Of a stretch of DNA of 64,000 bases, positions 1 to 64,000 are shown in pieces. How positions within the stretch are numbered: the first letter of the stretch is position 1; every line of letters begins with the position of its first letter. A model generated the notes under the pieces. The model had not been told where the DNA came from. It made no database searches and worked only from the letters and a program-made list of their open reading frames with translations. Origin of the DNA: Candidatus Aminicenantes bacterium (GTDB taxonomy: Bacteria > Acidobacteriota > Aminicenantia > Aminicenantales > Saccharicenantaceae); assembly GCA_041320535.1 (NCBI GenBank), contig JBGLNH010000001.1, positions 7,670 through 71,669 on the forward strand, written 5' to 3'. The position numbers and the translations under genes were made by a program.

Positions 1-649
1 CGGCGATCTTCTCCCGGCCCCGGACCCGGACCGCCTTGAGCTTCTTGCTGCCCCAGACGGCCCCCGGACCCGAGCGGCCGTAGACCCGGTTGCGGTCGTT
101 GACGACGGCGGCGAATCGGACCAGGCTCTCCCCCGCCGGGCCGATGCACAGGACCCGGGCGGGAGCGCCGGGCTCGGACGCGGCGGCCAGGAGGTCGGTC
201 GTCTCGTGGGTCGTCCTGCCCCAGAGATGGTCGGCCGGCAGGATCTCGGCCCGGCCCGGGGCGACGTCGAGCATGACCGGCGCGGCCGAGGCGCCCTTGA
301 CGACGAGGGCGTCGTAGCCGGCCGACTTGAAGGCCGCGCCCCACGTCCCGCCGGAATTGGACGAGCCCAGGACGCCGGTGAGCGGTGACTTGAAGGCCAT
401 GTGGCCCCGGCCGGCCGTCGGCGCGCTGGTCCCGATGAGCGGCGAGGCGGCGATGACGAAGGCGTTGTCGGGACCGAGCGGCTCGCAGGCGGGGTCGATC
501 GCGTCGTAGAGGAGGCGCGTCGCCATGCCCCGGCCGCCGAGGTAGTCGAGGGCCAGCTCGGGCGACAGCGCCTCGACGCGGACCTCGCCGCGGCTCAGGT
601 CGGCGACGAGGACGCGGCCGTGGTAGCCGGGGATCGGGAAGTCGGGCAT
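1..649 (-). CDS. aldehyde:ferredoxin oxidoreductase (AOR family), N-terminal part; gene runs off the left window edge
   Basis: Own reverse-strand translation from ATG (complement of 647-649): MPDFPIPGYHGRVLVADLSRGEVRVEALSPELALDYLGGRGMATRLLYDAIDP...GRGHMAFKSPLTGVLGSSNSGGTWG... This is a typical AOR N-terminal domain. Absent from the ORF track because the window edge truncates it. Confidence 0.8.
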   Translation of the reverse strand, partial: MPDFPIPGYHGRVLVADLSRGEVRVEALSPELALDYLGGRGMATRLLYDAIDPACEPLGPDNAFVIAASPLIGTSAPTAGRGHMAFKSPLTGVLGSSNSGGTWGAAFKSAGYDALVVKGASAAPVMLDVAPGRAEILPADHLWGRTTHETTDLLAAASEPGAPARVLCIGPAGESLVRFAAVVNDRNRVYGRSGPGAVWGSKKLKAVRVRGREKIA

Positions 650-801
650 GATCGGCCCTTACGATAGCAGAACGAAGGCCCGGTCGCAACACGCCCCCCC
701 TGAGCGCCTGCGGCTCCGGCCGCGGAAGGGCTTCGGGGAGCCGCCCCTGATCGATCGCGCCATACGGGGCGAACGCGGCTGGCGAGGACGGTCCCCGGGG
801 T

Positions 802-1077
802 TCAGCCTCCGCCCATGAGGGGGAAGACGGCGATCGTGTCGCCGGGCGCGAGCGGCGTCGCCAGGCCCGCGAGCGAGCCGATCGGCGTGCCGTTGACCAT
901 GACGACGATGCGCGGCTTGAGGTTGCCGCCGGCGAAGACCTCGCGGCGCCGCTCGGGCGTGTCGCAGAGCAGGTCCAGCGCGTCGGCGACGGTGCCGCCG
1001 TCGGGGAGAGCGAGGGCGCGCTCGCGGCCGCCGAAGAGGTCGCGGAAGTAGGCGAAGAACTTAGCGCTGACCGTCAT
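802..1077 (-). CDS. MoaD/ThiS-family sulfur-carrier protein
   Basis: 91-aa ORF of beta-grasp size ending ...AVFPLMGGG (C-terminal Gly-Gly). Lies directly downstream of the AOR gene. Confidence 0.7.
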   Translation of the reverse strand: MTVSAKFFAYFRDLFGGRERALALPDGGTVADALDLLCDTPERRREVFAGGNLKPRIVVMVNGTPIGSLAGLATPLAPGDTIAVFPLMGGG

Positions 1078-1618
1078 GGGGCTCCGTCCCGGAGAGGACG
1101 CGCTCGTCGAGGAGGCGCCGGTCCCCGGGATCGCGGACGTCGAAGACGACGGGGACGAGGGGCGCGACGGCGGCCGCGAATCCGCCCACGATCTCCTCGC
1201 GGACGACGAGGAGCGACGTTCCCTCCGGCCGCCGGACCGCCTCGCGGAGGTCCGGCCAGAGGCCCCCGCCCCGGAGCTCGAGCGGCCCGACCTCGTCGAC
1301 GATCAGGAGCCCGGCGCCGCCGGCCCGGCGGAGGATGGCCCGGGCCCGCTCGAGGGCGGCCGGGACGAAGACGAAGGGACCGGTCCGCTCGTCCCCCGGC
1401 CCGCCCCGCCGGCGCAGGTAGGGCCGCCGGGCGCCGCCCGGGAGCTCGAGGAGGTCGTAGCCGGTCTCGCCGTCCGCGTCGGTCACGGCCGGGCTGAGGA
1501 AACCGGCGCAGGCCAGTCCGCGGGCCGACCAGCGGGGCCAGGCCCCTTCGAGGAAGGTCGTCTTGCCGGCGTGGACCGGCCCGCTGAGGACGAGGACCAT
1601 CGGCCTACCCTGGGCCAT
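1061..1618 (-). CDS. P-loop NTPase (THEP1/DUF2478-like)
   Basis: Walker A LSGPVHAGKTT near the N-terminus and Walker-B-like LLIVDEVGPLE. Overlaps the MoaD-like gene by 17 nt, suggesting an operon. Confidence 0.6.
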   Translation of the reverse strand: MAQGRPMVLVLSGPVHAGKTTFLEGAWPRWSARGLACAGFLSPAVTDADGETGYDLLELPGGARRPYLRRRGGPGDERTGPFVFVPAALERARAILRRAGGAGLLIVDEVGPLELRGGGLWPDLREAVRRPEGTSLLVVREEIVGGFAAAVAPLVPVVFDVRDPGDRRLLDERVLSGTEPHDGQR

Positions 1619-1658
1619 TCACGATCCGATACGGCCGCGTTCCCATGAAAAGCCGGGG

Positions 1659-2897
1659 TCAGCGGATGTTGACGCTGGCCTCGCCCGTCTGCAGGACGAC
1701 GGACCGGCCCATGGGGCTCCCGGCCGAGGCGCTGGTGAAGCCCAGGGAGGTCTGGCCCGGCTCCAAGGACTGGAAGACGAGGACGGCCAGGACGCCGCGG
1801 CCTTTGAACCCGGCGCCGCTCGGCGGGCTGGAAAAGCCGATGGTGCACGTCCCGCCGCTGATGTTCTTGAGGAACGGGACCCGCTCGCCGAGCTGACGCA
1901 GGGCGCCCCCCTCGAGGACGTCCTTGAGCTTGAGGACGCGCGGGTCGAAGGTCAGCACGAGCGAGACGTTGCCGATCGCCTCCTCGCTGGCCAGCTCGAC
2001 GTTCATCCGGAACTCCCGGTCGCGGGGGGCCTCGAAGCTCGCCGGCGAGAGGTAGACCGCGCTCCCGCCGGCGTCCTCCGGCCGGTTCGGCTCCTCGTCG
2101 GGAAGGCCCATCTCCTCGCGGCCGGCCGCGACGGAGGCGGCCGCGCCGGCGCCGGTGACGCCGGACAGGTTGTCGGGATCGACCCAGAGGGCCTTGGTGT
2201 CCTCCTCGGTGATCTGGAGGTGCCGGATGATGCGCGGCGTGATGGTCATGACGACGTCGGACTGCTCGACCGTCTTCTGGGTCGCGCCGAACAGGCTGCC
2301 GAGCAGGGGGATGTCCTTGAGCCCGGTGATGCCGCCCACGGAACGCCGCTCCTCGTCGCGCAGCAGCCCGGCCAGGAGGTTCGTCTCGCCGTCCTTGAGC
2401 CGGACCGTGTTCTTGACCTCGCGGTTGGCGATGATCGGGATCCCGGCGATGCCCTCGCCGGCGATGGCCGAGACGGTGATCTCGATCTCCAGGGTCACCT
2501 CGCGCTCCAGGTGGATCTTCGGCGTCATCTTGATGGTGATGCCGATGTCCTGGAGGTTGTAATTGACGATGGGCTGGGTGTTGACGCCGCCGGCGGCGAT
2601 GGCCTGGAACGACGTGTTGACGATGGGCACTTTCTGGCCGACGATGTACTCGAGCTTCTCCCCCGCCAGGCCGCGGATCTTGGGCTGGGCGATGATCTTG
2701 GTGTCCGAGTCGGCCCCGAGGAACTGGGCCACGGCCGCCGGGACGGTCATCTGGTAGTTGCCCAGGTCTCCGAAGTTGGTCCCCTGGATCGGGAAGAAGC
2801 CGTCGGCGTCCAGGGTGCCCGGGTTGAACTGGACGCCGAGGATGCCCGAGCTGAGGTCGACGCCCAGCTTCTTCATCCGCGTCCGGTTGACCTCCAT
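1659..2897 (-). CDS. pilQ: secretin (PilQ/GspD family), C-terminal fragment: secretin core plus C-terminal cohesin-like domain
   Basis: Conserved ...VDIEIMEVNRTRMKKLGVDLS... and GITGLKDIPLLGSLFG secretin motifs. The tail FRMNVELASEEAIGNVSLVLTFDPRVLKLKDVLEGGAL... is cohesin-like. The listed ATG lies inside the conserved IEIMEV motif, so it is not a natural start (see frameshift finding). Confidence 0.8.
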   Translation of the reverse strand: MEVNRTRMKKLGVDLSSGILGVQFNPGTLDADGFFPIQGTNFGDLGNYQMTVPAAVAQFLGADSDTKIIAQPKIRGLAGEKLEYIVGQKVPIVNTSFQAIAAGGVNTQPIVNYNLQDIGITIKMTPKIHLEREVTLEIEITVSAIAGEGIAGIPIIANREVKNTVRLKDGETNLLAGLLRDEERRSVGGITGLKDIPLLGSLFGATQKTVEQSDVVMTITPRIIRHLQITEEDTKALWVDPDNLSGVTGAGAAASVAAGREEMGLPDEEPNRPEDAGGSAVYLSPASFEAPRDREFRMNVELASEEAIGNVSLVLTFDPRVLKLKDVLEGGALRQLGERVPFLKNISGGTCTIGFSSPPSGAGFKGRGVLAVLVFQSLEPGQTSLGFTSASAGSPMGRSVVLQTGEASVNIR

Positions 2898-3751
2898 GAT
2901 CTCGATGTCGACCAGGACCTCGCCCTTGGGCTTGCCACGGCCTGCGGAGTGTCCCGGATGGTGACCGAGTTGAGGTTCTTGTCGACCTGGATCTGGGGGA
3001 CCTTGTACTGGGTCTTGACCATCGTCGTCAGGCGCATCTGGACGTCGCTCGCTTCGATGTTGGAGAGGTAGAAGGTCTTGATGGCGTTGAGCTCGTACTG
3101 CACCCGCTTCTGGATGTTGTCCGGGACGATGTAGACGGTCCGCTCGTCGATGACGCGGGAGAAGTTCTTGCTGGCGACGCAGAGGAAGTTGACGGCCTGC
3201 TGGAGGTCCTTCCCGGTCAGGTCGATGGCCAGATTGGTGTCGCGGAAGGTGTCGTCGTAGAGGAAGTTGATCCCCGCGACCCGGCCCAGGGTCTGGAAGA
3301 TCGACCGCAGGGAGACCTCGTTGCGGAAGCTCAGGTTGAGCGGTTCGCCCGAGCCTTTGAGCTGGACCGGCCCTTCGAGCCGGTCGGCGGGCTTCTTCGG
3401 CTTCTCGGGGGGCGCGGTCAGGGCCCGGAGCTCCTCGATCGCGACGATGTTCTGGGGATCGAAGAAGACGGCTTTCTTGTAGCTGACCTCGGCTTCCATC
3501 CTCTTGTTCTGGGCGGCCAGGGTCCGGGCCGCCTGGAGGAAGTGGAGGCTGGCCGAGGCCCGGGCCCGGGCCAGGGCCAGGCGGTAGACCGGCTCCTTGG
3601 GATTGCTCAGGGCCGCCTTCTGGTAGAGCTGGACGGCCTCTTCGTAATTCTGGCCGAGCTCGGCCCTGGCGCCTTGCTTGTAATCGAGGCTGAACGTCTG
3701 ACAGCCCCAGGCCGCCAGGGCCAGGGCCAGGATCAGGGCGGTTCTCTTCAT
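2873..3751 (-). CDS. pilQ: secretin N-terminal fragment: lipoprotein signal, TPR-like region and secretin-N domains
   Basis: MKRTALILALALAAWGCQ lipobox, then TPR-like helices (YEEAVQLYQKAALSNP...). Secretin_N-like ...LNSVTIRDTPQ follows, after which the frame degenerates (AVASPRARSWSTSRSW...). Confidence 0.75.
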   Translation of the reverse strand: MKRTALILALALAAWGCQTFSLDYKQGARAELGQNYEEAVQLYQKAALSNPKEPVYRLALARARASASLHFLQAARTLAAQNKRMEAEVSYKKAVFFDPQNIVAIEELRALTAPPEKPKKPADRLEGPVQLKGSGEPLNLSFRNEVSLRSIFQTLGRVAGINFLYDDTFRDTNLAIDLTGKDLQQAVNFLCVASKNFSRVIDERTVYIVPDNIQKRVQYELNAIKTFYLSNIEASDVQMRLTTMVKTQYKVPQIQVDKNLNSVTIRDTPQAVASPRARSWSTSRSWRSTGRG

Positions 3752-4209
3752 GGCCGGTCTCCTTGCTTCGTGAACGTTCGTCTCTCGCCCCTTGGCCCTT
3801 CGACGACGATGGCCTCCGATGTGACGCTGACGACCTTGTACCCCGGGGCGATCTCGTCGCCCTCGGCCACGTCCAGGGTCCGCCCGCCTCGGAGGACGAG
3901 GCCTATCGTCCTTCCCCCGGCCCGGACGGAGCCGAGGTAGCTGATGCTCAGGGTGAAGGACGGGGAGGCCTCCGGCGTCGCGGCCGCGGGCCCGGACGGA
4001 GCGGGTCCGGACGGCCGCCGGACCGCCGAGGCGGACGGCGCGGCCTTCGGCCGGAAGATGTCCCGGATGGGCGGCCGCGGCTCGCCGCGGTCGAGAACGA
4101 GGAGGTCCTTGCGGACGAGCGGCTTCGGGGCGTCGGCGCTCTGGGCCGCGAGAAAGCCCAGGACCCCGCCGAGAACGACGGCCGCCGCCGCTGTCCTATT
4201 GAAGGCCAT
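3748..4209 (-). CDS. PilP-like pilus assembly protein
   Basis: 153 aa with an N-terminal TM/signal, a Pro/Ala-rich linker and a C-terminal beta domain (ISYLGSVRAGGRTIGLVLRGGRTLDVAEGDEIAPGYKVVSV). Sits between the pilO-like and secretin genes and overlaps the secretin start by 4 nt. Confidence 0.5.
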   Translation of the reverse strand: MAFNRTAAAAVVLGGVLGFLAAQSADAPKPLVRKDLLVLDRGEPRPPIRDIFRPKAAPSASAVRRPSGPAPSGPAAATPEASPSFTLSISYLGSVRAGGRTIGLVLRGGRTLDVAEGDEIAPGYKVVSVTSEAIVVEGPRGERRTFTKQGDRP

Positions 4210-4759
4210 AGTACCCCGCCAAAGTCAGCTTGGCGCTCAGGCGCTCGCCGCCCGAGCCCGTCCTCGGGAATTCGACCTTTTCGATGACCAGGAACTTGGG
4301 GAAGGACTCGAGGACGGCCAGGAGCCTCTTCAGGCCCGCGTAGGTGCCGTTGTAGGTGAAGGTGACCAGGGTCCTGCGGACCTGTTCCTTCTGGAGGTCG
4401 GAGTAGCCGTAATCGAGGTCGCCGATGGCCGTCCCGGCCGAGGAGAAGATCCTCTGGAGGTCCTGGCGCAGGGCCTGGACCCCGGCCTGCTCGTCGTAGA
4501 AGTATCCCGTCCGCAGCTCGGCCAGGTCGCGGCCCGCGTCCTCCCACCTCTTCCATTCGACCCGGGCCTCGTCGCGGGCCTTGACCGCCCTCTGCGCGGC
4601 TTCCCGGAGGCGGACCGAGGCCGCGCGCTCATGGGCCAGACCGCCCCGGACGCGGACGAAGACGACGAGGAAGACGGCCAGGGCCAGGACCGACGCCAGC
4701 CCGATCCGGGCGAGCGTCCGCCGCTCCGCGTCGTCGAACAGGTCAAAGAGCGCGTTCAT
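4196..4759 (-). CDS. pilO: PilO/GspM-like pilus assembly protein
   Basis: 187 aa with a single TM (IGLASVLALAVFLVVFV), a coiled coil and a C-terminal ferredoxin-like domain. Operon position follows the PilN-like gene. Confidence 0.55.
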   Translation of the reverse strand: MNALFDLFDDAERRTLARIGLASVLALAVFLVVFVRVRGGLAHERAASVRLREAAQRAVKARDEARVEWKRWEDAGRDLAELRTGYFYDEQAGVQALRQDLQRIFSSAGTAIGDLDYGYSDLQKEQVRRTLVTFTYNGTYAGLKRLLAVLESFPKFLVIEKVEFPRTGSGGERLSAKLTLAGYYGLQ

Positions 4760-5309
4760 ATCTCATGTCCATTTCCGCGATGAGCCGGCCGTCGACGTCC
4801 CGGGTCTCCCCCCCGACCTGGATGTTCTTGAACCCCCGGGCCGTGAGGTTGGTGATGAAGGCGGCCAGGTCCTCCAGGCTGCGCGAGGTCACCCGGACGT
4901 GCATGGCCACCGAGCCGTCCGGCGAGAAGGACGGGCTCAGGGCGGTGATGTAGCTCGGCCCGGGCAGGGCTCTCTCGATCTCGGTGAAGAGGTCCGTCCA
5001 GAGGAAGGCCTTCCGCAGGATGATGCCGTTGACGAGGTCCACGCGGGTCCGGCCGGCGTCGGAAGCCCGCTTGATGTCCGCCTCGAGGCGTTTCTGTTCC
5101 CGGTCCGCTTCGGCCTGCGTCGCCCGCGCCTCGGCGCTCGCGGCCCTCAGCCGGGAGGCCTGGCCGCCGAACTTCAGCATGACGAAGGCGCTCAGGCCGG
5201 CGAGGAGGACGATGAGCAGGACGAGGGCCCGGGCGACGGCTTTGAAGAGCCGTCGGTTGCGGAGCGGCCGCGTGGCCAGGTTGAGGTCGAGGAGAGGCGG
5301 ATTCATCAT
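4743..5309 (-). CDS. pilN: PilN-like fimbrial assembly protein
   Basis: Track ORF is 4743..5360. Start moved to MMNPPLLDLNLA (ATG complement 5307-5309), which overlaps the pilM stop in a 4-nt ATGA-type overlap. Single TM followed by a coiled coil. Confidence 0.6.
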   Translation of the reverse strand: MMNPPLLDLNLATRPLRNRRLFKAVARALVLLIVLLAGLSAFVMLKFGGQASRLRAASAEARATQAEADREQKRLEADIKRASDAGRTRVDLVNGIILRKAFLWTDLFTEIERALPGPSYITALSPSFSPDGSVAMHVRVTSRSLEDLAAFITNLTARGFKNIQVGGETRDVDGRLIAEMDMRYERAL

Positions 5310-6235
5310 TGGACCTGTCCGATGAGGGGCGCGAGAACGGCCTTGTGGGCCGCCGTCCACACCCGCGGCGCCTCGTAATCGACGGCCCGGACCGGCAGGC
5401 CGGTCCTGTCCTCGATCCGGCGCGCGACTTCGGGGACCTCGCCCTCGGCCGCGGAGCGGACCCAGAGCCTCTCGGTCGCCGTGCCCTCCTTGTCCTCGAG
5501 GAAGCGGACGGTGTTCTCCGCCTCCCGGACGATGTTGTCGATCCTCTCTTCGGCGTCGCCGCCGGCGGCGGGGCCGATGTCCTTCTGGCGGTAGAGCGTC
5601 CAGCCGCCGTTCGCCAGGGCCAGGAGCGTCAGTGTCTCGTCCTCCAGATTGAGCAGGATGGCGTTGCCCGCGGCCTCGCCCCGGACGAGGTTGACGAGGG
5701 CCAGCGTGGGGGCGCTCACGACGACCGGCTTCAGCCCGGCCTTCTCGAACAGCGCCTCGTACTCCCAGATGACGACCTGGCGGGCCATGGCCGCGATGAC
5801 CTTGCGCGCCCCGCGGCCCGGCGTCGCGGAGTAGGCGATCCGCGCGTCCTCGGGGATGAGCGGCATCTGCCGGGAGATGCGCCAGCGCAGGAAGGCCTCG
5901 CGCTCCTTGCCGGACCTCGGGAACTCGTCGACGCTGAGGACGAAGACGCGGACGGAAGGCTCGGGGATGAGGAGGGCAACGGTCCCGGACGAGAGGCGGA
6001 GGTTCCTCTGGCCCTGGGCGATGGCCTCCTCGAGCGCCGCCGGGTCGGTCACGTTGGGCCGGTCGAACGACGGGGCGACGGGGCGCTCCCGGAAGGGCAG
6101 GACGAAGCCGCCCTTGACCGATCCGTCGGCCCGGGCGACGCGCAGGCCGCTCAGATGGCCCGGCGCGACCTGGAAGACGGCGTCGGGGAGCAGCCGCTCC
6201 GTGAAATGCGTCCGGAGTCTCGTCCCTAGGGCCAC
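5306..6235 (-). CDS. pilM: PilM-like type IV pilus assembly ATPase-fold (actin-like) protein
   Basis: 309 aa of PilM size, placed immediately after the assembly ATPase and before the PilN/O/P-like genes. Confidence 0.65.
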   Translation of the reverse strand: MALGTRLRTHFTERLLPDAVFQVAPGHLSGLRVARADGSVKGGFVLPFRERPVAPSFDRPNVTDPAALEEAIAQGQRNLRLSSGTVALLIPEPSVRVFVLSVDEFPRSGKEREAFLRWRISRQMPLIPEDARIAYSATPGRGARKVIAAMARQVVIWEYEALFEKAGLKPVVVSAPTLALVNLVRGEAAGNAILLNLEDETLTLLALANGGWTLYRQKDIGPAAGGDAEERIDNIVREAENTVRFLEDKEGTATERLWVRSAAEGEVPEVARRIEDRTGLPVRAVDYEAPRVWTAAHKAVLAPLIGQVQ

Positions 6236-6239
6236 GGCA

Positions 6240-7847
<1,608 letters not shown>

Positions 7848-7868
7848 GTCGCGCGCCTCGGGGACCGC

Positions 7869-9077
7869 TCATTGGGCGATCCGGATGATATTGAAGATCG
7901 GGATGTACACCGAAAGGAGCATCGCCGCCACGACCAGTCCCATGAAGATGATGACCACCGGCTCGACCAGCGTGACCAGAGTATCGATCTTACCACGAAC
8001 CCGGTCGTCGTAGAAGTCGGCCATGTCGGAGAGCATGCCCGGGAGGTTGGCCGAGTTCTCGCCGATGCGGACCATGTCCAGGGCCAGGGCCGGGAAGGCC
8101 TCCGCGCGGGACAGCGATTCCGACAGGCTCTCGCCGTTCTTGATGTGCCCGGGGACGTCCTTCATCCGCCGGACGATCCAGGCGTTGGGCACGGCCTGGA
8201 TGGCGATCTCGATCGCCCCGAGCAGCGAGATGCCGGCCTCGAGGAGCAGGCCCAGGGTCCGGCTGAACAGGCTGACCCCCGACTCGAGCCAGATCGTCCG
8301 GCCGAAGGGGACGCGGAGCTTGAGCCGGTCCAGGCGGTAGCGGAAGTCCGGCCGGCGCCTCACTCTCGCCACCACGACGGCCGCCCCGGCGAGCAGGGCC
8401 AACGGGACGTACCAGCGCCGGCTCAGCCCGACGGCCACCGCCATGACCAGCCGCGTGATCCCGGGCAGGTCGGCCTCGAAGGTCTTGTAGAACTCGGAGA
8501 ACCGGGGCAGCACGAAATTGATCAGGATGCCCATGAGCGCGAAGGAGAAGGCGATGAGGACGGTCGGGTAGGTCATGGCCGACTTGATCCGCGAGCGCGT
8601 CTGGACGATGATCTTGATGTACTGGATATAGCGTCCGACGGCGGCGGGCAGGTTGCCGCCCTTCTCGCCGGCCATGAGGCTGGCCGTGTAGACCGGCGTG
8701 AAGACCTTCTCGTAGGGCAGGAAGGCCTCGGACAGGGCCTTGCCGCGCTTGACGTCGCCGGAGACCTTGATCAGGACCTCGCGCAGGTGGACGTTCTTGA
8801 TCCTGGCCGTGAGGGCCTCGAGGCTCCTGAGGATGGGATAGCCGGACTTGATCAGGGCGACGAACTCCTGGTTGAAGAGGATGATGTCCCTGTCCTTGAT
8901 CCTGCGGCCCAATCCGAATCCCTGGCCGGTGAGCCTGTTCCAGTCGCGGCGGACCGACAGGACGAGCAGTCCTTCGGCCTCGAATCCCTTGCGGCACTCC
9001 TCGACCGAGGGGGCCAGGAGCGACCGGGTCTCGATCCGGCCGTCCTCGCCGGCCAGGCGGCACTGATAGTACGGCAT
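7869..9077 (-). CDS. pilC: type II/IV secretion platform protein (GspF/PilC family)
   Basis: 402 aa with the duplicated T2SSF domain pattern and 3 TM segments. First gene of the operon. Confidence 0.9.
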   Translation of the reverse strand: MPYYQCRLAGEDGRIETRSLLAPSVEECRKGFEAEGLLVLSVRRDWNRLTGQGFGLGRRIKDRDIILFNQEFVALIKSGYPILRSLEALTARIKNVHLREVLIKVSGDVKRGKALSEAFLPYEKVFTPVYTASLMAGEKGGNLPAAVGRYIQYIKIIVQTRSRIKSAMTYPTVLIAFSFALMGILINFVLPRFSEFYKTFEADLPGITRLVMAVAVGLSRRWYVPLALLAGAAVVVARVRRRPDFRYRLDRLKLRVPFGRTIWLESGVSLFSRTLGLLLEAGISLLGAIEIAIQAVPNAWIVRRMKDVPGHIKNGESLSESLSRAEAFPALALDMVRIGENSANLPGMLSDMADFYDDRVRGKIDTLVTLVEPVVIIFMGLVVAAMLLSVYIPIFNIIRIAQ

Positions 9078-9110
9078 CTTGTCAAATTTCCGCTTAATTT
9101 AGTCGCCCCT

Positions 9111-9139
9111 AATCTATTCCAGGGCACAATTATTGTCAA
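9111..9139 (-). promoter_or_regulatory. candidate sigma-70 promoter for the pilC operon
   Basis: Minus strand reads TTGACA (complement 9134-9139), a 17-nt spacer, then TAGATT (complement 9111-9116), about 30 nt upstream of the pilC ATG. Confidence 0.4.
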
Positions 9140-9279
9140 ACGGCCTGCGGACCCGTTCGGCGGGCCCTGCCTACAGGGGGCGGGCCCTCCGGCCGCCCGG
9201 GGCCCGGGGAGCGGACGGCGCCTCCGGCGATGACGGACCGTATTGACAAATCGGGGGATAAGGACTAACTATTAGTGCC

Positions 9280-9555
9280 GTGACCAGGACGAAAAGGGCC
9301 GTTGTCGGGGCTTCCATCGCCGTGCCGCTCGTCCTCCTGTTGGGTTCCCCCATCCTGAGGTCCGGACCGCAGGCGACCTCCCAGGACCCGCCCCCTCAGG
9401 AAGTCCAGAGGCCCAACTACGATTACATGGGCGGCATCCTGTCCCGGAGCACCCACCCGCTGGGCCTCAAGGAGGACCCCGCGGCGCGCAGGATGCTCGA
9501 GCAGGGGGCGGTGGCCTGGGCCATCCGGGCCGGATCCCGGCACGTTTTGAATTAG
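9280..9555 (+). CDS. hypothetical small secreted protein
   Basis: 91-aa ORF with a GTG start, a signal-like N-terminus (AVVGASIAVPLVLLLGSPIL) and high GC3. TTGACA at 9243-9248 lies upstream. No recognisable family. Confidence 0.35.
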   Translation: MTRTKRAVVGASIAVPLVLLLGSPILRSGPQATSQDPPPQEVQRPNYDYMGGILSRSTHPLGLKEDPAARRMLEQGAVAWAIRAGSRHVLN

Positions 9556-9590
9556 GAAATTTTTTTTATGCCCCGGATTCAATTTTTTGG

Positions 9591-12436
<2,846 letters not shown>

Positions 12437-12440
<4 letters not shown>

Positions 12441-13828
12441 GCACCAAGGGCATCATCCACATCATCGACGACGAGCCGGTCATCCACGACGTCCTGGCCC
12501 AGCTCCTGACGTCGGAGGGCTACGAGGTCGAGATCTCGGCCTCGGGCGAGGAGGCCCTGGAGAAGTTCCCCTCCCACTCCTTCGACGTCGTCCTCCTCGA
12601 CCTCCTCATGCCGGGGATGGACGGCATCGAGACCCTGCGCCGGATCAAGCGGATCGAGCCCCAGGCCGCCGTCATCATCATCACCGCCTACGGCTCGGTC
12701 GAGTCGGCCATCTCGGCCATGAAGATCGGCGCCCTGGACTACGTCCAGAAGCCGTTCAAGCACGACGACCTCCTCCTGGCCGTCGAGAAGGCCGCCGAGC
12801 GCAAGCGCCTGCAGGACGAGAACGTCCGCCTCAAGGACGAGCTCCGGCAGCGCTTCGGCTTCGCCAACATCATCGGGAAGAGCCCGGTCATGAAAAGCGT
12901 CTTCGACCTCGTCAAGGCCGCCGCCCCGACGCGGAGCACGATCCTCCTCCAGGGCGAGAGCGGCACCGGCAAGGAGCTCGTCGCCCGGGCCATCCACGCC
13001 AACTCGAACCGGGTCGAAGCTCCCTTCATCACCGTCAACAGCGGCTCCCTCCCGCCCGACCTGCTCGAGAGCCATCTCTTCGGCCACGTCAAGGGCGCTT
13101 TCACGGGCGCGGTGGCCCTCAAAAAGGGCCTCTTCGAGGCGGCCGACCGCGGCACGATCTTCTTCGACGAGGTCTCCTCCATCGGCCTCGAGACCCAGGC
13201 CAAGCTCCTCCGGGTCATGCAGGAGAAGGAGTTCATGCGCCTCGGCGGGACCCAGACGATCAAGGTCGACGTCCGCATCCTGGCGGCGACGAACACGGAG
13301 ATCGAGGAGCTCATCGCCGGGAAGCTCTTCCGCAAGGACCTTTACTACAGGCTCAACGTCATCAAGATCGACATCCCTCCCCTGCGCGACAGGAAGGAGG
13401 ACATCCCCCTGCTCGTCAAGCACTTCGTCGAGGTCTACGCCCGCGAGAACCGCAAGGAGATCGAGGGGGTGTCGGAGGACGTCCTCGAGATCCTCGACGG
13501 CCACGCCTGGCCGGGCAACGTCCGCGAGCTCGAGAACCTCGTCGAGCGGGCCGTCGTCCTGGCCCGGGACAAGGTCATCACCCGGTCCTATCTGCCGCCC
13601 TTCCTGCTCCGCGGCGGGCGGTCCGACGAGGGCGCGGAGGTCTCCGACGAGGGCTCCCTCGATCTCCGGGACCGCACCCAGGCCTTCCAGAAGAAGCTCA
13701 TTCTGGCCGCGCTCAAGAAGACCAAGGGGGTCCAGAACAAGGCCGCCAAGCTCCTGGGGGTGAAGCCGACGACGCTCAACGAGATGATCAAGCGGCTGGG
13801 GATCGACGCGGACAGCGTCCCGTCCTAG
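12437..13828 (+). CDS. sigma-54-dependent response regulator (NtrC/PilR family)
   Basis: Receiver domain (DLLMPGMDG), AAA+ GESGTGKE, the GAFTGA sigma-54 contact loop and a C-terminal HTH. 4-nt overlap with the kinase gene. Confidence 0.9.
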
Positions 13829-16443
13829 CGGATGTCGCCGGGCACGGCCCGGTCCGGGTTGAAGCGGACCCGGGACGGCCGCCCCGGCAGGGTCAGGCTC
13901 ACGTCCTCGGTCGTCTTGTCGACGACGACCATCGTCCGGCCCGTTCTCTTGCCGACCGTCCACTCGATCCAGAGCGGGAAGACGAACCGGCCCCGGGTCT
14001 GGACGATCCGGACGTCGAGTCGGACGCCTTCCGCGACGGGCGTCTCGGACCAGCTCGTCCTGACGACCGGCAATTCCCAGGCGTAGAACCAGCCCCGGAA
14101 GAAGTCCCCCAGGTCCCGTCCCGCGGCGGTCTCCATGGCCTTGATGAAATCGCCCGTCCGGGCGGCCCGGAACTTGTGCTCCCGGTAGAAGGCGCGAAGG
14201 CCGGCCTCGAAGGCCTCCCGCCCGACGAGGTCCTGGAGCATGAACAGGGCCAGGGCGGACTTGTCGTAGACGATGGCCTGGTAGGCGGCGAAATCGTGGT
14301 AGCTCAGGCGCGAGCCCATCAGGATCGGGCCGCGGAACGATTTCTTCACTGTCCAACGCGAGAACTTCTTCAGGATGGAAGCCAGGGCCGAGGGGCCGTA
14401 CCTGTGGCCGAGATAGGAGGCCGCCGCGAACTGCGCCAGCCCCTCGCTCAGCCACTGGTCCTTGTAGGAGTCGAAGGACACGCCCTGGCCCCACCACTGG
14501 TGGGCGATCTCGTGGGCCAGGAAGTACTCCTCCCAGGACGACAGGTCGACCGGGGTGTCCGCCGGCCTGCGAAAGCCGGATTCCGGGGACCAGGAGGCCT
14601 CGTTGAGGACGACGAACGAAGCCGGGCTGTGCCCGCCGAAGTCCGGCCAGAACCGGAGGACGATGGCCAGCTTCTCGTAGGGGTAGGGGCCGAAGGCCCG
14701 GACGAAGAAGTCGAGGATGTCGACGGCCTGGTCGGCCAGCTCGGGCCGGGCATTGAGCATGTCCGTGGAGGCCTGGACGCTGACCGGGACGACGGCCGCG
14801 CGCTCCCGGGCGCGCCCGAACTTCCCGATGATGAACGACAGGTATTTCACGGGCGTCCGGGCGGCGAAGGTGTAGACGGCGCTGCCGGCCTTTTCGATGG
14901 CCGCGACGTCGCCCATCTCCTCCCGCCGCCCCTGGAAGACGAGCTCCCCGTTGGCGATGCACTTGTACTCGGGCGGGACGACCAGGGTCAGGCTGGCCTC
15001 GAAGTAGTCCTCCTCGGGCGGTCCCGGGTACCAGAAGCCGGAGTGGGAGAAAAAGTAGGTGTCGTAGCGGGGCTGGAACAGGACCTTCTCGCCGCCCCCC
15101 GACTGGCCGATGACGTCCGTCGTCGGCTGGGGCGGCCGCATCCGGCCGCGGTAGAAGACCCGGACGGAGGTCTTCGCGCCCAGGACCGCCGGGTCCTGGA
15201 GATAGACGTAGAGGATCTTGCGGAGCCGGTCCCGCGTGTAGAAGAGATCGCGGTCCTCGTCGTCCGTGATGCGCAGGATCTCGAGGTCGGGATTGAAGCG
15301 GAACTTGAGGCTGTCGAGCCGTTCCACCCTGGGCACGAACTCGATGCGGGCCTTGGCCGAAAGGGCCGAGGACGCGGGCGAGAAGCCCAGCTCGAGGTCG
15401 TAGGCGCTGACGTCGAACTTCTCCTCGAAGGAGATGAACATCCGCTTCAGGGGCTTGCCCCCTTCGGCGTTCGGGCTGTAGAGGCTGACGATCCGGTCCC
15501 GGGCGTGGTCGAAGAGGCTGATCTCTTCGTCGGAGAACGGGAAGAAGACGTAGGCCAGCTCGCCGGCCTTGCGGGCCTTGAACTCCAGCACGGCCTCCTC
15601 GCCCCGGGGCAGGAACGAGAGGAGGCTCCCGTCGAGGGAGCTCTCGATCGTGAACGAGCGGGGGTAGTTGCGGGCGAAGACGGCCGCGGCCCGGGCCCGC
15701 TCGGCGGCCGACACCGCGGCGGCCCCGGCGGCGGGCTCGACGACGACGTTCGAAGCCAGGAAATCCGAGGAGCCGCGGATATAGAGCGAATCGATCTCGT
15801 CCTCGAGGCGGTCCTTCTTGTAGAGGAGCCCCAGCTGGTGCTTCTCGTTGGGATCCGAGGGCGAGAACACGACGCGTCCCCGGCCGACGACGGTCAGGGC
15901 CGTTTCGACGTCCGGGATGTCGTCGTAGAAGACGGCCGCGTCCTCGAAGCTGAAGAGGATGTCGGTGTGCCGGACCTCGACGCGGCGGGCCCGGGCCACG
16001 CGTTCCGAGGACAGGCCGAGCTTGTAGAGCCGTGTCGTCGCGCCCGGGACGGTCAGCGCGGCCACGGACCAGGCCTCGCCCCTCCGGACCAGGGTCATCG
16101 ACCAGGGCTCGATGACCGCCGCGTGGGCGCTCTCGAAAAAGGCCTGGACGAAGACCCGGGCGGGGCCCGCCGCGGGGGTCTTGGCGCCGGCCGTGCGGAG
16201 GGTCACGCCGGTCATCCGGAGGTCGTCCCAGAACGTCGCTACGCGCGCCCCTTCGGCCGCCCGGAGCCCGGGCTCGAAGGCCCGGAGATAGGCCTCCCTG
16301 TCGCCGCCGCGGAGGAGGGATTGGATGCGCTCGACGAAGGCCTCGACGGTCTCGGGCCCGGCCGGGACGGGGGCCGCCTGAGGGGAGGACGGGAAGGGAC
16401 CCACCGAGAGAATGAACAGGATCCCCAGGAAAGCTCTCTTCAC
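13825..16443 (-). CDS. M1-family zinc aminopeptidase, secreted
   Basis: 872 aa with a GTG start and a signal peptide. Contains HEIAHQWWG (HExxH) and downstream WLSEGLAQF (third zinc ligand Glu). Confidence 0.85.
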   Translation of the reverse strand: MKRAFLGILFILSVGPFPSSPQAAPVPAGPETVEAFVERIQSLLRGGDREAYLRAFEPGLRAAEGARVATFWDDLRMTGVTLRTAGAKTPAAGPARVFVQAFFESAHAAVIEPWSMTLVRRGEAWSVAALTVPGATTRLYKLGLSSERVARARRVEVRHTDILFSFEDAAVFYDDIPDVETALTVVGRGRVVFSPSDPNEKHQLGLLYKKDRLEDEIDSLYIRGSSDFLASNVVVEPAAGAAAVSAAERARAAAVFARNYPRSFTIESSLDGSLLSFLPRGEEAVLEFKARKAGELAYVFFPFSDEEISLFDHARDRIVSLYSPNAEGGKPLKRMFISFEEKFDVSAYDLELGFSPASSALSAKARIEFVPRVERLDSLKFRFNPDLEILRITDDEDRDLFYTRDRLRKILYVYLQDPAVLGAKTSVRVFYRGRMRPPQPTTDVIGQSGGGEKVLFQPRYDTYFFSHSGFWYPGPPEEDYFEASLTLVVPPEYKCIANGELVFQGRREEMGDVAAIEKAGSAVYTFAARTPVKYLSFIIGKFGRARERAAVVPVSVQASTDMLNARPELADQAVDILDFFVRAFGPYPYEKLAIVLRFWPDFGGHSPASFVVLNEASWSPESGFRRPADTPVDLSSWEEYFLAHEIAHQWWGQGVSFDSYKDQWLSEGLAQFAAASYLGHRYGPSALASILKKFSRWTVKKSFRGPILMGSRLSYHDFAAYQAIVYDKSALALFMLQDLVGREAFEAGLRAFYREHKFRAARTGDFIKAMETAAGRDLGDFFRGWFYAWELPVVRTSWSETPVAEGVRLDVRIVQTRGRFVFPLWIEWTVGKRTGRTMVVVDKTTEDVSLTLPGRPSRVRFNPDRAVPGDIR

Positions 16444-16453
16444 CGCATCCCCT

Positions 16454-16462
16454 ATTATAACA
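16454..16462 (-). promoter_or_regulatory. extended -10 element TGTTATAAT upstream of the aminopeptidase gene
   Basis: Complement of attataaca at 16454-16462. The same cctattataaca 12-mer recurs at 46351-46362. Confidence 0.35.
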
Positions 16463-16604
16463 TCGTGTATCGACCGCCAATATTTGAGTTAGCCGATTTC
16501 ATGCCAAGGGGAGCCCCGGCCGCGGCCTCGGGAGGCGGACGCCGCAGCGGGGGCAGAGGGGCATGGGCCTCCGGAGGGATGTAAACGATCTTTACTCCGG
16601 GCGG

Positions 16605-16910
16605 TTATTTCTTGAGCTCTCGGCCGAGGGCCTGCTCGACGTCGCGGACCTTGCCGGCGATGCGGCCGGAGGCCCCCGCGCGGTCGTCGATGGTCACGTG
16701 GGTCAGGACCCGGGACGATTCCCCGCGCATGGCCTCGTGGCAGCGGCGGACAAGGCCCAGGACCTCGTCCCAGTCCCCCTCCACGATCGTCCCCATGGCC
16801 GTCAGGCGGTAGGGCAGGCCGCTCCTGTCGACGAGGTCGAGGACGCGGGCGACCGGCCCGGCGAGCTCCTCGCCGCGGCCGACGGGGACGACGCTGAATT
16901 CGACGATCAT
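16605..16910 (-). CDS. MTH1187/YkoF-family (DUF77) small ligand-binding protein
   Basis: 101 aa, MIVEFSVVPVG...LPYRLTAMGTIVEGDWDEV..., matching the family pattern. Confidence 0.6.
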   Translation of the reverse strand: MIVEFSVVPVGRGEELAGPVARVLDLVDRSGLPYRLTAMGTIVEGDWDEVLGLVRRCHEAMRGESSRVLTHVTIDDRAGASGRIAGKVRDVEQALGRELKK

Positions 16911-16919
16911 GACGCCCGC

Positions 16920-17375
16920 CTAGCTCTTGTCCTTCTCGCGGTCCTTCTTCGGCGAGGGCTTCTTGAGGCGCTCTTCCCAGGTGATGAAGCTGTGATAGAA
17001 GACGGCGTCTCCCTCGTCGATGCCCCGCGTGATCTCGGTGATGTGCGAGGTCTCGGCGCCGAACTCCTCGACGGCGTAGACGACGGCCTTGTCCGGCTTG
17101 ACCTCGGCGCCGCAGGTGTAGATGTCCAGGGCGGCGTAGCCCATCTCCGGCCACGTGTGGGTGGAGATGTGCGACTCCGAGATGACGACGACGCCGCTGA
17201 CGCCCATCGGCGGGAATTTGCTGAACGAGATCGACCAGACGTGGGCGCCGGCGATCTCGGCCGCCCGGACGAGGATCTGTTGGACCTTCTCGACGCTCCC
17301 GATGACCTTCGGATCGCAGCCCGAGGCCTCGACGATGTAATGATGGCCGATCGGGAAATGCTTTGTCTTGACCAT
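16920..17375 (-). CDS. speH: S-adenosylmethionine decarboxylase proenzyme (pyruvoyl, SpeH type)
   Basis: VVVISESHISTHTWPE self-cleavage (E|S) motif. 151 aa. Confidence 0.85.
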   Translation of the reverse strand: MVKTKHFPIGHHYIVEASGCDPKVIGSVEKVQQILVRAAEIAGAHVWSISFSKFPPMGVSGVVVISESHISTHTWPEMGYAALDIYTCGAEVKPDKAVVYAVEEFGAETSHITEITRGIDEGDAVFYHSFITWEERLKKPSPKKDREKDKS

Positions 17376-17450
17376 CGCGCCCTCCTCCCGGGAGATCGGA
17401 AAAACGGATTATGGCACAACGGGGGAATCTGTCAAGGCCGGCGCGGGGGC

Positions 17451-17909
17451 TCAGACGGGGAGCCGGGGCTCCTCTTTGACGACGTTGAGGACGAGGTGCG
17501 TCACGGTCCGGTCGACGTGGGGGATGGCCAGGAGCGCCTTGACGAACGCGTTGAGGTCCTCGCGCCCGGCGAAGCGCCCGAGAACGAAGCAGTCCCACTC
17601 CCCCGTGACGTCGTAGACGGCGGCCACCCGCGGGTCCCGGGCGATCCTCTTCTGGGTCTCGATGAGCTTGCCTTTCGAGATGCGGACGGCGACGATGGCC
17701 GCCAGGCCGAGGCCGAAGTGGTCCGGGTCGACGACCGGGACGTAGCCCCGGACGGCCCCGGCCGCTTCGAGCCGCTTGACGGTGTGGATGACCGCAGTGA
17801 CCGAGGTCCCGACCTCCTTGGCCACCTCGCGGAAGCTCTTGCGGGCGTTGGCGTTGAGGACGCGGATGATCTTCCGGTCCAACTCGTCGATCATGGGCGG
17901 AACCTCCAA
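17451..17909 (-). CDS. Lrp/AsnC-family transcriptional regulator
   Basis: LDRKIIRVLNANARKSFREVAKEVGTSVTAVIHTVKRLEAAG HTH plus a C-terminal RAM domain. Divergent from glnA. Confidence 0.85.
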   Translation of the reverse strand: MEVPPMIDELDRKIIRVLNANARKSFREVAKEVGTSVTAVIHTVKRLEAAGAVRGYVPVVDPDHFGLGLAAIVAVRISKGKLIETQKRIARDPRVAAVYDVTGEWDCFVLGRFAGREDLNAFVKALLAIPHVDRTVTHLVLNVVKEEPRLPV

Positions 17910-17964
17910 TTATCGCTTTTTTTACCATATTATCGGCCAATTGTAAATATATTTTTTCTATATA

Positions 17965-17994
17965 TTGACATTTGTATTCATTCTGTCCTAAATA
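17965..17994 (+). promoter_or_regulatory. candidate sigma-70 promoter for glnA inside an AT-rich divergent spacer
   Basis: TTGACA at 17965-17970 and TAAATA about 18 nt downstream. The surrounding 17910-18000 is strikingly AT-rich for this genome. Confidence 0.35.
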
Positions 17995-18030
17995 ATCGAC
18001 ATCGATCACGGCCCCGCAAGGAGGAAGACC

Positions 18031-19440
18031 ATGGCCAGAGCGGCGCATCCCCCGGCTTTCAAGGCCTTCGGGACGAGGGACGAGCAGGACGTCCTCGCGG
18101 TCCTGCGCGACCCGGCGAGCGACATCCGGTTCATCCGGCTCGTGTTCCCGGACATCCTCGGACGGCCCATGGACTTCACCATCCCGGCCTCCGAGCTCGG
18201 GGCCGCGTTCAAGGAGGGCAAAGGCTTCGACGGCTCGTCCATCGCCGGCTTCGTCCGCATCGAGGAGTCCGACCTCGTCATCAAGCCCGACCCGAGGACC
18301 TTCCGCGTCCTGCCCTGGACGTACACGGGCTTCGCCGAAGGCGTCCGGTGGCGCGAGGCGGTCATGTTCGGCGACGTCCTCCAGCCCGACGGGACCGTCT
18401 ACGCCGGCGACAGCCGGGCCGCCCTCAAGCGGGTCCTGGCCCGGGCCCGCAAGGAGCTGGCCATCGAGGACTTCAAGTGCGGGCCCGAGCTCGAATTCTT
18501 CATCTTCCCGTCGAGCGACGCGCCGGCCCTGACCGACGCCGGGGGTTATTTCTTCAGCGGCCGGCACGGCGAGATCCGCAAGGAGATCCAGCTGCTCCTC
18601 CACCGCATGGGCATCGCGACCGAGTTCGACCACCACGAGGCCGCGCCCAGCCAGCACGAGATCGACCTGCGCTTCCTCGACGCCGTGGAGATGGCCGACA
18701 CGGCCATGATCTTCCGCTACATGGTCAAGAAGGTCTGCCGCATGCACGGCCTCTACGCGACCTTCATGCCCAAGCCGGTCAACGGGCACAACGGCAGCGG
18801 CATGCACGTCCACCAGTCGCTCTGGCGAGGCGGCAAGAACCTCTTCTTCGACAAGAACGGGCCCTACCACCTGTCGCTCCTGGCCCGGCGCTACATGGCC
18901 GGTTTGATGACCCACGCCCGCGAGATCTCGGCCGTCCTCAGCCAATGGGCCAACTCCTACAAGCGGCTCATCGAGGGCTACGAGGCCCCGGTCTACGTGG
19001 CCTGGGGCCAGAGGAACCGGTCCGCCTACATCCGCGTGCCCGAGTACCAGCCGGGCAAGGAGAAGGCGACCCGGATCGAGCTGCGGGCGGCCGACCCGGC
19101 CTGCAACATCTACCTCGCCTTCGCCGTCATGCTGGCCGCGGGCGCGGAGGGCATCCGCCGGAGGTACGAGCTCGTCGAGCCGGTCGAGGAGAACATCTAC
19201 CGGATGAGCGGGGCCAGGCAGAAGAGGTTCGAGATCCGGACCCTCCCCCGCGACCTCGAGGAGGCCGTCCGCGTCATGGAGAAGAGCGTCGTCGTCCGGG
19301 AGGCCCTCGGCGACAACATCTTCGGGAAGCTCGTCGCCAACAAGCTCAAGGAGGTCGACGAATACGGCCGGAACGTCTCGGGCGAGTTCGACAAGCAGGT
19401 CAGCGATCACGAGATCCGCCGCTATCTTCCCGTTCTTTGA
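18031..19440 (+). CDS. glnA: glutamine synthetase, type I
   Basis: 469 aa with AGGAGG Shine-Dalgarno upstream. GS beta-grasp and catalytic domain motifs (GSGMHVHQSLW, NRSAYIRVP). Confidence 0.9.
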   Translation: MARAAHPPAFKAFGTRDEQDVLAVLRDPASDIRFIRLVFPDILGRPMDFTIPASELGAAFKEGKGFDGSSIAGFVRIEESDLVIKPDPRTFRVLPWTYTGFAEGVRWREAVMFGDVLQPDGTVYAGDSRAALKRVLARARKELAIEDFKCGPELEFFIFPSSDAPALTDAGGYFFSGRHGEIRKEIQLLLHRMGIATEFDHHEAAPSQHEIDLRFLDAVEMADTAMIFRYMVKKVCRMHGLYATFMPKPVNGHNGSGMHVHQSLWRGGKNLFFDKNGPYHLSLLARRYMAGLMTHAREISAVLSQWANSYKRLIEGYEAPVYVAWGQRNRSAYIRVPEYQPGKEKATRIELRAADPACNIYLAFAVMLAAGAEGIRRRYELVEPVEENIYRMSGARQKRFEIRTLPRDLEEAVRVMEKSVVVREALGDNIFGKLVANKLKEVDEYGRNVSGEFDKQVSDHEIRRYLPVL

Positions 19441-19449
19441 ACGACGGGC

Positions 19450-19478
19450 TTGCCATGGCGGGGCCCGCTCAATATAAT
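19450..19478 (+). promoter_or_regulatory. candidate promoter giving a leaderless nuoE-like transcript
   Basis: TTGCCA (19450-19455), 17-nt spacer, TATAAT (19473-19478). ATG 19485 starts 7 nt after the -10 and has no Shine-Dalgarno. Confidence 0.4.
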
Positions 19479-19484
19479 GCCCGC

Positions 19485-19958
19485 ATGTTGCCGACCCGGA
19501 CCGAGCTCGAGGCCCTGACCGAGAAGTACGCCGGCCGCAAGCGGGCCCTGGTCCAGGTCCTCCAGGACGTCCAGGACCGCTTCCAATGGCTGCCCCCGGA
19601 AGCCCTCGAGCACGTCGCCGAGGCCCTCGGCGTCCCGCTGGTCCAGGTCTACGGCGTGGCGACCTTCTACAGGTCTTTCAGCCTGTCGCCGCGGGGACGG
19701 CACATCTGCACGGTCTGCCTGGGCACGGCCTGCCATGTCCGCGGCGGCGGGGCCGTCCTCGAGGAGTTCGAGCGGCGGCTGCGGGTCCCCGCCGGCCAAA
19801 CGACGCCCGACGGCCGCTACACGCTCGAGCGGGTCAACTGCCTGGGCGCCTGCGCCCTGGCCCCTCTGGCCGTCGTCGACGGCCGCTACCACGGCCAGAT
19901 GTCCCAGGCCAAGGTCGAGGCCGTGCTGGCCGAGGCCGGGAAGGACGGGACGTCGTGA
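19485..19958 (+). CDS. NuoE/HoxE-like [2Fe-2S] thioredoxin-fold subunit
   Basis: Tail of track ORF 16563..19958: MLPTRTELEALTEKYAGRKRALVQVLQDVQ...CTVCLGTACHVRGG...VNCLGACALAP (four Cys ligands). An alternative in-frame ATG lies at 19455. Confidence 0.85.
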   Translation: MLPTRTELEALTEKYAGRKRALVQVLQDVQDRFQWLPPEALEHVAEALGVPLVQVYGVATFYRSFSLSPRGRHICTVCLGTACHVRGGGAVLEEFERRLRVPAGQTTPDGRYTLERVNCLGACALAPLAVVDGRYHGQMSQAKVEAVLAEAGKDGTS

Positions 19959-21784
19959 CGACCTGCCGGGCCCACCTGCTCGTCTGCGCCGGGACGGGCT
20001 GCGTCTCCTGCGGGGCCTTCGACATCCGCCGGTCCCTCGAGGAGGAGGTGAAGCGCCGCGGGCTCGATCAGGAGGTCCTGGTCGTGGCCACGGGCTGCAA
20101 CGGGTTCTGCGAGCGGGGGCCGATCGTTCTCGTCCAGCCCGACGGCGTGTTCTACCAGCGGCTCGGGCCGGCCGACGTCCCCCGTCTCGTCGAGGAGCAC
20201 CTCATCAAGGGCCGGCCGGTCCGGAGCCTGATGTACGTGCCACCCCGGGAAGAAGATCCCGTGCCGCGGATGAAGGACATCGAGTTCTTCAAACACCAGC
20301 GGCTGATCGTGCTCAGCAACCGCGGCCGGATCGACCCGGAGAGGATCGACGACTACATCGCCTACGAAGGCTACGCCGCCGCCGCCAAGGCCCTGGCCGA
20401 GATGACGCCCGAGGGGATCGTCGACGAGGTCGCCGCGTCGGGCCTCCGCGGCCGGGGCGGCGCGGGCTTCCCGACCGGCCGGAAATGGCAGGCCGCCCGG
20501 CGCGCGCCGGGAGAGCCGCGCTACGTCGTCTGCAACGGCGACGAGGGCGATCCCGGCGCCTTCATGGACCGCTCCGTCCTCGAGGCCGACCCCCACGCGG
20601 TCATCGAGGGGATGATCATCGGGGCCAGGGCGATCGGCGCGGCCCGGGGCTTCCTCTACATCCGGAACGAATACCCGCTGGCCATCTCCCGCGTCGGCGT
20701 CGCCCTGGAGCAGGCCCGGCGATACGGCCTCCTCGGCCGCGACATCCTGGGCACGGGCTTCGATTTCGACCTCGAGATCGTCCGCGGCGCGGGCGCCTTC
20801 GTCTCCGGCGAGGAGACCGCCCTGCTGGCTTCGATCGAGGGCGGCCGGGCCTATCCCCGCCAGCGTCCCCCCTATCCGGCCGAGCGGGGCCTCTGGGGCC
20901 GGCCGACCGTGATCAACAACGTCGAGACCTGGGCCAACGTCCCGCACATCATCCGCCGCGGGGCGGCCTGGTTCGCCGGCCTGGGGACGGGGACGAGCAA
21001 GGGCACGAAGATCTTCTCCCTCGTCGGCAAGATCGCCAACACGGGCCTGGTCGAGGTGCCGATGGGCATCACGCTCCGCGAGATCGTCTTCGGCATCGGC
21101 GGCGGCATCCCGAACGGCCGCGAGTTCAAGGCCGTGCAGATCGGCGGGCCCTCGGGGGGATGCATCCCCCGATCGGGGCTCGATCTGGCCGTCGACTACG
21201 AGAGCCTGAAGGACGCCGGGAGCATGATGGGCTCCGGCGGCATGATCGTCATGGACGAGGACACCTGCATGGTGGACATCGCCCTCTACTTCCTGCGCTT
21301 CGCCGAGGAGGAATCGTGCGGGAAGTGCTCCCCGTGCCGGGTCGGGACGGCCGAGATGGCCCGCCTCCTGGCCAAGATCACGGCCGGGGACGGCACGGAG
21401 GACGACCTCGCCCGCCTCGAGACCCTGGCGGCCGCCGTCAAGCAGGGCTCCCTCTGCGGGCTCGGCCAGACCGCGCCCAATCCCGTCCTGACGACGCTCC
21501 GGTATTTCCGCGACGAGTACGAGGCCCACGTCTTCGACAAGCGCTGTCCGGCCCTGGCCTGCAAGGCCCTCATCACCTACTCCATCGACCCGGACAAGTG
21601 CGTCGGCTGCCTCCTCTGCAAGAAGGCCTGCCCGACGGGGGCCATCTCCGGGGAGCTCAAGAAGGCCCACGTGGTCGACCAGGACGCCTGCATCAGGTGC
21701 GGCCTCTGCCTCGGCGTCTGCCCGGCCAAGGTCCGGGCCGTCCGCAAGACGACCGGCCGGACGGCCGCGGGAGAAGGACGATGA
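19955..21784 (+). CDS. NuoF/HydB/HndC-like NAD(P)H-binding flavoprotein subunit with N-terminal [2Fe-2S] and C-terminal 2x[4Fe-4S] domains
   Basis: GTG 19955 overlaps the nuoE-like stop (GTGA). Motifs: CAGTGCVSCG...GCNGFCERGP; GLRGRGGAGFPTGRKW; SCGKCSPCR; CVGCLLCKKACP...CIRCGLCLGVCP. Confidence 0.9.
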   Translation: MTTCRAHLLVCAGTGCVSCGAFDIRRSLEEEVKRRGLDQEVLVVATGCNGFCERGPIVLVQPDGVFYQRLGPADVPRLVEEHLIKGRPVRSLMYVPPREEDPVPRMKDIEFFKHQRLIVLSNRGRIDPERIDDYIAYEGYAAAAKALAEMTPEGIVDEVAASGLRGRGGAGFPTGRKWQAARRAPGEPRYVVCNGDEGDPGAFMDRSVLEADPHAVIEGMIIGARAIGAARGFLYIRNEYPLAISRVGVALEQARRYGLLGRDILGTGFDFDLEIVRGAGAFVSGEETALLASIEGGRAYPRQRPPYPAERGLWGRPTVINNVETWANVPHIIRRGAAWFAGLGTGTSKGTKIFSLVGKIANTGLVEVPMGITLREIVFGIGGGIPNGREFKAVQIGGPSGGCIPRSGLDLAVDYESLKDAGSMMGSGGMIVMDEDTCMVDIALYFLRFAEEESCGKCSPCRVGTAEMARLLAKITAGDGTEDDLARLETLAAAVKQGSLCGLGQTAPNPVLTTLRYFRDEYEAHVFDKRCPALACKALITYSIDPDKCVGCLLCKKACPTGAISGELKKAHVVDQDACIRCGLCLGVCPAKVRAVRKTTGRTAAGEGR

Positions 21785-23448
21785 AGCTCCGGATCGACGG
21801 CCGCGAGGTCGAATGCCGCGAGGGCGCGACCATCCTCGAGGCCGCCCGGGGCGCCGGCATCTCCATCCCCTCCCTCTGCGACCATCCGGGGCTCGAGCCC
21901 TTCGCCGGCTGCCGGATCTGTCTCGTCGAGGTCTCCGGCCGCAAGGACTTCGCCCCGGCCTGCGCGACGCCGGCCGAGGACGGACAGGTCGTCCGGACCC
22001 GGACGCCGGAGATCGTGGCCCTGCGGAGGCGCGTCCTCGAGTTCATCCTGGCCGAACACCCCTACGCCTGCCTCGTCTGCCCCGAGAAGAAGACCTGCGA
22101 CGACCTCAAATCCACGATCCGCAAGACCGGCGAGGTCACCGGCTGCGTCCTCTGCCCGGAGAACGGCGCCTGCGAGCTCCAGAGGGTCGCCGACGAGGTC
22201 GGCCTCGACAAGGTCGAGCTGCCGGCGGCCTATCGCGGCCTGGAGGTCCACAAAGAGGATCCGTTCTTCGACCGCGACTACAACCTGTGCATCCTTTGCG
22301 GCCGGTGCGTCCGCGTCTGCGAGGAGATCCGCGGCGCCGCCGTCCTCTCCTTCGTCCACCGCGGAAGGAGGACCGAGATCGGGACGGCCCTGGGCCGGTC
22401 GCTCCTCGAGACCGGCTGCCGGTTCTGCGGCGCCTGCGTCGACGTCTGTCCCACCGGGGCCCTCGTCGAACGGGCCGTCCGGCCGGGTCCCGCGGCGACG
22501 GGCGCGGCCGAGATCGTCTGCCCCTTCTGCGGCCAGGGCTGCGTCCTGACGCTCCGGACGCGGGACGGACGGGTCCTGGACGCCGCCCCGGCCGACGCGG
22601 ACCCCAACCGCGGCCAAGCCTGCGTCAAGGGGCGCTTCCTCGTCCGCGTCGCCCTCGGCGGCCCGGGTCGCATCCTCCGGCCCCATGTCCGGAAGAACGG
22701 AGCGCTCGTGCCCGTCGCCCTGGACGAGGCCCTCGACCGGGCCGCCGCGGGGCTGCTCGACGTCCCGGAGGGACGCCGGGCGCTCGTCTATCCCGCCCAG
22801 GTCGCGCTCGAGGACGCGTATCTCTTCCTGGAGTTCGGGCGCGAGGTCCTCGGGACCGGGGCGGTCGCCCCGGCGCCGGGCCCGGAGCTCGAACGGTCGA
22901 TCGAGGCCTTCTCGTCGAGATTCGGCCTGCCGCTCCCGGCCCGGAGAAAGCTCTCCGACATCGCCTCCGGCGGGTCCTTCCTGGTCTGGGACGTCGATCT
23001 TCCGCGCGATCACCCGATCGCCTGGCTCGAGGTCGTCAAGGCCGTCCGCGGCGGCGCGGGGATCGTCGCCGCGGGAAGGTCGCCCTCCGGTCCCGCCGGC
23101 GTGAAAGCCGCCCGGCTGGAGACCGGCCCCCGGCCGGAAAGGGCGGCGGCGGGCCTGGCCGCGGCCCTTCTCGATCGCCCGGAGTTCGCGGAGCGCCACG
23201 GCCCGCTCGACGGCGGACGCGTCGCCGACATCGACCGCGCGGGCCTCGGCCCGGCCGCCGGCCGCGACGATGGCGGCGGCGACCGCCTCGAGCTTCTCCC
23301 GCTGGACGTCGGCGAGGACGACGGTCGCCCCTTCGGCCGCGAGGTCGCGGGCGATGGCTTCGCCGATCCCCTGGGAGGCGCCGGTGACGATGGACACGCG
23401 CCCTTCGAAGCGGCTCATGCGTCGGCTCCTTTGAGGGCGGGCTCGTAG
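21781..23448 (+). CDS. NuoG/FdhA-like Fe-S subunit with a degenerate molybdopterin domain; recognisable homology ends near 23200
   Basis: ATG 21781 overlaps the nuoF-like stop (ATGA). MKLRIDGREVECREGATILEAA...CDHPGLEPFAGCRICLV, 4Fe-4S boxes, and the Mo-bisPGD-type CPFCGQGCVL...ACVKGRF. The last ~82 codons are antisense to an SDR/plsX region and look non-native. Confidence 0.7.
   Translation: MKLRIDGREVECREGATILEAARGAGISIPSLCDHPGLEPFAGCRICLVEVSGRKDFAPACATPAEDGQVVRTRTPEIVALRRRVLEFILAEHPYACLVCPEKKTCDDLKSTIRKTGEVTGCVLCPENGACELQRVADEVGLDKVELPAAYRGLEVHKEDPFFDRDYNLCILCGRCVRVCEEIRGAAVLSFVHRGRRTEIGTALGRSLLETGCRFCGACVDVCPTGALVERAVRPGPAATGAAEIVCPFCGQGCVLTLRTRDGRVLDAAPADADPNRGQACVKGRFLVRVALGGPGRILRPHVRKNGALVPVALDEALDRAAAGLLDVPEGRRALVYPAQVALEDAYLFLEFGREVLGTGAVAPAPGPELERSIEAFSSRFGLPLPARRKLSDIASGGSFLVWDVDLPRDHPIAWLEVVKAVRGGAGIVAAGRSPSGPAGVKAARLETGPRPERAAAGLAAALLDRPEFAERHGPLDGGRVADIDRAGLGPAAGRDDGGGDRLELLPLDVGEDDGRPFGREVAGDGFADPLGGAGDDGHAPFEAAHASAPLRAGS
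23197..23418 (-). pseudogene. short-chain dehydrogenase/reductase (FabG-like) N-terminal fragment, about 74 codons
   Basis: MSRFEGRVSIVTGASQGIGEAIARDLAAEGATVVLADV...AVDVGDASAVERAV is a clear Rossmann TGxxxGIG start. No NNAG or YxxxK follows in any minus frame. The start overlaps the plsX stop (ATGA). Confidence 0.6.
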
Positions 23449-24428
23449 CGCAGCAGCTCGCCCTGGATCTTTTCCTGGACGCGGCCGGCGACGAACTCCC
23501 GGGCCCGCAGGATGGCGCTGCGGACGGCGGCCGGGCTGGACCGGCCGTGCCCGATGACGCAGACGCCGTTGACCCCGAGGAGCTGGGCGCCGCCGTACTC
23601 CGCGTAATCGACCCTTTTGTAGATCTTCTTGAGGTGCCGCTTCATGAGGAGGTAGCCGAGCTTGGCGAAGATGTTCTTGGTGATCTCGTGCTTGGCCAGC
23701 ATGAGGACGCTCTGGACGACGCCCTCGGAGGCCTTCAGGGCGACGTTCCCGGTGAACCCGTCGCTGACGATGACGTCGGCCGCCCCCGAGAACAGGTCCT
23801 TGCCCTCGACGTTGCCGATGAAGCGCAGGGGCGCATCCTGGAGCCGGTCGAAGGCCTCGCGGACGAGGTCGTTGCCCTTGCCCTTCTCCTCGCCGATGCT
23901 CATCAGCCCGATCCGCGGGTCCTTCAGGCCGACCACGGCCTCCATGAAGATCTTGCCCATGAAGGCGAACTGGACGAGGTTGTGCGGCTGGCAGTTGGCG
24001 TTGGCCCCGACGTCGAGGAGCAGCGTCTTGCCCTCGGGCGCGGGCACGAGCAGGGCCAGGGCCGGGCGGTCGACGCCGCGGAGCGCGCCCAGGACGTCGC
24101 GGGAGATGTAGACGACCGCCCCCGTGTTGCCCATGCTGACGAAGGCGTCGGCCCGGCCTTCCTTGACGAGCTGCGCGCCGACCCGGATGGAGGAGGCCTT
24201 CTTCTTCCTGAAGGCCAGCAGCCCTTCGCCCATGCCGATCGCCTCGGGCGCGTCGACGACGGTCGCCCGGGACGTCGCCAGGCCGGAGCGGTCCATCTCG
24301 CGGCGGATGACGCTCTCGAGACCGACGAGCTGGACGTCGACGCCGAACTCTTCGGCGGCGCGGAGGGCCCCAGGCACCGTGGCTTTCGGGCCGACATCCC
24401 CCCCCATCGCGTCGACGGCGATTCTCAT
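23415..24428 (-). CDS. plsX: phosphate acyltransferase PlsX
   Basis: MRIAVDAMGGDVGP... Start trimmed from track ORF 23415..24530 to the conserved N-terminus. Confidence 0.9.
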   Translation of the reverse strand: MRIAVDAMGGDVGPKATVPGALRAAEEFGVDVQLVGLESVIRREMDRSGLATSRATVVDAPEAIGMGEGLLAFRKKKASSIRVGAQLVKEGRADAFVSMGNTGAVVYISRDVLGALRGVDRPALALLVPAPEGKTLLLDVGANANCQPHNLVQFAFMGKIFMEAVVGLKDPRIGLMSIGEEKGKGNDLVREAFDRLQDAPLRFIGNVEGKDLFSGAADVIVSDGFTGNVALKASEGVVQSVLMLAKHEITKNIFAKLGYLLMKRHLKKIYKRVDYAEYGGAQLLGVNGVCVIGHGRSSPAAVRSAILRAREFVAGRVQEKIQGELLRYEPALKGADA

Positions 24429-24442
24429 GGGCGCCGCCCGGG

Positions 24443-24625
24443 TCAGTCTTCTTTCCCTTCCGTCACCTGCCGTCCCTTGTAATAGCCGCATTCCGGGCAG
24501 GCCCGATGGGGCAGCTTCGGGTTGCCGCACTTGGAGCAGACGGAGAAGGTGGGCAGGGTGAGGCCGTCGTGGGCGCGGCGCTTCCCTTTGCGCGTCGGGG
24601 AATGTCGTCTCTTGGGATTCGGCAT
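24443..24625 (-). CDS. rpmF: 50S ribosomal protein L32
   Basis: MPNPKRRHSPTRKGKRRAHD...CSKCG...CPECGYY. Confidence 0.95.
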   Translation of the reverse strand: MPNPKRRHSPTRKGKRRAHDGLTLPTFSVCSKCGNPKLPHRACPECGYYKGRQVTEGKED

Positions 24626-24626
24626 G

Positions 24627-25145
24627 TTAGCTCTTGTCTCTCACGTTGAATTTGAGCCTTTGGGCGCCGGTCTCCGGCTCCTTGACCAGGCACGAACACT
24701 TGGCGTCGCGGATGATCTCGCCGCAGACCGCGCAGATCCCCTCGCAGCCCGGCGCGCACAGGGGCTTGGCCGGGAAGGTCAGGTTCAGCTGCTCGAGGAC
24801 GACGGCCCGCAGGTCGAGCTGCCGGCCGGTGTAGTACATCTGGTCGATCTTCTCGTCGGTCAGCTCGTCGGACAGGGCGTCGATCTCCTCGGGCAGATAG
24901 ACGAGGTCGAACCGGCTGGCCACGGGGAATTCGAAGGGGGTCAGGCAGCGCGCGCAGACGAAGCTCAGCCGGGCGGTGATCTCGCCCTGGACGTAGACAT
25001 CGTCCCCGACGGCCCGGACGGCGATCTCGGCGTGGGCCGGCTCGAGGAAGACGGCGTTCTCCTCGACGAGGTCCAGGCTCAGGAACTCGAAATCCCGGGA
25101 GACGCGCAGGCCTTCCTTCGGCAGACGGTCGATATCGATGATCAT
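24627..25145 (-). CDS. yceD: YceD/DUF177 family protein
   Basis: Cys-rich C-terminus (CAPGCEGICAVCG) and the conserved position upstream of rpmF. Start probably MIIDIDRL, because the track start at 25184 lies within a few nt of the predicted -10. Confidence 0.75.
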   Translation of the reverse strand: MIIDIDRLPKEGLRVSRDFEFLSLDLVEENAVFLEPAHAEIAVRAVGDDVYVQGEITARLSFVCARCLTPFEFPVASRFDLVYLPEEIDALSDELTDEKIDQMYYTGRQLDLRAVVLEQLNLTFPAKPLCAPGCEGICAVCGEIIRDAKCSCLVKEPETGAQRLKFNVRDKS

Positions 25146-25187
25146 CGTCGGATCCACGCGGACATCCTCATAAAAAAAATTCACCTT

Positions 25188-25215
25188 ATTATACCAACTG
25201 ACCCCGGGAAGTCAA
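25188..25215 (-). promoter_or_regulatory. candidate sigma-70 promoter for the yceD-rpmF-plsX operon
   Basis: Minus strand reads TTGACT (complement 25210-25215), 16-nt spacer, TATAAT (complement 25188-25193). Confidence 0.45.
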
Positions 25216-25240
25216 ATGGCCGGGCGGCCCGGGACCGGGC

Positions 25241-25268
25241 TTGAACGGGGGGCCGGGAGGGGTATAAT
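25241..25268 (+). promoter_or_regulatory. candidate sigma-70 promoter for the 81-aa ORF and polA
   Basis: TTGAAC (25241-25246), 16-nt spacer, TATAAT (25263-25268). Confidence 0.4.
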
Positions 25269-25286
25269 GGGGGGCGGACGAAGTCC

Positions 25287-25532
25287 ATGGGCGGCTACAA
25301 CACGAGGGTCGACTACAAGGGGGAATCCTACATCGTCCAGACCCAGGACAAAGGGCGCGCCGCCCAGTACGTCGAGTCCCTGATCTACAAGTCCGGCCGC
25401 CTGCTGGCCACCAGGCGGGCCTTCTACACGGCCTTCATGGGTGCCGCGGACCTCGCGGACCGGATCGAGCGGATGATGGAGGAACAGCACAAGTCGATCC
25501 TCGGGCAGATCGTCGAAGGCAGGTTCGACTGA
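25287..25532 (+). CDS. hypothetical 81-aa protein
   Basis: ATG start and genome-typical codon bias. MGGYNTRVDYKGESYIVQTQDKG... Its TGA overlaps the only plausible polA initiation codon. Confidence 0.5.
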   Translation: MGGYNTRVDYKGESYIVQTQDKGRAAQYVESLIYKSGRLLATRRAFYTAFMGAADLADRIERMMEEQHKSILGQIVEGRFD

Positions 25533-28195
25533 GCCCGGAGCGGCTCTTCCTCGTCGACGGGAACTCCCTCCTCTACCGCTCCTATTACGCCGTCCAGAAG
25601 CTGGCCACGTCGGGCGGCTTCCCGACGGGCGCCGTCTTCGGCTTCCTCAGCTCGCTGCGCAAGCTCCTCGACGACGGGAAGCCCGACTACCTGGGCGTCG
25701 TCTTCGACGTCAAGGGCCCGACGGTCCGCCACGAGGAGTACGGCGCCTACAAGGCCAACCGCAAGCCCATGCCCGACGACCTGGCCCTCCAGGTCCCGGT
25801 CCTCAAGGACGTCCTGCGCGCCCTGCGGGTGGCCACGGCCGAATTCCCCAAGTACGAGGCCGACGACGTCATCGCCTCGCTCGCCGCCCGTGCCTCGGCC
25901 CGGGGCCTCCACACGGTCGTCGTCACGACCGACAAGGACCTGCTCCAGATCGTCGACGAGAGGACCTCCGTCTGGAACCCCTCCAAGGAGATGGTCATCG
26001 ACCCGTCCAACGTCGAGGAGTTCTTCGGCGTCGGGGCCGGATCGGTCGTGGACGTGCTGGCCCTCTGGGGCGACCCCTCGGACAACGTCCCCGGCGTCCC
26101 CGGCATCGGCGAGAAGACGGCCAAGGCCCTGGTCCGGGAATACGGGTCCGTCGACGGCCTTCTGGCCGGCCTCGACCGGGTCAAGAACCCCCGCCTCCGG
26201 GAGCGGCTCACCCAGAACCGGGACTTGCTCGAGCTCAGCCGCCGCCTGGTCACGGTCTGCCGCGACCTCGACCTCGATCTCGACCTCGACCGGTACGCCG
26301 TCCAGGCGCCCGACGAGAAGGAGACCGTCCGGCTCTTCGGGGAGCTCGAATTCTCCTCCCTGCTGTCCGACTTCCTCGAGGCGCCGCGGCCGCTCGAAAA
26401 GACCTTCCGGACGGTCTTCGACGAACGGGAGCTCCGGGCCCTGGCCGAGCGGATCGCCGAGGCGGGCGCGGTCGCCCTGGACACCGAGACGGACGGGCCG
26501 GCCCCCACCCGGGCCCGGCTCGTCGGCCTGTCCTTTTCGCTCGCCGCCGGCGAGGCCTTCTACGTCCCGGTCGGGCACGATTATCTGGGGGCGCCGGCCC
26601 AGATCCCCAAAGCCCGGGCCCTGGCGGTCCTCCGGCCCGTGCTCGAGGACGATCGGATCGCGAAGACGGGACAGAACATCAAGTACGACCTCATCGTCCT
26701 CGAGCGGGAGGGCGTCCGCCTGGCCGGCGTAGCCCGGGACACCATGGTCCTGTCCTACCTTCTCGAGCCCAACTGGGGCAAGCACGGCCTCGAGCGCCTG
26801 GCCCTCCATTATCTCCGCGAGACCAAGGCCCCCTACGAGGAGATCGTCGGCCGGGGCAAGAACGAGCTGACCATGGACAAGGTGGCCGTCGAACGGGCCG
26901 CGCCCTACGCCTGCCAGGACGCCGCTTTGGCCTGGGAGCTCGGCGGGCTTCTCTGGGACAAGGTCCGGGCGAGGAAGCTCGGCCGGCTCTACGAGGACAT
27001 CGAGCGGCCCCTCATCGGCCTCCTGGCCCGGATGGAGATCGTCGGGGTCCGGGTCGATCCCGCCGTCCTGCGGTCGATGTCCAAGGAGCTCGAGGGCGAG
27101 CTCGGACGCCTGGAGAAGGAGATCCACGAGCTCGCCGGCTGCGCCTTCAACATCCAATCGCCGCGCCAGCTCTCCGACGTCCTCTTCCACAAGCTGGGCC
27201 TGCGGCCCTCGCGCCGGACCCGGGTGACCAAGGGGTTCTCCACCTCCCTCGATATCCTCGAGGACCTGGCCGGGGAGCACCCGCTGGCCCGCCGCGTCCT
27301 CGAGTTCCGGCAGATGGCCAAGCTCAAGTCCACCTACGCCGACGCCCTGGCGGCGCTCATCGACCCGGCGACGGGCCGCATCCACACCTCCTACAACCAG
27401 ACCGTGGCGTCCACGGGCCGCCTCTCGTCGAGCGAGCCGAACCTTCAGAACATCCCGGCCCGGGGGCCCTGGGGAGCGCGCTTCCGCCGGGCCTTCGTGC
27501 CGGACGACGGGCACGTCCTGCTCGCGGCCGACTATTCCCAGATCGAGCTCCGGGTCCTGGCCCACCTGTCGGAGGACCCGGCCCTGGTGAAGACCTTCCT
27601 CGAGGACCGCGACGTCCACGAGGAGACGGCCCGGCTCGTCTTCGGGAACGCTCCCGGCGAGGACGCCCGGCGGCGGGCCAAGATCATCAATTTCAGCATC
27701 GTCTACGGCGCGTCGGCCTTTTCCCTGGCCCGGGAGCTGGGGACGTCGGCCGGCGAGGCCCAGGCGTTCATCGACCGCTATTTCGCCGAGCTGCCCCAGG
27801 TCCGCCGCTACCTGGACCGGATCGTCGACGAGGCCCGCGAGCGCGGCCACTCGGAAACGATCTTCGGCCGCCAGCGCCAGGTCCCGGAGCTCCGGGCCCC
27901 GGACCGGGCCCTCCAGCAGGCCGGCCGGCGCATCGCCCTCAACAATCCCATCCAGGGCTCCGCGGCCGACATCATCAAGGTGGCCATGCTCCGGGTCGAC
28001 AAGGCCATCGGGGAGCGGCGCCTCGGGACCCGCATGATCCTCCAGGTCCACGACGAGCTCGTCTTCGAGGTCCCCCGGGGGGAGGAGGAGGCCGTGGAGC
28101 CGCTGGTCAGGGAAGCCATGGAAGGGGCGGCGGACCTCCGCGTCCCCCTCAAGGTGCGGCTGGGGTTCGGCCCGAGCTGGGCGGACGCGAAGTAG
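25529..28195 (+). CDS. polA: DNA polymerase I (5'-nuclease, 3'-5' exo-like and polymerase domains)
   Basis: In-frame 5'-nuclease motif RLFLVDGNSLLYRSYYA starts at 25541, well upstream of the track start 25769. No ATG/GTG/TTG occurs in this frame between the stop at 25265 and 25769. CTG 25529 with GAAGG 9 nt upstream is proposed as the start. Confidence 0.9.
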   Translation: MSPERLFLVDGNSLLYRSYYAVQKLATSGGFPTGAVFGFLSSLRKLLDDGKPDYLGVVFDVKGPTVRHEEYGAYKANRKPMPDDLALQVPVLKDVLRALRVATAEFPKYEADDVIASLAARASARGLHTVVVTTDKDLLQIVDERTSVWNPSKEMVIDPSNVEEFFGVGAGSVVDVLALWGDPSDNVPGVPGIGEKTAKALVREYGSVDGLLAGLDRVKNPRLRERLTQNRDLLELSRRLVTVCRDLDLDLDLDRYAVQAPDEKETVRLFGELEFSSLLSDFLEAPRPLEKTFRTVFDERELRALAERIAEAGAVALDTETDGPAPTRARLVGLSFSLAAGEAFYVPVGHDYLGAPAQIPKARALAVLRPVLEDDRIAKTGQNIKYDLIVLEREGVRLAGVARDTMVLSYLLEPNWGKHGLERLALHYLRETKAPYEEIVGRGKNELTMDKVAVERAAPYACQDAALAWELGGLLWDKVRARKLGRLYEDIERPLIGLLARMEIVGVRVDPAVLRSMSKELEGELGRLEKEIHELAGCAFNIQSPRQLSDVLFHKLGLRPSRRTRVTKGFSTSLDILEDLAGEHPLARRVLEFRQMAKLKSTYADALAALIDPATGRIHTSYNQTVASTGRLSSSEPNLQNIPARGPWGARFRRAFVPDDGHVLLAADYSQIELRVLAHLSEDPALVKTFLEDRDVHEETARLVFGNAPGEDARRRAKIINFSIVYGASAFSLARELGTSAGEAQAFIDRYFAELPQVRRYLDRIVDEARERGHSETIFGRQRQVPELRAPDRALQQAGRRIALNNPIQGSAADIIKVAMLRVDKAIGERRLGTRMILQVHDELVFEVPRGEEEAVEPLVREAMEGAADLRVPLKVRLGFGPSWADAK

Positions 28196-28209
28196 CCCTG
28201 TCGCGCCTC

Positions 28210-28378
28210 AGTACGGCCGCCCCTGTCCGCGGCTGTGCCCGGGAATGGGCTCTAGCCCCCCGGCCCCCCCGGGGAACCTGGCCCGACGGTTCCCCCGCCT
28301 TCGGCGGGTCCCCCTCCGCTACGGGGGTCGTCGAGTCCATTTCCCTCGCCGCCTCCGGAGGGACGGCCGGGACCGGCC
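28210..28378 (-). repeat. hairpin-rich intergenic repeat, copy C (reverse orientation)
   Basis: The reverse complement aligns along about 150 nt with 52281-52442 and 57837-57996, sharing ...ccccgtagcggaggggg acccgccgaaggcggggg aaccgtcgggccaggttcc...ctagag... Confidence 0.8.
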
Positions 28379-28379
28379 G

Positions 28380-29513
28380 TCAAATCATCTTATAGAACGC
28401 CCGGTACTTCTTGTAGATCGTCCCGCCCATGCGCTCCATCTCGGCCCGGACCTTGACGTTGGCCTCCATCTCGTGGTGGGTGTCCATCATCTCGTAGCCG
28501 GCCTCGTAGGCCCCGATGAGGATCCTGACGCCCATGAGCACGTCCAGGCCCTGGCCCCGGTACTTCTCCTTGACCGCCCCGAGCAGCAGGTCGAGCTGCT
28601 TGGTCTTCTTGGCGGCCCGGAGGACGCGGATGAAGCCGAACGGGAGGAGCCGGCCCCGGGCCTTGCGGATGCCCTCGGTCATGTCCGGCATGGCGATGAT
28701 GAAGGCGGCGACCTCGTCGTCCTTCTTGACGGCCTTGACGAAGCGCGGGTCGAGGACCGGGAGATAGCGCTTGGCCAGGTCGTCCATCTCCTCCTCGGTG
28801 AGAGGCGCGAAGCCGTAGATGTTCCCGGCCATGTAGCACTCGTTCATGAGGGACAGGATGGGCCGGATCCAGGGCTTGATCTCCTTGCGCTTGCGGAACT
28901 CGACGATCTCGTACGTCCCCCGCTTCATGGCCCGCTCGAAGATCTTCTTGTAGAACTCCGGCGGCTCCTTGGGGACGTCGAGCTTGTAGACGAACCAGTC
29001 GCAGTCCTTGGCGTAGCCGTCCTCCTCGAGCCAGGCGGGCATCCACTCGAAGTTGTAGTAGGTGGCGATCGTCGCCCGGTGCTCGAAGCCCTCGATGAGG
29101 AAGCCCTCGGGGTCCTGGTCGGAGAAGCCGTAGGGGCCCACGATCTTGGTCATGCCCTTGGCCCGGGCCCAGTCCTCGACCGCCCGGAGGAGGGCCGTGA
29201 ACGCCTCCTTGTCCTCGTAGACGTCGAAGTAGCCGAAGCGGGCCGTCCGCTCGTTGCGGTGCTCGTTGAAGCGGTGGTTGATGATGCCCATGATCCGGCC
29301 GACGGGCCGGCCGTCCCGCCAGGCGACGAGGAGCGTCGTGTCGCAGTAGCCGAAGGCCTTGTTCTTCCTCCTGTCGAAGTATTTCCAGTCGTCCATGTAG
29401 ATGGGGTGGACCCAGTTGGCGTGGCCGGCGTGGATCTTCTCCGGGAGATAGATGAAGGTCTTCAGGCCCCGGCGGGACAGGACTTCGCGGATGTCGATGG
29501 CCATGGTCGTCAT
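28380..29513 (-). CDS. GNAT-fold acyltransferase-like protein (uncharacterised conserved family)
   Basis: 377 aa with RGQGLD-type acetyl-CoA loop and two GNAT-like halves. Confidence 0.55.
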   Translation of the reverse strand: MTTMAIDIREVLSRRGLKTFIYLPEKIHAGHANWVHPIYMDDWKYFDRRKNKAFGYCDTTLLVAWRDGRPVGRIMGIINHRFNEHRNERTARFGYFDVYEDKEAFTALLRAVEDWARAKGMTKIVGPYGFSDQDPEGFLIEGFEHRATIATYYNFEWMPAWLEEDGYAKDCDWFVYKLDVPKEPPEFYKKIFERAMKRGTYEIVEFRKRKEIKPWIRPILSLMNECYMAGNIYGFAPLTEEEMDDLAKRYLPVLDPRFVKAVKKDDEVAAFIIAMPDMTEGIRKARGRLLPFGFIRVLRAAKKTKQLDLLLGAVKEKYRGQGLDVLMGVRILIGAYEAGYEMMDTHHEMEANVKVRAEMERMGGTIYKKYRAFYKMI

Positions 29514-29619
29514 CTCCTCGGCGGTTTCGTCCTTTTATCCCATGTTCCGGGGGAAAAAGCAACGGAAATCTCGCCCTGGAAAACCCTGTTCAAAACCCGA
29601 GGACGTCGTGTGGAAATTC

Positions 29620-29648
29620 TTGACACCCCCCGGACCCGACACTATACT
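29620..29648 (+). promoter_or_regulatory. near-consensus sigma-70 promoter for the hydrogenase operon
   Basis: TTGACA (29620-29625), 17-nt spacer, TATACT (29643-29648). AAGGAAGG Shine-Dalgarno precedes ATG 29682. Confidence 0.55.
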
Positions 29649-29681
29649 AGGCCTTCAAAATAAGGAAGGCAGCCCGTCCCC

Positions 29682-31112
29682 ATGAACGTCGAAACAACCG
29701 TCCTCCTAACGATCCTCATCCCCATCCTCGGCTCGTTCGCGGCCCCTCTCGCCGGCCTCGCCGGCGGGCGCGTCAGGTCGGTCTGGGCCGTCCTGGTGAG
29801 CGGCGCGACGGCCGTCTTGCCCCTGACGCTCCTCTCCTTCGCTCTGCAGGGAGGGGAGCTCGTCCTTCGCAAGACGCTGGCCCTGGGCTTCGACCTCGTC
29901 CTCGTGGTCGATCCCCTGTCGATCTTCATGGCCGCCGTGTCCTCCTTCATCGGCTTCCTCATCGTCGTCTACTCGCTCGGCTACATCCGCCGCGAGGAGA
30001 ACCAGAACGAGTATTACCTCATGGTCCTGCTCTTCATCGGGGCGATGATGGGCCTCGTCTTCTCCGGCAACCTGGTCTTCCTGTACCTCTTCTGGGAGAT
30101 CATCGCCATCAGCTGCTGGCGGCTCATCGGCTTCCACCGCGAGCCGCTCCACGTGCGCAAGGCGGACAAGGCCTTCCTGGTGACCTTCTTCGGGGCCGTG
30201 GTCATGCTCCTCGGCTTCATCCAGATCTACGGCGTCACCAACACCTTCGACATCACGGCCATGCGGGGGACCCTCATCCCCGGCCCGGCCGTCCTGCTCA
30301 TCCTCTTCGGCATGTTCTCGAAATCGGCCACCGTCCCGCTCCACACCTGGCTGCCGGACGCCGGCGTCGCCCCGACCACGGTCACGGCCCTGCTCCACGC
30401 CGCCGTCCTGGTCAAGATCGGCGTCTACGCCTTCGCCCGCCTGTTCCTCTACACCTTCCGGCTGCCCGACGGCTGGCAGGAGGCGCTGCCGATCGTCGTC
30501 ATGGTCTCGAGCCTGGTCGCGGCGGGGGCGGCCGCCGTGGAGAACGACTTCAAGAGGATCCTGGCCTATTCCACGGTCAGCCAGATCGGCTACATCTTCC
30601 TCGGCTTCAGCGTGATGAACGCCGCCGGCGTCTCCGGATCGCTCCTGTTCATCCTCATGCACGGGCTGGCCAAGGCCGGGCTCTTCCTCTGCGCGGGGAT
30701 CGTCATCCACGCCGTCCACACCAAGGACATCCGCGAGATGGGCGGCCTGATCAAGACGATGCCGGTGACGGCCGTGTCCTTCCTCGTCTGCGCCTTCTCG
30801 GTCATCGGCATCCCGCCCTTCGGCGGCTTCTTCTCGAAGTTCCTGGTCATCCTCGGCACGGTCCAGGCCGGCAAGACGTGGGTCGCCGCCCTGGCCCTGT
30901 TCACCGCCGTCCTGACGATGTACTACCTGTTCAAGGTCTTCTCGATGGTCTTCCTGGGCGAGGCCAGGCATCCGGCCCCCGAGAAGACCCAATCCATGGT
31001 CTGCGTCGTCGCCGTCCTGGCCTTCCTCAGCCTGGCGGCCGGCCTCCTCGTCGCCTTCCCGGCGAAGCTGACGAACATCGCGACGACGCAGATGAGTTGG
31101 TGGCTCCGATGA
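29682..31112 (+). CDS. Mrp/Mbh antiporter-like subunit (NuoL/M/N-MrpD family)
   Basis: 476 aa, polytopic. HTWLPDAGVAPTTVTALLHAAVLVKIGVY proton-antiporter signature. Confidence 0.85.
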   Translation: MNVETTVLLTILIPILGSFAAPLAGLAGGRVRSVWAVLVSGATAVLPLTLLSFALQGGELVLRKTLALGFDLVLVVDPLSIFMAAVSSFIGFLIVVYSLGYIRREENQNEYYLMVLLFIGAMMGLVFSGNLVFLYLFWEIIAISCWRLIGFHREPLHVRKADKAFLVTFFGAVVMLLGFIQIYGVTNTFDITAMRGTLIPGPAVLLILFGMFSKSATVPLHTWLPDAGVAPTTVTALLHAAVLVKIGVYAFARLFLYTFRLPDGWQEALPIVVMVSSLVAAGAAAVENDFKRILAYSTVSQIGYIFLGFSVMNAAGVSGSLLFILMHGLAKAGLFLCAGIVIHAVHTKDIREMGGLIKTMPVTAVSFLVCAFSVIGIPPFGGFFSKFLVILGTVQAGKTWVAALALFTAVLTMYYLFKVFSMVFLGEARHPAPEKTQSMVCVVAVLAFLSLAAGLLVAFPAKLTNIATTQMSWWLR

Positions 31113-32977
31113 CGCCCAAAATGCTTCTCCTCCCGATCCTCCTGCCGGCGGTCCTCGCCGCGGTCCTCCTCGTCCTGCCGCGGACGCTGCGCCTCCTGCG
31201 CGACGTCCTGGCTGTCGCCGGGGCGGCGGTCCTCGTCTATTACGGCTTCGTCTTCTTCGCCGCGAAGGACCTCCGCTTCGCCGTCCCCTGGCTGGGCATG
31301 GGCATCGATTTCGACCTCCGGCTCTACCACTTCTCGAGCTTCATCCTGCTCGCCCTGGCCGGGTTCCTGCTCCTGATCGCGCTCTACGCGACGGTCAAGA
31401 TGAAGGACGCGCCCCGCTCGCGCGAGTTCATGGCCTACGTCTTCCTGACCGCGGCCTTCGCCAACGGGGCCGTCCTGGCCAACAACCTCGTCCCCCTCGT
31501 CTTCTTCTGGGAGGGCCTGCTCGTCACCCTCTACGGGCTGATCACGATCGGCGGGCGTCCGGCCTCGGGCCGGACGGCGGTCAAGGCCCTGCTCATCAGC
31601 GGCTTCTGCGATTTCTGCCTGATCCTGGGCATCGGCCTCCTCTGGACCATCGCGGGGACGGCGACGATGTCCGAGATCTCGGTCGCGCCGACCGGCCCGG
31701 CGGCCGCGGCCTTCGTCCTGATGATGATCGGGGCCGCCGGCAAGGCCGGGGCCATGCCCTTCCACACCTGGATCCCCGACGCTGCGGTCGACGCGCCCGT
31801 CACCTTCATGGCCTTCCTGCCGGCCGCTTTCGAGAAGCTCCTGGGGATCTACCTCCTGGCCCGCGTCGCCCTCGACTTCTTCACGATCGCCCCGGGCGGC
31901 GCCATGTCGATCCTGCTCATGATCGTCGGCGCCGTGACCATCGTCCTGGCCGTCCTCATGGCCCTCGTCCAGAAGGACCTCAAGCGGCTCCTGTCCTACC
32001 ACGCCGTCAGCCAGGTCGGCTACATGGTGCTCGGCATCGGCACGGCCGTGCCCTTCGGCATCGCCGGCGGCATCTTCCACATGATCAACCACGCCATGTA
32101 CAAGAGCGGCCTGTTCCTGAGCGCCGGCTCGGTCGAGCACCGGGCCGGCACGACCGAGCTCAAGAAGCTCGGCGGCCTGCGGCGCGAGATGCCCCTGACG
32201 GCCCTCGGCTTCACCGTCTGCGCGCTGGCCATCTCGGGCGTCTGGCCCCTCAACGGCTTCGTCTCCAAGGAGATGGTCTTCCACGGGGCCCTCGAAACGG
32301 GCTACACCGTCTTCGCCGTCGCGGCCTGGATCGGGGCCATCTTCACCTTCGCCTCGTTCCTCAAGGCCGGGCACTCCGTGTTCTTCGGGGAGAGGACCCG
32401 CGAGGTGCCCGCGCTCCGGGAAAGCCCGGCGGCCATCACCCTCCCCATCCTCGTCCTGGCCGGCCTGTGCGTCCTCTTCGGCGTCTACAACAAGCTGCCC
32501 CTGACCCTGTTCATCCAACCGATCCTCGGGGGCCACGTCGAGGCGGGCGCCCACCTCGACTTCACGAGCCACGCCCTGGACCTCTTCAATCCCGTCGCCC
32601 TGATCTCGATCGCCTGCCTCGTCGCGGCCTTCCTCATCCACCGCCACGGCTTCCTCAAGGGCGGGCGCCGGGCCCATCTGGCCTCCGAGCCCATCCACAA
32701 CCTGCCGGGCGTCCGCCGGCTCTACGACCTGGCCGAGCGACGGGTCTTCGACCCCTACGAGCAGGGCGTCAAGGTCCTCCAGGGGCTCTCGGTCGTCCTC
32801 TTCAAGGCCGTCGACCGGCCCATCGATCTCGTCTACGAGAAGATCGTCACCGTCACCGGCGCGAAGCTCACCGGGATCCTGAAAAAGGCCCACAACGGGC
32901 ACTACGCGAACTACCTCGCCTGGTGCCTGGCCGGCCTGATCATCATCGCGGGCGTGGTCAGCCTGCTCGCGAAGTGA
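31109..32977 (+). CDS. Mrp/Mbh antiporter-like subunit, long form (NuoL/MrpA-like)
   Basis: Start trimmed to MTPKMLLLPILL (ATG 31109, ATGA overlap with the upstream stop). 622 aa. PFHTWIPDAAVDAP motif and a C-terminal extension. Confidence 0.85.
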   Translation: MTPKMLLLPILLPAVLAAVLLVLPRTLRLLRDVLAVAGAAVLVYYGFVFFAAKDLRFAVPWLGMGIDFDLRLYHFSSFILLALAGFLLLIALYATVKMKDAPRSREFMAYVFLTAAFANGAVLANNLVPLVFFWEGLLVTLYGLITIGGRPASGRTAVKALLISGFCDFCLILGIGLLWTIAGTATMSEISVAPTGPAAAAFVLMMIGAAGKAGAMPFHTWIPDAAVDAPVTFMAFLPAAFEKLLGIYLLARVALDFFTIAPGGAMSILLMIVGAVTIVLAVLMALVQKDLKRLLSYHAVSQVGYMVLGIGTAVPFGIAGGIFHMINHAMYKSGLFLSAGSVEHRAGTTELKKLGGLRREMPLTALGFTVCALAISGVWPLNGFVSKEMVFHGALETGYTVFAVAAWIGAIFTFASFLKAGHSVFFGERTREVPALRESPAAITLPILVLAGLCVLFGVYNKLPLTLFIQPILGGHVEAGAHLDFTSHALDLFNPVALISIACLVAAFLIHRHGFLKGGRRAHLASEPIHNLPGVRRLYDLAERRVFDPYEQGVKVLQGLSVVLFKAVDRPIDLVYEKIVTVTGAKLTGILKKAHNGHYANYLAWCLAGLIIIAGVVSLLAK

Positions 32978-32990
32978 GAGAGGAGGAGCG

Positions 32991-34472
32991 TTGATCATAC
33001 TCTTCGTGGCCCTGCCGCTCGTCGTGGCGGCTGTCCTTCCTCTCGTCGGCAGGCTCTCCCGGCGCGTCCTTCCCGACCTGCTGGCCAACGCGACCCTGCT
33101 CTTCCTCCTGGTCTACGCCGCGGTCGCCGGCCGCGCCCTCATCGCCGGGGGGCCGGTCCTGCAGCACGTCGCCTGGCTCGGCGAGGCCGTCAACATCCGG
33201 ATGTCCCTCGACGGCTTCAGCCTGTTCATGCTCCTCTCCGTCTCCCTCGTCGGCCTCGCGGCCAGCCTCTTCGCCATCGATTACATGGAGCGCTACGGGG
33301 ACAAGGCGACCTACCACGCCCTCTACCTCATCATGATCGCCGGCATGAACGGCCTCGTCCTCGCGACCGACCTCTTCAGCGTCTACCTCTTCCTCGAGGT
33401 CGCCGCCGTCGCCTCCTACGCCCTGGTGGCCTACGGGCTCGGGCACGACGAGCTCGAGGCGGCCTTCAAGTACCTGATGCTCTCGGTCGCCGCCTCGGCG
33501 GCCGTCCTGTCCGCGGTCGCGGTCATCTTCGGCCTGACCGGCAGCCTCGACTTCGCCGCCGTCGCCGCCGCCCTCGGCGGCCTCGACGCCGGCCCGGCCG
33601 TGGCCATCGCCTCCGCCCTGTTCCTCATGGGCTTCGGCCTCAAGGCGGCCCTCATCCCGTTCCACGCCTGGCTGCCGGATGCGCACCCTTCGGCCCCGGC
33701 GCCCATCTCGGCCGTCCTGTCCGGCCTGCTCATCAAGGTCTCCGGCGTCTACGCCCTGACCCGGATCTTCCTCAACGTCTTCGGCCTGACGCCCGCCCTG
33801 TCGGCCGTCCTGATGGTCCTGGGCACGGTCTCGCTCGTCGTCGCCGCCTTCCTGGCCCTCGGCCAGAAGGACATGAAGCGGATGCTGGCCTACTCCTCGA
33901 TCAGCCAGGTCGGCTACATCGTCCTCGGCATCGGCCTGGGGACGCCGCTCGGCATCGCCGGCGGCCTCTTCCATCTCTTCAACCACGCCCTGGCCAAGGG
34001 GCTGCTGTTCTTGACCAGCGGCTCGGTCCAGCACGCGACCGGGACGCGCGACCTCGACGAGATGGGCGGGCTGGCCAAGCGCATGCCGGTCACGTCGGCC
34101 GCGAACCTCATCGGGGCCCTGTCGATCGCCGGCGTGCCGCCGCTCAACGGCTTCTGGTCGAAACTCATCATCATCATCGCCCTCGTCCAGGCCGGGGAGC
34201 CGGCGTTCGCCGTCATCGCCGTCCTGGCCTCGGTCCTGACCCTCTGGTACTACCTCCTCATGCAGCGGAAGGCCTTCTTCGGCCGGCTCGACCCGAAGTG
34301 GGCGGCCGTCCGGGAGGCCCCCTTCTGGATGACGGCCGCGACCGTCCTTCTGGCCCTCCTCTGCGTGGGGATCGGCATCCTTTTTGCGTCGACCGTCTCG
34401 ACCTGGATCCAGCCCGCCGCGGACGTCCTCGCGGACGGGGTCCGGGCCGCGGCCGGATCGTGGGGATTTTAG
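32991..34472 (+). CDS. Mrp/Mbh antiporter-like subunit (NuoM/MrpD-like)
   Basis: 493 aa with a TTG start. PFHAWLPDAHPSAPAPISAVLSGLLIKVSGVY. Confidence 0.85.
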   Translation: MIILFVALPLVVAAVLPLVGRLSRRVLPDLLANATLLFLLVYAAVAGRALIAGGPVLQHVAWLGEAVNIRMSLDGFSLFMLLSVSLVGLAASLFAIDYMERYGDKATYHALYLIMIAGMNGLVLATDLFSVYLFLEVAAVASYALVAYGLGHDELEAAFKYLMLSVAASAAVLSAVAVIFGLTGSLDFAAVAAALGGLDAGPAVAIASALFLMGFGLKAALIPFHAWLPDAHPSAPAPISAVLSGLLIKVSGVYALTRIFLNVFGLTPALSAVLMVLGTVSLVVAAFLALGQKDMKRMLAYSSISQVGYIVLGIGLGTPLGIAGGLFHLFNHALAKGLLFLTSGSVQHATGTRDLDEMGGLAKRMPVTSAANLIGALSIAGVPPLNGFWSKLIIIIALVQAGEPAFAVIAVLASVLTLWYYLLMQRKAFFGRLDPKWAAVREAPFWMTAATVLLALLCVGIGILFASTVSTWIQPAADVLADGVRAAAGSWGF

Positions 34473-34475
34473 ACG

Positions 34476-34958
34476 ATGATCGTTCAAACTGCCCTGCTCA
34501 TCGGTTTGGTGCTCTTCTCGGTCCTGGCCCTCCTCGTCAAGGACCTGCTCCGCTCGGCCATCTCCCTGGCCGCGGCCAGCCTGCTTCTGGGGATCGTCTT
34601 CTTCCGGATGGGCGCGCCGTACGCGGCCGTCTTCGAGATCTCCGTCGTCGCCGGGCTGATCACGGTCCTGTTCGTTCTGACCATCGCCCTGACCAAGGCC
34701 GGAGACGAGGTCCGCGAGTCCAGGATCGCCAACGTGGTCTTCCCCCTCGTCTTCGTCGCCTTCGTCGTCATCGACGCCCTGGTCATGAAGAGCCTCCTCG
34801 GCAAGGTCCCGGCCCTGGCCGCCGGGGCCGAGACCGGCTCCTTCGGCGAGGTCCTCTGGAGGGGGCGGACCTTCGACCTCGTCGGCCAGATCGCGGTCAT
34901 CCTGGCCGGCGTGTTCGCCGTCCTGGCCCTATTCCGCAAGAGGGACAAACATGACTAA
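34476..34958 (+). CDS. MbhD/E / MrpB / NuoJ-like membrane subunit
   Basis: 160 aa, 4-5 TM. ...LLRSAISLAAASLLLGIVFFRMGAPYAAVFEISVVAGLITVLFVLTIAL resembles the NuoJ/MbhD pattern. Confidence 0.6.
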   Translation: MIVQTALLIGLVLFSVLALLVKDLLRSAISLAAASLLLGIVFFRMGAPYAAVFEISVVAGLITVLFVLTIALTKAGDEVRESRIANVVFPLVFVAFVVIDALVMKSLLGKVPALAAGAETGSFGEVLWRGRTFDLVGQIAVILAGVFAVLALFRKRDKHD

Positions 34959-35259
34959 CACCTGGTACCTCTACCTGTTCTTCGCGGTCGCCCTGATCGC
35001 CGCCGGCCTGCTCGGCCTGCTGGCCCGCCGCAACCTCATCAAGCTCCTGATCGCCGTCGAGATCGTCGGCAAGGGCGTCAGCCTGCTCCTGCTCTCGACC
35101 GGCCTCGACAGGGGCCACATCCTGACCGCGCAGGCCCTGGTCATCACCTTCATCGTCGTCGAGGTCAGCCTGATCGCCACGGCGATGGCCCTGGTCATCA
35201 ACATCTACCGCCACACGAAGGGCTTGGACGTCCGCAAGCTGGCCAAGCTGAAAGGGTAA
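34951..35259 (+). CDS. NuoK/MrpC/MbhG-like membrane subunit
   Basis: 102 aa, 3 TM. LLGLLARRNLIKLLIAVEIVGKGVSLLLL with the conserved membrane Glu. Confidence 0.75.
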   Translation: MTNTWYLYLFFAVALIAAGLLGLLARRNLIKLLIAVEIVGKGVSLLLLSTGLDRGHILTAQALVITFIVVEVSLIATAMALVINIYRHTKGLDVRKLAKLKG

Positions 35260-35262
35260 GCC

Positions 35263-35595
35263 ATGACAGGAATCGGCATCCTCCTCTCCCCGCCCGTCGC
35301 CTTCCTGGTGTTCCTGGCCGCGGCCTTCGTTCTCTACGCCCTGGGCCGGGGCATGGCCCCCAAGCTGTCCAAGGTCGGCGGCAAGCTCACGACCTACGCC
35401 TGCGGCGAGAACATCCCCGGGGTCAAGGTCCAGTTCGGCTACCGCCTCTTCTTCTTCGTCGCCCTGTTCTTCACCATGATGCACGTCGCCGTCCTGGTCA
35501 TCGCCACCGTCCCGGCCGGCAAGATCGTCTTCTTCGCCCTGTTCTACCTCGTCATGATCTTCCTGTCGGTCATGGCCCTGGTCACGAGGAGATAA
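35263..35595 (+). CDS. MbhI/NuoA-like small membrane subunit (tentative)
   Basis: 110 aa, 3 TM, with a loop motif TYACGE reminiscent of the NuoA YECG loop. Confidence 0.45.
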   Translation: MTGIGILLSPPVAFLVFLAAAFVLYALGRGMAPKLSKVGGKLTTYACGENIPGVKVQFGYRLFFFVALFFTMMHVAVLVIATVPAGKIVFFALFYLVMIFLSVMALVTRR

Positions 35596-35596
35596 C

Positions 35597-36016
35597 ATGC
35601 TCAACAAGCTCGCGCGCTGGTCCAGGATCAAGTCGCCCTGGATCCTCCACCTCAACTCCGGCGCCTGCAACGCCTGCGACATCGAGATCGTGGCCGCGCT
35701 GACGCCGCGCTTCGACGTCGAGCGCTTCGGCATCCTGCTCAAAGCGACGCCCAGGCACGCCGACGTCATCATCGCCAGCGGCCCGGTGACCCGCCAGATC
35801 AGGGAGAGGATCATCCGCATCTACGAGCAGACGCCCGATCCCAAATTCGTCATCGCCGTCGGCGCCTGCGCCATGTCCGGCTGCGTCTACCGCGGCTCCT
35901 ACAACATCATGGGGGGCCTCGACCAGGTCATCCCCGTGAACATGTACGTCCCCGGCTGCCCGGCCCGGCCCGACGCCATCGTCGACGGTGTCGTTAAGCT
36001 CCTGGGCAAACTCTAG
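35597..36016 (+). CDS. group 4 [NiFe]-hydrogenase small subunit (NuoB/MbhJ-like)
   Basis: 139 aa. Cluster Cys residues in GACNACDIE, GACAMSG and PGCPARP. Confidence 0.9.
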   Translation: MLNKLARWSRIKSPWILHLNSGACNACDIEIVAALTPRFDVERFGILLKATPRHADVIIASGPVTRQIRERIIRIYEQTPDPKFVIAVGACAMSGCVYRGSYNIMGGLDQVIPVNMYVPGCPARPDAIVDGVVKLLGKL

Positions 36017-36031
36017 GTTCAAGGACAAGCC

Positions 36032-36502
36032 ATGACCGACGCCGAACTCATCGAGAAACTCAAGGCCGACCTGGGTGACCGGGTCGAGATCGCCAACCCG
36101 GCCCCTCGCCGGCTCTTCCTGAAGGTCGCCCCCCGGGTCCTCGTCGACGTCACGACCCGGCTCCGTGACGCCTACGGCCTGGTCTTCCTCTCGACCATCT
36201 CCGGCCTGGACAACGGCGCGACCTTCGAGATCATCTATCATTTCTCGACGCCCGGACAGGACTTCAACATCCGGACCGAGGTCCCCAAGGACGCTCCCCG
36301 CGTCCCCAGCATAACGCCGGTCATCCCGGGGGCCATCCTGTACGAGCGCGAGATCCAGGAGATGTTCGGGATCGTCGTGGACGGCATCCCCGACGGGCGC
36401 CGCCTCATGCTGTCGGACGACTGGCCCGAAGGCCAGTTCCCGCTGCGGAAGGACTGGAGGCACGCCCGGCCCCAGGAAGTCATCCCCGGAGGAGAATCAT
36501 GA
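36032..36502 (+). CDS. NuoC/MbhK-like subunit
   Basis: 156 aa. ...PGAILYEREIQEMFGIVVDG... NuoC signature. Confidence 0.85.
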   Translation: MTDAELIEKLKADLGDRVEIANPAPRRLFLKVAPRVLVDVTTRLRDAYGLVFLSTISGLDNGATFEIIYHFSTPGQDFNIRTEVPKDAPRVPSITPVIPGAILYEREIQEMFGIVVDGIPDGRRLMLSDDWPEGQFPLRKDWRHARPQEVIPGGES

Positions 36503-37701
36503 GCTTCGAGATCCCCATCGGCCCACAGCACCCGGCCCTCAAGGAGCCGATCAGCCTGCGCATGACGGTCGAGGGCGAGGTCATCACCGGCGCCGACATC
36601 CGCCTCGGCTACAACCACCGGGGCGTCGAGAAGGTGGCCGAGGAGAAGAACTGGACCCAGAACATCTACCTCGCCGAGCGCATCTGCGGCATCTGCTCGC
36701 ACTCCCACGCGACCTGCTTCGTCCAGGGCGTCGAGAAGCTCATGGAGCTCCAGCCGCCCAAGCGCGGCCTGTACATCCGCTACCTCGTCTCCGAGCTCGA
36801 GCGCGTCCACAGCCACCTCCTCTGGCTCGGCGTGGCCGGCCACGAGGCCGGCTTCGACTCGTTCTTCATGTACACGTGGCGCGACCGCGAGATCGTCATG
36901 GACCTCCTCGAGATGATCACCGGCAACCGCGTCCACTACGCCATCAACGCCATCGGCGGCGTCCGCCGGGACCTCGACGAAGGCCAGAAGGCCAAGGTCC
37001 TGGAAGGCGTCGCGACGCTGAGGAAGCGGAGCGTATATTATTTCCGCATCGGGGCGACCGAGCCGAGCTTCGTGGCCCGCATCGCCGGCGTCGGCATGCT
37101 CAGCCTGGAGCAGGCCGTCGCCCTCTGCGCCTGCGGCCCCACGGCCCGGGCCTCCGGCTGGGCACGCGACGTCCGCAAGGAGGACCCCTACGCCGTCTAC
37201 GACGAGCTCGACTTCGCCGTCTGCACGGCCGACACCTGCGACGTCCTGGGCCGGGTCGTCGTCCGCGTCAAGGAGCTCCTCGAGTCCTACAACATGATCG
37301 AGCAGATGATCAGGAACCTGCCCGGCGGCGACATCGCCTGCAAGGCCCCCCGCAAGGCCAAGCCCGGCGAGGTCGTCAGCCGCTACGAGGCCCCGCGCGG
37401 CGAGAACATCCACTACATCAAGGCCAACGGGACCGACAAGCCCGAGCGCCTCAAGGTCCGGGCGCCGACCCTCGGCAACTACCCGGCCACGGTGGAGATG
37501 CTCAGGAACGGCTTCATCGCCGACATCCCGCTCATCTTCGCCGCCATCGACCCCTGCATCTGCTGCGCCGAAAGGACGGTGACGCTGATCGGCGCCCGAA
37601 GCGGCGAGGAATCCGTCGTCCGGATGAGCGACCTGCGCCGGCGGGCGCTCGCCCGGCCCGAGAACGCCCTTCTGAAAAGGAACGCGGTATGGCCGTTCTG
37701 A
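36499..37701 (+). CDS. group 4 [NiFe]-hydrogenase large subunit (NuoD/MbhL/EchE-like) with both Ni-Fe Cys pairs
   Basis: N-terminal ERICGICSHSH and C-terminal DPCICCAER motifs are both present, followed by a 41-aa tail. Confidence 0.9.
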   Translation: MSFEIPIGPQHPALKEPISLRMTVEGEVITGADIRLGYNHRGVEKVAEEKNWTQNIYLAERICGICSHSHATCFVQGVEKLMELQPPKRGLYIRYLVSELERVHSHLLWLGVAGHEAGFDSFFMYTWRDREIVMDLLEMITGNRVHYAINAIGGVRRDLDEGQKAKVLEGVATLRKRSVYYFRIGATEPSFVARIAGVGMLSLEQAVALCACGPTARASGWARDVRKEDPYAVYDELDFAVCTADTCDVLGRVVVRVKELLESYNMIEQMIRNLPGGDIACKAPRKAKPGEVVSRYEAPRGENIHYIKANGTDKPERLKVRAPTLGNYPATVEMLRNGFIADIPLIFAAIDPCICCAERTVTLIGARSGEESVVRMSDLRRRALARPENALLKRNAVWPF

Positions 37702-38660
37702 GAACATTCCTCTATCTCCTCGTCTATCCCGGGCTCCTGTTCCTGTTCGTCTATTCGACCTTCTGCGAATGGTTCGACCGCAAGGTCTACGCCAGGCTGC
37801 AGAACAGGATGGGCCCCACGCACACGGGCCGGTTCGGCCTCCTCCAGCCGATCGCCGACTTCATCAAGCTCATGGCCAAGGAGGACGTCGTCCCCGAGGC
37901 CGCGGACAAGCGGCTGTTCTCGGTCCTGCCCGCCTTCGCCCTGGCCGTCGTCGCGACGGCCGGCCTGCTGCTGCCCGTCTGGAACTTCGACCTGGCCCGG
38001 CCCGGCTGGGCGTCCTTCCCCGGCGACATCGTCGTCATCCTCTACCTGCTCAGCCTGCCGACCCTCATCCTCTTCCTGGCCGCCTGGTCCTCGACCAACC
38101 TCTTCGCGACGATCGGCGGGGCCCGCGTCCTGACGATGCTCTTCGGCTACGAGGTGCCGCTGTTCCTGGCCGTCCTGAGCCCAGCCATCCTGGCCGATTC
38201 CTGGCGGCTGGCCGAGATCGCGGCCTTCTACCAGGCCAAGCCCCTGCTCCTCCTGGTCAACGCCCTGGGCTTCCTCGTCGCCGTCGTCTCCGTCCAGGCC
38301 AAGCTCGAGCGGACGCCCTTCGACATCCCGCACGCCGAGACCGAGATCGTCGGCGGCACGTTCACCGAGTACTCGGGCAAGAAGCTGGCCCTGTTCCGGC
38401 TGGCCTTCGACGTCGAGATGGTCGTCGCCAGCGGGCTCCTCGCGGCCGTCTTCCTGGGGGGCTTCCCCGGCGGCGCGGTCGTCGGCTTCGTCCACCTCGT
38501 CGTCAAGACCCTCTTCGTCATCTTCCTGCTGTCGCTCATCCGGGCCACGACCTCGCGGATCCGCATCGACCAGGTCGTCTCCTTCTCCTGGAAGGTCCTG
38601 GCTCCGCTGGCCGTCCTCCAGCTCCTGGCCGTCATCCTCCTGAAGGGATTCCTGAGATGA
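37689..38660 (+). CDS. NuoH/MbhM-like membrane subunit
   Basis: Start trimmed to MAVLRTFLYLLVYPG (ATG 37689). CEWFDRKVYARLQNRMGPTHTG NuoH signature. Confidence 0.9.
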   Translation: MAVLRTFLYLLVYPGLLFLFVYSTFCEWFDRKVYARLQNRMGPTHTGRFGLLQPIADFIKLMAKEDVVPEAADKRLFSVLPAFALAVVATAGLLLPVWNFDLARPGWASFPGDIVVILYLLSLPTLILFLAAWSSTNLFATIGGARVLTMLFGYEVPLFLAVLSPAILADSWRLAEIAAFYQAKPLLLLVNALGFLVAVVSVQAKLERTPFDIPHAETEIVGGTFTEYSGKKLALFRLAFDVEMVVASGLLAAVFLGGFPGGAVVGFVHLVVKTLFVIFLLSLIRATTSRIRIDQVVSFSWKVLAPLAVLQLLAVILLKGFLR

Positions 38661-39082
38661 AAATCGCCGTCTTCCTGCCCGAGCTCCTCCGCCACCTCTT
38701 CAAGAAGCCGGCCACCGTCGACTACCCCTTCCAAAAGCTCGATGTGCCGCCCGATTTCCGCGGCACGCCCTACCTCGATCCCGCGATGTGCATCGTCTGC
38801 AAGGCCTGCGAGAGGGACTGCCCGGCCGAGGCCATCGAGATCACCGACGTCGACCCGGCCGAGAAGCGCTTCAAGATGGTCATCCACAACGACCGCTGCA
38901 TCCACTGCGCCCAGTGCGTCGATTCCTGCCCGACGAGCCCCAAGGCCATGAAGATGGACAGCCTGTACGAGATCGCGACGGACAGCCGCCTCAAGCTCAA
39001 GGCCGAATGGGTGTACGTGCGGGCCGTGCTCAAGCCCAAGGCCGCCGCTCCCGCGGCGCTCCCGGCCGAGCCCAAGGCCTGA
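38657..39082 (+). CDS. NuoI/MbhN-like 2x[4Fe-4S] ferredoxin subunit
   Basis: ATG 38657 overlaps the upstream stop (ATGA). CIVCKACERDCP and CIHCAQCVDSCP. Confidence 0.9.
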   Translation: MKIAVFLPELLRHLFKKPATVDYPFQKLDVPPDFRGTPYLDPAMCIVCKACERDCPAEAIEITDVDPAEKRFKMVIHNDRCIHCAQCVDSCPTSPKAMKMDSLYEIATDSRLKLKAEWVYVRAVLKPKAAAPAALPAEPKA

Positions 39083-39091
39083 ATTCCTTTT

Positions 39092-40189
39092 CTAGATCTT
39101 CATCGGCATGAGGACGTAGGTGTTCGCGATGGCCTCTTCCGTCTCCGGCCGGAGCAGGACGGCGCTGTTCTCGTCCTTGACCTCGAAGACGACCTTCTCC
39201 GAATCGACGGCCGTCAGGAAGTCCAGGAGATACTGGGCGTTGAAGCCGATCTCGAGGTCCTGGCCCTTGTAGTCGACGTCCAGCCTGTCCCGGGCCTCGC
39301 CGATCTCCGGATTCGACGAGAAGAGGCGGAGCTTGTTCTTCTCGACCGTGAACTTGATCCCCTTGGACCTCTCGGCGGAGAGGAGCGACACGCGCCGGAT
39401 GGCCCCGGCCAGCTCCTCCCGGCCGATGACGAGGCGCCCGGGGTTGTCCTTGGGGATGACCGCCTGGTAGTTCGGGAACTTGCTCTCGATGATCCGGGAG
39501 ATGAGCGTCCTCGGCCCGACCCGGAAGAAGAGATTGTTGTCGTCGAGGTCGAATTCGACGGCCTCGTCCTCGAATTTCCGGATCTCGGCCAGCGTCTTCT
39601 TGGCCACGATGACGCTCAGCTCTTTTTCCAGCTTCAGGCCGTCCTCGGCCTTGCGCGTGTACGACAGCCTGTGCCCGTCCGTGCTCACCAGCTCGATCTG
39701 GCGGTTCTTGAGCGACAGCAGGGCCCCGTTGAGATAGTACCGCTGCTCCTGCGTGATCGCGTAGAAGACGCGGTCGATCATCTCCTTGATCTCCCGGAGC
39801 GGCAGCTTGATGCCCTTCTCGAACTTCGCGTCGGGCACCTGGGGGTAGTCCTCCTTGGCCAGGCAGAGGACCTTGAACTCGCTCTCTCCGGCCTTGATCT
39901 CGATCGTCTCGTCCTTCAGCTCGACTCGGACCGTCTGTCCCTCGGGGAGCGATTTTACGATCTCGAAGATCTTCTTCCCGTTGACCGTGATGGCGCCCGG
40001 CCGTTCGATGTCCGCGGCGAGGTGCGTCCTCAGGCCGACCTCGAGGTCGGTGCCCGTCATCTCGATCTCCCCCGCCTGGACGTTCATCAGGATGTTGGCC
40101 AGGATGGGCATCGTGTTCCTCTTCTCGACGATGCCCTGGAGGATCTGCAATTCTCCCAGGAAAGCTTCTTTGGCGATCGCGAATTTCAT
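39092..40189 (-). CDS. dnaN: DNA polymerase III beta sliding clamp
   Basis: 365 aa. MKFAIAKEAFLGELQILQGIVEKRNTMPILANILM... Directly downstream of dnaA. Confidence 0.95.
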   Translation of the reverse strand: MKFAIAKEAFLGELQILQGIVEKRNTMPILANILMNVQAGEIEMTGTDLEVGLRTHLAADIERPGAITVNGKKIFEIVKSLPEGQTVRVELKDETIEIKAGESEFKVLCLAKEDYPQVPDAKFEKGIKLPLREIKEMIDRVFYAITQEQRYYLNGALLSLKNRQIELVSTDGHRLSYTRKAEDGLKLEKELSVIVAKKTLAEIRKFEDEAVEFDLDDNNLFFRVGPRTLISRIIESKFPNYQAVIPKDNPGRLVIGREELAGAIRRVSLLSAERSKGIKFTVEKNKLRLFSSNPEIGEARDRLDVDYKGQDLEIGFNAQYLLDFLTAVDSEKVVFEVKDENSAVLLRPETEEAIANTYVLMPMKI

Positions 40190-40326
40190 ATCGGCACCTC
40201 TCGCTCGACTGTCCTCTTCTTTATTCTTTATTCTTAATATTTAATTCAGAAAACAACTCAAATCAAGAAAAGAAATAAGAAAGTCCTCTGGAAATGTGGG
40301 AATCCGCGCGAAACGATTGATCCTTC
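40190..40326. other. AT-rich dnaA-dnaN spacer, candidate oriC unwinding region
   Basis: 40216-40290 is cttctttattctttattcttaatatttaattcagaaaacaactcaaatcaagaaaagaaataagaaag, with a TCTTTAT tandem. A DnaA-box-like TGTGGGAAT sits near 40305. Confidence 0.45.
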
Positions 40327-41658
40327 TCATTGGATGAAGGCCAGGAGGCTGTTGATCTCTTTGTTGAATTCGGGATCGTCCGTCCGGAGCTTTTCGATCT
40401 TCCGGATGCTGTGGATGACGGTCGTGTGGTGTTTTCCACCGAATTTCTTGCCGATATCCGGAAGGGAGGACTTGGTCAGCTCCTTGGCCAGGTACATGGC
40501 TATCTGGCGGGGGAAGGCGACCTTGGGGGAATTGTTCTTCGACTTGAGCTGCGAGGTCTTGAGCTTGAACTTGTGGCAGATGAGCTTCTGGATCTTTTCC
40601 ACAGTGACGATGGTCGTCGAGGAGTCGAGCAGGCCTTTCAGGGCCTCCTTGGTCAGGTCGAGATCGATCCTCTCGCCCTTGAGGGAGGCGAAGGCGATGA
40701 CGCGGCGGAGATACCCCTCGAGCTCGCGGATGTTCGTCTGGACCTTGTCGGCGACGTAGAGGGCGACGCTCTCGGGGAGGACGACGGCCTCCGATTCGGC
40801 CTTTTTCTTGAGGATGGCGATGCGCGTCTCGATGTCGGGGGGCTTCAGGTCGGCGATGAGGCCCCATTCGAAGCGCGACCGGAAGCGCTCCTCGAGGTGG
40901 GGGATCTCCTTCGGGGGGCAGTCGCTGGAGATGACGATCTGCTTCTGGCTGTCATAAAGGTGGTTGAAGGTGTGGAAAAATTCCTCTTTGGTCCGTTCGC
41001 GGCCGGACAGGTAGTGGATGTCGTCCATGAGCAGCAGATCGACGCTCCGGTATTTCTCCCGGAACTCCAGGATCTTGCCGTACTGGAGGTGGTTGACGAG
41101 GTCGTTCATGAACTTCTCGGTCGTGACGTAGAGGATCTTGTTCTTGGCGCTCTGCTGGACCGAGAAGTGCCCGATGGCGTTCATCAGGTGCGTTTTGCCG
41201 AGCCCCGCCCCGCCGTAGATGTAGAGGGGGTTGTAGGATTTGGCCGGGTTCTTGGCCACGGCCGAGGCGGCGGCGTGCGCGAACTGGTTGCAGCTGCCGA
41301 CGACGAAGTTCTCGAAGGTGTAGTTGGGATTGAGGTTCGGATTGACGGCCTGCCCCGGCTTCGTTTTCCGCTCCTCGGGGGACCGGCGCATGAAGGCCGT
41401 CGGGGTGTCGTCGTGGATGTAGCGGACGTCGAAGGTCTTGCCGAAGATATCGCGCGAGCACTCGTTGATGACGTTCGAATAGTGGAACGACAGCCAGTCG
41501 CGGAAGTAGGCGTTGGGGACCTTGACGTAGAGGCAGTCCTGTTCCTGCCCGATGAAGGTCGTCGGGTCGAACCAGGTCTCGAACGAGTTGGGATCGACCT
41601 TGGTTTCGACGGCCCGCAGGATATCGTTCCAAGGATTTTGTTTTTCTTGAGGTTCCAT
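40327..41658 (-). CDS. dnaA: chromosomal replication initiator DnaA
   Basis: Start trimmed to MEPQEKQNPWNDIL (complement 41656-41658). Walker A GGAGLGKTHL and the C-terminal DNA-binding HTTVIHSIRKI. Confidence 0.95.
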   Translation of the reverse strand: MEPQEKQNPWNDILRAVETKVDPNSFETWFDPTTFIGQEQDCLYVKVPNAYFRDWLSFHYSNVINECSRDIFGKTFDVRYIHDDTPTAFMRRSPEERKTKPGQAVNPNLNPNYTFENFVVGSCNQFAHAAASAVAKNPAKSYNPLYIYGGAGLGKTHLMNAIGHFSVQQSAKNKILYVTTEKFMNDLVNHLQYGKILEFREKYRSVDLLLMDDIHYLSGRERTKEEFFHTFNHLYDSQKQIVISSDCPPKEIPHLEERFRSRFEWGLIADLKPPDIETRIAILKKKAESEAVVLPESVALYVADKVQTNIRELEGYLRRVIAFASLKGERIDLDLTKEALKGLLDSSTTIVTVEKIQKLICHKFKLKTSQLKSKNNSPKVAFPRQIAMYLAKELTKSSLPDIGKKFGGKHHTTVIHSIRKIEKLRTDDPEFNKEINSLLAFIQ

Positions 41659-41671
41659 GGGAGCGCTTATT

Positions 41672-41703
41672 TTTTCCACAGATTTTTCCACATCTGTGGA
41701 AAA
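41672..41703. promoter_or_regulatory. cluster of three DnaA-box-like 9-mers upstream of dnaA
   Basis: TTTTCCACA at 41672-41680 and 41684-41692, and TGTGGAAAA at 41695-41703. Consensus is TTATCCACA. The last two form a palindrome. Confidence 0.65.
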
Positions 41704-41951
41704 TCTTCTCCCGGGTGTCTGCCGTCCGGGGGAAGCCCGGCAATCATAGCATTCCGAAAGGGCCTTTTCAAGTCTTTTTTTAGGGGAAAACGGGGCTCGG
41801 GACGCGCCGCGGCCGGGCCACGGCGGGAGACGCGGCAAGGCCGCTCCGGGAGGCCCGGAAAGGCCGGAAAAGGGCCCGAAAACGAGGCCGTGTCGGGGCC
41901 GCGGAGGGCCCGGGAAACCGTCTGTTTTGTCGCGCTTAGAAGGGCTTCCTG

Positions 41952-42575
41952 TCAGCGCGCGATGAGCGTCCTCGTCTCGATGGTCGTCGTGCCGAGAAGG
42001 ACGGGCAGGAGACGGGCGCGGACGCGCGCCGAGAGCTCGGACAGGGCGAAGTCGGCCGGCTTCTCGAGGTCCGTGTAGTCGCGGTCTTCGCGGTATTCGC
42101 GGCGGTAGAGCGTCGTCCCGTCGGCGGCCGACCGGATCGCGAGATCGACCGTCATCGTCCACCGGCGCCGCTCGAGGACGCCGCGCTCGGCGGCCTTGAA
42201 GGGCCCGTCGACGGGCAGGTCCCTCTTGTCGAGCGCCTTGCGGACCTCGGTGGCCAGTCGCACCTCGCCGGAGACGACGAGGACGCGGCCGCCCCTCGCG
42301 GCGAGCGCCTCTTCGGGCGCGGCGACGCGCGTGACGGTCCCCTTGAAGGCCAGGTCGATCTCTCTGGCGAGATAGTCGGCCAGCGCGCGTCCGGCCGCGA
42401 GCCCGTCGACCGGGGCCTCCTCGCGGAAATCGGCCACCGCGACCTCGTCGAACGAGCCGGCGGGAAAAGGGGAGACGCCGGGCATGTCGACGCGGATGTC
42501 GACGAAGCGCGCCGGGCCGCAGGCGAGGCCTGCGGCCAGCGCCAGGGAGAGAGCGACGGCGGCCGCTGTCCTCAC
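41952..42575 (-). CDS. hypothetical lipoprotein
   Basis: GTG start (complement 42573-42575) overlapping the upstream stop. Lipobox VALSLALAAGLACG. No family recognised. Track ORF 41952..42797 is over-extended. Confidence 0.5.
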   Translation of the reverse strand: MRTAAAVALSLALAAGLACGPARFVDIRVDMPGVSPFPAGSFDEVAVADFREEAPVDGLAAGRALADYLAREIDLAFKGTVTRVAAPEEALAARGGRVLVVSGEVRLATEVRKALDKRDLPVDGPFKAAERGVLERRRWTMTVDLAIRSAADGTTLYRREYREDRDYTDLEKPADFALSELSARVRARLLPVLLGTTTIETRTLIAR

Positions 42576-42916
42576 GTCTTCGCTCCGCGGAAGGCCTCCA
42601 GACGGGCCTTGAAGGAACCGAAGTTGATCCGGATCGTGGCATCGTCCGGATCGAGCCGGAGCGCCGTTTCGTACTCCCGGCGGGCCTCCTCCCACTCGCC
42701 CCGTTTTTCGTGGGCCACGGCCAGGTTGTTGTGGGCGGCGGCCGAACGGGGGTCTCTGTGAACGGCCTCGGTCCAATGCCGGACGGCCGCGTCCCAATCG
42801 TCGGCGCGGGCCGCGGCCACCCCGGCGACGAGGGGCGCCCGGGCCAGGGGGCGGGCGCAGGCCGCCAGGCCGAGAAGGACGAGGCAGGCCAGGGCGGCCG
42901 GGACGGAAGGCTTCAT
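42572..42916 (-). CDS. TPR-repeat lipoprotein
   Basis: 114 aa. Lipobox LLGLAAC. TPR consensus AAAHNNLAVAHEKRGEWEEARREYETALRLDP. Confidence 0.6.
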   Translation of the reverse strand: MKPSVPAALACLVLLGLAACARPLARAPLVAGVAAARADDWDAAVRHWTEAVHRDPRSAAAHNNLAVAHEKRGEWEEARREYETALRLDPDDATIRINFGSFKARLEAFRGAKT

Positions 42917-42996
42917 CGGGGGCTCGGGATAAGATTACGCTTTCAGGGCCCCGCCGGTCAAGGCGGTCCGCGGCGAGGGCGGGCGAGGCCGGGAAC

Positions 42997-43025
42997 TTGC
43001 CTTGCCCGGTCTTTTGTGGTATAAA
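42997..43025 (+). promoter_or_regulatory. candidate promoter for rpmB
   Basis: TTGCCT (42997-43002), 17-nt spacer, TGgTATAAA extended -10 (43017-43025). Confidence 0.4.
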
Positions 43026-43059
43026 TCCGGCTCAATCATCCGACGAGAGAGATCGAACC

Positions 43060-43251
43060 ATGCCGAAAGTCTGCGAGATATGCGAAAAAGGCCCCGTTTT
43101 CGGGCATAGCGTCAGCCATTCCCACAAATCGACCCCGAAGAAGTGGAAGCCCAATCTCCAGCGGGTCAAGGCCCAGACGCCCAAGGGCGTCCGTCAGATC
43201 TGGGTGTGTTCCCGCTGCCTGCGGTCGGGCAAGGTGGCCAAGGCCGCCTGA
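43060..43251 (+). CDS. rpmB: 50S ribosomal protein L28
   Basis: MPKVCEICEKGPVFGHSVSHSHKSTPKKWKPNLQRV... Start trimmed from track ORF 42997. Confidence 0.95.
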   Translation: MPKVCEICEKGPVFGHSVSHSHKSTPKKWKPNLQRVKAQTPKGVRQIWVCSRCLRSGKVAKAA

Positions 43252-43268
43252 CCCGGGCTGTTCAAAGA

Positions 43269-45410
43269 TCAGACGCGCTCGACCGACAGAACTTCCTTCA
43301 ATCCGGCGATCCTCTTCACGATCGCCTCGAGGTGCCGGATGTCCCTGATGCGCACGTCCAGCCGGATGCGGGCCTTTCCCTCGGCCAGCATCGACGCCTC
43401 GGCCTTGGAGATGTCCCCCTCGAGCCCGGCGACGGCCGTGGCCACCTTGGCCAGGACCCCGGGTGAGTCCTGCGACTTGATCATGAGGCGGGCCTTGAAC
43501 GGGGCGTCGAACGAGGCGTCCCAGGCGACCTCGACCTGACGCTGGACGTCCAGCAGCTCTTTCGTCACCAGCGGGCAGCGCAGGGAGTGGACCGTCAGTC
43601 CGCGCCCGGCCGTGATGTAGCCGACGACGGGCTCGCCCTTGACCGGGGAACAGCACTTGGCGAGCTTGATCATCTGGCCGTCGATGTCCTTGATGAGGAC
43701 GCCCTGGCCCGGCGACAGGCGGGCCTTGGCCTTTCCGAGAAGGGTCGAGCGGCGCGGCGCGACCGGGCCGAAGACGGAGCCCATGAGCTCGGGCCCGACG
43801 ACGATCCGGCCGAGCCCGACCTGCCGGTAGAACTCGTCCAGGGTCGCCGCCCTCGGGCCGAGAACGGCGGCCAGCCGGGGCGCCAGGTCCCGTTCGAGGC
43901 CCGCGCCGGCGGGCAGGTCGTACTTGCGGACCTCCCGTTCCCAGAGCTTCCGGCCCAACGCGGCGCTCGTCGTCCGGCTCCTCAGGTTGAGCCAGCGCTT
44001 GAGGTGCTGGCGGGCCCCGGCCGTGGCGGCGGCGGCGAGCATGCCCCGGGTCGGCGACTTGTCGGGATCGGTCAGGATCTCGACGATGTCGCCCGTCTTG
44101 AGGGCCGTCTTGAGCGGGGCGGAGATGCCGTTGACGAGGGCCCCCGACGCGCGCAGGCCGATCTCGGTGTGGATCTTGAAGGCGAAATCGAGAGCCGTGG
44201 CCCCGGGCGGCAGGTTGACGACCTTGCCCTTGGGCGTGAAGACGTAGACCTCTTCGGGGATGAGGTTGGTCTTGAGGCTGCGCATGAACTCCTGGGGGTC
44301 TTTCCGTTCCTCGAAGAGGGCGGCCATCTCGCGGAGCCAGTGGAGGCGGCGGTCCTCCTTCATCGCGCCGGGCGGGGCGTCGTCCTTGTAGCGCCAATGG
44401 GCGGCGATCCCGTTCTCGGCGAGATCGTGCATCTCGCGCGTCCGGATCTGGATCTCGAACATCTTCCGGCCCTCGGTGATGACCGTCGTGTGGAGGGCCT
44501 GGTAGAGGTTCGCCTTGGGCATGGCGATGAAGTCGCGGAAGCGCTGGGGCAGGTGGGTCCAGCGCTGGTGGATCGTGCCCAGGATGGCGTAGCAGTCCTT
44601 GATCGTGTCGGTGATGACCCGCAGGGCCAGGAAATCGAAGACCTGGTCGAAGGAGATCTCCCGCCTCTTCATCTTGCTCCAGACGCTGTAGGGCCGCTTC
44701 ACGCGCGAGAAGATCTCGGCCGGCAGCCCGTTCGCCGCGACGAGGTCCGTCAGGGCCCGCCTCATGGCCTCGAGGTCGGCCTCGGCCGCCGCGCGCTGCG
44801 GCTCGACCGCCGCCGCGACCCGGGCGTGCTCCTCGGGCGCGACGTAGCGGAACGACAGGTCCTCGAGCTCGGCCCGGATCCGGCCCATGCCGAGGCGGTT
44901 GGCGATGGGCGCGTAGACGTCGAGGGTCTCTCGGGCGATCTGGCTCCTCTTCTCCTCGGGGAGGGGCTTCAGGGTCTTGAGGTTGTGGACGCGATCGGCG
45001 AGCTTGATGAAGACGACCCGGATGTCGTCGGTCATGGCCAGGATGATCTTGCGCAGGGTCTCGGCCCGGCGGACCTCGGGCGAGACCTCCTGGACGCGGC
45101 TGATCTTGGTCACGCCCTCGACCAGGCCGGCGACCTCCTTGCCGAAGCTCTCGCGGATCGCCGCGGGCGTCGTCTCCGTGTCCTCGAGGACGTCGTGGAG
45201 CAGGGCGGCGACGAGCGTCGTCCGGTCGAGCCTCATGTCGGCGAGGTAGGCGGTCACCTCGAGCGGGTGGCTGAGGTAGGGCTCTCCGGAGCGGCGGACC
45301 TGGCCCTTGTGGGCCTGGCCGGAGAAGACGTAGGCCTTGCGGAGGACCGCGACCTCCTTCTCGCTGATGTAGGAGGAGACCTTCTCGAGGATGTCGTCAA
45401 ACCGGACCAT
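43269..45410 (-). CDS. relA: bifunctional (p)ppGpp synthetase/hydrolase (RelA/SpoT homologue)
   Basis: 713 aa with HD domain (HDVLEDT), synthetase domain, TGS and ACT domains. Confidence 0.95.
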   Translation of the reverse strand: MVRFDDILEKVSSYISEKEVAVLRKAYVFSGQAHKGQVRRSGEPYLSHPLEVTAYLADMRLDRTTLVAALLHDVLEDTETTPAAIRESFGKEVAGLVEGVTKISRVQEVSPEVRRAETLRKIILAMTDDIRVVFIKLADRVHNLKTLKPLPEEKRSQIARETLDVYAPIANRLGMGRIRAELEDLSFRYVAPEEHARVAAAVEPQRAAAEADLEAMRRALTDLVAANGLPAEIFSRVKRPYSVWSKMKRREISFDQVFDFLALRVITDTIKDCYAILGTIHQRWTHLPQRFRDFIAMPKANLYQALHTTVITEGRKMFEIQIRTREMHDLAENGIAAHWRYKDDAPPGAMKEDRRLHWLREMAALFEERKDPQEFMRSLKTNLIPEEVYVFTPKGKVVNLPPGATALDFAFKIHTEIGLRASGALVNGISAPLKTALKTGDIVEILTDPDKSPTRGMLAAAATAGARQHLKRWLNLRSRTTSAALGRKLWEREVRKYDLPAGAGLERDLAPRLAAVLGPRAATLDEFYRQVGLGRIVVGPELMGSVFGPVAPRRSTLLGKAKARLSPGQGVLIKDIDGQMIKLAKCCSPVKGEPVVGYITAGRGLTVHSLRCPLVTKELLDVQRQVEVAWDASFDAPFKARLMIKSQDSPGVLAKVATAVAGLEGDISKAEASMLAEGKARIRLDVRIRDIRHLEAIVKRIAGLKEVLSVERV

Positions 45411-45972
45411 GGCCGGAGAGCCCCTCCGCGGCGAGGATCCATTCGGCGGCCTCGAGGACGTGGGCGGCCGTGCGGGCCGGCCGGACGCCCAGGGCCGCGA
45501 GCTCGGCCGGAGCGGACCGGCCGTAGCCTGTGAGGACCAGAATGGGGACCGCCCCGATGTTCAGCCCGAAGAGAATGTCGGCGGGCTTGTCCCCGACCAT
45601 GTAGGACGCGCCGAGATCGAGCCCGTGCTCCCGCCCGGCGAGGAGGCCCAGGCCGGGCCGGGGCTTGGCGCAGGCGCAGGCTTCGCCGGGGCCGTGGGGG
45701 CAGGAGTACAGGGCGTCGAGCGGCGCCCCGCGGCGGGCGAACTCCCCGAGGAACCGGGCGTGGAGCTCGTCGAGCTCCGCCGCGCCGAAGTAGCCGCGGG
45801 CGAGCCCGGACTGATGCGTGACGACGACGGTGGCGAAGCCGGCCCGGCCGAGCAGCCGGACGGCCTCGTAGGCCTCCGGGTAGATGTGGACCTGGCGGAA
45901 ATCGGCCGGGTACCCGGTGTCCTCGTTGAGGGTCCCGTCGCGGTCGAGGAACACGGCCTGGCGCGTCGTCAT
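45397..45972 (-). CDS. gmhB: D-glycero-D-manno-heptose 1,7-bisphosphate phosphatase (HAD-IIIA)
   Basis: FLDRDGTLN motif I, Zn-binding C..H..C.C loop (CPHGPGEACACAKP) and MVGDKPADI. Confidence 0.8.
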   Translation of the reverse strand: MTTRQAVFLDRDGTLNEDTGYPADFRQVHIYPEAYEAVRLLGRAGFATVVVTHQSGLARGYFGAAELDELHARFLGEFARRGAPLDALYSCPHGPGEACACAKPRPGLGLLAGREHGLDLGASYMVGDKPADILFGLNIGAVPILVLTGYGRSAPAELAALGVRPARTAAHVLEAAEWILAAEGLSGHGPV

Positions 45973-46014
45973 GGCATGCGCTCGCCGATCGTGGCGAAGA
46001 CCTCCGCCGGTCGT

Positions 46015-46314
46015 CTACGAGACGGGCTTGTCGGCCTTCGCGGGCTTGGCCGCCTCGGCCTCGCCCGATCCGGCCTTCGTCCCGTCCTTCGACTCCGCCT
46101 TCTTGCCGGTCTCGGGACCGGGCTCCGCGGAGCCCTTCTTGGCGTAATCGGTGATGTACCAGCCGTTGCCCTTGAACTTGATGGCCGGAGACGAGATGCG
46201 CTTGAAGACGGGGCCGCCGCACTTGGGGCACTTCTCGAGGGGCTTGTCCTTGGCCTTCTGCAGCACCTCGGTCGTCTCCCCGCACGACTTGCACTGGTAC
46301 TCGTAAAGCGGCAT
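46015..46314 (-). CDS. FmdB-family zinc-ribbon protein
   Basis: MPLYEYQCKSCGETTEV...CPKCGGPV (CxxC-CxxC) with an acidic/Lys-rich tail. Confidence 0.8.
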   Translation of the reverse strand: MPLYEYQCKSCGETTEVLQKAKDKPLEKCPKCGGPVFKRISSPAIKFKGNGWYITDYAKKGSAEPGPETGKKAESKDGTKAGSGEAEAAKPAKADKPVS

Positions 46315-46353
46315 CGAGGCTGACTCCGGCGGAATTCGCTCCTGAAAGGGCCT

Positions 46354-46362
46354 ATTATAACA
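46354..46362 (-). promoter_or_regulatory. extended -10 element TGTTATAAT upstream of the FmdB-like gene
   Basis: Complement of attataaca at 46354-46362. Same 12-mer context as at 16451-16462. Confidence 0.35.
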
Positions 46363-46440
46363 GAAATCGCCGCCGATTATCCGGGGCGGTATCGACCGGA
46401 ACCCCGAGGCCCCTACGCGGCCGACCGAAAACGCGGGTTT

Positions 46441-47895
46441 TTATTCGCGGAACACGATGGCTTCGAAGACCGAGAGCCTGGCCCCGCGCCTCCAGGCGTC
46501 GGGCGGCAGCCCGGCCTTGAGAGAGGCCTGTTCGAGGAAGGTCTCCCGGTCCCAGCCGTTCTCGACCGGGACCTGGGGCAGGAGGAGGCCTTTGCGGCCG
46601 TCGCGCTCGACGATGAGGCCGTGCGTCCCGACCCGGACCTCCCGCGCCCGGGCGATCTCGCGCGGCGGCGTCAGCACGGAGATCTCGATGCGGATGGCCT
46701 CGAGCTCGGCGGCGCCGACCGGCGGGAAGCGCGGGTCCTCCGACGCGGCCAGGACCGCGGCCTGGATCACGGTCCGTCCGAGCGGGGCGGCCGGCTCCGT
46801 GTAGCCGATGCAGCCGCGCAGCTCGCCCGCCTTCCGCAGCGTGACGAACGCGCCGCGGGGCGCGGCGAGCCTGGCCCGCCCGGTCCGGTCCCCGATGACG
46901 CCGCCGCGCAGGACGAATTCGGTCAGGGCCTCGCGGGCCAGGCGCAGGAGCTCCGCCTTGTCGTCCCGGTCGAGGGCGAAGGCCTCGGCGCCCGCCCCGG
47001 AAAGCACGGCGGCGGCGAGATAGCCGACGACCGGGCCCCCGGCCCCCGACGAATCGGTCCGGGCCAGGATCTCGACCGACGGCCGGCCGGCCTTCTCGGC
47101 GAGAAGGAGCAGGGCGGCGACCCCTCCCCCGCCGCACATGATGTTCTCGCCGGCCTCGACCTTGCGGATGATCGTATCGACGCGCAGGCCGCGGATGAGC
47201 TCGGCCGTCGCCGCGTCGGCGGCCTCGGCCCGGGCCTTCGGCAGATAGTGCGACAGGTCGGTCGAGGCGACGACGAGGACCTTCTTCCCGAGGCAGGCTT
47301 TGGCCAGGGCGGCCGCCAGGGCCCGGATGTTCTCGCGGGCCGGGAGGCCCATGACGACGGGGACGATGGAGGCGCCGGGCAGGGCCCGCTGGATGAACGG
47401 CACCTGGACCTCGACGGCGTGCTCCTCGGCGAAGGCGTCGGCGCGGAACCCCGCGCCCGCGGCCTTGGCGATCTCGCGGGCCAGCGCCTCGTCGACGCGG
47501 GCCACGCCGAGCGGGGTCTCGAATCCGCCGTCGGGCCAGACGGACAGGCCCTCGAAGGCGACGCGGTGGGACGGGGCGAGGATGACGACCGTTTCGACGG
47601 GCGTCCCCATGACCCGGGCATAGGCCGCGGCCGCCGTCCGCCCCGAGTAGACGTAGCCGGCGTGGGGGGCGATCAGGCCGACGACGCGGCCGGAGGGCGC
47701 GGAGGCCGGGGCCGCGGCTTCGAGCGCCGCGTCGATCTCCGCGGCCAGTCGGACCGGGTCGGCGGGGTAGAACTGTCCGGCGAAGGCCGGCGGGCGGACG
47801 CCCTGCCCCCCGAGGACGGACGGGAGGAGCAGGGCCGCCGCGGCCGCGAGCCCGAGCGTTCTGCGGAGCGGGTGGGCGGTCATCGTCTCCCTCAC
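46441..47895 (-). CDS. Memo-like (AmmeMemoRadiSam protein B) / AMMECR1 (protein A) fusion with N-terminal signal peptide
   Basis: Signal LGLAAAAALLLPSVLGG. Memo motifs FAGQFYP, APHAGYVYSG, EHAVEVQVPF, DLSHY. AMMECR1 motif GAFVTLRKAGELRGCIGYTEP. Confidence 0.85.
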   Translation of the reverse strand: MRETMTAHPLRRTLGLAAAAALLLPSVLGGQGVRPPAFAGQFYPADPVRLAAEIDAALEAAAPASAPSGRVVGLIAPHAGYVYSGRTAAAAYARVMGTPVETVVILAPSHRVAFEGLSVWPDGGFETPLGVARVDEALAREIAKAAGAGFRADAFAEEHAVEVQVPFIQRALPGASIVPVVMGLPARENIRALAAALAKACLGKKVLVVASTDLSHYLPKARAEAADAATAELIRGLRVDTIIRKVEAGENIMCGGGGVAALLLLAEKAGRPSVEILARTDSSGAGGPVVGYLAAAVLSGAGAEAFALDRDDKAELLRLAREALTEFVLRGGVIGDRTGRARLAAPRGAFVTLRKAGELRGCIGYTEPAAPLGRTVIQAAVLAASEDPRFPPVGAAELEAIRIEISVLTPPREIARAREVRVGTHGLIVERDGRKGLLLPQVPVENGWDRETFLEQASLKAGLPPDAWRRGARLSVFEAIVFRE

Positions 47896-48006
47896 GCGTT
47901 GCCTCCTTCATGATATCGGCGGTCCGGAGAAAATGCAACTTCGGGCCACCCGGTTGGGATTGACTTTTGGCGCGATTTCAATAGAATTGAGTGCGGGAAG
48001 GTTGCG

Positions 48007-48141
48007 ATGAAAGGCTTCTTCAAATTCCTGCTCGCGGTGCTGACGTTCGGCGCGGTCTTTTTCCTCGGCCTCCATCTCGGGAAAGAAAAGGAAAGATCCA
48101 AGATCCCGATCTTCCAGGAAGATCCGGACAGCGGAGAGTGA
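48007..48141 (+). CDS. possible 44-aa membrane peptide
   Basis: Own reading: ATG 48007 ... TGA 48139-48141, MKGFFKFLLAVLTFGAVFFLGLHLGKEKERSKIPIFQEDPDSGE. Below the ORF-track size cutoff. Confidence 0.25.
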   Translation: MKGFFKFLLAVLTFGAVFFLGLHLGKEKERSKIPIFQEDPDSGE

Positions 48142-48214
48142 CCGGTCCGCCGGTCGCCCGGCCTGAGACGCGGCGTCCGGCCGGAGGTCCCGGGATGAGC
48201 GAGAGGGTCGAACG

Positions 48215-48412
48215 ATGAGCTTGGGGCTGACCGGGATACTCGTCGTCTTCGCGGCGTTCATCCTGCTGCTCATCCTCAATCCGAACATGTCGTGTTTCGG
48301 ACGGCGGATCAAGTCGCCGTTCTACCCGCTCCTGCGCAAAAAGCGTCTCAAAGGCCGGGACGGGAAAGGCGAGAAGAAGCCGCCGAAAACCGAAGATTAT
48401 GGCTTCCGCTAG
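48215..48412 (+). CDS. possible 65-aa membrane protein
   Basis: MSLGLTGILVVFAAFILLLILNP... hydrophobic N-terminus with a Lys/Arg-rich tail. Overlaps the start of the next gene by 14 nt. Confidence 0.3.
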   Translation: MSLGLTGILVVFAAFILLLILNPNMSCFGRRIKSPFYPLLRKKRLKGRDGKGEKKPPKTEDYGFR

Positions 48413-49091
48413 GGCCTCCGCCCGTCTCCGGCGCCATCCGGGCGGAATCCTCCCTCTCCTCCTCGCGGCGTCCGTCTCCGCGTGCGCCGGGCGGATCCCC
48501 GTTCTCGTGCCCCCCGCGGGCGGCGTCGAGGCCGTCGAGGGCTTCGCTTCCGGGGCGATCTCCGGGGCCGAGGCCTCCGTCAAGGGGAAGTTCGCCTTCC
48601 TGTTCCGGCGGCCGGGCCTCGGCCGGGTCGAAGCGGTCGACCCGATCGGCCGGACGGCCTTCGTCGTCCATTTCCGCGACGGGCGGGCCTGGTTCGTCCT
48701 GCCCTCGAAGAAGGCCTACGCCGAGGACGACGCCGAGGTCGTGATGGAGCGGTTGCTGGGGATCGCCCTCCGGCCGGACGACACGCTCGCGCTCCTCTCG
48801 GGGACCTGGCCGGCGGCCGGGCCCGCGACCGCGTGGAGCGTCGGGCGCGACGCGCAAGGCCGGGTCGCGGGCGGCGCGAAGGACGGCTTCGCGTTCGAGG
48901 TCACGAAGTTCTTCCGGGGCGGGGCCGCGCCGCGGGAGATCGTCCTCGCCGGGCCCGAGGCGTCGGGCCGGGTGAAGGTCCTCAAGCTGGCCTTCGATCC
49001 CGCGCCCCGCGCCGGGGCCTTCGACACCGCCTATCTCTCCCGCTACGCGGCCAAGACGTGGGAGGGGATGCTGGAGATCCTCGACCGATGA
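48399..49091 (+). CDS. LolB-like outer-membrane lipoprotein (tentative)
   Basis: Lipobox LLLAASVSAC. 230 aa. Sits immediately upstream of ispE, the classic lolB position. The family call rests on context and fold-size only. Confidence 0.45.
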   Translation: MASARASARLRRHPGGILPLLLAASVSACAGRIPVLVPPAGGVEAVEGFASGAISGAEASVKGKFAFLFRRPGLGRVEAVDPIGRTAFVVHFRDGRAWFVLPSKKAYAEDDAEVVMERLLGIALRPDDTLALLSGTWPAAGPATAWSVGRDAQGRVAGGAKDGFAFEVTKFFRGGAAPREIVLAGPEASGRVKVLKLAFDPAPRAGAFDTAYLSRYAAKTWEGMLEILDR

Positions 49092-49954
49092 CCGCGCGGT
49101 CGTTCGCCAAGATCAACCTCGGTCTCGAGATCGTCCGGAAAAGGCCGGACGGCTATCACGACATCCGGACGCTCTTCCAGACCGTCACGCTCGCCGACGA
49201 GATCGACTTCGAGCCGGCCCCGGCCGGAGCGATCGAGCTCACGGGCGACGATCCTTCCGTGGCCTGGGACCGCACCAACCTCGTCGCCAGGGCGGCCCGG
49301 CTCCTTCTCGAGCGGACCGGGCGGCCGGCCGGGGCCAGGATCGCCGTCAGGAAGAGGATCCCGGCCGGCCGCGGCCTCGGCGGCGGAAGCTCGAACGCCG
49401 CGACGACCCTCCTCGTCCTGGACAAGATGTGGGGCCTCGGCCTGGGGGCCGACGCCCTGGCCCCCCTGGCGAGAAGCCTCGGGGCCGATGTCCCCTTTTT
49501 TCTCAAGGGGGGCCTCTGCCTGGGGGAGGAGATCGGGGACAAGCTGACGCCTCTCGCCGACCTGGAGCCCCTGGCCTGCCTGTTCGTCTTCCCCCCGTTC
49601 CCCATCGCCACGCCGTCGGTCTACGCCGGCGTCGGGCCAGCCTTGACTTCGACGGCCAAAGTCAGTAGAATTGAGCGCTTTCTGGAGTCCCGAGACTTCG
49701 GTCTCTTGGAAAACGACCTGGAGCGCGTCATTTTCCGGGCCCATCCCGAGCTCGAACGCTGGAAGAGTTTTTTCAGGGACGCGGGGGCCCTCGTCGCCCA
49801 GGTCAGCGGCTCGGGCTCGGCGGTGTTCGGGCTCTTCCCGGATCCGGCGAGCGGAGAGAGGGCGCGGAGGAGGCTCCCCGGCACGGCGGACGCCCGGCTC
49901 GCGGCGACGCTGCCGCGGCGGGGCTATTGGGCCCAGCTAGGCGCTGGGGCGTAG
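49088..49954 (+). CDS. ispE: 4-diphosphocytidyl-2-C-methyl-D-erythritol kinase
   Basis: MTARSFAKINLGLEIVRKRPDGYHDI... and GHMP motif PAGRGLGGGSSNAA. ATG 49088 overlaps the upstream stop. Confidence 0.9.
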   Translation: MTARSFAKINLGLEIVRKRPDGYHDIRTLFQTVTLADEIDFEPAPAGAIELTGDDPSVAWDRTNLVARAARLLLERTGRPAGARIAVRKRIPAGRGLGGGSSNAATTLLVLDKMWGLGLGADALAPLARSLGADVPFFLKGGLCLGEEIGDKLTPLADLEPLACLFVFPPFPIATPSVYAGVGPALTSTAKVSRIERFLESRDFGLLENDLERVIFRAHPELERWKSFFRDAGALVAQVSGSGSAVFGLFPDPASGERARRRLPGTADARLAATLPRRGYWAQLGAGA

Positions 49955-50015
49955 CCAAGCGGAAAGGCAACGGACTTTGGCTCCGTCATCGGAGGTTCGA
50001 ATCCTCCCGCCCCAG
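49945..50015 (+). tRNA. tRNA-Gln (anticodon UUG)
   Basis: Acceptor TGGGGCG/CGCCCCA, anticodon arm ACGGA-CTTTGGC-TCCGT, T arm GGAGG-TTCGAAT-CCTCC. No encoded CCA. Confidence 0.9.
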
Positions 50016-50044
50016 TTCGGACGATATAAGGCGAGGAAAGAGCG

Positions 50045-50974
50045 ATGAAGATATTCAGCGGATCGTCGAACCCGGCCCTGGCCCAGGAGATCGTCGACTA
50101 TCTCAAGACCGATCTCGGCCGCTGCGTCCTCAAGCGCTTCAGCGACGGCGAGATCCGTTTCTACATCGACGAGAACGTCCGCGGCGAGGACGTCTTCATC
50201 ATCCAATCGGGCTGCAGCGACGCGAACAGCCACCTCATGGAGCTGTTCATCATGATGGACGCCTTCAAGCGGGCGTCCGCCGGGCGCATCACGTCCGTCA
50301 TGCCCTACTTCGCCTACGCCCGCCAGGACTGGAAGGACAAGCCGCGGGTCCCGATCTCGGCCCGCCTCGTGGCCGACCTCATCGAGACGGCCGGGGCCGA
50401 CCGCGTCCTGGCCATGGACCTCCACTCGCCGCAGATCCAGGGCTTTTTCGGCATCCCCGTGGACAACCTCCAGGCCGCCCCGGTCCTGGCCAACCACATC
50501 CGGACGCTCAAGCTCGACGACCTGACGGTCGTCTCGCCCGACGCCGGCGGCGTGGGCCGGGCCCGGGTCTTCGCCAAGCGCCTCGACGCCCCGCTGGCCA
50601 TCATCGACAAGCGGCGCCCGGCGCCCAACACGGCCGAGGTCCTGCACGTCATCGGCGACGTCGCCGGCCGGAACGTCGTCCTCTACGACGACATGGTCGA
50701 CACGGCCGGCACGCTGACGCTGGGCGCCGAGGCCCTGCAAAAAGGCGGCGCCAAGCGGGTCTTCAGCGCCTGCACCCATCCCGTCCTGTCGGGGGCGGCC
50801 CTCGAGCGCATCGCCGCCTCGAAGCTCGAGCGCGTCCTCGTGACCAACACCATCCCCCTGAAGGACACCGCCGCCGCTTCCGGCCGCTTCACCGTCCTCT
50901 CGGTCGCCGAGCTCTTCGGCGAGGCCATCCGGAGGATCAACGAAGGAAGCTCGGTCAGCTCCCTTTTCGATTAA
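50045..50974 (+). CDS. prs: ribose-phosphate pyrophosphokinase
   Basis: 309 aa. MKIFSGSSNPALAQEI... and the PRPP-binding loop VLYDDMVDTAGT. Confidence 0.95.
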   Translation: MKIFSGSSNPALAQEIVDYLKTDLGRCVLKRFSDGEIRFYIDENVRGEDVFIIQSGCSDANSHLMELFIMMDAFKRASAGRITSVMPYFAYARQDWKDKPRVPISARLVADLIETAGADRVLAMDLHSPQIQGFFGIPVDNLQAAPVLANHIRTLKLDDLTVVSPDAGGVGRARVFAKRLDAPLAIIDKRRPAPNTAEVLHVIGDVAGRNVVLYDDMVDTAGTLTLGAEALQKGGAKRVFSACTHPVLSGAALERIAASKLERVLVTNTIPLKDTAAASGRFTVLSVAELFGEAIRRINEGSSVSSLFD

Positions 50975-50984
50975 GGAGTCCACC

Positions 50985-51683
50985 ATGAACATCGTCGTCA
51001 AGAGCGAGAAACGCCAGGGGCTCGGATCGAACGCCTCGCGCCGCCTGCGGGCCCAGGGCTTCGTCCCGGCCGTGCTCTACGGGGAAGGCCAGGAGGCCAC
51101 GCCCCTCGTCCTCGGCAAGAAGGACATCGTCCAGATCCTGAGGCTGGAATCGGGCGAGAACACCATCTTCAAGGTCGCCGTCGAGGCCGACGCCTACGAC
51201 GCGATGATCAAGGAGATGCAGATCGACCCGTCCACCGACGAGCTCCTCCACGTCGACCTCGTCCGCATCTCGATGGACAAGCCCATCCGGGTCACGGTCC
51301 CCGTCGTCCACCGCGGCGAGCCCGTCGGCGTCAAGACGGAGGGCGGCTTCATCGATTTCGTCACCCGCGAGATCGAGGTCGAGTGCCTGCCCCGGGACAT
51401 CCCCGAGAGCCTGGGGATCGACATCGCCGAGCTCCACATCGGCCAGTCGTTCAAGGTCCAGGCCATGGCCGTCCCGGCCGGGGCCAAGGTCCTGACCGAC
51501 CCCAACACCGTCCTCGTCCTCATCTCCATGCCGCACAAGGAAGAGGAGTTCCCCGGCGAGAAGCCGGAGGGCGAGGTCGCGGCCGAGGAGCCCAAGGAGC
51601 CCGAGGTCATCAAGAAGGAGCGGGCCGAGAAGGGCGAGCCCGAGGAGAAGGGCGGGAAGAAAGAGAAAGAGTCGGAGAAATAG
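50985..51683 (+). CDS. rplY: 50S ribosomal protein L25/general stress protein Ctc
   Basis: 232 aa. LRAQGFVPAVLYG motif and an acidic/Lys-rich C-terminal tail. Confidence 0.9.
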   Translation: MNIVVKSEKRQGLGSNASRRLRAQGFVPAVLYGEGQEATPLVLGKKDIVQILRLESGENTIFKVAVEADAYDAMIKEMQIDPSTDELLHVDLVRISMDKPIRVTVPVVHRGEPVGVKTEGGFIDFVTREIEVECLPRDIPESLGIDIAELHIGQSFKVQAMAVPAGAKVLTDPNTVLVLISMPHKEEEFPGEKPEGEVAAEEPKEPEVIKKERAEKGEPEEKGGKKEKESEK

Positions 51684-51686
51684 CCC

Positions 51687-52262
51687 TTGTGGCTGCTGGT
51701 GGGCCTGGGCAATCCGGGCGACGAGTACGCGGGGACCCGCCACAACGCCGGCTTCATGCTGGTCGAGCGGCTGGCGGCGGCCTGGGGCGTCGAGGTCCGG
51801 GGCCGGCTTTTCAAGGCCCGGACCGCCCTGGCCCGGAGGGGCGGGGAGGAGGTCCTCCTCGTCGCCCCCAAGACCTACATGAACCGGAGCGGGACGTCCG
51901 TCCGGGCGGCCCTGGAAGGCAAGGGCGTCCCGCCCGAGCGCCTGATCGTCGCCTACGACGACCTCGACATCCCGGCCGGCGAGGTCCGGGTCCGGAAGAG
52001 GGGCCGGCCGGGCACGCACAAGGGCATGATCTCGATCGCCGGCGAGGTCCGGACCGACGAGTTCCCCCGGGTCCGGATCGGCATCGGACCGCTCCCGGCG
52101 GGCCGGGACGCGGCCGAGTTCGTCCTCGAGCCTTTCAAGCGGGACGAACGCCGGCTCCTCGAGGACAGCCTGGGCGCCGCCGCCGAGGCCGTGGAGATGA
52201 TCCTCGACGGCCGCATCGAGCTGGCCATGACGCGGTTCAACCGCCGCTCCCCGGGCCGTTGA
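51687..52262 (+). CDS. pth: peptidyl-tRNA hydrolase
   Basis: TTG start. WLLVGLGNPGDEYAGTRHNAGF. Confidence 0.95.
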   Translation: MWLLVGLGNPGDEYAGTRHNAGFMLVERLAAAWGVEVRGRLFKARTALARRGGEEVLLVAPKTYMNRSGTSVRAALEGKGVPPERLIVAYDDLDIPAGEVRVRKRGRPGTHKGMISIAGEVRTDEFPRVRIGIGPLPAGRDAAEFVLEPFKRDERRLLEDSLGAAAEAVEMILDGRIELAMTRFNRRSPGR

Positions 52263-52263
52263 G

Positions 52264-52461
52264 CTCGATCCTTTTCCCCTTTCCGGGCCTCCCTCTCGAG
52301 GCGGCGAGGGGTTTTGCCTCGACGATCCCCGTAGCGGAAGGGGACCCGCGAAGCGGGGGAACCGCCGGGACTGGTTCCCAGGGGGTCCGGGGAGCTAGAG
52401 GCAATACCCTGAGCCAAAGCCGGAGAGAGGGACTTCCCGGAATCGGGATACGGCCCTTGAT
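52264..52461 (+). repeat. hairpin-rich intergenic repeat, copy A
   Basis: Core 52281-52442 aligns almost base-for-base with 57837-57996. Starts right after the pth stop. Confidence 0.85.
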
Positions 52462-52549
52462 ATTTCCGGGGAATCAGCTACAATGGCTCTTTTCCACTCC
52501 TTGTTCCTTCCGGAAGGGAAGGAGCTGTCGAAACCATAAGGAGGTCTCA
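52457..52549 (+). promoter_or_regulatory. candidate rpsF promoter and structured leader
   Basis: TTGATA (52457-52462), 16-nt spacer, TACAAT (52479-52484). Hairpin CTCCTT-...-AAGGAG at 52497-52524. AAGGAGG Shine-Dalgarno at 52538-52544. Confidence 0.35.
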
Positions 52550-52924
52550 GTGAGACAGTACGAAACGGGGTTCGTTCTCTCCCCCACGCTATCCGAAGAA
52601 GAGACGTCCCAGTTCCTCCAGCAGATGGCCGAGATCGTGGCCCAGAAGAAGGGCCGGATGGTCAAGCAGGACGTCTGGGGCAAACGCCGCCTGGCCTTCC
52701 CCATCAAGCGGTTCCAGGAGGGCTTTTACGTGTTCTTCACCTTCGACGGCCCCGGCGACGTCGCTCCGGAGCTGGAGCGCCGGTTCAAGCAGACCGACGC
52801 CGTCATCCGTTTCATGACCGTCGTCAAGGACCCGCGGGACCTCGTCCGGCGGAAGAAGAAGAGGCGGGCCGAAGAGGCCGCCGCGGCCGCCGAGCCGAGA
52901 GAGGAGAAGCGAGATGCCGCGTGA
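52550..52924 (+). CDS. rpsF: 30S ribosomal protein S6
   Basis: GTG start 52550. [18 protein letters not shown]... with a basic/acidic tail. Confidence 0.9.
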
Positions 52925-53180
52925 AGACAGACCCGAACGGAGCGAGCGCGGCGGCTACCGCAAGTACTTCGCGCCCAAGAGGAAGTTCTGCCGGTTCTGC
53001 CAGAGGGACGTCCGGGGCATCGATTACAAGGCCGTCGACATCCTGAAGAAGTACATCCCGGACCGCGGCAAGATCACGCCCCGCCGGATCACCGGGACGT
53101 GCGCCTTCCACCAGAGGAAGCTGACCCTGGCCATCAAGCGGGCCCGGCTCATGGCCCTCCTGCCCTACGTCGAGGACTGA
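52914..53180 (+). CDS. rpsR: 30S ribosomal protein S18
   Basis: ...[55 protein letters not shown]. Confidence 0.95.
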
Positions 53181-53181
53181 G

Positions 53182-54672
53182 ATGAAAGTCATCCTGAAAC
53201 AGGACGTGGAGAAGCTGGGCCGCCGCGGCGACGTCGTCAACGTCGCCCCCGGATTCGGCCGCAACTATCTCATCCCCCGCAAGATGGCCCTGGCCGTCAC
53301 CCAGACGAACATGAAGACGATCGAGATCGAGCGCCAGGCCCTAGTTTTAGGGCCGGATGCGAGGCGGGGAGAGAAGAAGGACGCGGTCATGACGCGAGAG
53401 AGCGCGGTCGAAAGGAGGAGCGTCCTCCTCTACAACGTCTACCGGCTCGTCGTCCTGACCTCGCTGCTCGTCTCGGCCTTCATCATCCAGCTGTCCTCGC
53501 CCGAGACCCAGCCGAACCCGCCTTTCTATTACCTCGTCCTGGGCGCCTACGGCTTCGCCGCGCTCTTCTTCGCCCTCTACGCCGCGGGCCGGTTCCTCGC
53601 CGCCCAGGCCTACGTCCAGGTCGTCTTCGACCTCGTCCTCATCACGGCCTTCGTCTACATCTCCGGCGGCATCGCCTCGTCGATGTATTTCCTCTACCTC
53701 TTCCCGATCATCGCCGCGGGCCTGGTCATCTCGGGGCGGGCCGGCTTCCTGGCCGCGTCCCTCTCGGCCATCCTCTTCGGGGGGCTCGTCGACGGCGTCC
53801 ACTTCGGGCTCATCCCCAGCTTCCGCCCCGAGCACGCCGTCCGGACGACGCTCGGCTCGATGCTGGTGACCATCTTCTTCGCCTGGAGCGTCTTTTTCGT
53901 CATCGCCGCGCTGATGAGCAAGCTGGCCGGCGGCCTCCGCCGAGCCCGCGAGGCCCTGCGGGCGGCCGAGAGGGAGCTCCTCCTCCGGGAGCGCCTGGCC
54001 GAGGCCGGCCGCGTCTCGGCCAGCCTGGCCCACGAGATCCGCAACCCGCTGGCGGCCATCTCCGGCTCGGTCCAGGTGCTCCGCAAGGAGCTGGACCTGA
54101 CCGACGAGCAGCGGGAGCTCATGGCCATCGTCCTCAAGGAGTCGGAGCGCGTCTCCCAGAGCCTGGAGCAGTTCCTCGATTTCGCCCTTCCGGCCAAGCA
54201 GGTCTTCGCCCCGATCAACCTGAGGGACATCCTCGACGAAACGCTCAAGATCCTCCGAAGCGGGGGGGAGCTCAACGGCCAGGTCGAGGTCACGGGGAAC
54301 TTCCGCGCGTCCGACGTCCCCTATTACGGCAACGCCGGCCAGTTCAAGCAGATCTTCTGGAACCTCATCAAGAACGCCGTCAAGGCCATGCCCGAGGGCG
54401 GCCGGCTCCGGCTCGACTTCACCGAGCCGCGGAAGAAGGAGGTCGGCATCCTCGTCGCCGACACGGGGAAGGGGCTGTCCGAGGCCGACAAGGAGCACCT
54501 CTTCGAGCCCTTCTACACCGGCTTCGAGAACGGCCGTGGCCTGGGGCTGTCGATCGTCCGCAAGATCGTCGACGACTACGACGGCCGGATCGAGGTCCGC
54601 TCCGAGCTCCGTCAAGGGACGGAAGTCCTGATCACCCTGCCGCCGCGGAAGGCCGCGGCCCCGGGGAGATGA
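53182..54672 (+). CDS. single ORF fusing the ribosomal protein L9 N-terminal domain (about 53 aa) to a PilS-like 6-TM sensor histidine kinase
   Basis: Residues 1-53, MKVILKQDVEKLGRRGDVVNVAPGFGRNYLIPRKMALAVTQTNMKTIEIERQA, match the L9 N-domain. From ATG 53389 (MTRESAVERR...) come TM helices, H-box SLAHEIRNPLAAI, N-box NLIKNAVKAM and G-boxes. No stop codon lies between the two parts. Confidence 0.8.
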   Translation: MKVILKQDVEKLGRRGDVVNVAPGFGRNYLIPRKMALAVTQTNMKTIEIERQALVLGPDARRGEKKDAVMTRESAVERRSVLLYNVYRLVVLTSLLVSAFIIQLSSPETQPNPPFYYLVLGAYGFAALFFALYAAGRFLAAQAYVQVVFDLVLITAFVYISGGIASSMYFLYLFPIIAAGLVISGRAGFLAASLSAILFGGLVDGVHFGLIPSFRPEHAVRTTLGSMLVTIFFAWSVFFVIAALMSKLAGGLRRAREALRAAERELLLRERLAEAGRVSASLAHEIRNPLAAISGSVQVLRKELDLTDEQRELMAIVLKESERVSQSLEQFLDFALPAKQVFAPINLRDILDETLKILRSGGELNGQVEVTGNFRASDVPYYGNAGQFKQIFWNLIKNAVKAMPEGGRLRLDFTEPRKKEVGILVADTGKGLSEADKEHLFEPFYTGFENGRGLGLSIVRKIVDDYDGRIEVRSELRQGTEVLITLPPRKAAAPGR

Positions 54673-54676
54673 CGCC

Positions 54677-56092
54677 ATGGAAACGATCCTCATCATCGAC
54701 GACGAGAAGAGCCTCCTCGACCTGCTCACGGTCGTCTTCAAGAAGGAGGGCTACGCGGTCAAGACCGCGCCCACGGCGGCCGGCGGCTTCGAGATCCTGT
54801 CCAAGCAGGACGTCGACCTCGTCGTCACGGACATCAAGATGCCCGGCGCCGACGGCATGGACGTCCTGCGCTACACCCGGGAGAACCTGCCCGACCTGCC
54901 CGTCATCCTGATCACGGCCTACGGCAGCATCGCCCAGGCCGTCGAGGCCCTCAAGGCCGGGGCCCTCGACTACGTCGTCAAGCCCTTCGACGTCGAGGAG
55001 CTGAAGATCATCGTCGGCCGGGGCCTGGCCGCCCGGCGCCTCCAGCAGGAGAACCTCCTCCTCAAGCGCGACCTCAAGGGCCGCTACGGCTTCGAGCAGA
55101 TGATCGGCAAGAGCCGGGCCATGCAGGAGATCTACATCCTCATCGAGAAGATCGCCTCGACCGACTCGACCGTGCTCATCACGGGGGAGAGCGGGACCGG
55201 CAAGGAGATGGCCGCCCGGGCCGTCCACCTGCAGGGGGCCCGCCGCGACCACCCCTTCGTCTCCATCAACTGCGCCGCCCTGCCCGAGAACCTCCTCGAG
55301 TCGGAGCTGTTCGGCCACGTCCGGGGCTCGTTCACGGGGGCCGTCTCGGACAAGAAGGGCATGTTCGAGCTGGCCCAGCGCGGCACCCTCTTCCTCGACG
55401 AGGTCGGGGAGATGTCGCCCTGGACCCAGGTCAAGCTCCTGCGGGCCCTCCAGGAGCGCAAGGTCCGCCGGGTCGGCGGGGCCGACGAGATCCCGGTCGA
55501 CGTCCGGATCATCGCCGCGACCAACCAGGACCTGAAGAAGAGGATCCAGGAGGGCAAGTTCCGCGAGGAGCTCTACTACCGGCTCAACGTCATCTGCGTC
55601 GACATGCCGCCCCTGCGGAAGAGGATCGAGGACATCCCGCTCCTCATAGCCCACTTCCTCCAGAAATACTGCGAGAAGATGGGCAAGAACCCGAAGCGGT
55701 TCACGCCCGAGGTCGTCGGCCTCCTCGAGGGCTACCCCTGGCCGGGCAACATCCGGGAGCTCGAGAACGTCATCGAGCGCATCGTGGCCATCGAGGACCG
55801 CGAGACGGTCACCGCGAGCTGCCTGCCCCAGGAGATCGTCTCCCCAAGGAAGAGGAAGCTCGACACCCAGGAGCTCTTCGCCCCCGGGTTCAGCCTGACC
55901 CAGCACCTCGACGAGATCACCAAGAAATACATCCAGGAGGCCCTGGCCGTCACCGGCGGCAGCCTCCAGAAGGCGGCCCCCCTCCTGGGCCTGAGCTACC
56001 GGACCATCCGCTATCTTATCGGCAAGTACGACCTCAACCAGGTCCGCAAGGCCGAGCGGCGGAACGGCAACGGCGATCGCAACCCCGCCTGA
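54677..56092 (+). CDS. sigma-54-dependent response regulator (PilR/NtrC family)
   Basis: Receiver (DIKMPGADG), GESGTGKE, GSFTGA loop and C-terminal HTH. Confidence 0.9.
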   Translation: METILIIDDEKSLLDLLTVVFKKEGYAVKTAPTAAGGFEILSKQDVDLVVTDIKMPGADGMDVLRYTRENLPDLPVILITAYGSIAQAVEALKAGALDYVVKPFDVEELKIIVGRGLAARRLQQENLLLKRDLKGRYGFEQMIGKSRAMQEIYILIEKIASTDSTVLITGESGTGKEMAARAVHLQGARRDHPFVSINCAALPENLLESELFGHVRGSFTGAVSDKKGMFELAQRGTLFLDEVGEMSPWTQVKLLRALQERKVRRVGGADEIPVDVRIIAATNQDLKKRIQEGKFREELYYRLNVICVDMPPLRKRIEDIPLLIAHFLQKYCEKMGKNPKRFTPEVVGLLEGYPWPGNIRELENVIERIVAIEDRETVTASCLPQEIVSPRKRKLDTQELFAPGFSLTQHLDEITKKYIQEALAVTGGSLQKAAPLLGLSYRTIRYLIGKYDLNQVRKAERRNGNGDRNPA

Positions 56093-56113
56093 TAGTCAAA
56101 AAGTGTCAAAAAC

Positions 56114-56160
56114 GACAATTTATGGCGACATTTTTCCTGCCCAGACCCGGACAATTTATG
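56114..56160 (+). promoter_or_regulatory. direct repeats GACAATTTATG, candidate enhancer (UAS) sites
   Basis: Identical 11-mers at 56114-56124 and 56150-56160, with related AATTTATA at about 56181, located 40-90 nt upstream of the sigma-54 promoter. Confidence 0.35.
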
Positions 56161-56200
56161 CAATTCATTTAATATCTATAATTTATACGGCATAGAAATT

Positions 56201-56216
56201 TGGCACGCTTATTGCT
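56201..56216 (+). promoter_or_regulatory. sigma-54 (-24/-12) promoter of the prepilin gene
   Basis: TGGCAC-GCTTA-TTGCT exactly matches TGGCAC-N5-TTGCW. It lies downstream of a sigma-54 activator gene. Confidence 0.75.
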
Positions 56217-56292
56217 ATAACAGTGGTGCCAACTATGAGTGGCAAAGCAACCCGGCTGAGGAGATCAGCCAGGGAATTTCAAGGAGGTTCAA

Positions 56293-56880
56293 ATGCTTAA
56301 AAAGATGAGAGGTTTCACCCTCATCGAGCTGCTGATCGTCGTGGCGATCATCGGCATCCTGGCTGCCCTTCTTATCCCCAACGCCCTGTCCGCCCTGCAG
56401 AAGGCCAAGCAGAAGTCGGCCATGAAGGAGATCATGACGATCTCCACGGGCGCCACCGACTTCATCACGGACAACGGCGATTGGGAGACCGCGGACCCCG
56501 CAGTCGCGCACGCCGGGCCGATCCAGGCCGCCGGCGACACCTTCGTCGTGGCCATCTCGCCCTTCTACGTCAAGTCCTGCCCGGTCAACGACCCCTGGGG
56601 CAATCCCTATGAGGTCCACCTGGGCGACGACGCGGTCGTGGCCATCCTGACCAACGTCGACGCCGACCAGCTCGGCGGCGAGGACTTCCTGATCTGGAGC
56701 TGGGGCCGCGGCGGCGAGGACGACGGCGGCGACTTCCAGGTCGGCGACTACAATCCCGCCGAGCCTGCCGGCACCCTCTATCTCGTCAACGGCATGGAAG
56801 ACTTCATCAACGACCTGGCTGCCTGGTCGGGCAACTGGATCGTCGCTCCCCGCACGAGCGCTGCCGGCGGCAACGGCTGA
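56293..56880 (+). CDS. type IV pilin / pseudopilin with class III (prepilin) signal
   Basis: MLKKMRG|FTLIELLIVVAIIGILAALLIP (G-1, F+1, E+5). AAGGAGG Shine-Dalgarno upstream. Confidence 0.9.
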   Translation: MLKKMRGFTLIELLIVVAIIGILAALLIPNALSALQKAKQKSAMKEIMTISTGATDFITDNGDWETADPAVAHAGPIQAAGDTFVVAISPFYVKSCPVNDPWGNPYEVHLGDDAVVAILTNVDADQLGGEDFLIWSWGRGGEDDGGDFQVGDYNPAEPAGTLYLVNGMEDFINDLAAWSGNWIVAPRTSAAGGNG

Positions 56881-56907
56881 TCTTAGCGGAACACACAAGC
56901 ACCTGAC

Positions 56908-56938
56908 AAGGGGCGGCTTCGGCCGCCCCTTCTTTTTT
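56908..56938 (+). terminator. rho-independent terminator after the pilin gene
   Basis: AAGGGGCGGC-TTCG-GCCGCCCCTT stem-loop followed by CTTTTTT. Confidence 0.8.
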
Positions 56939-56967
56939 GCCCGCTTTCTCTATATAATCCCCCCGCC

Positions 56968-57738
56968 TTGATACGAAGCGCCGCCGTCGCCCTCTATTTC
57001 CTCCTGGTCGTCCTCCTCCTCACTCCCTTCATCCTCCTCTGCGTCCTCGCCGGCTGGCGCGCCCCCCTCTTCTCCGCCGGGGTCGCCGCGGCCCGCCTGG
57101 CCCGCCGCATCCTGGGCGTCGAGGTCGAGGCCTCGGGGCTCGGGCGGCTCGATCCCCGGACGCCCTATGTCTTCATGCCCAACCACCTGAGCTTCCTCGA
57201 CGGTCCGCTGGTCATGGTCCTCATCCCGGGCGCGCCCCGGGTCATCCTCAAGAGATCCGTTCTCAGCGTGCCCATCGCCGGACTGGCCATGCGCCACGTC
57301 GGGTTCGTGGCGGTCGACCGCAAGGGCGCCGAGGGCGGCAAGCGGAGCATCGCCCGGGCCGCCGCTCTCATGCGCGAGCGGGGCTACTCGTTCCTGATCT
57401 TCCCCGAGGGGACGCGGAGCCGGGACGGCCGGCTGGGGCCATTTCGCCGGGGCGGGTTCTTCCTGGCCCTGGCCGCCGAGGCGCCCATCGTCCCGGTGAC
57501 CGTCCGGGGCACGTTCGAGCTGATGCCCAAGGGGCAGTGGTTCGCCCGCCGGGGCCGGGTCCGCATCCTCTTCCACGACCCGGTCCCCGTCGCCGGGCGC
57601 TCGGCAGTGGACATGCCTCTTATCATGGAGAAGGTTAGGACGGCTATCCTCTCGGGATGCGGCCCGTCAGGGGAGGAAGGGCCCGCGACGAGGGGCGGGG
57701 GCGACACGGCCGATGGCTCGCCGACGGGCAAGAGATGA
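56968..57738 (+). CDS. plsC: 1-acyl-sn-glycerol-3-phosphate acyltransferase
   Basis: NHLSFLDG (HX4D) and FPEGTRS motifs. TTG start. Confidence 0.85.
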   Translation: MIRSAAVALYFLLVVLLLTPFILLCVLAGWRAPLFSAGVAAARLARRILGVEVEASGLGRLDPRTPYVFMPNHLSFLDGPLVMVLIPGAPRVILKRSVLSVPIAGLAMRHVGFVAVDRKGAEGGKRSIARAAALMRERGYSFLIFPEGTRSRDGRLGPFRRGGFFLALAAEAPIVPVTVRGTFELMPKGQWFARRGRVRILFHDPVPVAGRSAVDMPLIMEKVRTAILSGCGPSGEEGPATRGGGDTADGSPTGKR

Positions 57739-57770
57739 GCAGGGCGACGGCCCCCGGGGGAGGACGAACG

Positions 57771-58640
57771 ATGGCCGCGGAACGGAAGGCGCCGAATTTC
57801 GGGGGAATCGACGGAAAAAAAGGTTCTTCTCCGATCTCCGGGATACCCTCTCGAGGCGGGGAGGGAATTCGCCTCGAAGATCCCCGTAGCGGAGGGGGGC
57901 CCGCCGCAGGCGGGGGAACCGACGGGACTGGTTCCCAGGGGGTCCGGGGAACTAGAGGCGATTCCCGACCGGAAGCGCAGAGAGGGACTTCCCGGAAATG
58001 GGAGAAGAACCGGAAAAAAACGGCCTCCGGGATAAAGGCGGTTTCGACGGCGTCGGGCATCCAAGGGTCACCGTCTCCGCGGCCGGACGCCGTCCAGGCC
58101 GACGAGCTTCACGCTATCCTCGAGGCCTTCCTGAGGGACCGCGGCGCGGCCCTCGAAGCGGCGGTCGCGGCCGTCGCGTCGAGCCTCGACGCCGGGGGCA
58201 AGGTCCTCGTCTTCGGCAACGGCGGCAGCGCCGCCGAAGCCCAGCACTTCGCCGCCGAGCTCGTCAACGGCTTGGCCCGGCACGACCGCCCGCCCGTCGC
58301 GGCCCTGGCCCTGACCGCCGACACCGCGTCCCTTACGGCCATCGGCAACGACCGCGGCTTCGCCGAGGTCTTCGGCCGTCAGGTCGAGGCGCTGGGCCGT
58401 CCCGGCGACGTGGCCCTGGCCCTGACGACGAGCGGCGCCTCTCCCGACGTCGTCGAGGGCCTGCGGGCGGCCCGCCGGAAGGGCCTGGTCACGATGGCCC
58501 TGACCGGCGAGGGAGGCGGGGAGGCCGGGCGGCTGGCGGACCACCTTCTCGACGTCCCGTCACGTTCGACGCCCCGCGTCCAGGAAGCGCACCTCTTCAT
58601 CCTCCACCTCATGGCCGCCCGGCTCGAATCGGCGCGCTGA
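57771..58640 (+). CDS. gmhA: phosphoheptose isomerase (SIS domain, GmhA-like) with a repeat-encoded N-terminal extension
   Basis: SIS motifs GKVLVFGNGGSAAEAQHFAAELV, TAIGND, TTSGASP and RVQEAH from about 58090. The only in-frame canonical start with a Shine-Dalgarno (GGAGGA 57759-57764) is ATG 57771, upstream of repeat copy B. Confidence 0.75.
   Translation: MAAERKAPNFGGIDGKKGSSPISGIPSRGGEGIRLEDPRSGGGPAAGGGTDGTGSQGVRGTRGDSRPEAQRGTSRKWEKNRKKTASGIKAVSTASGIQGSPSPRPDAVQADELHAILEAFLRDRGAALEAAVAAVASSLDAGGKVLVFGNGGSAAEAQHFAAELVNGLARHDRPPVAALALTADTASLTAIGNDRGFAEVFGRQVEALGRPGDVALALTTSGASPDVVEGLRAARRKGLVTMALTGEGGGEAGRLADHLLDVPSRSTPRVQEAHLFILHLMAARLESAR
57812..58020 (+). mobile_element. hairpin-rich repeat copy B with MITE-like termini
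   Basis: GGTTCTTCTCC (57822-57832) and its exact reverse complement GGAGAAGAACC (58001-58011), bracketed by CGGAAAAAAA at 57812-57821 and 58011-58020. Core 57837-57996 matches copy A. Confidence 0.7.
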
Positions 58641-58661
58641 AGCGTCTCCAGCCCCTCAAAA

Positions 58662-58855
58662 GATCAAAGGGTTCTCTCATTGACCATGGGCTTCAGCTGG
58701 ATGATCGGCCAGGAGCTCAAGGCGCGTGTCGGGACATGGACCGCCCCGGTACGTGCCCCATAGACCTCACCCGGAAACACTTACTGGAAGTCCATGTCCC
58801 CGGTCCCTGGGCCATCTGCACCACACAAGATCGAAGAGAACCGATCAAGGTTCTT
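58662..58855. repeat. nested inverted-repeat element in a non-coding, lower-GC stretch
   Basis: Inner 11-bp inverted repeat GGGACATGGAC (58731-58741) / GTCCATGTCCC (58790-58800). Outer GGTTCTCT (58670-58677) / AGAGAACC (58835-58842). GATCAA at both outer flanks. Confidence 0.35.
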
Positions 58856-58904
58856 GTCCCTACCCCGGGCCGCCTCGATTCGTGAAGAGTTCAGGCTAGA
58901 AAGC

Positions 58905-59000
58905 GGGGGGAGTTGCCTCGACGATTCGGGTCCGTGGAGGGGGATGCGGCGGGGAGGGGAGTTCTCACCCTGAGCCGGAACCCGAGAGAGAAACCTCGCA
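58905..59000 (+). repeat. degenerate or internally deleted relative of the repeat family (copy D)
   Basis: Shares ...ttgcctcgacgat... and ...accctgagccggaacccgagagag... with copy A but lacks the central hairpins. Confidence 0.4.
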
Positions 59001-59093
59001 GAGGGCTCGGAGCGACAGGCGTGTTTCAGCTTAGGAGAAGCAGTACTCTGGGCGGCGAGACGGGACGGAAAGATCAGATGACTTGGCCCCGGG

Positions 59094-59711
59094 TCAGCGC
59101 TCGGGCTGCGCCGTTCTCTTCTTGGCCGCGGCGCCCTTGGCCATCTGGGCCTCGATCCGGGCCTGCTGGGCCTGGGCCTTGACCAGACGCTGGTTGGTAT
59201 CGTCGAGCTGCTGCTGGATGACGTAGCCGGGGACCATGGCGTCCTGGAACTCGAACTGCTGGCGCAGGGCGTTCATCTTGGTCGTCAGGAGGTCGACCAG
59301 GTCCTTGGCCGCTTCGAGCTGGGCCTCGAGGGAGCCGCCCGGGCCTTCCTGGTCGCGGTTGGCCTCGCCGGTGATGAGCGGGCCTTCAGGGCCGACCTTG
59401 GGGACAATGCGGCGGCCCGAAGGGGCTCCGGACCCCGAAGGCAGGCTGACCCCTTCTTCCCCGGATACGCTCGAGGGCTCGATCGCGTCTTCGCCCAGGG
59501 CCTCGTCCGCGATCTCCGGCTCGGGCTCGACGATCTGGATGGCCGGCGCCTTCTGGACGCGCAGGAGGTCGGCGTTCCTGATGACCGCGGCGCTCCTGCC
59601 CCTGAGGGCCTCGCGGCGGGCCTTTTCCTTCTTGGCCAGCTCAGCCAGCGACTGGGCGCCGAGCGAGGCGGCGAGTCCCAGGACGGCGATGAATACGAGC
59701 GTTCTCTTCAT
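59094..59711 (-). CDS. hypothetical secreted coiled-coil protein
   Basis: 205 aa. Signal MKRTLVFIAVLGLAASLGAQS and Gln/Ala-rich heptad regions. Downstream of the PilY1-like gene. Confidence 0.5.
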   Translation of the reverse strand: MKRTLVFIAVLGLAASLGAQSLAELAKKEKARREALRGRSAAVIRNADLLRVQKAPAIQIVEPEPEIADEALGEDAIEPSSVSGEEGVSLPSGSGAPSGRRIVPKVGPEGPLITGEANRDQEGPGGSLEAQLEAAKDLVDLLTTKMNALRQQFEFQDAMVPGYVIQQQLDDTNQRLVKAQAQQARIEAQMAKGAAAKKRTAQPER

Positions 59712-59735
59712 GTTGGACCCTGTCCCATTATCTCC

Positions 59736-59770
59736 CCCCTTCCGCCGCGTGTCAAACGCGGCGGAAGGGG
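59736..59770 (-). promoter_or_regulatory. 14-bp perfect intercistronic hairpin
   Basis: CCCCTTCCGCCGCG (59736-59749), 7-nt loop, CGCGGCGGAAGGGG (59757-59770). Lies between the PilY1-like stop and the next start, with no U-tract. Confidence 0.4.
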
Positions 59771-59784
59771 GCTCGACGTTGCTT

Positions 59785-62700
59785 TTACCAGATGATCCTG
59801 TAGACCTCGCGCCAGGACTTGATCCGCAGGAGCGACCCGATGGGCTGCTCCAGCTTCTCCAGGGTCGAGTCGTATTCCTGGACGTAGATCTCGCGCTTGT
59901 TGACCCGGCCGGCGACGCGCTCGGCCTCGCCGACCGTAACGGCCCGGCGGGCCTTGCTGATGAGGTCGAGGTACTCGGGCGGCGTCCCCGAGGTCGTCTT
60001 GAAGGCCGTGCCGCCGACCGGGATCATCGACGTGTAACGGACGTAGCGGGCGTAGAGCCGGCCGGCGTCGCCCAGGTTGACGCAGGGGTTGACGGCCTCG
60101 ATGCTGCCGCGCAGGGTGCTGAAGTAGACGACCTGGTCGGCGATGACCGGGTCGGCCCAGACCTTGCTGCCGAGCCCGAGATCGCCCCGCTGGTAGCTCG
60201 AGCTCAGATCGAGGCGCGCGGGGACGCCGAGATACCATTCGACCGAAACGGCGTTGCCGCCGTTGTCGATGAGACCGACGAACGAGTAGTCCCGGTCGGC
60301 GGGCGCTGCGTCGTCGCCGCCTGTCCCGAAGTAGACCCGGGCCCGGGCCGGGCCGCCCTCCAGGGGATCGACCCAGACGGCCGGCCTGGTGACGATCGGG
60401 TAGTAGAGGTAATCGGTGTAGATGGCCGAGAGGTTCCACTGGCCGGCGTTCGTGCCCCGGACGTCGACGCGGTAGAGGCGCCCGTCGAGGTCGCCGACGT
60501 AGACCGAGTCGAGGAAGCCGTCCCGGTCGAGGTCGACGGCGGTTGGCGAGCCGGGGATGGTGGCCACGATATTGGGGTATCGATAGGCCGAACGGGCCCC
60601 GCCCAGGCTCGACGTGTCGATCGGGGAGATCGCGGCCGTGTATTGGAGGACGGTGCCGTCGCCCACGCGGACGGCGTAGAACCTGCGGCCGAGAGGATAG
60701 GTGCTGGACCTGACGTTGTCGTATCCGGAGCCCATGAAGGCCACCCATGTGGCGACTCCCCCGGGGTTGGCCTTGCCGATGGCCGGCGTCGACCAGGTCT
60801 CTCCCATGGTCGGGTAGGTCCGGTTGCCGGACCTGTAGGTGTGCGTGAGCTCCCAGAGCGGCTGTGGATCGGTCGGGTCGGTGACGTCGAGGGCCCAGTA
60901 GTAGTTCACGGCACCGGCGACGTTGCCGCTCCCGATCGTGCTGCCGCTGCCCGGCCCCTGGCCGGTGATGAGGACCGTCCGCCAGGAGCCGTTGATCTGG
61001 ACGTCGGCGACGGCCGGCGTGCCGTCGCAGTAGACGTCGTGGGCGTAGAAGCGGCTGTTGTTCGCGGCGTCGACGGCGTACATGTTCCTGAGCTTGGGCA
61101 GGAGGTTGAACGGGATGAAACCCCACAGCTCATCGCCCGTGGCGGCGTCGAAGCAGTGGAGCATGCCGTCGTTGGCCCCGACGTAGATGACCTTCGGCCG
61201 CGCGGCGTAGGCCGTCCTGAACTCGGCGTAGCCCGTGCCCATGTAGGCCGCGTCCTCCGACGGCGGCCCGACGACGACCGGGGTCGAGTGGTTGATGTCG
61301 CCCAGCCGCCAGTAACGGTCGGCCCCGCGGACGAAGTCGATCAGGCCGGCGTTGTTGTTCTGGAAATCGTTGAGGTAGGGGGCCAGGGTGGCGACATTGG
61401 CCCGCCTGAATTCGACCCGGTTGGGAGGGTTGACGGGCGGATTGCCCGGCCGGACGGCCGCGTAGATCGTCCGGGCATCGGGATCGCGGTCCTGGAGCAG
61501 CTGCCCGGCGTCCCAGAAGACCTCGGCCCCCTCGATCAGTGTCCGCCCGGTCGCGGCGTCGAGGTCCGAAGTGGTGATGGTCTGGAGCTCTGAGGTGGCC
61601 GAGGCGGTGAAGGCGACGGCCGAGACGTCGTAGGCCCGGATCTGTCCCTCCCAGCCCGGGAAGACGAAGGACGAGCCGATGACCAGCTTCTTGTTGAGGC
61701 CGCTCGAAGTGACGATGGTCGCGGCGGCCGAGGCGCGGGAGTACTCCCGGCGGTCGACATAGATGAACTCGATCTCGAGGGCCCCGACGTAGGGGGTCTC
61801 GAACGAGGCGTTCTGGTAGTCGGCCATAAGGTCCTCCTCGGCGGTCAGGACGATCCGCCAGCGGAGGTCGGCCCCGAAGTTCTTGAAGTCGTACCAGGGC
61901 AGGTTCGACGCCGGGACGATCCCGGCGTCGGAGAACGTCTGATAGGTCTCCCAGCTCCGGCCGCCGTTGTTGGAGAAGAGCAGCTCGACGGCCAGGCCGG
62001 CGCTCGAGCCGCCGAAAACGCCTTGGCGGATGGAGCTCACGCGGACGCGGGTGATGGCGTGGAGCCGGGGGTCGAGGAAGCCCTGGCCGATGTTGGTCGA
62101 CTGGGCCCGGCCGTAGAGTTCGTAGACGTTGGCCAGCTCGTTCTCGATGTAGTAGTAGTCGCCCGAGTGGTTGGCGTCGGCGATGACGATGTCCATGTCC
62201 CCGTCGAAGTCGTAGTCGAGGGGCGTGGCCATGTCGATGTCGTACGGCGAGGGGGTCGGGGACTGGCAGGCGTTGAGGCACTGGAAGAGCCAGTCGACCT
62301 CGCCGGCGACGACGCCGCGGTTGCGCAGGAACCAGATGCGGGACTGGGTCGTCCCGCCGCGGTAGGCCCGGTCGGTGGCCACGAAGATGTCCGGCCGGCC
62401 GTCGCCGGTGAAATCGTCGGTCATGATGCCGACCGTGCCGACGCAGGTCGCGTCGGGGATGGCGATCTCGTTGCGGGTGAATTGGCCGGTGCCGTCGTTC
62501 TCGTAATAGACGAGGAAGGCGGCCGTTCCGACCGAGCCGGCGACCACGTCGAGGTCGCCGTCGCCGTCGAAGTCGCCGGCGGCCACGGCCGACCCGCCGG
62601 GCAGGCCGGCGTAGCCCGTTCGGGCGTCGTAGGAAAGCTCGGCGACGTCCCAGGCGGCCAGGTTGAAGTTCCCGGCCCCGGGATTCCTCAAGAGGAAGAT

Positions 62701-63474
62701 CTGGTCCCGGCTGATGGCCAGGATGTCGATGTCGCCGTCCCGGTCGAGGTCCACGGAGTGGAGGTGGTTGGCCGCCCAGTAGAGGTAGATCGGGACGGCC
62801 TGGAAGCGGGCCGTGAAATCGAGGTTGGGGAAGGCGTTGTATTGCTTGAAGTCGGGGTCGTCGGCCGTGCCCGTGTTGATGTACATGGCGGCCAGGAAAT
62901 TGGTGTAGCCGTACTGGTCGGACGAGTTGCGCATGTAGAAGAAGTCGAGCAGCCCGTCGCCGTTGTAGTCGCCGACCGTGAGCGAGGCCGGGCCGGTGTG
63001 GTTGTTCCACCGGTCGTAGGAGGTCGACATGTCGACTCCGAAGAGCGGCGTCGCGCCCGCGTTCGCGGGATAGAGGTTGCGGATGAGCCGGAGCTCGGAC
63101 CAGGGCTGGCCGGCGACGACGGGGAACTCGCCGCTGATGTCGAGGCCGACGAGGTCGGGGTAGCCGTCGTTGTCGAAGTCGCCCGAGGCGCACTGGTAGA
63201 TCCGGCGGCCCATCCTGTCGGCGGCGCCGACGACGAAGTTCGAGCCCAGGCGCGGCAGCGTGATCGGCCCCGAGGGCCAGTTGGCGACGGAGCTGGCCGC
63301 CATGTCCTTGTAATTGGTCGTGCCGAAGTTCTCCCCGAAGGCCCGCGTGTATTCCGTGCAGGCCTGGACGGCCTGCGGCCAGAGGCGCGGCGCGAGGACG
63401 GCCGCGGCCACGGCGACCGCGAGACAGGCGAGAACGGCAAGGCTCCCTTGGCGCGTCAAGCCTTTGTTCTTCAT
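59785..63474 (-). CDS. PilY1-like pilus tip adhesin with N-terminal FG-GAP/VCBS beta-propeller
   Basis: 1229 aa with a signal peptide. At least six DxDxDG-type repeats (GDFDNDGYPDLV, GDYNGDGLLDFF, DLDRDGDIDIL, GDFDGDGDLDVV, DDFTGDGRPDIF, YDFDGDMDIVI). C-terminal PilY1 signatures NDGMLHCFDAATGDELWGFIP and DLDRDGFLDSVYVGDLDGRLYRVD. Confidence 0.85.
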   Translation of the reverse strand: MKNKGLTRQGSLAVLACLAVAVAAAVLAPRLWPQAVQACTEYTRAFGENFGTTNYKDMAASSVANWPSGPITLPRLGSNFVVGAADRMGRRIYQCASGDFDNDGYPDLVGLDISGEFPVVAGQPWSELRLIRNLYPANAGATPLFGVDMSTSYDRWNNHTGPASLTVGDYNGDGLLDFFYMRNSSDQYGYTNFLAAMYINTGTADDPDFKQYNAFPNLDFTARFQAVPIYLYWAANHLHSVDLDRDGDIDILAISRDQIFLLRNPGAGNFNLAAWDVAELSYDARTGYAGLPGGSAVAAGDFDGDGDLDVVAGSVGTAAFLVYYENDGTGQFTRNEIAIPDATCVGTVGIMTDDFTGDGRPDIFVATDRAYRGGTTQSRIWFLRNRGVVAGEVDWLFQCLNACQSPTPSPYDIDMATPLDYDFDGDMDIVIADANHSGDYYYIENELANVYELYGRAQSTNIGQGFLDPRLHAITRVRVSSIRQGVFGGSSAGLAVELLFSNNGGRSWETYQTFSDAGIVPASNLPWYDFKNFGADLRWRIVLTAEEDLMADYQNASFETPYVGALEIEFIYVDRREYSRASAAATIVTSSGLNKKLVIGSSFVFPGWEGQIRAYDVSAVAFTASATSELQTITTSDLDAATGRTLIEGAEVFWDAGQLLQDRDPDARTIYAAVRPGNPPVNPPNRVEFRRANVATLAPYLNDFQNNNAGLIDFVRGADRYWRLGDINHSTPVVVGPPSEDAAYMGTGYAEFRTAYAARPKVIYVGANDGMLHCFDAATGDELWGFIPFNLLPKLRNMYAVDAANNSRFYAHDVYCDGTPAVADVQINGSWRTVLITGQGPGSGSTIGSGNVAGAVNYYWALDVTDPTDPQPLWELTHTYRSGNRTYPTMGETWSTPAIGKANPGGVATWVAFMGSGYDNVRSSTYPLGRRFYAVRVGDGTVLQYTAAISPIDTSSLGGARSAYRYPNIVATIPGSPTAVDLDRDGFLDSVYVGDLDGRLYRVDVRGTNAGQWNLSAIYTDYLYYPIVTRPAVWVDPLEGGPARARVYFGTGGDDAAPADRDYSFVGLIDNGGNAVSVEWYLGVPARLDLSSSYQRGDLGLGSKVWADPVIADQVVYFSTLRGSIEAVNPCVNLGDAGRLYARYVRYTSMIPVGGTAFKTTSGTPPEYLDLISKARRAVTVGEAERVAGRVNKREIYVQEYDSTLEKLEQPIGSLLRIKSWREVYRIIW

Positions 63475-63497
63475 GGCGATTCCCCTTTCGGCGGGTC

Positions 63498-64000
63498 TCA
63501 GGACCCAACCTCGATGACGATCTCGAGACGTTTGAAGGTGTTCCGCGGCCCCCGGCCGATGCAGACCAGGATGCAGTCCCGGTCGTCGGCGGCGATCGTC
63601 CCCGGGGCCTCGTCGTTGATGAGGAAGACCGTGAACGAGCAGCGCGGGTCGGTGGCCAGCGGCTCGGAGCTGAACAGGGCCGGGTTGGCCGCCGTGTTGT
63701 CCGCTTCGACGTCGGCGACGAGCTGCTCGTCGGTCAGGCTCCGGAAATAATTCGGGCTGGCCGGGTCGTCGAGGCCCGGGGCGCCCGCGAAGTTCGTCCG
63801 GTACTGGGCGCCGAAGTCCGACGTCACGCGGTTGAGGAAATTGTCGTTGAGGACGATCCAGGCGGCGTTGAAGCCGGATTCGGCGGCGTCGAAGGCCATG
63901 CTCTGGAGCCTCATGCTGTCGGCGGCCTTGGGGCTGGTGCCCGTGACGGTCACCAGGAGCATGCCCACGGCCAGCATGAAGGCCACGATCATGATGATGA
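63498..64000 (-). CDS. PilX-like minor pilin/pilus assembly protein; 5' end beyond the right window edge
   Basis: The frame stays open to the window end (...IIMIVAFMLAVGMLLVTV hydrophobic N-terminal helix). Sits immediately upstream of the PilY1-like gene. Confidence 0.5.
   Translation of the reverse strand, partial: IIMIVAFMLAVGMLLVTVTGTSPKAADSMRLQSMAFDAAESGFNAAWIVLNDNFLNRVTSDFGAQYRTNFAGAPGLDDPASPNYFRSLTDEQLVADVEADNTAANPALFSSEPLATDPRCSFTVFLINDEAPGTIAADDRDCILVCIGRGPRNTFKRLEIVIEVGS

What the first reader, a model, noticed from the sequence alone, without database searches (positions are those of the whole stretch)
29620..39082. Eleven-gene Mrp/Mbh-type group 4 [NiFe]-hydrogenase with three antiporter-like subunits and intact Ni-Fe ligands
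One operon encodes the following, in order:
- three NuoL/M/N-MrpA/D-like subunits (476, 622 and 493 aa)
- MbhD/E-NuoJ-like, NuoK-like and a small MbhI/NuoA-like subunit
- NuoB-, NuoC-, NuoD-, NuoH- and NuoI-like subunits

It follows a near-consensus promoter, and most gene junctions are ATGA/GTGA overlaps.
- The NuoD-like protein keeps both hydrogenase Cys pairs (ERICGICSHSH and DPCICCAER). A 41-aa tail follows the second, suggesting endopeptidase processing.
- It should therefore be a real H2-evolving or H2-consuming enzyme, not complex I, Mbx or Ehr.
- Apart from the shuffled gene order, the membrane arm has nearly the full complex I complement. MrpE/F/G-like (MbhA-C) genes are missing.
- No hyp or hyc maturation genes or endopeptidase are in the window.
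- The electron partner is not encoded in the operon. A NuoEFG-like trio lies 6.5 kb upstream.
Basis: partly seen in the sequence, partly recalled or inferred. Interest (0 to 1): 0.6.

Follow-up and report, generated by a model that had tools for sequence, protein, structure and literature searches.

The report
Complex-I-shaped membrane [NiFe] hydrogenase operon
This is a real, intact 11-gene operon for a membrane-bound nickel-iron hydrogenase built from the same eleven parts as the core of respiratory complex I; it is conserved across Aminicenantes and many other anaerobic bacteria and resembles the archaeal "Hfo" enzyme already described, so it is a good example and not a new kind.

Summary
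**Observation:** confirmed. Eleven tightly packed genes (29682-39082, + strand) follow a TTGACA-17-TATACT promoter.
- They encode three antiporter-like subunits, one of which is a full NuoL type with a lateral helix.
- They also encode NuoJ-, K-, A-, B-, C-, D-, H- and I-like subunits.
- The D-like subunit keeps all four Ni-Fe cysteines (C63, C66, C353, C356) and a 41-aa HycE-like tail.

**Interpretation:** partly supported.
- It is a group 4 [NiFe] hydrogenase, not complex I or Ehr, but it is not Mrp/Mbh-type.
- The catalytic subunit sits in a well-supported clade of complex-I-architecture operons found in many anaerobic phyla, next to the archaeal Hfo hydrogenase (HydDB 4g in the literature).
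- An AU test rejects grouping it with Pyrococcus Mbh.

- The "NuoEFG trio upstream" lies across a contig joint at about 23195, so the adjacency is an artefact.
- The missing hyp genes reflect an incomplete, concatenated genome bin. HypF is intact in 25 of the 31 genomes searched.
- Most relatives carry a HycI protease as a twelfth gene; this lineage has lost it.

**Likely function (inferred):** ferredoxin-linked, ion-pumping H2 evolution, which may be reversible.

**Novelty:** new member of a known, biochemically uncharacterised kind.

The parts
29620..29648 (+). sigma-70-type promoter TTGACA-17-TATACT
   Evidence: 11/12 match. Hexamers are conserved in 59/62 Aminicenantes loci with a variable spacer.
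29682..31112 (+). g1, antiporter-like subunit (476 aa; NuoN/M/HyfD-like)
   Evidence: Proton_antipo_M 237 bits plus Proton_antipo_N. The TM5 Glu (E139), TM7 Lys (K214), K245, K331 and TM12 Lys (K386) are kept.
31109..32977 (+). g2, NuoL-type antiporter-like subunit (622 aa) with lateral helix HL and a C-terminal TM anchor
   Evidence: - Matches the NuoL model over its full length (5-619 vs 4-611 of 615).
- The C-terminus aligns with E. coli NuoL HL/TM16.
- AF2 model has pLDDT 87.5, with helix 549-594 followed by TM 599-621.
- Foldseek gives TM 0.82/0.82 to the M. smegmatis complex I L chain (8E9G_L), against TMq 0.68 to MbhH.
- E135, K212, K332 and K387 are kept.
32991..34472 (+). g3, antiporter-like subunit (493 aa, TTG start; MrpD/NuoM-like)
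   Evidence: Proton_antipo_M 240 bits. E136, K218, K336 and K391 are kept.
34476..34958 (+). g4, unsplit NuoJ-like subunit (160 aa)
   Evidence: - Oxidored_q3 and MbhD are both above cut-off.
- PDB hits: MbhD 40 bits on residues 1-75, and E. coli NuoJ on residues 25-105.
- The global alignment with E. coli NuoJ spans both proteins.
34951..35259 (+). g5, NuoK-like subunit (102 aa)
   Evidence: Oxidored_q2 64.6 bits. E37 aligns with E. coli NuoK E36, and a second membrane Glu (E71) is present.
35263..35595 (+). g6, NuoA/ND3-like subunit (110 aa) with a YACGE loop motif
   Evidence: No Pfam hit. A profile of 30 orthologues (A2) hits only ND3/NuoA/NdhC chains in the PDB (22 hits, best E 4.8e-4). 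It is conserved in all related operons.
35597..36016 (+). g7, NuoB-like small subunit (139 aa), one [4Fe-4S] cluster, hydrogenase-type CxxC (C24, C27, C91, C121)
   Evidence: Oxidored_q6 105 bits. CNAC stands where E. coli NuoB has CC.
36032..36502 (+). g8, NuoC-like subunit (156 aa)
   Evidence: Complex1_30kDa 105 bits.
36499..37701 (+). g9, [NiFe] large subunit (400 aa). L1 motif at 36676-36708 (C63, C66); L2 motif at 37549-37575 (C353, C356); 41-aa C-terminal tail at 37576-37698.
   Evidence: - MbhL 275 bits and HycE 269 bits, against a best NuoD of 197 bits.
- Motifs are invariant in 120/120 homologues.
- Trees.
37689..38660 (+). g10, NuoH-like membrane anchor (323 aa)
   Evidence: NADHdh 285 bits. 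Nqo8 163 bits, against MbhM 92 and HycD 61.
38657..39082 (+). g11, NuoI-like 2x[4Fe-4S] subunit (141 aa); probable ferredoxin entry point
   Evidence: Fer4_7, Fer4 and related models. The two motifs are CIVCKACERDCP and CIHCAQCVDSCP.

Best explanation
The operon encodes an 11-subunit, energy-converting group 4 [NiFe] hydrogenase with the architecture of the complex I / Fpo core. It is a bacterial counterpart of the archaeal Hfo enzyme.

**Proposed mechanism:**
- Reduced ferredoxin (the genome has pyruvate:ferredoxin oxidoreductase) donates electrons to the two [4Fe-4S] clusters of the NuoI-like subunit.
- The electrons pass through the single [4Fe-4S] cluster of the NuoB-like subunit to the Ni-Fe site in the NuoD-like subunit. 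The site is ligated by C63, C66, C353 and C356, and protons are reduced to H2 there.
- The free energy is transmitted through the NuoH/A/J/K-like 'E-channel' subunits to three antiporter-like subunits. These are strapped together by the lateral helix of the NuoL-like subunit and move H+ (or Na+) across the membrane.
- The reaction may run in reverse, with membrane potential driving ferredoxin reduction by H2.

**Maturation.** The large subunit is made as a precursor whose 41-aa tail is removed by a HycI-type protease after Hyp-dependent cofactor insertion.

**Shown here:** gene content, ligand and pump-residue conservation, fold of g2, phylogenetic placement, and conservation across genomes.

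**Inferred:** the electron donor, the direction of the reaction, the ion and stoichiometry, and the processing.
For: - **Genes:** 11 intact genes with the expected families.
- **Ni-Fe ligands:** they align with the MbhL and HycE ligands, and the tail aligns with the HycE propeptide. They are invariant in 120/120 homologues.
- **Small subunit:** it has the hydrogenase-type CxxC.
- **Pump subunits:** all three antiporter-like subunits keep the TM5 Glu, TM7 Lys and TM12 Lys.
- **g2:** folds as a full NuoL with HL.
- **Synteny:** order and content are conserved in every Aminicenantes locus that is long enough. The same order N-L-M-J-K-A-B-C-D-H-I occurs in Planctomycetota, Elusimicrobiota, Bacillota, Spirochaetota, Myxococcota, Omnitrophota and Actinomycetota, all with intact L1 and L2 motifs.
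- **Protease:** a HycI-like gene directly follows the operon in 48/73 Aminicenantes loci and in most loci of other phyla.
- **Maturation genes:** HypF scores above its cut-off in 25 of the 31 genomes searched (30 relatives plus this assembly).
- **Ferredoxin source:** PFOR is present in this genome.
- **Phylogeny:** the large subunit sits in a 29-row clade (96/97) beside the Hfo clade.
- **Literature:** Hfo is described as an 11-subunit, ferredoxin-linked 4g hydrogenase in PMC7886697.
Against: - No member of this clade has been studied biochemically, so donor, direction and ion are inferred by analogy.
- Ferredoxin-to-H2 electron transfer releases little energy. Four pump sites, as in complex I, look like too many for forward H2 evolution, and this favours reverse or antiport operation.
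- In this assembly HypA, HypE and HypF are not found and HypD is truncated. The operon-linked HycI gene is absent. Function in this particular strain is therefore not demonstrated, although the assembly is an incomplete concatenated bin.
- The L2 motif has Cys at the [AGST] position (CICC), a small departure from the textbook motif.
Confidence: 0.78

Rival explanations
1. It is an Mrp/Mbh-type (HydDB 4d) hydrogenase like that of Pyrococcus furiosus. On this reading it couples H2 evolution to Na+/H+ exchange through an Mrp-derived sodium module.
For: - MbhL is the best-scoring solved structure for the large subunit (275 bits).
- JGI annotation calls orthologues 'membrane-bound hydrogenase subunit alpha'.
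- The J-K-A-B-C-D-H-I part of the gene order parallels mbhD/E-G-I-J-K-L-M-N.
- The g4 N-terminus scores best against MbhD.
Against: - No MbhA/B/C/F (MrpE/F/G/B) genes are present. The 11 genes leave no room for them.
- The large subunit is outside the Mbh clade, and the AU test rejects a joint clade (p 0.00085).
- There are three antiporter-like subunits, with a NuoL-type HL on g2 and not on an MbhI-like protein.
- g6 matches ND3/NuoA only.
- g10 is nearer to Nqo8 (163 bits) than to MbhM (92 bits).
- MbhL has no C-terminal tail, whereas this protein has 41 aa.
Confidence: 0.05
2. It is a non-hydrogenase complex-I-like respiratory complex (Ehr/Fpo-like/Mbx-like). It would pass electrons from ferredoxin to quinone or another acceptor, and the cysteines would be relics.
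For: - The subunit inventory is identical to 11-subunit Nuo/Fpo.
- NCBIfam's best large-subunit hits are NuoD and FpoD models, all below cut-off.
- NuoH, NuoL and NuoA are complex-I-like.
Against: - All four Ni-Fe Cys and the flanking motif residues are invariant across 120/120 close homologues and across every related locus in other phyla.
- The HycE-like tail is conserved at 41 aa.
- A HycI protease gene is part of the ancestral operon.
- The small subunit has the hydrogenase CxxC.
- The genome has a separate canonical NuoD without the cysteines.
Confidence: 0.05
3. It works with the NuoEF/NuoG-like proteins encoded upstream as a 14-subunit NADH-linked (or bifurcating) hydrogenase. This would be a complex I that reduces protons.
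For: A NuoE-F fusion and a NuoG-like gene lie at 19586 to about 23195 in the window.
Against: - The NuoG-like gene and a fabG gene on the opposite strand are both truncated at about 23195.
- In two same-genus genomes synteny with the window starts exactly there. plsX is followed by full-length fabG, fabF and an ETF-domain gene, with no NuoEFG within 12 kb.
- The adjacency is therefore a joint between concatenated contigs.
- Four unrelated genes on both strands lie in between.
- NADH to H2 coupled to outward pumping is thermodynamically implausible.
Confidence: 0.03
4. The operon is a genuine hydrogenase family member, but in this particular strain it is non-functional or on its way to decay. 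The reason would be that the maturation system (hypA/B/E/F, intact hypD, operon-linked hycI) has been lost.
For: - HypF and HypA are not found, HypE is below cut-off and HypD is truncated.
- The HycI gene is absent after g11 here and in 25 of 73 loci, including all 11 loci with at least 88% large-subunit identity to the window.
Against: - All 11 genes are intact, with conserved ligands and a conserved promoter.
- The 'genome' is an 81.6%-complete bin whose contigs are concatenated. The nuo, hyf-like, hyp and PFOR loci are all cut at joints.
- Congeners are 2.9-3.3 Mb against 2.43 Mb here, and nearly all of them have HypF.
- A HycI-like protease exists beside the second group 4 hydrogenase.
Confidence: 0.08

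Closest known systems
Hfo, the Fpo-like 11-subunit [NiFe] hydrogenase of Bathyarchaeia (Loh, Herve & Brune 2021, PMC7886697; HydDB subgroup 4g, their lineage 4g-6)
   Same: - Same 11-subunit inventory (NuoA, B, C, D, H, I, J, K plus three antiporter-like subunits).
- Intact L1 and L2 Ni-Fe motifs.
- No NuoEFG/FpoFO input module and no Mrp sodium module.
- Ferredoxin is the presumed partner.
- The large subunits fall in neighbouring clades (joint node 70/90).
   Different: - Gene order is N-L-M-J-K-A-B-C-D-H-I here, against A-B-C-D-H-I-J-K-N-M-M in the archaeal loci.
- NuoC and NuoD are separate here. The Bathyarchaeota cluster representative P0128 is 560 aa and matches this large subunit from its residue 175 on, so it looks like a C-D fusion.
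- This protein has a 41-aa tail and, ancestrally, a HycI gene. Most loci of the A-B-C-D-H-I-J-N-M-M type end at ...CTDR with no tail.
- The host is bacterial.
- The sister relation is only moderately supported.
Pyrococcus furiosus membrane-bound hydrogenase Mbh (PDB 6CFW; HydDB 4d)
   Same: - Ferredoxin-type input through a NuoI-like subunit.
- [NiFe] large subunit (best PDB hit, 275 bits).
- NuoB/C/H homologues, a NuoK-like subunit and an antiporter-like subunit.
   Different: - Mbh has 14 subunits, with one antiporter-like subunit and an MrpEFG/B-type sodium module.
- In Mbh NuoJ is split (MbhD+E) and the lateral helix is on MbhI.
- MbhL has no C-terminal tail.
- The large subunit is phylogenetically separate (AU p 0.00085).
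E. coli hydrogenase 4 / formate hydrogenlyase (HyfA-J, HycB-G; HydDB 4a; PDB 7Z0S)
   Same: - Three antiporter-like subunits in Hyf.
- The large subunit has a cleaved C-terminal tail that aligns with this one.
- A HycI-type protease.
   Different: - No formate dehydrogenase or HycB/HyfA ferredoxin genes here.
- Hyf/Hyc lack NuoA and NuoJ homologues.
- HycE and HyfG are C-D fusions.
- It is a separate clade, and the genome's second hydrogenase (LS2) is the Hyf-like one.
Respiratory complex I / Fpo 11-subunit core (NuoABCDHIJKLMN)
   Same: - One-to-one subunit inventory.
- NuoL-type lateral helix (TM 0.82 to complex I L chains).
- ND3-like loop subunit.
- The NuoH-like subunit is closest to Nqo8.
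- Pump residues are conserved.
   Different: - It has Ni-Fe ligands where complex I has a quinone site.
- The NuoB-like subunit has CxxC where NuoB has tandem CC.
- Gene order is different.
- The genome has its own separate canonical nuo genes.

Membership tests
Group 4 (energy-converting, membrane-bound) [NiFe] hydrogenases | L1 motif C[GS][ILV]C[AGNS]xxH in the large subunit | tested here: met
   CGICSHSH at residues 63-70 aligns with CGICSFSH of MbhL and CGICGFAH of HycE. It is invariant in 120/120 homologues.
Group 4 (energy-converting, membrane-bound) [NiFe] hydrogenases | L2 motif [DE][PL]Cx[AGST]Cx[DE][RL] near the C-terminus | tested here: met
   DPCICCAER (351-359) aligns with DPCLSCTDR and DPCYSCTDR. 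Both ligand Cys are present. The [AGST] position is Cys, as in some 4g-type sequences (HunG CYCC).
Group 4 (energy-converting, membrane-bound) [NiFe] hydrogenases | Small subunit with a single proximal [4Fe-4S] cluster bound by CxxC...C...C; NuoH- and NuoI-like partners | tested here: met
   g7 has C24, C27, C91 and C121. g10 is NuoH-like and g11 is a 2x[4Fe-4S] protein.
Group 4 (energy-converting, membrane-bound) [NiFe] hydrogenases | Ni-Fe(CN)2CO cofactor present and H2 turnover | not testable with these tools
   This needs biochemistry. Indirect evidence: HypF is present above its cut-off in 25 of the 31 genomes searched. HypC and truncated HypD are in this bin. HycI is linked to the operon in relatives.
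Hfo-like / complex-I-architecture hydrogenases (HydDB 4g in the literature) | Exactly the 11 complex I core subunits, with no NuoEFG/FpoFO and no Mrp sodium module | tested here: met
   The genes are contiguous and leave no room for more.
Hfo-like / complex-I-architecture hydrogenases (HydDB 4g in the literature) | Large subunit clusters with the Hfo lineage | tested here: inconclusive
   The neighbouring-clade relation has UFBoot 70 / SH-aLRT 90 and SH-aLRT 93 in the quick tree. The nearer 29-row bacterial/Methanoregula clade is solid (96/97).
Hfo-like / complex-I-architecture hydrogenases (HydDB 4g in the literature) | Fpo/Nuo gene order A-B-C-D-H-I-J-K-L-M-N | tested here: not met
   The order here is N-L-M-J-K-A-B-C-D-H-I. 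It is a permuted arrangement shared with many bacterial phyla.
Hfo-like / complex-I-architecture hydrogenases (HydDB 4g in the literature) | HydDB classifier assigns subgroup 4g | not tested
   HydDB is not available here. 4g is a loosely clustered, polyphyletic catch-all according to PMC13582414.
Mrp-Mbh type (HydDB 4d) | Mrp-derived sodium module (MbhA, B, C, F = MrpE, F, G, B) in the operon | tested here: not met
   There are no such genes. The 11 genes occupy 29682-39082 with gaps of at most 15 nt.
Mrp-Mbh type (HydDB 4d) | Large subunit within the MbhL clade | tested here: not met
   Trees. The AU test rejects a joint clade with P. furiosus MbhL and its relatives (p 0.00085). The group was named after the tree had been seen.
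Respiratory complex I / Ehr (non-hydrogenase) | Loss of the Ni-Fe cysteines in the NuoD homologue | tested here: not met
   All four Cys are kept. The genome's true NuoD lacks them.

The most novel reading that the evidence does not exclude
The bacterial N-L-M-J-K-A-B-C-D-H-I(+HycI) clade, to which this operon belongs, may be the extant Ni-Fe-containing lineage with the most complex-I-like membrane arm.
- **Features that fit:**
  - a NuoL with a lateral helix spanning three pump subunits;
  - an unsplit NuoJ;
  - an ND3-type loop subunit;
  - a NuoH closer to Nqo8 than to MbhM.
- **Why it could matter:** it is uncharacterised in bacteria. It could show how a low-energy ferredoxin/H2 couple is geared to three or four pump sites, for instance by obligate reverse operation or by part of the arm working as an antiporter.
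- **Added twist:** this sub-lineage has dropped its dedicated HycI while keeping the 41-aa tail. That implies cross-maturation by the Hyf-type protease, or an uncleaved active enzyme.
Probability: 0.3. Interest if true: 0.65.

Novelty: new member of a known kind. Interest (0 to 1): 0.4.

Why it matters
**Evolution and mechanism.** Enzymes of this type sit between the simple energy-converting hydrogenases and respiratory complex I.
- A bacterial representative is abundant in sediments, digesters and aquifers. It lies next to the replication origin and has a strongly conserved promoter.
- It would be a practical target for structural and bioenergetic work on how complex I's proton-pumping arm was first coupled to redox chemistry.

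**Ecology.** It is probably one of the H2-handling enzymes of Aminicenantes, so its direction (H2 source or sink) bears on carbon and hydrogen budgets in anoxic habitats.

**For the scan.**
- The finding is real but ordinary.
- This 'genome' is a concatenated bin, so long-range neighbours such as NuoEFG, and missing genes such as hyp, cannot be taken at face value.

Tried and rejected
- **Hydrogenase-specific NCBIfam models.** None exist for the large subunit. The best hits were NuoD and FpoD, all below cut-off, so this was uninformative for subgroup.
- **hyp genes in the genome.** HypF and HypA were absent, HypE was below cut-off and HypD was truncated.
  - I first considered real loss of maturation.
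  - I rejected this as a conclusion after finding that nuo, the hyf-like locus, hypD and PFOR are all cut at joints and that relatives have HypF.
- **NuoEFG as electron-input neighbour.** Rejected: there is a contig joint at about 23195.
- **Mbh membership.** Rejected by trees and the AU test.
- **Kosmotoga/Atribacteria 'Hun' (4g) and CooH clades.** Labelled through cluster names. Both lie outside the clade that holds this large subunit.
- **Formate hydrogenlyase.** This is how an Aminicenantes paper annotated such genes. There is no Fdh or HycB gene in the operon, and the Hyf-like enzyme is the other locus.
- **Which group 4 clade is sister to NuoD.** The backbone is unresolved (support 11/9), so no claim is made.
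- **hypCDE near HypF in two congeners.** Not adjacent; not pursued further.

Full report
**1. What is there**

Eleven genes lie on the + strand between 29682 and 39082.
- Three junctions are ATGA overlaps, two are longer overlaps (8 and 13 nt) and five are gaps of 1-15 nt.
- g3 starts with TTG.
- A TTGACA-17-TATACT promoter sits at 29620-29648 (11/12 match; 0.5 such sites expected in shuffles).
- In 59 of 62 Aminicenantes loci the same hexamers stand upstream of the first gene while the spacer sequence varies. This is good comparative evidence that the promoter is real.
- The operon runs convergently into dnaN (39092-40189, - strand), which is followed by dnaA. The operon therefore abuts the replication origin region.

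**2. Subunit identities**

Assignments from Pfam and NCBIfam:
- g1-g3 are Proton_antipo_M proteins.
- g4 is NuoJ-like; the NuoJ and MbhD models are both above cut-off.
- g5 is NuoK-like, g7 NuoB-like, g8 NuoC-like, g9 NuoD-like / [NiFe] large subunit, and g10 NuoH-like.
- g11 is a 2x[4Fe-4S] NuoI-like protein.

g6 (110 aa):
- It has no Pfam hit.
- A profile built from 30 orthologues hits only ND3/NuoA/NdhC chains in the PDB. There are 22 hits, the best E is 4.8e-4, and the alignment is full length and includes the YxCGxD loop.
- It is therefore NuoA/ND3-like and not MbhI-like.

g2 (622 aa):
- It matches the NuoL model from end to end.
- Its C-terminus aligns with the HL helix and last TM of E. 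coli NuoL.
- An AlphaFold2 model (pLDDT 87.5) has a 46-residue helix (549-594) followed by a terminal TM helix.
- The model superposes on complex I L chains with TM 0.78-0.83 over the whole length. It superposes on MbhH only over the 14-TM core, with TMq 0.68.

Other membrane subunits:
- All three antiporter-like subunits keep the TM5 Glu, TM7 Lys, the central Lys/His and the TM12 Lys of the proton path.
- g5 keeps the NuoK membrane glutamates. g4 aligns along the whole of E. coli NuoJ, so it is unsplit.
- g10 is much closer to Nqo8 (163 bits) than to MbhM (92 bits) or HycD (61 bits).

**3. The catalytic subunit**

- Against solved structures, g9 scores best with P. furiosus MbhL (275 bits) and E. 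coli HycE (269 bits). It scores lower with every NuoD (at most 197 bits).
- ERICGICSHSH and DPCICCAER align exactly with the Ni-Fe ligand motifs of both enzymes.
- The 41 residues after Arg359 align with the C-terminal peptide that HycI removes from HycE.
- Both motifs are present in 120/120 nearest database homologues, and 118 of the 120 have the 41-aa tail.
- The small subunit has the hydrogenase-type CxxC where NuoB has CC.
- The genome also holds a canonical NuoD without the cysteines, and a second, HycE/HyfG-like large subunit.

**4. Which kind of group 4 enzyme**

The organism is an Aminicenantes bacterium (Acidobacteriota), judging by homologue names.

Distribution:
- 211 species-level genomes encode a close relative.
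- All 80 loci fetched that are long enough have the same 11 genes in the same order, mostly flanked by polA-GNAT upstream and dnaN-dnaA-relA downstream.

Search against 1.84 billion cluster representatives:
- The nearest other clusters are at about 45-53% identity.
- Cluster names for these are Methanoregula, Anaerolineales/Pelolinea, Bathyarchaeota and Asgard archaea.

A second scan with a profile of these sequences fetched 80 loci:
- The order N-L-M-J-K-A-B-C-D-H-I recurs in Planctomycetota, Elusimicrobiota, Bacillota, Spirochaetota, Myxococcota, Omnitrophota and Actinomycetota.
- Chloroflexota and a Methanobacteriota MAG have J-K-N-M-A-B-C-D-H-I, with two antiporter-like subunits.
- Bathyarchaeia and Asgard archaea have the Fpo/Nuo order A-B-C-D-H-I-J-K-N-M-M.
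- All of them have intact L1 and L2 motifs.

The archaeal arrangement is the 'Hfo' hydrogenase described by Loh et al. 2021. That paper presents it as the first [NiFe] hydrogenase with the 11 subunits and gene order of Fpo/Nuo. HydDB classed it as 4g, and it is presumed to be ferredoxin-coupled (PMC7886697).

IQ-TREE analysis with 86 rows:

| Grouping that includes this large subunit | Rows | UFBoot / SH-aLRT |
|---|---|---|
| Aminicenantes plus a Chrysiogenales sequence | 5 | 100/99 |
| Plus the multi-phylum N-L-M-J-K clade | 21 | 98/88 |
| Plus the Chloroflexota/Methanoregula type | 29 | 96/97 |
| Plus the archaeal Hfo clade | 45 | 70/90 |

- The clades of P. furiosus MbhL, E. coli HycE/HyfG, Kosmotoga 'Hun' and a CooH-named cluster lie outside on an unresolved backbone (labels).
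- Forcing Aminicenantes and the Mbh clade together costs 118.7 lnL units (p-AU 0.00085). The group was named after the tree had been seen.
- 'Mrp/Mbh-type' is therefore the wrong label. The enzyme is Hfo-like, meaning complex-I-architecture. It would most likely be called 4g by HydDB, but this was not tested. 4g is a polyphyletic catch-all (PMC13582414).

**5. Maturation genes and the state of the assembly**

In this genome:
- The window has no hyp or hycI gene.
- HypC and HypD are found elsewhere, but HypD breaks off at about residue 275 and runs into ispF.
- HypF and HypA give no hit, and HypE stays below cut-off.

This is not evidence of loss. The 2.43-Mb single 'contig' is a pseudo-molecule of joined bin contigs:
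- nuoBCDE and nuoLMN are 520 kb apart.
- The Hyf-like locus is split over 183 kb.
- PFOR is cut at model position 573.
- Completeness is 81.6%, and congeners measure 2.9-3.3 Mb.

In the 31 genomes searched (30 relatives plus this assembly):
- HypF scores above its cut-off in 25.
- The large-subunit orthologue (at least 73% identity) is present in most of the genus and in three other families of the order.

**6. The upstream 'NuoEFG' genes**

- A NuoE-F fusion (19586-21784) and a NuoG-like gene (from 21781) do exist.
- The NuoG-like gene and a fabG gene on the opposite strand both lose sense at about 23195.
- In two same-genus genomes, DNA similarity to the window begins exactly at 23195. There plsX is followed by full-length fabG, fabF and an ETF-domain gene, and there is no NuoEFG within 12 kb.
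- The adjacency is an assembly joint and says nothing about the electron partner.
- Earlier notes of this scan reached the same view of this record independently.

**7. A difference from relatives**

- In 48 of 73 Aminicenantes loci with enough downstream sequence, and in most loci of other phyla, a HycI-type endopeptidase gene follows the NuoI-like gene as a twelfth gene.
- In the window only 9 nt separate the g11 stop (39082) from the dnaN stop (39092).
- The protease gene is also missing in all 11 loci with at least 88% large-subunit identity to the window, yet the tail stays at 41 aa.
- The only HycI-like gene found in this bin sits beside the Hyf-like hydrogenase at genome position 1743412-1743762.
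- Either that protease serves both enzymes, or the missing gene lies in the unassembled part of the genome.

**8. Mechanism**

The model is inferred from the anatomy and from established knowledge of Mbh, FHL, complex I and Fpo-like complexes:
- Electrons flow from reduced ferredoxin to the 2x[4Fe-4S] clusters of g11, then to the [4Fe-4S] cluster of g7, then to the Ni-Fe site of g9, where 2H+ become H2.
- The reaction is coupled through g10, g6, g4 and g5 to the three antiporter-like subunits, which are tied together by the g2 lateral helix.
- PFOR is present as a ferredoxin source.
- Published Aminicenantes reconstructions describe fermenters with group 4 H2-evolving hydrogenases (PMC10766756; PMC4897734).

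Open problem:
- The ferredoxin/H2 couple offers little energy for three or four pump sites.
- Reverse operation (H2 plus membrane potential driving ferredoxin reduction, as Loh et al. proposed for Hfo), or partial antiport, remains a live alternative.

**9. Verdict**

It is wrong about 'Mrp/Mbh-type' and about the NuoEFG neighbourhood.
- The system is a new member of a known but biochemically uncharacterised kind. It is widespread and has already been noted at annotation level, so interest is moderate.

Noticed in passing
window 23100-23448 (joint at about 23195): A NuoG-like gene (+ strand) and a fabG-like SDR gene (- strand) are both truncated at the same point. In two same-genus genomes, similarity to the window starts exactly at 23195, and plsX is followed there by full-length fabG, fabF and an ETF-domain gene. 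This is a joint between concatenated bin contigs.
   Followed up: yes
whole genome G000 (e.g. 950491-954279 vs 1474814-1477521; 1743412-1748239 vs 1930470-1931445; 1626786-1628024; 2256750-2258456): The 2.43-Mb 'single contig' is a pseudo-molecule. The nuo operon, a Hyf-like hydrogenase locus, hypD and PFOR are all cut or split at joints. Gene absence and long-range gene order in this record are therefore unreliable.
   Followed up: partly
window 39082-39092, compared with loci L018, L021, L027, L030-L033 and others: The HycI-type protease gene that follows the operon in 48/73 Aminicenantes loci is absent here and in 25 of those loci, including all 11 with at least 88% large-subunit identity to the window. 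Only 9 nt separate the NuoI-like gene from dnaN. The 41-aa tail of the large subunit is nevertheless kept.
   Followed up: yes
genome G000:C1:1743412-1748239 and 1930470-1931445: A second group 4 hydrogenase of Hyc/Hyf type is present.
- Its large subunit is a C-D fusion with 43% identity to HycE, ERICGICGSVH and DPCFSCTDR motifs, and a tail.
- It has its own HycI-like protease.
- Its small and ferredoxin subunits sit on another piece of the bin.
   Followed up: partly
window 19586-21784: A single 732-aa protein fuses a NuoE-like 2Fe-2S thioredoxin-like domain, a NuoF FMN/NADH module and two extra 4Fe-4S motifs, and is followed by a NuoG-like gene. It resembles the diaphorase part of bifurcating hydrogenases or formate dehydrogenases. 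Its partner is lost at the contig end.
   Followed up: no
window 40000-42000: G+C drops to 58% (from about 67%) across the dnaA region, and the cumulative GC skew turns there. This is consistent with the replication origin lying next to the operon. The polA-GNAT-operon-dnaN-dnaA-relA arrangement is conserved across the order.
   Followed up: partly
locus L158 (Actinomycetota MAG) and L154 (Spirochaetota MAG): There are variants of the operon. L158 carries a tandem second B-C-D-H-I module after the first. L154 has a fourth antiporter-like gene (N-L-M-M-J-K-...).
   Followed up: no

Follow-up and report, generated by a model that had tools for sequence, protein, structure and literature searches.

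A probable MITE-like repeat family of Aminicenantes with a structurally constrained core at the tip of its hairpin

The spacer between pth and rpsF in the 64,000-nucleotide stretch of Candidatus Aminicenantes DNA analysed here (the window; contig JBGLNH010000001.1) holds a hairpin-rich repeat, copy A, which runs exactly from the stop codon of pth to the −35 box of rpsF. A reading of the sequence alone had flagged a shorter core in this spacer, together with a nearly identical copy on the same strand at 57837-57996, a reverse-complemented copy near 28210-28378 and a shortened relative at about 58905-59000. The full copy A extends further than the flagged core, to 52267-52456, and includes degenerate terminal inverted repeats (TIRs). 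The copies in the window, with the short flanking sequences that bear on their insertion, are the following:

52267..52456, plus strand: copy A, full element of 190 bp, with ends set by homology with copy B
52259..52266, plus strand: left flank of copy A, TTGAGCTC, the presumed left target duplication, which contains TGA, the stop codon of pth
52457..52464, plus strand: right flank of copy A, TTGATATT, the presumed right target duplication, which is the rpsF −35 box
57822..58011, plus strand: copy B, full element of 190 bp, with good TIRs, GGTTCTTCTCCGATCTCCGGGA ... TCCCGGAAATGGGAGAAGAACC
57813..57821, plus strand: left target-site duplication of copy B, GGAAAAAAA, identical to 58012-58020
58012..58020, plus strand: right target-site duplication of copy B, GGAAAAAAA, identical to 57813-57821
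28218..28372 (approximate), minus strand: copy C, with core and inner arms intact, located by alignment and profile match
58903..59000, plus strand: copy D, an internally deleted relic of the T1 type, in two collinear blocks against copy A

Searched with a profile of the window type (T1) built from family members (nhmmer), the window yielded exactly three strong matches, namely copy A at 52267-52452 (E = 6.5e-53), copy B at 57822-58010 (E = 4.6e-50) and copy C on the minus strand at 28367-28218 (E = 5.3e-29), so that both of the additional full copies proposed from the sequence are borne out. Repeat finding paired A with B in direct orientation and each of them with C in inverted orientation, and in a four-way alignment the three are homologous and collinear. 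Copy A folds more stably than its shuffles on either strand (z = -4.3 on the plus strand and -3.4 on the minus strand). The shortened relative, copy D, is indeed collinear with copy A, from which it differs by an internal deletion of ~45 nt between the two blocks that removed helix H3 and part of helix H2; because it gives only a marginal profile match (58903-58943, E = 0.06), carries this deletion and folds no more stably than shuffles (z = -1.0), it is a decayed relic. The window copies are imperfect as MITEs: copy A retains only degenerate TIRs, and copy C has none, its outer terminal repeats being missing or replaced. The alignment also upholds the observation that the closing helix of copy C has been exchanged for a different one that is still complementary.

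All copies in the window are intergenic, as had been claimed, and Pfam matches support the genes on either side of them (pth, rpsF, a PlsC-like acyltransferase gene, a SIS-domain gene, polA and a GNAT-domain gene). Copy C occupies the spacer between the convergent GNAT-domain gene (28380-29513, minus strand) and polA (25769-28195, plus strand). The suspicion that no real open reading frame (ORF) explains the repeat proved correct: the ORFs that run across the element are artefacts of the repeated DNA, and the core is non-coding since the length steps of H2 are not multiples of 3. A structured RNA outside known families had been one candidate, and no Rfam family matched the element. Specifically, Rfam 15 returned for copy A at E <= 10 only mraW (E = 6, 13 bits against a gathering score of 50) and for eight diverse loci at E <= 1 nothing on the element, the window's tRNA-Gln being its sole match at gathering thresholds. 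A scan of IMG/VR viral contigs gave 0 matches, and a literature search on repeats, MITEs or RNAs of Aminicenantes found nothing usable. The repeat family is apparently previously undescribed.

Beyond the window the family is widespread, with more than 200 relatives retrieved from dozens of Aminicenantes genomes. In a collection of species-representative genomes, an exact 23-mer from the core had 92 matches and a pattern based on H3 more than 120 further ones; 189 distinct copies were analysed. Nearly all matches fall in metagenome-assembled genomes (MAGs) that carry the label Candidatus Aminicenantes, or in MAGs wrongly labelled 'Eubacteriales' that are syntenic with these, and three complete chromosomes are among the matches (OY969586.1, OY970261.1 and OY969696.1). 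A few lie in contigs labelled Yanofskybacteria (41% GC), Clostridiales, Desulfaltia and Elusimicrobia. Beyond the anchor, 8 copies were found in ~660 kb of flanking DNA, and the window holds 3 intact ones in 64 kb; from these densities we roughly infer that a genome carries tens of copies, or perhaps some two hundred. Decayed relics were seen as well (copy D, L093, L027, L046 and L061); L027, which had been considered as a copy carrying cargo within H2, turned out to be just the left half of a copy, truncated.

The most conserved part of the element is not its ends but the core at the tip of the hairpin. Three successive central hairpins had been described from the sequence; the core is instead a three-way junction of ~65 nt at the tip of a long imperfect hairpin, which in copy A is composed as follows:

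52326..52393, plus strand: three-way-junction core, defined by core alignment, covariation, P1 variants and H2 statistics
52326-52331, plus strand: 5' strand of P1
52332-52344, plus strand: J1/2, TAGCGGAAGGGGA
52345-52357, plus strand: H2
52358-52378, plus strand: H3
52379-52387, plus strand: spare G-run
52388-52393, plus strand: 3' strand of P1

In this architecture, the rod leads through P1 into a conserved purine-rich strand of 13 nt, UAGCGGAGGGGG(R), then into H2 and H3 and back to P1. Two of the three hairpins originally proposed, the one with the GNA loop (H2) and H3, stand and show covariation. The third, CCCC-GTAGCGGA-GGGG, is not a conserved pairing: in diverged copies its C-run co-varies with the distal G-run. 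P1 is accordingly formed by the 5' C-run paired with the G-run distal to H3, a pairing that leaves the invariant strand UAGCGGAGGGGG free. Fully compensated P1 variants occur in diverged copies, including GGCACA/TGTGCC (L236), GACGCA/TGCGTC (L269), ACCCAG/CTGGGT (L224 and L240), CCCCCA/TGGGGG (L229, L231, L251 and L276) and GGCCCTC/GAGGGCC (L217), and the split of 16 U-A versus 34 C-G pairs at the base of P1 in the T1/T2 alignment agrees with the same pairing. The spare G-run between H3 and P1 is confined to the A/B/C type, the other subfamilies being without it.

H2 has the consensus CCCGCC-loop-GGCGGG and a stem of mostly 5-15 bp whose sequences are quite different between copies; as first noticed by eye, it is shorter in copy A (5 bp, CCCGC-GAA-GCGGG) than in B and C (6 bp). 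Across the 189 copies its pairs comprise 1333 Watson-Crick, 27 G.U, 6 A.C and 11 mismatched combinations. H3 has the form GGAACC-GNCGGGACU-GGUUCC, with a conserved loop and a stem that alternates between GGAACC/GGTTCC and GGGACC/GGTCCC. A different helix predicted by RNAalifold from T1 and T2, in which GGGGACC/GGTTCCC would replace H3, was rejected, since GGGACC in place of GGAACC and GGTCCC in place of GGTTCC invariably go together. In an alignment of 133 copies, H2 and H3 together are 96.7% paired; their double-change cells number 75, compared with 24.6 +/- 4.1 when columns were shuffled (0/500), and pairing falls to 33-66% in control registers slid along the alignment. These compensatory changes, together with the conserved loops, show that the core module is constrained as a folded single strand. 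The excess of G.U over A.C in H2, to which several cells of shared ancestry contribute, weakly favours the plus strand as the one that folds. The long arms show only a slight asymmetry (354 G.U versus 289 A.C) and the orientation of elements relative to local GC skew is unbiased (83 versus 97), and for these reasons a fixed role in host transcripts finds no support.

The ends of the element were located in an alignment of 85 copies, in which the hairpin reaches past the closing helix described earlier to conserved TIRs of ~25 bp, GGTTCTTCTCCC(R)AT.TC.GGG ... CCC.GA.AT(Y)GGGAGAAGAACC. They are present in copy B and many T1 and T2 copies and absent in copy C, in T3 and in minimal forms. Elements of the A/B type measure ~190 bp, or 187-206 bp end to end across copies. 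They are flanked by A/T-rich target duplications of 8 bp: in 19 copies, a mean of 5.68 of 8 flank bases match, compared with 3.89 +/- 0.34 when flank pairs were permuted (0/2000), and the match is 8/8 for copy B and L015. The flanks of the element are 83% A+T, in genomes of 55-68% GC.

Several loci record the movement of such elements. The convergent spacer between polA and the GNAT-domain gene contains copy C in the window and an oppositely oriented element in L090, and where L090 has its element L059 carries another subfamily; likewise, L026 and L040 share flanks and differ in subfamily. A sister MITE family of 277-526 bp, which lacks the core, carries the same terminal repeats, and one of its sites, occupied in L181 within the loop of a terminator-like hairpin, is empty in L182. 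For the A/B subfamily itself, species differ in whether an orthologous site is occupied. T1 and T2 copies lie mostly downstream of genes (19 convergent, 24 tandem and 1 divergent spacers, on noisy gene calls from a crude GC3 heuristic), unlike T3 copies, for which 12 of 22 spacers are divergent by the same GC3-based calls; the orientation of T1 and T2 relative to genes (17 versus 7, with the crude gene caller) is not significantly biased. A small non-coding size (under ~600 bp), TIRs, a duplication of fixed length and dispersed copies with site polymorphism are the attributes of a MITE, and the MITE side of the MITE/REPIN suggestion made from the sequence is supported for the A/B type by its TIRs, 8-bp duplications and empty sites and by the two orientations found in the polA spacer.

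Outside the core, the arms differ completely between subfamilies yet stay complementary. They read CCCTCTCGAGGCGGCGAGGG... in T1, GGGGAAGTCCGTCGTGAGGCGGCGATGG... in T2 and GACGCTGCCCGGGCAGTGATGGGGG... in T3, which ends in GGACGC...GCGTCC, and two further outer shells read CTAATACAAACGCAATAA... (shell ii) and AAGCATCTC...ATGTGATT (shell iii); other forms exist as well. Much of this complementarity is expected of a palindromic MITE splitting into lineages and is not RNA covariation. The claim that paired changes betray selection on structure holds for H2, H3 and P1, whereas part of the closing-helix signal on which it also drew is of the kind that palindromic subfamilies produce by themselves. 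The same core tops hairpins with unrelated outer arms and ends in T3 and in shells ii and iii, and for this reason transposition driven by TIRs cannot explain the whole family. Terminal repeats together with duplications could not be demonstrated in T3 or in shells ii and iii; in several copies of the two shells the flanks merely continue the hairpin, and minimal copies of 107-117 nt have no evident terminal repeats. A search for core-less versions of shells ii and iii, in a sample biased to core-bearing loci, gave nothing informative. The occurrence of one core in unrelated shells could mean that the family is old and only its apex is constrained, or that the apex is a module acquired at hairpin tips. 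A cis-regulatory role for the T3 copies was considered and rejected, their neighbours being unrelated to one another (nadC, tldD, uppS, efp, purM, a sigma factor gene and others).

The history of copy A can be read from orthologous pth loci fetched from eight related species. Three of them (L094, L096 and L097) lack the element between pth and rpsF and keep the promoter and leader, which identifies copy A as an insertion and not as an rpsF leader or a pth terminator. The empty sites read TTGAATTT, with the pth stop codon in or beside TTGAAT(TT), the rpsF −35 box. A promoter scan called the rpsF promoter of the window as TTGATA-16-TACAAT at 52457-52484, and the orthologous promoter, TTGAAT-N17-TAGAAT, is conserved in L093-L099. 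The target TTGAATTT thus held both the stop codon and the −35 box, and its duplication kept both signals, the two flanks of copy A, TTGAGCTC and TTGATATT, still agreeing at 5 of 8 bases. At the same site L093 has a core-deleted remnant, and L095 and L099 have a different small hairpin repeat in this spacer. For copy B no orthologous site was found, synteny with all related loci stopping at ~53340, a junction with an L9-histidine kinase fusion that may be a chimera of the assembly.

A source of transposase was sought in several ways. No TIR pairs 0.7-4 kb apart and enclosing a gene were found in ~2.9 Mb of fetched Aminicenantes loci (8 kb each), and no repeated DNA of IS size occurred among these loci. 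The interior of the sister family, used as the query of a genome-wide scan, had 14 matches, all of them elements of 277-526 bp, with no autonomous form among them. No recurrent protein, RAYT-like or other, lies within 2.5 kb of the 189 copies; the only protein clusters near copies were spurious ORFs reading through the repeat.

Taken together, these results are most probably explained by copy A belonging to a family of small, non-coding, non-autonomous MITE-like elements that is abundant in Aminicenantes and whose core is structurally constrained. Their movement would depend on a DDE-type transposase, supplied in trans and binding to the terminal repeats. The core may act in the element's own transcript or in single-stranded DNA, which is our best guess, and could serve there as a binding or processing site for the persistence or spread of the element. 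In our view it is not a regulator of neighbouring genes: the neighbours of the copies are unrelated housekeeping genes, orientation is random relative to GC skew, and in L211 and L224 both flanking genes lie antisense to the element.

A different model makes the ~110-nt unit, consisting of a 26-30-bp stem and the junction, primarily a functional structured-RNA gene copied round the genome, for example a small RNA that binds protein or a self-cleaving ribozyme of a new type, with the TIRs of some copies as secondary acquisitions. In its favour, sequence conservation of the junction strand and the H3 loop extends across hosts of 40% to 69% GC, including the contigs labelled Yanofskybacteria, some H2 copies have GNRA or UUCG loops, compensatory changes run through P1, H2 and H3, and the ratio of G.U to A.C in H2 is 27 to 6; the minimal copies without evident terminal repeats and the sharing of the core by unrelated shells point the same way. 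We nevertheless consider this model unlikely, given that no conserved promoter or terminator was found with the unit, that it shows no preferred orientation relative to flanking genes or GC skew, that it lies antisense to both neighbours in the two loci just named, and that tens of copies per genome accompanied by decayed relics are typical of selfish repeats.

Still less probable is a REP/REPIN-like system, in which the core would fold as single-stranded DNA and be moved by an HUH transposase of the RAYT or IS200/IS605 type, the conserved unpaired strand G|TAGCGG being the candidate recognition or cleavage site. Such mobility would suit the T3 and minimal subfamilies, which have no detectable terminal repeats or duplications, as well as the random orientation relative to genes. 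A hairpin next to a conserved single-stranded motif containing GTAG resembles the logic of REP sequences, and many H2 copies have GNA triloops (for example GCGAAGC), which are very stable in DNA. Conversely, the clear TIRs and 8-bp duplications of the A/B subfamily are not products of HUH transposition, the elements measure 110-200 nt compared with 20-40 nt for REPs, no RAYT-like or other gene recurs beside the 189 copies, and mobility dependent on the lagging strand would be expected to leave the orientation bias with GC skew that we do not see. That copy A, a strong GC-rich hairpin between pth and rpsF, is a cis part of these local genes, either a pth terminator or an rpsF (S6) leader or operator, deserves next to no credence, being refuted by the same junction, promoter and leader without the element in three related species, by the presence of the element beside unrelated genes and by the finding of no U-tract after copy A.

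We think it a speculative and rather doubtful proposition that the ~65-nt junction, with its strand UAGCGGAGGGGG, H2 and H3 with the GNCGGGACU loop, forms a new module with a function of its own, possibly a structured RNA of a new class that travels on mobile DNA (such as a ribozyme, or an RNA that recruits proteins) or a module repeatedly acquired by, or inserted at, hairpin tips. If true, it would explain why the core sits on palindromes with unrelated ends in many Aminicenantes and in a genome of the candidate phyla radiation. More generally, a core that acts as RNA would be a candidate new structured-RNA class, and one that acts as a DNA structure would point to an unrecognised route of repeat recognition or propagation. 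Aminicenantes (OP8) are abundant, uncultured bacteria of sediment and groundwater, and their non-coding DNA has, to our knowledge, essentially gone without annotation. A repeat with tens of copies per genome breaks assemblies, spawns spurious ORFs and muddles the annotation of regulatory regions between genes, all three of which are seen in the window, and copy A provides an example of insertion between a stop codon and a promoter without the destruction of either.

In function and structure, the closest known systems are the hairpin-forming MITEs of bacteria, Correia/NEMIS in Neisseria, ERIC/IRU in enterobacteria and RUP in Streptococcus pneumoniae, with REP/BIME sequences as a looser parallel. 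Bacterial MITEs of this kind form long transcribed hairpins. The Aminicenantes repeat resembles them in being a non-coding element of 100-200 bp with TIRs and a target-site duplication, in its tens to hundreds of intergenic copies, often just 3' of genes, and in the folding of the whole element into a long imperfect hairpin with subfamilies and internal deletions. It is unrelated to them in sequence; its duplication is 8 bp and A/T-rich rather than TA, and a cognate transposase was not found. By contrast with these systems, its most conserved part is an asymmetric three-way-junction tip and not the ends, and the same tip recurs in elements with unrelated ends. With REP, BIME and REPIN sequences it shares dispersed intergenic hairpins with compensatory change and a short single-stranded motif, in both orientations and enriched at gene 3' ends. 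It differs from them in its larger size (107-206 nt), its branched core, the TIRs and 8-bp duplications of the A/B type and the failure to find a RAYT gene near the copies (2.5 kb, 189 copies); the 20-40-nt palindrome without target duplication that characterizes REP and REPIN sequences does not describe it.

Two other comparisons are instructive. The omega-RNA (HEARO) and IS605-orfB motifs of Rfam are likewise multi-copy, covarying structures linked to mobile DNA, whereas the present element has no Rfam match and no adjacent nuclease or transposase gene, and its three-way junction forms the tip of a palindromic MITE. The element ends, GG[C/T]TCTTC (starting GGCTCTTC), and the 8-bp A/T-rich duplication recall the ISL3 family, a possible source of the terminal repeats, with ends that start in this way, an 8-bp duplication and a preference for A/T-rich targets; the resemblance is limited to the first ~8-10 bases, no transposase gene lies between such ends in the loci examined, and a literature search for ISL3 end sequences found nothing usable. 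An integron attC site was rejected, the R''/R' core sites (RYYYAAC / GTTRRRY) being absent and the neighbours being housekeeping genes (pth, rpsF, polA and a plsC-like gene). The family agrees with MITEs in the respects examined, a cognate insertion sequence aside, and departs from REPs in size and target duplication. MITE-like and REP-like repeats are of an already known kind; what is unusual here is the conserved structured core module, a branched apex that is the most conserved part of the element and is common to elements with unrelated ends.

The terminal inverted repeats of the core-bearing element, GGTTCTTCTCCC...GGGAGAAGAACC, also bound a second family of miniature elements that lacks the three-way-junction core. 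Its members, found in loci fetched from other genomes, mostly Aminicenantes MAGs, are as follows:

L092 1186-1711 and 4870-5150, with L174, L176, L177 and L181-L185: core-less MITEs of 277-526 bp

Their interior is conserved but distinct (AAGCGCGTTTCTTTTTGTGCC...ATCAATGGCGCAGGGGTGATGCCTGGAGGA) and has no match in Rfam. One copy is present in L181 at a site that is empty in L182. In L092 and L183 a core-bearing element lies beside the core-less MITE; possibly the pair moves as a composite.

Short core-bearing copies without evident terminal repeats were found in contigs labelled Candidatus Yanofskybacteria, of 40-42% GC:

L211 1190-1290, L224 5810-5920 and L240 3120-3230: minimal copies, ~112-115 nt

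The stems of these copies are AT-rich, but they share the GC-rich core of the family. They lie within housekeeping clusters, in the mraY/ftsW gap and in the gap between pheS and an intein-containing gyrB, where they are antisense to their neighbours on both sides. These copies suggest that the repeat has spread outside Aminicenantes, unless the contigs are mis-binned.

The pth-rpsF spacer, which holds copy A of the core-bearing repeat in the window, holds a different repeat in related species and, in the window, a conserved leader located between the promoter and the rpsF start:

L095 8060-8190 and L099 8070-8130: small hairpin repeat GGGAATCCCGGGACATAGGGATTCCC, in one or two tandem copies
Window 52485-52549: leader ACTCCTTGTTCCTTCC-loop-GGAAGGAGCTG...CCATAAGGAGGTCTCA

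This spacer seems to be an insertion hot spot. The leader, which includes a hairpin and was found in all eight related species, is probably the S6/S18 autoregulatory leader, scoring below the Rfam threshold. A single RNA gene was detected in the window by Rfam or ARAGORN:

Window 49944-50016, + strand: tRNA-Gln (TTG)

Among the other loci, L217, fetched for a different reason, carries a cobalamin riboswitch (RF00174, 2659-2789, 87.7 bits) that is not related to the repeat.

Elsewhere in the window, the ORF at 53182-54672 (+) is a fusion in which a PilS-like histidine kinase (six transmembrane segments, HisKA and HATPase_c) follows the N-terminal L9 ribosomal-protein domain (aa 1-46). Compared with all related loci fetched, synteny breaks within rplI at ~53333-53341, at both the DNA and the protein level; the fusion reflects either chimeric assembly or a genuine rearrangement. 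Further downstream, the genes for the kinase and the response regulator have paralogues at 11719-13548.

Two further loci bear on how copies of the core-bearing element are arranged:

L040 6630-6860: partial tandem duplication (H3, its 3' tail and an arm, then an entire copy that shares this arm)
L004 2475-2817: two head-to-head copies of the T3 subfamily, ~240 bp apart, between convergent genes

The L040 duplication suggests slippage or recombination within copies. In one of the L004 copies H2 is long and fully compensated (CCCATCCCGCTTC-GAGA-GAAGCGGGATGGG), and the arrangement of the pair is REPIN-like.

Follow-up and report, generated by a model that had tools for sequence, protein, structure and literature searches.

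An apparent ribosomal protein L9-PilS kinase fusion in a Candidatus Aminicenantes record is very probably a contig joint

The open reading frame (ORF) at positions 53182-54672 of the window, i.e. of the whole 64,000-nucleotide stretch of DNA analysed, runs from the N-terminal domain of ribosomal protein L9 into a PilS-type histidine kinase. Judged from comparison with independent assemblies of the same strain, it is very probably (about 0.96) an artefact of a spacer-less contig joint at 53342|53343 and not a gene fusion. The record containing the window would be a pseudo-molecule, in which short-read contigs of a Candidatus Aminicenantes bin were strung together with no N spacers between them. 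The left contig would stop inside rplI at Leu54 (CT|G) and the right contig would start in the tail of pilC. The organism itself would carry a normal 167-aa rplI followed by dnaB, and a 427-aa pilS starting at ATG 53389 within a pilB-pilT-pilC-pilS-pilR-pilin cluster.

The reading frame and its domains

The window corresponds to C1:7670-71669 of a single record of 2,434,628 bp, whose coordinates are called genome positions in the following. The ORF (plus strand) comprises 496 codons and is stop-free throughout. In Pfam searches residues 1-46 match Ribosomal_L9_N (78.8 bits, cut-off 20.7), followed by 6TM_PilS at 74-257 (PF25323, 74.6 bits), HisKA at 276-335 (PF00512, 57.2 bits) and HATPase_c at 385-489 (PF02518, 86.8 bits), while Ribosomal_L9_C has no match in the 496-aa ORF. 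The first-pass annotation, which had described an L9 N-domain continuing without a stop into a six-TM kinase and lacking the rest of L9, is borne out as a reading of the letters. From its three domains and its pilR and type IV pilus neighbours the kinase can be classed as a PilS-type sensor histidine kinase. An exact look-up of the 496-aa fusion protein did not find it on record, which is weak evidence.

Features around the junction (window coordinates, strand, description, evidence):
52550..52924, +, rpsF (ribosomal protein S6, 124 aa, GTG start); gene call of a sister assembly (L025 5637-6011, PF01250), mapped via a 99.9% blastn alignment
52914..53180, +, rpsR (ribosomal protein S18, 88 aa); Pfam Ribosomal_S18, 88.3 bits; adjoins the ORF start
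53182..53342, +, 5' fragment of rplI (53 codons + 2 nt, L9 N-domain), probably cut by a contig end; Pfam L9_N; equals nt 1-161 of the 504-nt sister rplI
53293..53342, +, 50-bp stretch with an exact copy at genome 1621457-1621506; exact-match extension, both flanks unrelated
53342..53343 (genome 61011|61012), no strand, very probable contig-to-contig joint without spacer; sister-contig alignments left and right
53343..53350, +, last 8 nt of pilC (..C|AG TTT TAG; AGTTTTAG), in another frame than the fused ORF; sister contig and same-genus pilC ends
53351..53388, +, pilC-pilS intergenic spacer with the kinase ribosome-binding site GAGAAGAAGGA; read from the sequence, uncalled in the sister gene calls
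53389..54672, +, pilS-like sensor histidine kinase, 427 aa, a real gene; Pfam 6TM_PilS, HisKA and HATPase_c, sister call
54677..56092, +, pilR-like sigma-54-dependent response regulator, 471 aa; Pfam Response_reg, Sigma54_activat, AAA_lid_14 and HTH_8, identical protein in a sister assembly

The proposal that ATG 53389 is the kinase's own start agrees with its position in frame and with the sister assembly, which calls a 427-aa pilS there.

rplI and the pilC-pilS cluster on either side of the joint

A profile search located one Ribosomal_L9_C match in the record, at genome 1621538-1621732 on the same strand and 1.56 Mb from the ORF. This locus reads ...AVTQTNMKTIEIERQAL KKKLEAERKSF..., i.e. 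the continuation of rplI, and leads into dnaB. A second full-length rplI, which the first-pass annotation had suggested looking for, did not turn up in the record; what the search returned is the rest of the same gene. Window 53293-53342 (genome 60962-61011) is an exact 50-bp repeat of genome 1621457-1621506 with unrelated flanks on both sides, and is best read as the end overlap between two contigs that are truly adjacent. Just upstream of the 1621457 copy, on the opposite strand, lies a transporter gene without its N-terminal half, covering positions 194-334 of 336 in the CitMHS profile and 298-465 of 472 in Na_sulph_symp (Pfam); a search for the missing half via same-genus orthologues found no full orthologue. 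rplI is thus present as two overlapping pieces 1.56 Mb apart, with unrelated truncated sequence abutting each cut. Joined to genome 1621507 onward, genome 60851-61011 gives a sequence identical to the 504-nt sister rplI at every base but one, a missing T. Since the rejoined pieces give the 167-aa sister protein, the gene in the window would be an ordinary rplI split by the paste.

The missing T is a 1-nt deletion in the 3' piece at genome 1621889-1621890 (L001 about 1690) relative to three sister contigs (GCCGTTCCC -> GCCGTCCC). It shifts the frame of the last ~39 rplI codons, which then runs into dnaB as a 927-aa open frame, and the L9_C match in this piece ends at profile position 69 of 86. 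The deletion is a consensus error or else a true variant.

Sister contigs were found by an exact look-up of the S18 protein and then compared with the record by blastn. Among the matches listed, five of which were read, the identical protein stands in four other contigs, with exact copies on JBFYOA010000096.1 (GCA_041304065.1), JBFYNR010000028.1 (GCA_041304285.1) and two Logan assemblies (SRR28346269, SRR28346254). The contigs of GCA_041304065.1, GCA_041304285.1 and Logan SRR28346269 encode S6, S18, a 167-aa L9 with both L9_N and L9_C, DnaB and RadA, and the two NCBI contigs extend further to a PIN/TRAM protein, IspD and IspF. Sister contigs are 99.89-100% identical to genome 54583-61011, and the three carrying rplI-dnaB resume at genome 1621454-1626957 with 99.95% identity and an overlap of 50-53 nt. 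The two NCBI contigs then enter genome 511251, read downwards, via a 100-bp inverted overlap (511152-511251) that is also found in the repeat census of the record. The left side of the joint therefore continues into the 3' part of rplI and dnaB in independent assemblies of the same strain.

The contig SRR28346254_965704 from Logan ends at exactly genome 61011, the same base as the left piece, after the CT of rplI codon 54 (CTG, Leu) and before its wobble base. Because the contig in the window and the independent Logan contig both stop there, we infer a strain-variant branch in the assembly graph at this wobble base.

On the right side, an exact match of the PilR-like protein was found on the sister contig JBFYNR010000059.1 (GCA_041304285.1), whose gene order is pilB-like (MshEN + T2SSE), pilT-like (T2SSE), pilC (T2SSF, 400 aa), the 427-aa 6TM_PilS kinase, pilR, a prepilin gene and a PilY1-like gene. 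It matches genome 61012-71761 at 99.99% identity (1 mismatch in 10,750, blastn), and this identity begins exactly at the joint, i.e. at window 53343. Around the joint the contig reads ...CTC ATG CAG CAG TTT TAG GGCC, and pilC genes of the same genus end in ..QQF*, ..NKF* or ..SKF*. A stretch of 2147 bp, comprising the 3' end of the pilT-like gene and the whole of pilC, is present in the sister contig and missing from the record; the sister sequence before it equals genome 1125764-1130282 at 100% identity. At about 2.2 kb the missing piece would be shorter than the minimum that binning usually requires of a contig, and may have been dropped by such a filter. The pilus cluster in the window appears without pilB, pilT and pilC, yet the organism has them; the apparent loss arises because the flanking ~2.15 kb are missing and the rest lies elsewhere in the record.

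Genomes of the same genus give the same picture for either gene. An L9_C match is present in 17 of 18 of them (one match is split over two contigs), and in the one genome whose rplI was read whole (G008) a 167-aa rplI is followed by dnaB. Orthologues of pilS, 75-88% identical, occur in 20/20 same-genus genomes searched, 17 near full length and 3 cut short. The comparison of relatives' loci proposed at the outset speaks against a fusion, as the kinase is separate from L9 in all 20 and none has L9 preceding the pilS orthologue. Where the upstream sequence was read, the full-length pilS starts at the aligned ATG after pilC, and pilC ends in ..TTY TAG or TAA. Six same-genus contigs carry both genes; there the two share a strand, and pilS follows rplI at a distance of 122-191 kb.

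The palindrome GGCCCTA-GTTT-TAGGGCC noted at the junction is indeed present at 53337-53354. Its left arm consists of GGCCCT (6 nt of rplI) plus A (1 nt of the right contig), and the remainder is pilC tail and spacer. Native rplI reads GGCCCTG and the native pilC-pilS junction reads CAGCAGTTTTAGGGCC, neither of which contains the palindrome; it arose with the joint. Perfect hairpins with a 7-bp stem occur 20 times in the window if the loop is 4 nt, and 98 times if loops of 3-8 nt are allowed, compared with about 56 in shuffles; ~2.8% of window positions are spanned by such a hairpin. The palindrome at the joint is explained by a chance match.

The continuous frame has an equally simple origin. 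The right contig begins with an A, which turns the CT of rplI into the codon CTA, and ATG 53182 and ATG 53389 are 207 nt or 69 codons apart, so that they share a frame, for which the chance is one in three. The pilC tail and spacer, 46 nt in all, are stop-free in the fused frame. With the same strand, the same frame and these 46 nt free of stops, an ORF finder reads from the L9 N-domain into the PilS kinase. The codons CTA GTT TTA, correctly remarked on as atypical, look so because they are out-of-frame pilC tail and spacer, which is non-coding in the frame of the ORF.

Composition of the 2.43-Mb record

The record is deposited as one 'contig', is 81.6% complete and is smaller than most genomes of the genus (about 2.1-3.5 Mb). 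No 16S rRNA gene was found in it, while 14/14 control genomes were positive. It contains only one N. The longest exact repeat is 103 bp, and the repeat census shows a sharp pile-up of 13 pairs with unrelated flanks at 99-103 bp; these pairs look like the mark of de Bruijn contig-end overlaps. That repeats stop at ~100 bp indicates short-read de Bruijn contigs, and for the same reason we rejected the idea that the record suffers from long-read homopolymer errors.

Five joints could be placed against sister contigs, at genome 61011|61012, 1621456|1621457, 1626957|1626958, 511251|511252 and 1130282|1130283. Pieces measure ~30 kb at 0.03-0.06 Mb as compared with 5.5 kb (the rplI-3'/dnaB piece) at 1.62 Mb, and such falling sizes fit a size-sorted paste. 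From record coordinates JBFYOA010000096.1 (35,955 bp) should end at genome ~30866, i.e. window ~23197. A further contig joint is probable at this position, and the left contig would then measure ~30.1 kb. A look-up aimed at the left end of this sister contig, using the protein of window 28380-29513, gave no exact match. A 47-bp inverted repeat at window ~21008 was considered as a joint and rejected, as it falls within a conserved NuoF-like gene and matches a paralogue.

The record also carries a MITE-like hairpin repeat in 9 to 17 copies with 82-96% identity (blastn), including copies at window 52264-52461 and 57812-58020, L025 5358-5535 and L029 11136-11355. It accounts for many of the exact repeats of 40-98 bp.

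As the record would be a paste, gene order across any joint is meaningless. The number of joints can be roughly estimated at several hundred, so that a few are likely to be same-strand, in-frame and stop-free, each resembling a striking domain fusion. Before a fusion, a truncated gene, an unusual neighbourhood or a breakpoint in this record is interpreted, it therefore needs checking against contig joints. The L9N-kinase ORF would have no biological significance of its own, and automatic annotation of the record would spread a false L9-kinase protein into protein databases.

Alternative explanations and known systems

Two observations fit the contig joint less smoothly. The 50-bp overlap is unlike the 99-103-bp overlaps dominant elsewhere; moreover, for a 7-bp palindrome to fall precisely on the joint is a chance event at the few-percent level. 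We considered the 50 bp as an att-like core of site-specific integration and rejected this, as neither junction restores a gene and the block is 5.5 kb long and ends in another contig overlap. The assembler might instead have wrongly joined rplI to the pilC tail within one contig. Such a chimeric misassembly is expected to leave the same sequence, and the lack of an N spacer at the joint agrees with it. However, the end of rplI and the tail of pilC share no k-mer able to mislead a graph assembler, and the independent Logan contig breaks off at the very base where the left piece does. Several other joints in the record behave alike and piece sizes fall along it, from ~30 kb here to 5.5 kb at 1.62 Mb. 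We consider a misassembly of this kind very unlikely.

It is more improbable still that a real rearrangement or deletion in the strain split rplI and made an expressed L9N-PilS fusion protein. The open frame, with an intact kinase behind a complete L9 N-domain, is what such an event would leave, and the first-pass annotation had offered a genuine, deletion-born chimera as one of its two explanations. Against this, the 3' part of rplI persists elsewhere in the record, and the two halves share the 50-bp overlap, which marks contig ends rather than recombination. Strains that are 99.9-100% identical are normal on both sides, with an intact rplI-dnaB and a separate pilC-pilS. The block with rplI 3' and dnaB is only 5.5 kb long and lies between a truncated unrelated gene and a second verified joint, pilC is missing entirely from the record, and the record bears every mark of a pasted bin. 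We give just as little credence to a junction physically present in a subpopulation of the strain, where a rearrangement would attach the ribosome-binding L9 N-domain to a PilS-type kinase at its cytoplasmic N-terminus and tether a pilus regulator to the ribosome. The other explanation offered at first, an assembly or indel artefact, holds in its first half, as the sister contigs differ from the record on both sides of the joint; the indel does not, the form of the artefact being a concatenation of contigs without spacer.

The contig joint has its closest counterpart in concatenated pseudo-molecules of draft genomes and MAGs. As in those, genes that have nothing to do with each other meet in mid-domain with no spacer between them, the true neighbour is found at another place in the record and shares an end overlap of k-mer length, and a single sequence lacks an rRNA operon and any long repeat and has a completeness well below 100%. 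Nothing essential differs; peculiar here is a joint that is same-strand, in-frame and stop-free and so mimics a domain fusion. Once the two pieces are rejoined, the order of S6, S18, 167-aa L9 and DnaB is identical to the canonical bacterial rpsF-rpsR-rplI-dnaB, which in the record is broken after rplI codon 53 by the probable paste. PilS and PilR of type IV pilus clusters are a 6TM PilS kinase and a sigma-54 activator, as in Pseudomonas aeruginosa. The window likewise has a kinase with 6TM_PilS, HisKA and HATPase_c, followed by a regulator with Response_reg, Sigma54_activat and HTH_8 and by a prepilin gene (PF07963:N_methyl), and in the sister contig pilB, pilT and pilC precede the kinase. 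In contrast to PilS/PilR, the putative PilS-type kinase of the window lacks a PAS domain between its membrane domain and HisKA. The L9 N-domain would be no part of this kinase.

Follow-up and report, generated by a model that had tools for sequence, protein, structure and literature searches.

A GC-rich hairpin repeat of Candidatus Aminicenantes: a probable non-autonomous transposon with a conserved, structured interior

A 190-bp element (copy B, positions 57822-58011, read from the sequence) in a 64,000-nucleotide stretch of Candidatus Aminicenantes DNA (contig JBGLNH010000001.1; this whole stretch is referred to below as the window) is very likely a non-autonomous DNA transposon, or MITE, belonging to an undescribed family that is abundant in this phylum. 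Its size, terminal repeats, target duplications, dispersal in many copies and an empty orthologous site for a sister copy are all observed. A MITE footprint had been proposed for copy B from the letters of the window without database searches (the sequence-only reading), and this proposal is supported by the ends that copy B shares with other copies, by duplications that vary from copy to copy and by the absence of the insertions at orthologous loci. The family is common in Candidatus Aminicenantes and undescribed: literature searches for Aminicenantes MITEs or RNA motifs, or for the terminal-repeat strings, found nothing relevant.

The 11-bp terminal inverted repeats of copy B are perfect, as first read: GGTTCTTCTCC (57822-57832) has its exact reverse complement, GGAGAAGAACC, at 58001-58011. 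The 10-mer CGGAAAAAAA brackets the unit at 57812-57821 and 58011-58020; the C at 58011 belongs to the right end as well as to the direct repeat on that side, leaving an unambiguous flanking repeat of 9 bp (GGAAAAAAA). A repeat search gives a direct-repeat period of 199 nt and extends the ends to 22-nt arms (57822-57843 and 57990-58011) that are 91% complementary. The perfect repeat thus stands, but it only caps a far longer stretch of pairing: the 209-nt unit folds as a single long nested hairpin (-117.6 kcal/mol, z = -6.5 relative to shuffles), and the opposite strand folds nearly as well. Copy B has a G+C content of 73% and is without any open reading frame (ORF) able to encode a transposase. 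Its parts, and the gene in which it lies, are as follows (R1 is the covariance model of the family).

57735..58640, plus strand: gmhA, a SIS-domain D-sedoheptulose-7-phosphate isomerase gene that contains copy B (ORF and same-species gene calls)
57813..57821, no strand: left target-site duplication of copy B, GGAAAAAAA; the preceding C completes the 10-mer read earlier
57822..57843, plus strand: left terminal inverted repeat, a 22-nt arm with 91% complementarity, perfect over its first 11 nt (GGTTCTTCTCC)
57855..57978, plus strand: structured interior (R1, 115.6 bits; inverted repeat; covariation)
57864-57875 pairing with 57955-57966, plus strand: inner stem closing the three-way junction (repeat search, covariation)
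57881..57950, plus strand: conserved core of approximately 70 nt (helices and covariation; no Rfam match)
57990..58011, plus strand: right terminal inverted repeat, perfect over its last 11 nt (GGAGAAGAACC)
58012..58020, no strand: right target-site duplication of copy B, GGAAAAAAA

BLAST and R1 identify three strong copies (A, B and C) and one weak copy (D) in the window, to which a second small element is added by reading the sequence.

52267..52456, plus strand: copy A, an older insertion of 190 bp with decayed ends, 83% identical to copy B over 180 nt
28230..28353, minus strand: copy C, located between convergent genes; it has the core and stems but no recognisable terminal repeats (R1, 98.7 bits)
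approximately 58849..59043, plus strand: copy D, strongly decayed, beginning GGTTCTTGTCCC, with an uncertain right boundary (R1, 12.4 bits, E about 1)
58670..58842, no strand: second small element, 173 bp, with related ends and an unrelated interior

Copy A matches R1 at 52300-52421 on the plus strand (122 bits). The suggestion that it is an older, decayed insertion is borne out by its degraded ends (GATCCTTTTCC and GGATACGGCCC) and by the degraded remnants of its duplication, TTGAGCTC at 52259-52266 and TTGATATT at 52457-52464. The left remnant still supplies the stop codon of pth, and the right remnant would still supply the -35 element of a promoter-like TTGATA-16 nt-TACAAT, which we read as that of rpsF. 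The element at 58670-58842 does have termini that resemble those of copy B, as had been noticed earlier: its ends are GGTTCTCT and AGAGAACC, flanked by GATCAAAG (58662-58669) and GATCAAGG (58843-58850). No further copies of this element were found in about 1 Mb of fetched DNA.

The distribution of the family was examined with a 22-nt core pattern (20 specified bases) run on one-genome-per-species contigs. It matched 107 stretches, nearly all from metagenome-assembled genomes (MAGs) of Candidatus Aminicenantes and often 10-25 per MAG; one match in Streptomyces looks like chance. R1 finds 102 copies in the 710 kb of loci recovered with the pattern. Type I copies resemble those of the window, while type II copies have the same core within a different, longer stem (GGACGCYRCCCGGGCWGTGAYGGGG...CCAAAACGGGYRGCGTCC); L096 is a type II interior placed between terminal repeats. 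Most copies are intergenic, and type II copies occupy orthologous sites in different species. By two crude gene-calling methods, 24-32 copies lie between convergent genes and 12-16 between divergent genes, and orientation relative to the neighbouring genes is random (same, 11-13; opposite, 12-15). The same MAGs also hold other REP-like palindromes.

Terminal inverted repeats are a recurrent property of other copies, as the sequence-only reading had anticipated. When an end is scored as at most two mismatches to GGYTCTTCTCC at the expected positions (chance rate 3% per end), 18 type I copies have both ends, 16 have one and 43 have neither; among type II copies the corresponding numbers are 1 (L096), 1 and 21. 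The end, GGYTCTTCTCC(C), recurs in other genomes, and full copies are 171-206 bp long, mostly 187-194 bp. The same ends also bracket unrelated interiors: a 526-bp unit (L106), a 290-bp relative (L115) and the 58670-58842 element of the window.

Target duplications are likewise present in other copies. Among the 19 copies with both ends, the flanks of a given copy match each other (best 9-mer) at a mean of 6.63 of 9 positions, compared to 4.96 ± 0.31 when flanks are re-paired between copies; none of 2000 permutations reached the observed match, and seven copies match at 8 or more of 9 positions where 0.8 are expected. The duplicated sequences are copy-specific and may be A-rich, T-rich or mixed; because they vary in this way, the flanking repeats are not a conserved motif. 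Examples are given below, the last four from an independent metagenome set.

L017:609-801: TTTTTTGT, a perfect 8-mer
L051: TTTCTTTT
L049: ATTTTTT
L102: TTATATT
L019: TAATCTT
L116: AAATAAAA/AAATAAAA, a perfect 8-mer
L124: A8/A8, a perfect 8-mer
L127: a run of T
L115: TATAAATT/TATGAATT

Targets are therefore A/T-rich and the duplication typical of the family is about 8 bp, with that of copy B being 9 bp. The ends and flanking repeat of copy B are more than chance, since other family members have these ends too, together with flanking repeats of their own. Over half of all copies, including nearly all of type II, have no recognisable terminal repeats or duplications, so that mobility by the terminal-repeat route applies on this evidence to a subset of the family.

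An empty site is available for copy A. The pth-rpsF spacer, 288 nt long in the window, measures 88, 88 and 165 nt in three related species whose Pth is 84-86% identical, and the two 88-nt spacers (L151 and L152) carry a single TTGATTTT exactly at the insertion point. This 8-mer, single in both species, is duplicated in the window around copy A (52267-52456); their single 8-mer, which aligns with TTGATA of the window, contains the pth stop codon. For copy B, the search for an empty site gave a partial result: the insert is absent from the orthologous plsC-gmhA loci L108-L112, but divergence of the gmhA N-terminal tail in L108, the nearest relative (91% identical in nucleotides over the genes flanking copy B), prevented reconstruction of a clean empty site. 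The plsC and gmhA genes overlap in L108, abut in L109 and are separated by 179 nt in both L110 and L111, all without copy B. L108 is also without the 365 extra bp found downstream of gmhA in the window (the 58670-58842 unit and copy D); the spacer at 58646-59094, which holds copy D, is replaced by 83 nt. Applied to the pth-rpsF and plsC-gmhA loci of related species, R1 found no copy; in same-species contigs it finds both A and B.

Copy B is not intergenic: it lies within the 5' part of the gmhA coding sequence. At 57735, an ATGAGC start overlaps the stop codon of plsC, like the MS... start in L108, and the frame that opens there continues through the entire element as far as the stop at 58640. 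Between copy B and the conserved SIS domain this frame has no ATG, GTG or TTG, and gmhA is probably translated through the element. Public gene calls in same-species contigs predict a 289-amino acid SIS protein whose start matches the ATG at 57771 (preceded by GGAGGA 6 nt upstream) and which reads through the element. Copy B adds exactly 66 codons. Deletion of 198 nt in silico restores a GmhA of normal length from 57735, while deletion of the exact 199-nt period does so from the ATG at 57713 instead; a 1-nt slip may have occurred in the A-run at copy B.

The interior of the element, not its ends, is the most conserved part of the family. RNAalifold alone mis-paired the invariant core, and the four helices were therefore set by hand and then tested. 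In an alignment fitted to the model (A7), 97.2% of helix cells pair, compared to 85.8 ± 0.3% in shuffles (0/500); an alignment that was not fitted (A2) behaves similarly, with 96.4% versus 86.9%. Double-change cells in A7 number 398 against 109 expected, and pairing falls to 40-65% when partners are slid by 1-3 columns. Every pair of the 12-bp inner stem covaries. Within the core, the junction-closing helix YCCCCG/CGGGGR exchanges C-G (73) for U-A (21) and the hairpin GGRACC/GGUYCC exchanges A-U (77) for G-C (18), these being compensatory changes (U-A to C-G and A-U to G-C); the loop of the remaining hairpin, CCCGCC/GGCGGG, has very different lengths between copies. In copy B, the closing helix is UCCCCG/CGGGGA, the hairpins are CCCGCC-loop-GGCGGG and GGAACC-9 nt-GGUUCC, and the joining strands are G-rich. 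G-U cells outnumber A-C cells (78 versus 35), suggesting the G-rich strand as the one that folds. Orthologous copies share 92% identity over the part of the core not covered by the search pattern, 75-86% over the arms and 73-82% over the surroundings, a comparison that is biased in that both copies had to match the core pattern.

This interior is a structured module whose evolution is slower than that of the arms; it is also present without terminal repeats and reflects more than shared descent. Gene conversion among copies could account for the likeness of the cores, and covariation in long palindromes could stem from templated correction of quasipalindromes. Searches of Rfam 15 with the window, 15 loci, a type II copy and the 526-bp relative gave no match at the gathering threshold and nothing credible to an E value of 10, and no promoter-like site was found for the core. 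Hammerhead and twister identities were considered and rejected, as the consensus core motifs of these ribozymes are absent and there is no Rfam match. Our best guess is that the module acts as RNA, through the G-rich strand. It is possible, on a tentative reading, that the junction of approximately 70 nt represents a new class of functional structured RNA (or strand-specific single-stranded DNA) that is protein-binding, catalytic or ligand-binding; it would have dozens of paralogues per genome, would have been captured between transposon ends with the MITE as its vehicle, and would be kept by the host under purifying selection after insertion.

Several other explanations for copy B and its family were weighed. 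The covariation, the conserved non-palindromic core and its slower divergence, the G-U excess on one strand and the type II copies that sit without terminal repeats or duplications at orthologous sites in different species would all suit a family of non-mobile structured noncoding RNA genes, in which the outer helix (GGUUCUUCUCC / GGAGAAGAACC) and A-rich flanks are parts of the RNA and the copies are paralogues. We consider this unlikely. Flanking repeats that vary by copy, that can be T-rich or mixed and that match within copies far better than between them are at odds with it, as are orthologous sites that are empty and hold a single target copy, and ends that are shared by unrelated interiors; no Rfam family, conserved promoter or orientation bias was found, and for copies bearing terminal repeats the explanation is already contradicted. 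Even less probable is a REP/BIME/REPIN-like palindrome, spread by a RAYT-type (IS200/IS605-like) enzyme or serving as a site for a host DNA-binding protein, with the ends of copy B being coincidental. Like such repeats, this family is abundant, rich in G+C and imperfectly palindromic, and its members are mostly intergenic, with an excess between convergent genes; many copies here have no terminal repeats, and REP-like palindromes of other kinds occur in the same MAGs. However, REP and REPIN elements are not known to have target duplications or conserved terminal repeats of this kind, both of which are statistically supported in the Aminicenantes family, and a unit of approximately 190 bp whose tip is branched and asymmetric contrasts with a palindrome of 20-40 nt.

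The position of copy B inside gmhA, its contribution of exactly 66 codons without a stop and the annotated 289-amino acid fusion bring to mind a peptide-coding palindromic element of the Rickettsia type, specialised for in-frame insertion into genes. This is very improbable as a description of the family: open frames are common in an element so rich in G+C, with 30-55% of copies open in each of five frames out of six, loop-length indels break any frame, and most copies lie between genes. The 66-residue element peptide has 2 matches among 1.84 billion representative proteins, and recurrent in-frame insertion was not encountered. The insertion of copy B into gmhA is instead an isolated event that is tolerated, and the element is not of the coding type. 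Equally little speaks for a chance resemblance or for an assembly artefact at a repeat. The window does differ structurally from near-identical public contigs at 53342, and L150 diverges from it inside copy C, so that some junctions in assemblies of this organism cannot be trusted. However, two independent contigs reproduce the region of copy B (55094-63713) at 99.8-99.9% identity and four contigs reproduce copy A, and the family-wide statistics on ends and flanks also count against chance. Copy B is real and fixed in all available same-species contigs, among which no within-species insertion polymorphism was seen.

If the family consists of MITEs, a transposase acting on the same ends would be expected elsewhere. 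The earlier statement that the window contains no transposase holds for the parts covered: none is present among the Pfam families of contigs matching 28268-31562, 41687-53342 and 55094-63713, a partial coverage of the window. A transposase gene with matching termini, the search for which had been recommended, was not found in approximately 1 Mb of fetched loci, a metagenome scan, viral contigs or plasmids. Larger units delimited by these ends were likewise absent from the searched DNA: pairs of terminal-repeat motifs 600-4000 bp apart, with and without a duplication filter, were chance pairs in coding DNA only, a long terminal-repeat consensus recovered small elements only, and a generic search for IS-like inverted-repeat pairs in the approximately 1 Mb of fetched DNA recovered none. 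The metagenome terminal-repeat scan returned 27 stretches, all of them MITEs, small elements or solo ends; viral contigs gave four chance matches to the terminal repeat and none to the core, and plasmid BLAST matches had E values of 2 or more.

Of the insertion sequence (IS) families with 8-bp duplications and GG tips (ISL3, IS6/IS26, IS256 and IS1595), all resemble the Aminicenantes elements in their GG tips and approximately 8-bp duplication; here no transposase of any family was found, and no assignment is made. ISL3 elements have GG tips, ends beginning GGCTCTT, 8-bp duplications and a preference for A/T-rich targets. We take ISL3 to be a reasonable candidate for the parent IS, as duplication length, target preference and the GGYTCTT tips agree; a literature search for ISL3-derived MITEs found nothing useful. 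Derivation from IS6/IS26 was rejected: the ends, GGTTCTTCTCCCGATTTC, have GG tips but lack CTGTT...CAAA, the signature of IS6 ends being GG...cTGTt...caaa (PMC7986276).

Under the MITE reading, the GGYTCTTCTCCC ends, which continue into an imperfect inverted repeat of approximately 22-31 bp, would be recognised by a transposase provided in trans, and the unit of approximately 190 bp would be inserted, by a cut or copy mechanism, into A/T-rich 8-mers with duplication of about 8 bp. Copy B would have entered the poorly conserved N-terminal tail of gmhA, where it is presumably tolerated because the reading frame stays open. The element is predicted to fold as a long hairpin with the conserved three-way junction of approximately 70 nt at its tip. 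Because the module is also found in type II copies without ends, and in the mixed arrangement of L096, it is probably a functional unit that was captured by the transposon or is carried as cargo.

In several respects the family resembles known bacterial MITEs (MITEAba12 of Acinetobacter, Correia/NEMIS of Neisseria, RUP of Streptococcus pneumoniae and Nezha of cyanobacteria), with which it shares a length of approximately 190 bp, the lack of a transposase gene, terminal inverted repeats, short target duplications, A/T-rich targets and ends that are intact in some copies only. Correia elements fold as a long hairpin, as does the Aminicenantes element. In contrast to these MITEs, the most conserved part here is not the ends but an interior, non-palindromic junction with compensatory changes; the same interior is also found in copies without ends, the host belongs to an uncultured phylum and there is no known parent IS. 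In MITEAba12, duplications are found in 40% of copies and AT-rich sites are preferred (PMC6382973). MITEs are usually described as AT-rich (PMC6382973), from which the Aminicenantes family differs with a G+C content of 73%.

Similarities to other classes of repeat are more limited. The 190-bp, 290-bp (L115), 526-bp (L106) and 58670-58842 interiors between the same ends, together with the type II interior of L096, recall mobile insertion cassettes (MICs), in which IS-type ends surround passenger DNA without a transposase; the passenger here differs in being a structured module of approximately 125 nt and not a protein gene. REP/BIME/REPIN and ERIC sequences are similarly abundant, GC-rich, imperfectly palindromic and often located between convergent genes, and may be retained by the host, but the Aminicenantes unit is larger, has terminal repeats and duplications and ends in a branched, asymmetric tip. 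The likeness to Rickettsia palindromic elements is confined to copy B, in frame within a gene, an isolated case that is not a property of the family.

The MITE footprint is in itself ordinary; what it adds is the first described mobile-repeat family for a large uncultured phylum. For annotators it provides a concrete cause of inflated or fused ORFs, gmhA being called with 66 element-encoded residues, and the family may explain some of the assembly breakpoints that occur at repeats. Of greater interest is where conservation is highest: not in the transposase-binding ends but in a folded junction that is asymmetric, shows covariation, occurs in copies lacking transposon ends and, in orthologous copies, has diverged less rapidly than neighbouring genes. 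Should this junction be a functional RNA, it would represent both a new RNA class and a clear example, from bacteria, of a DNA transposon spreading a structured RNA module.

The terminal repeats of the MITE, or ends resembling them, are also carried by other units, which are as follows:

Window 58670-58842: second small element, with ends GGTTCTCT/AGAGAACC and a hairpin interior unrelated to that of the MITE
L106:1186-1711: 526-bp unit, with terminal repeats the same as those of the MITE and a different interior, common to the L115 unit
L115:884-1173: 290-bp unit, with terminal repeats the same as those of the MITE and a different interior, common to the L106 unit

The small element in the window directly abuts the start of the decayed MITE copy D and has a flanking repeat that matches at 7/8 positions (GATCAAAG/GATCAAGG). 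It is absent from L108, a locus from a related species, and no further copy was found in approximately 1 Mb of fetched DNA. The 290-bp unit is flanked by TATAAATT/TATGAATT; a search of Rfam gave no match for either this unit or the 526-bp unit.

Additional repeats are observed beside or inside copies of the MITE. The 10-mer CTCCGGGATA, located in the left arm of copy B (57836-57845), has an exact second occurrence just past the right target duplication (58025-58034), which is due to chance or else left over from an earlier fragment there. In several MAGs (L001, L008, and L132), a distinct REP-like palindrome (CAGAATTGTGGC...GCCACAATTCTG and variants) adjoins or lies within element copies, and in L132 (e.g. 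L132:847-1104) this palindrome replaces part of the core. The variable hairpin of the core (e.g. window 57900-57915 and 52345-52358) often has a GNA triloop with a C-G closing pair; copy A contains GCGAAGC, a very stable DNA mini-hairpin motif. The tetraloops of type II copies (those with the same core in a different, longer stem) are CUUG or CUYG. These loops hint that single-stranded DNA folding is worth considering in addition to RNA folding.

In the pth-rpsF spacer, both an rpsF promoter-like site (TTGATA-16 nt-TACAAT) and a leader upstream of rpsF (CTTTTCCACTCCTTGTTCCTTCC...GGAGCTGTCGAAACCATAAGGAGG) are conserved between the window (52457-52550) and the related-species loci L151-L153. The pth stop codon of the relatives lies within TTGATTTT, which aligns with the -35-like hexamer. 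In L153, this spacer (L153:2091-2257) contains GACCCTTTTCTCC-GGAAAAGGGATC, a mini-palindrome, along with ATTCCGGGA-like pieces similar to the ends of the MITE, and may hold what an internal deletion left behind at the site that copy A occupies.

Window positions 41687-53342 are 99.9% identical to two public contigs of the same species (L144 and L145), with divergence at position 11656 of each. Past this point, L144 and L145 encode intact rplI, dnaB, and radA, whereas in the window rplI is truncated at 53342 (after ...IEIERQAL) and joined to the upstream region of a histidine kinase gene, with a small palindrome (GGCCCTAGTTTTAGGGCC) at the junction. This discrepancy is due either to rearrangement or to one of the assemblies being chimeric at this join. 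Separately, the window contains paralogous gene blocks at 11719-13548 and 53975-55779 (71-74% identity), the downstream of which carries genes for a PilS-like histidine kinase and a sigma-54-dependent response regulator.

A 3.19-Mb contig from the same species (L150) matches the window at 99.6%, with the match confined to 28268-31562 (L150:8587-11881). The breakpoint at 31562 (L150:11881) falls within an antiporter gene, while that at 28268 (L150:8587) falls within copy C of the MITE, half of which is retained in L150 and fused to an OsmC-like gene. Breakpoints, whether of assembly or of rearrangement, seem to fall at the repeats.
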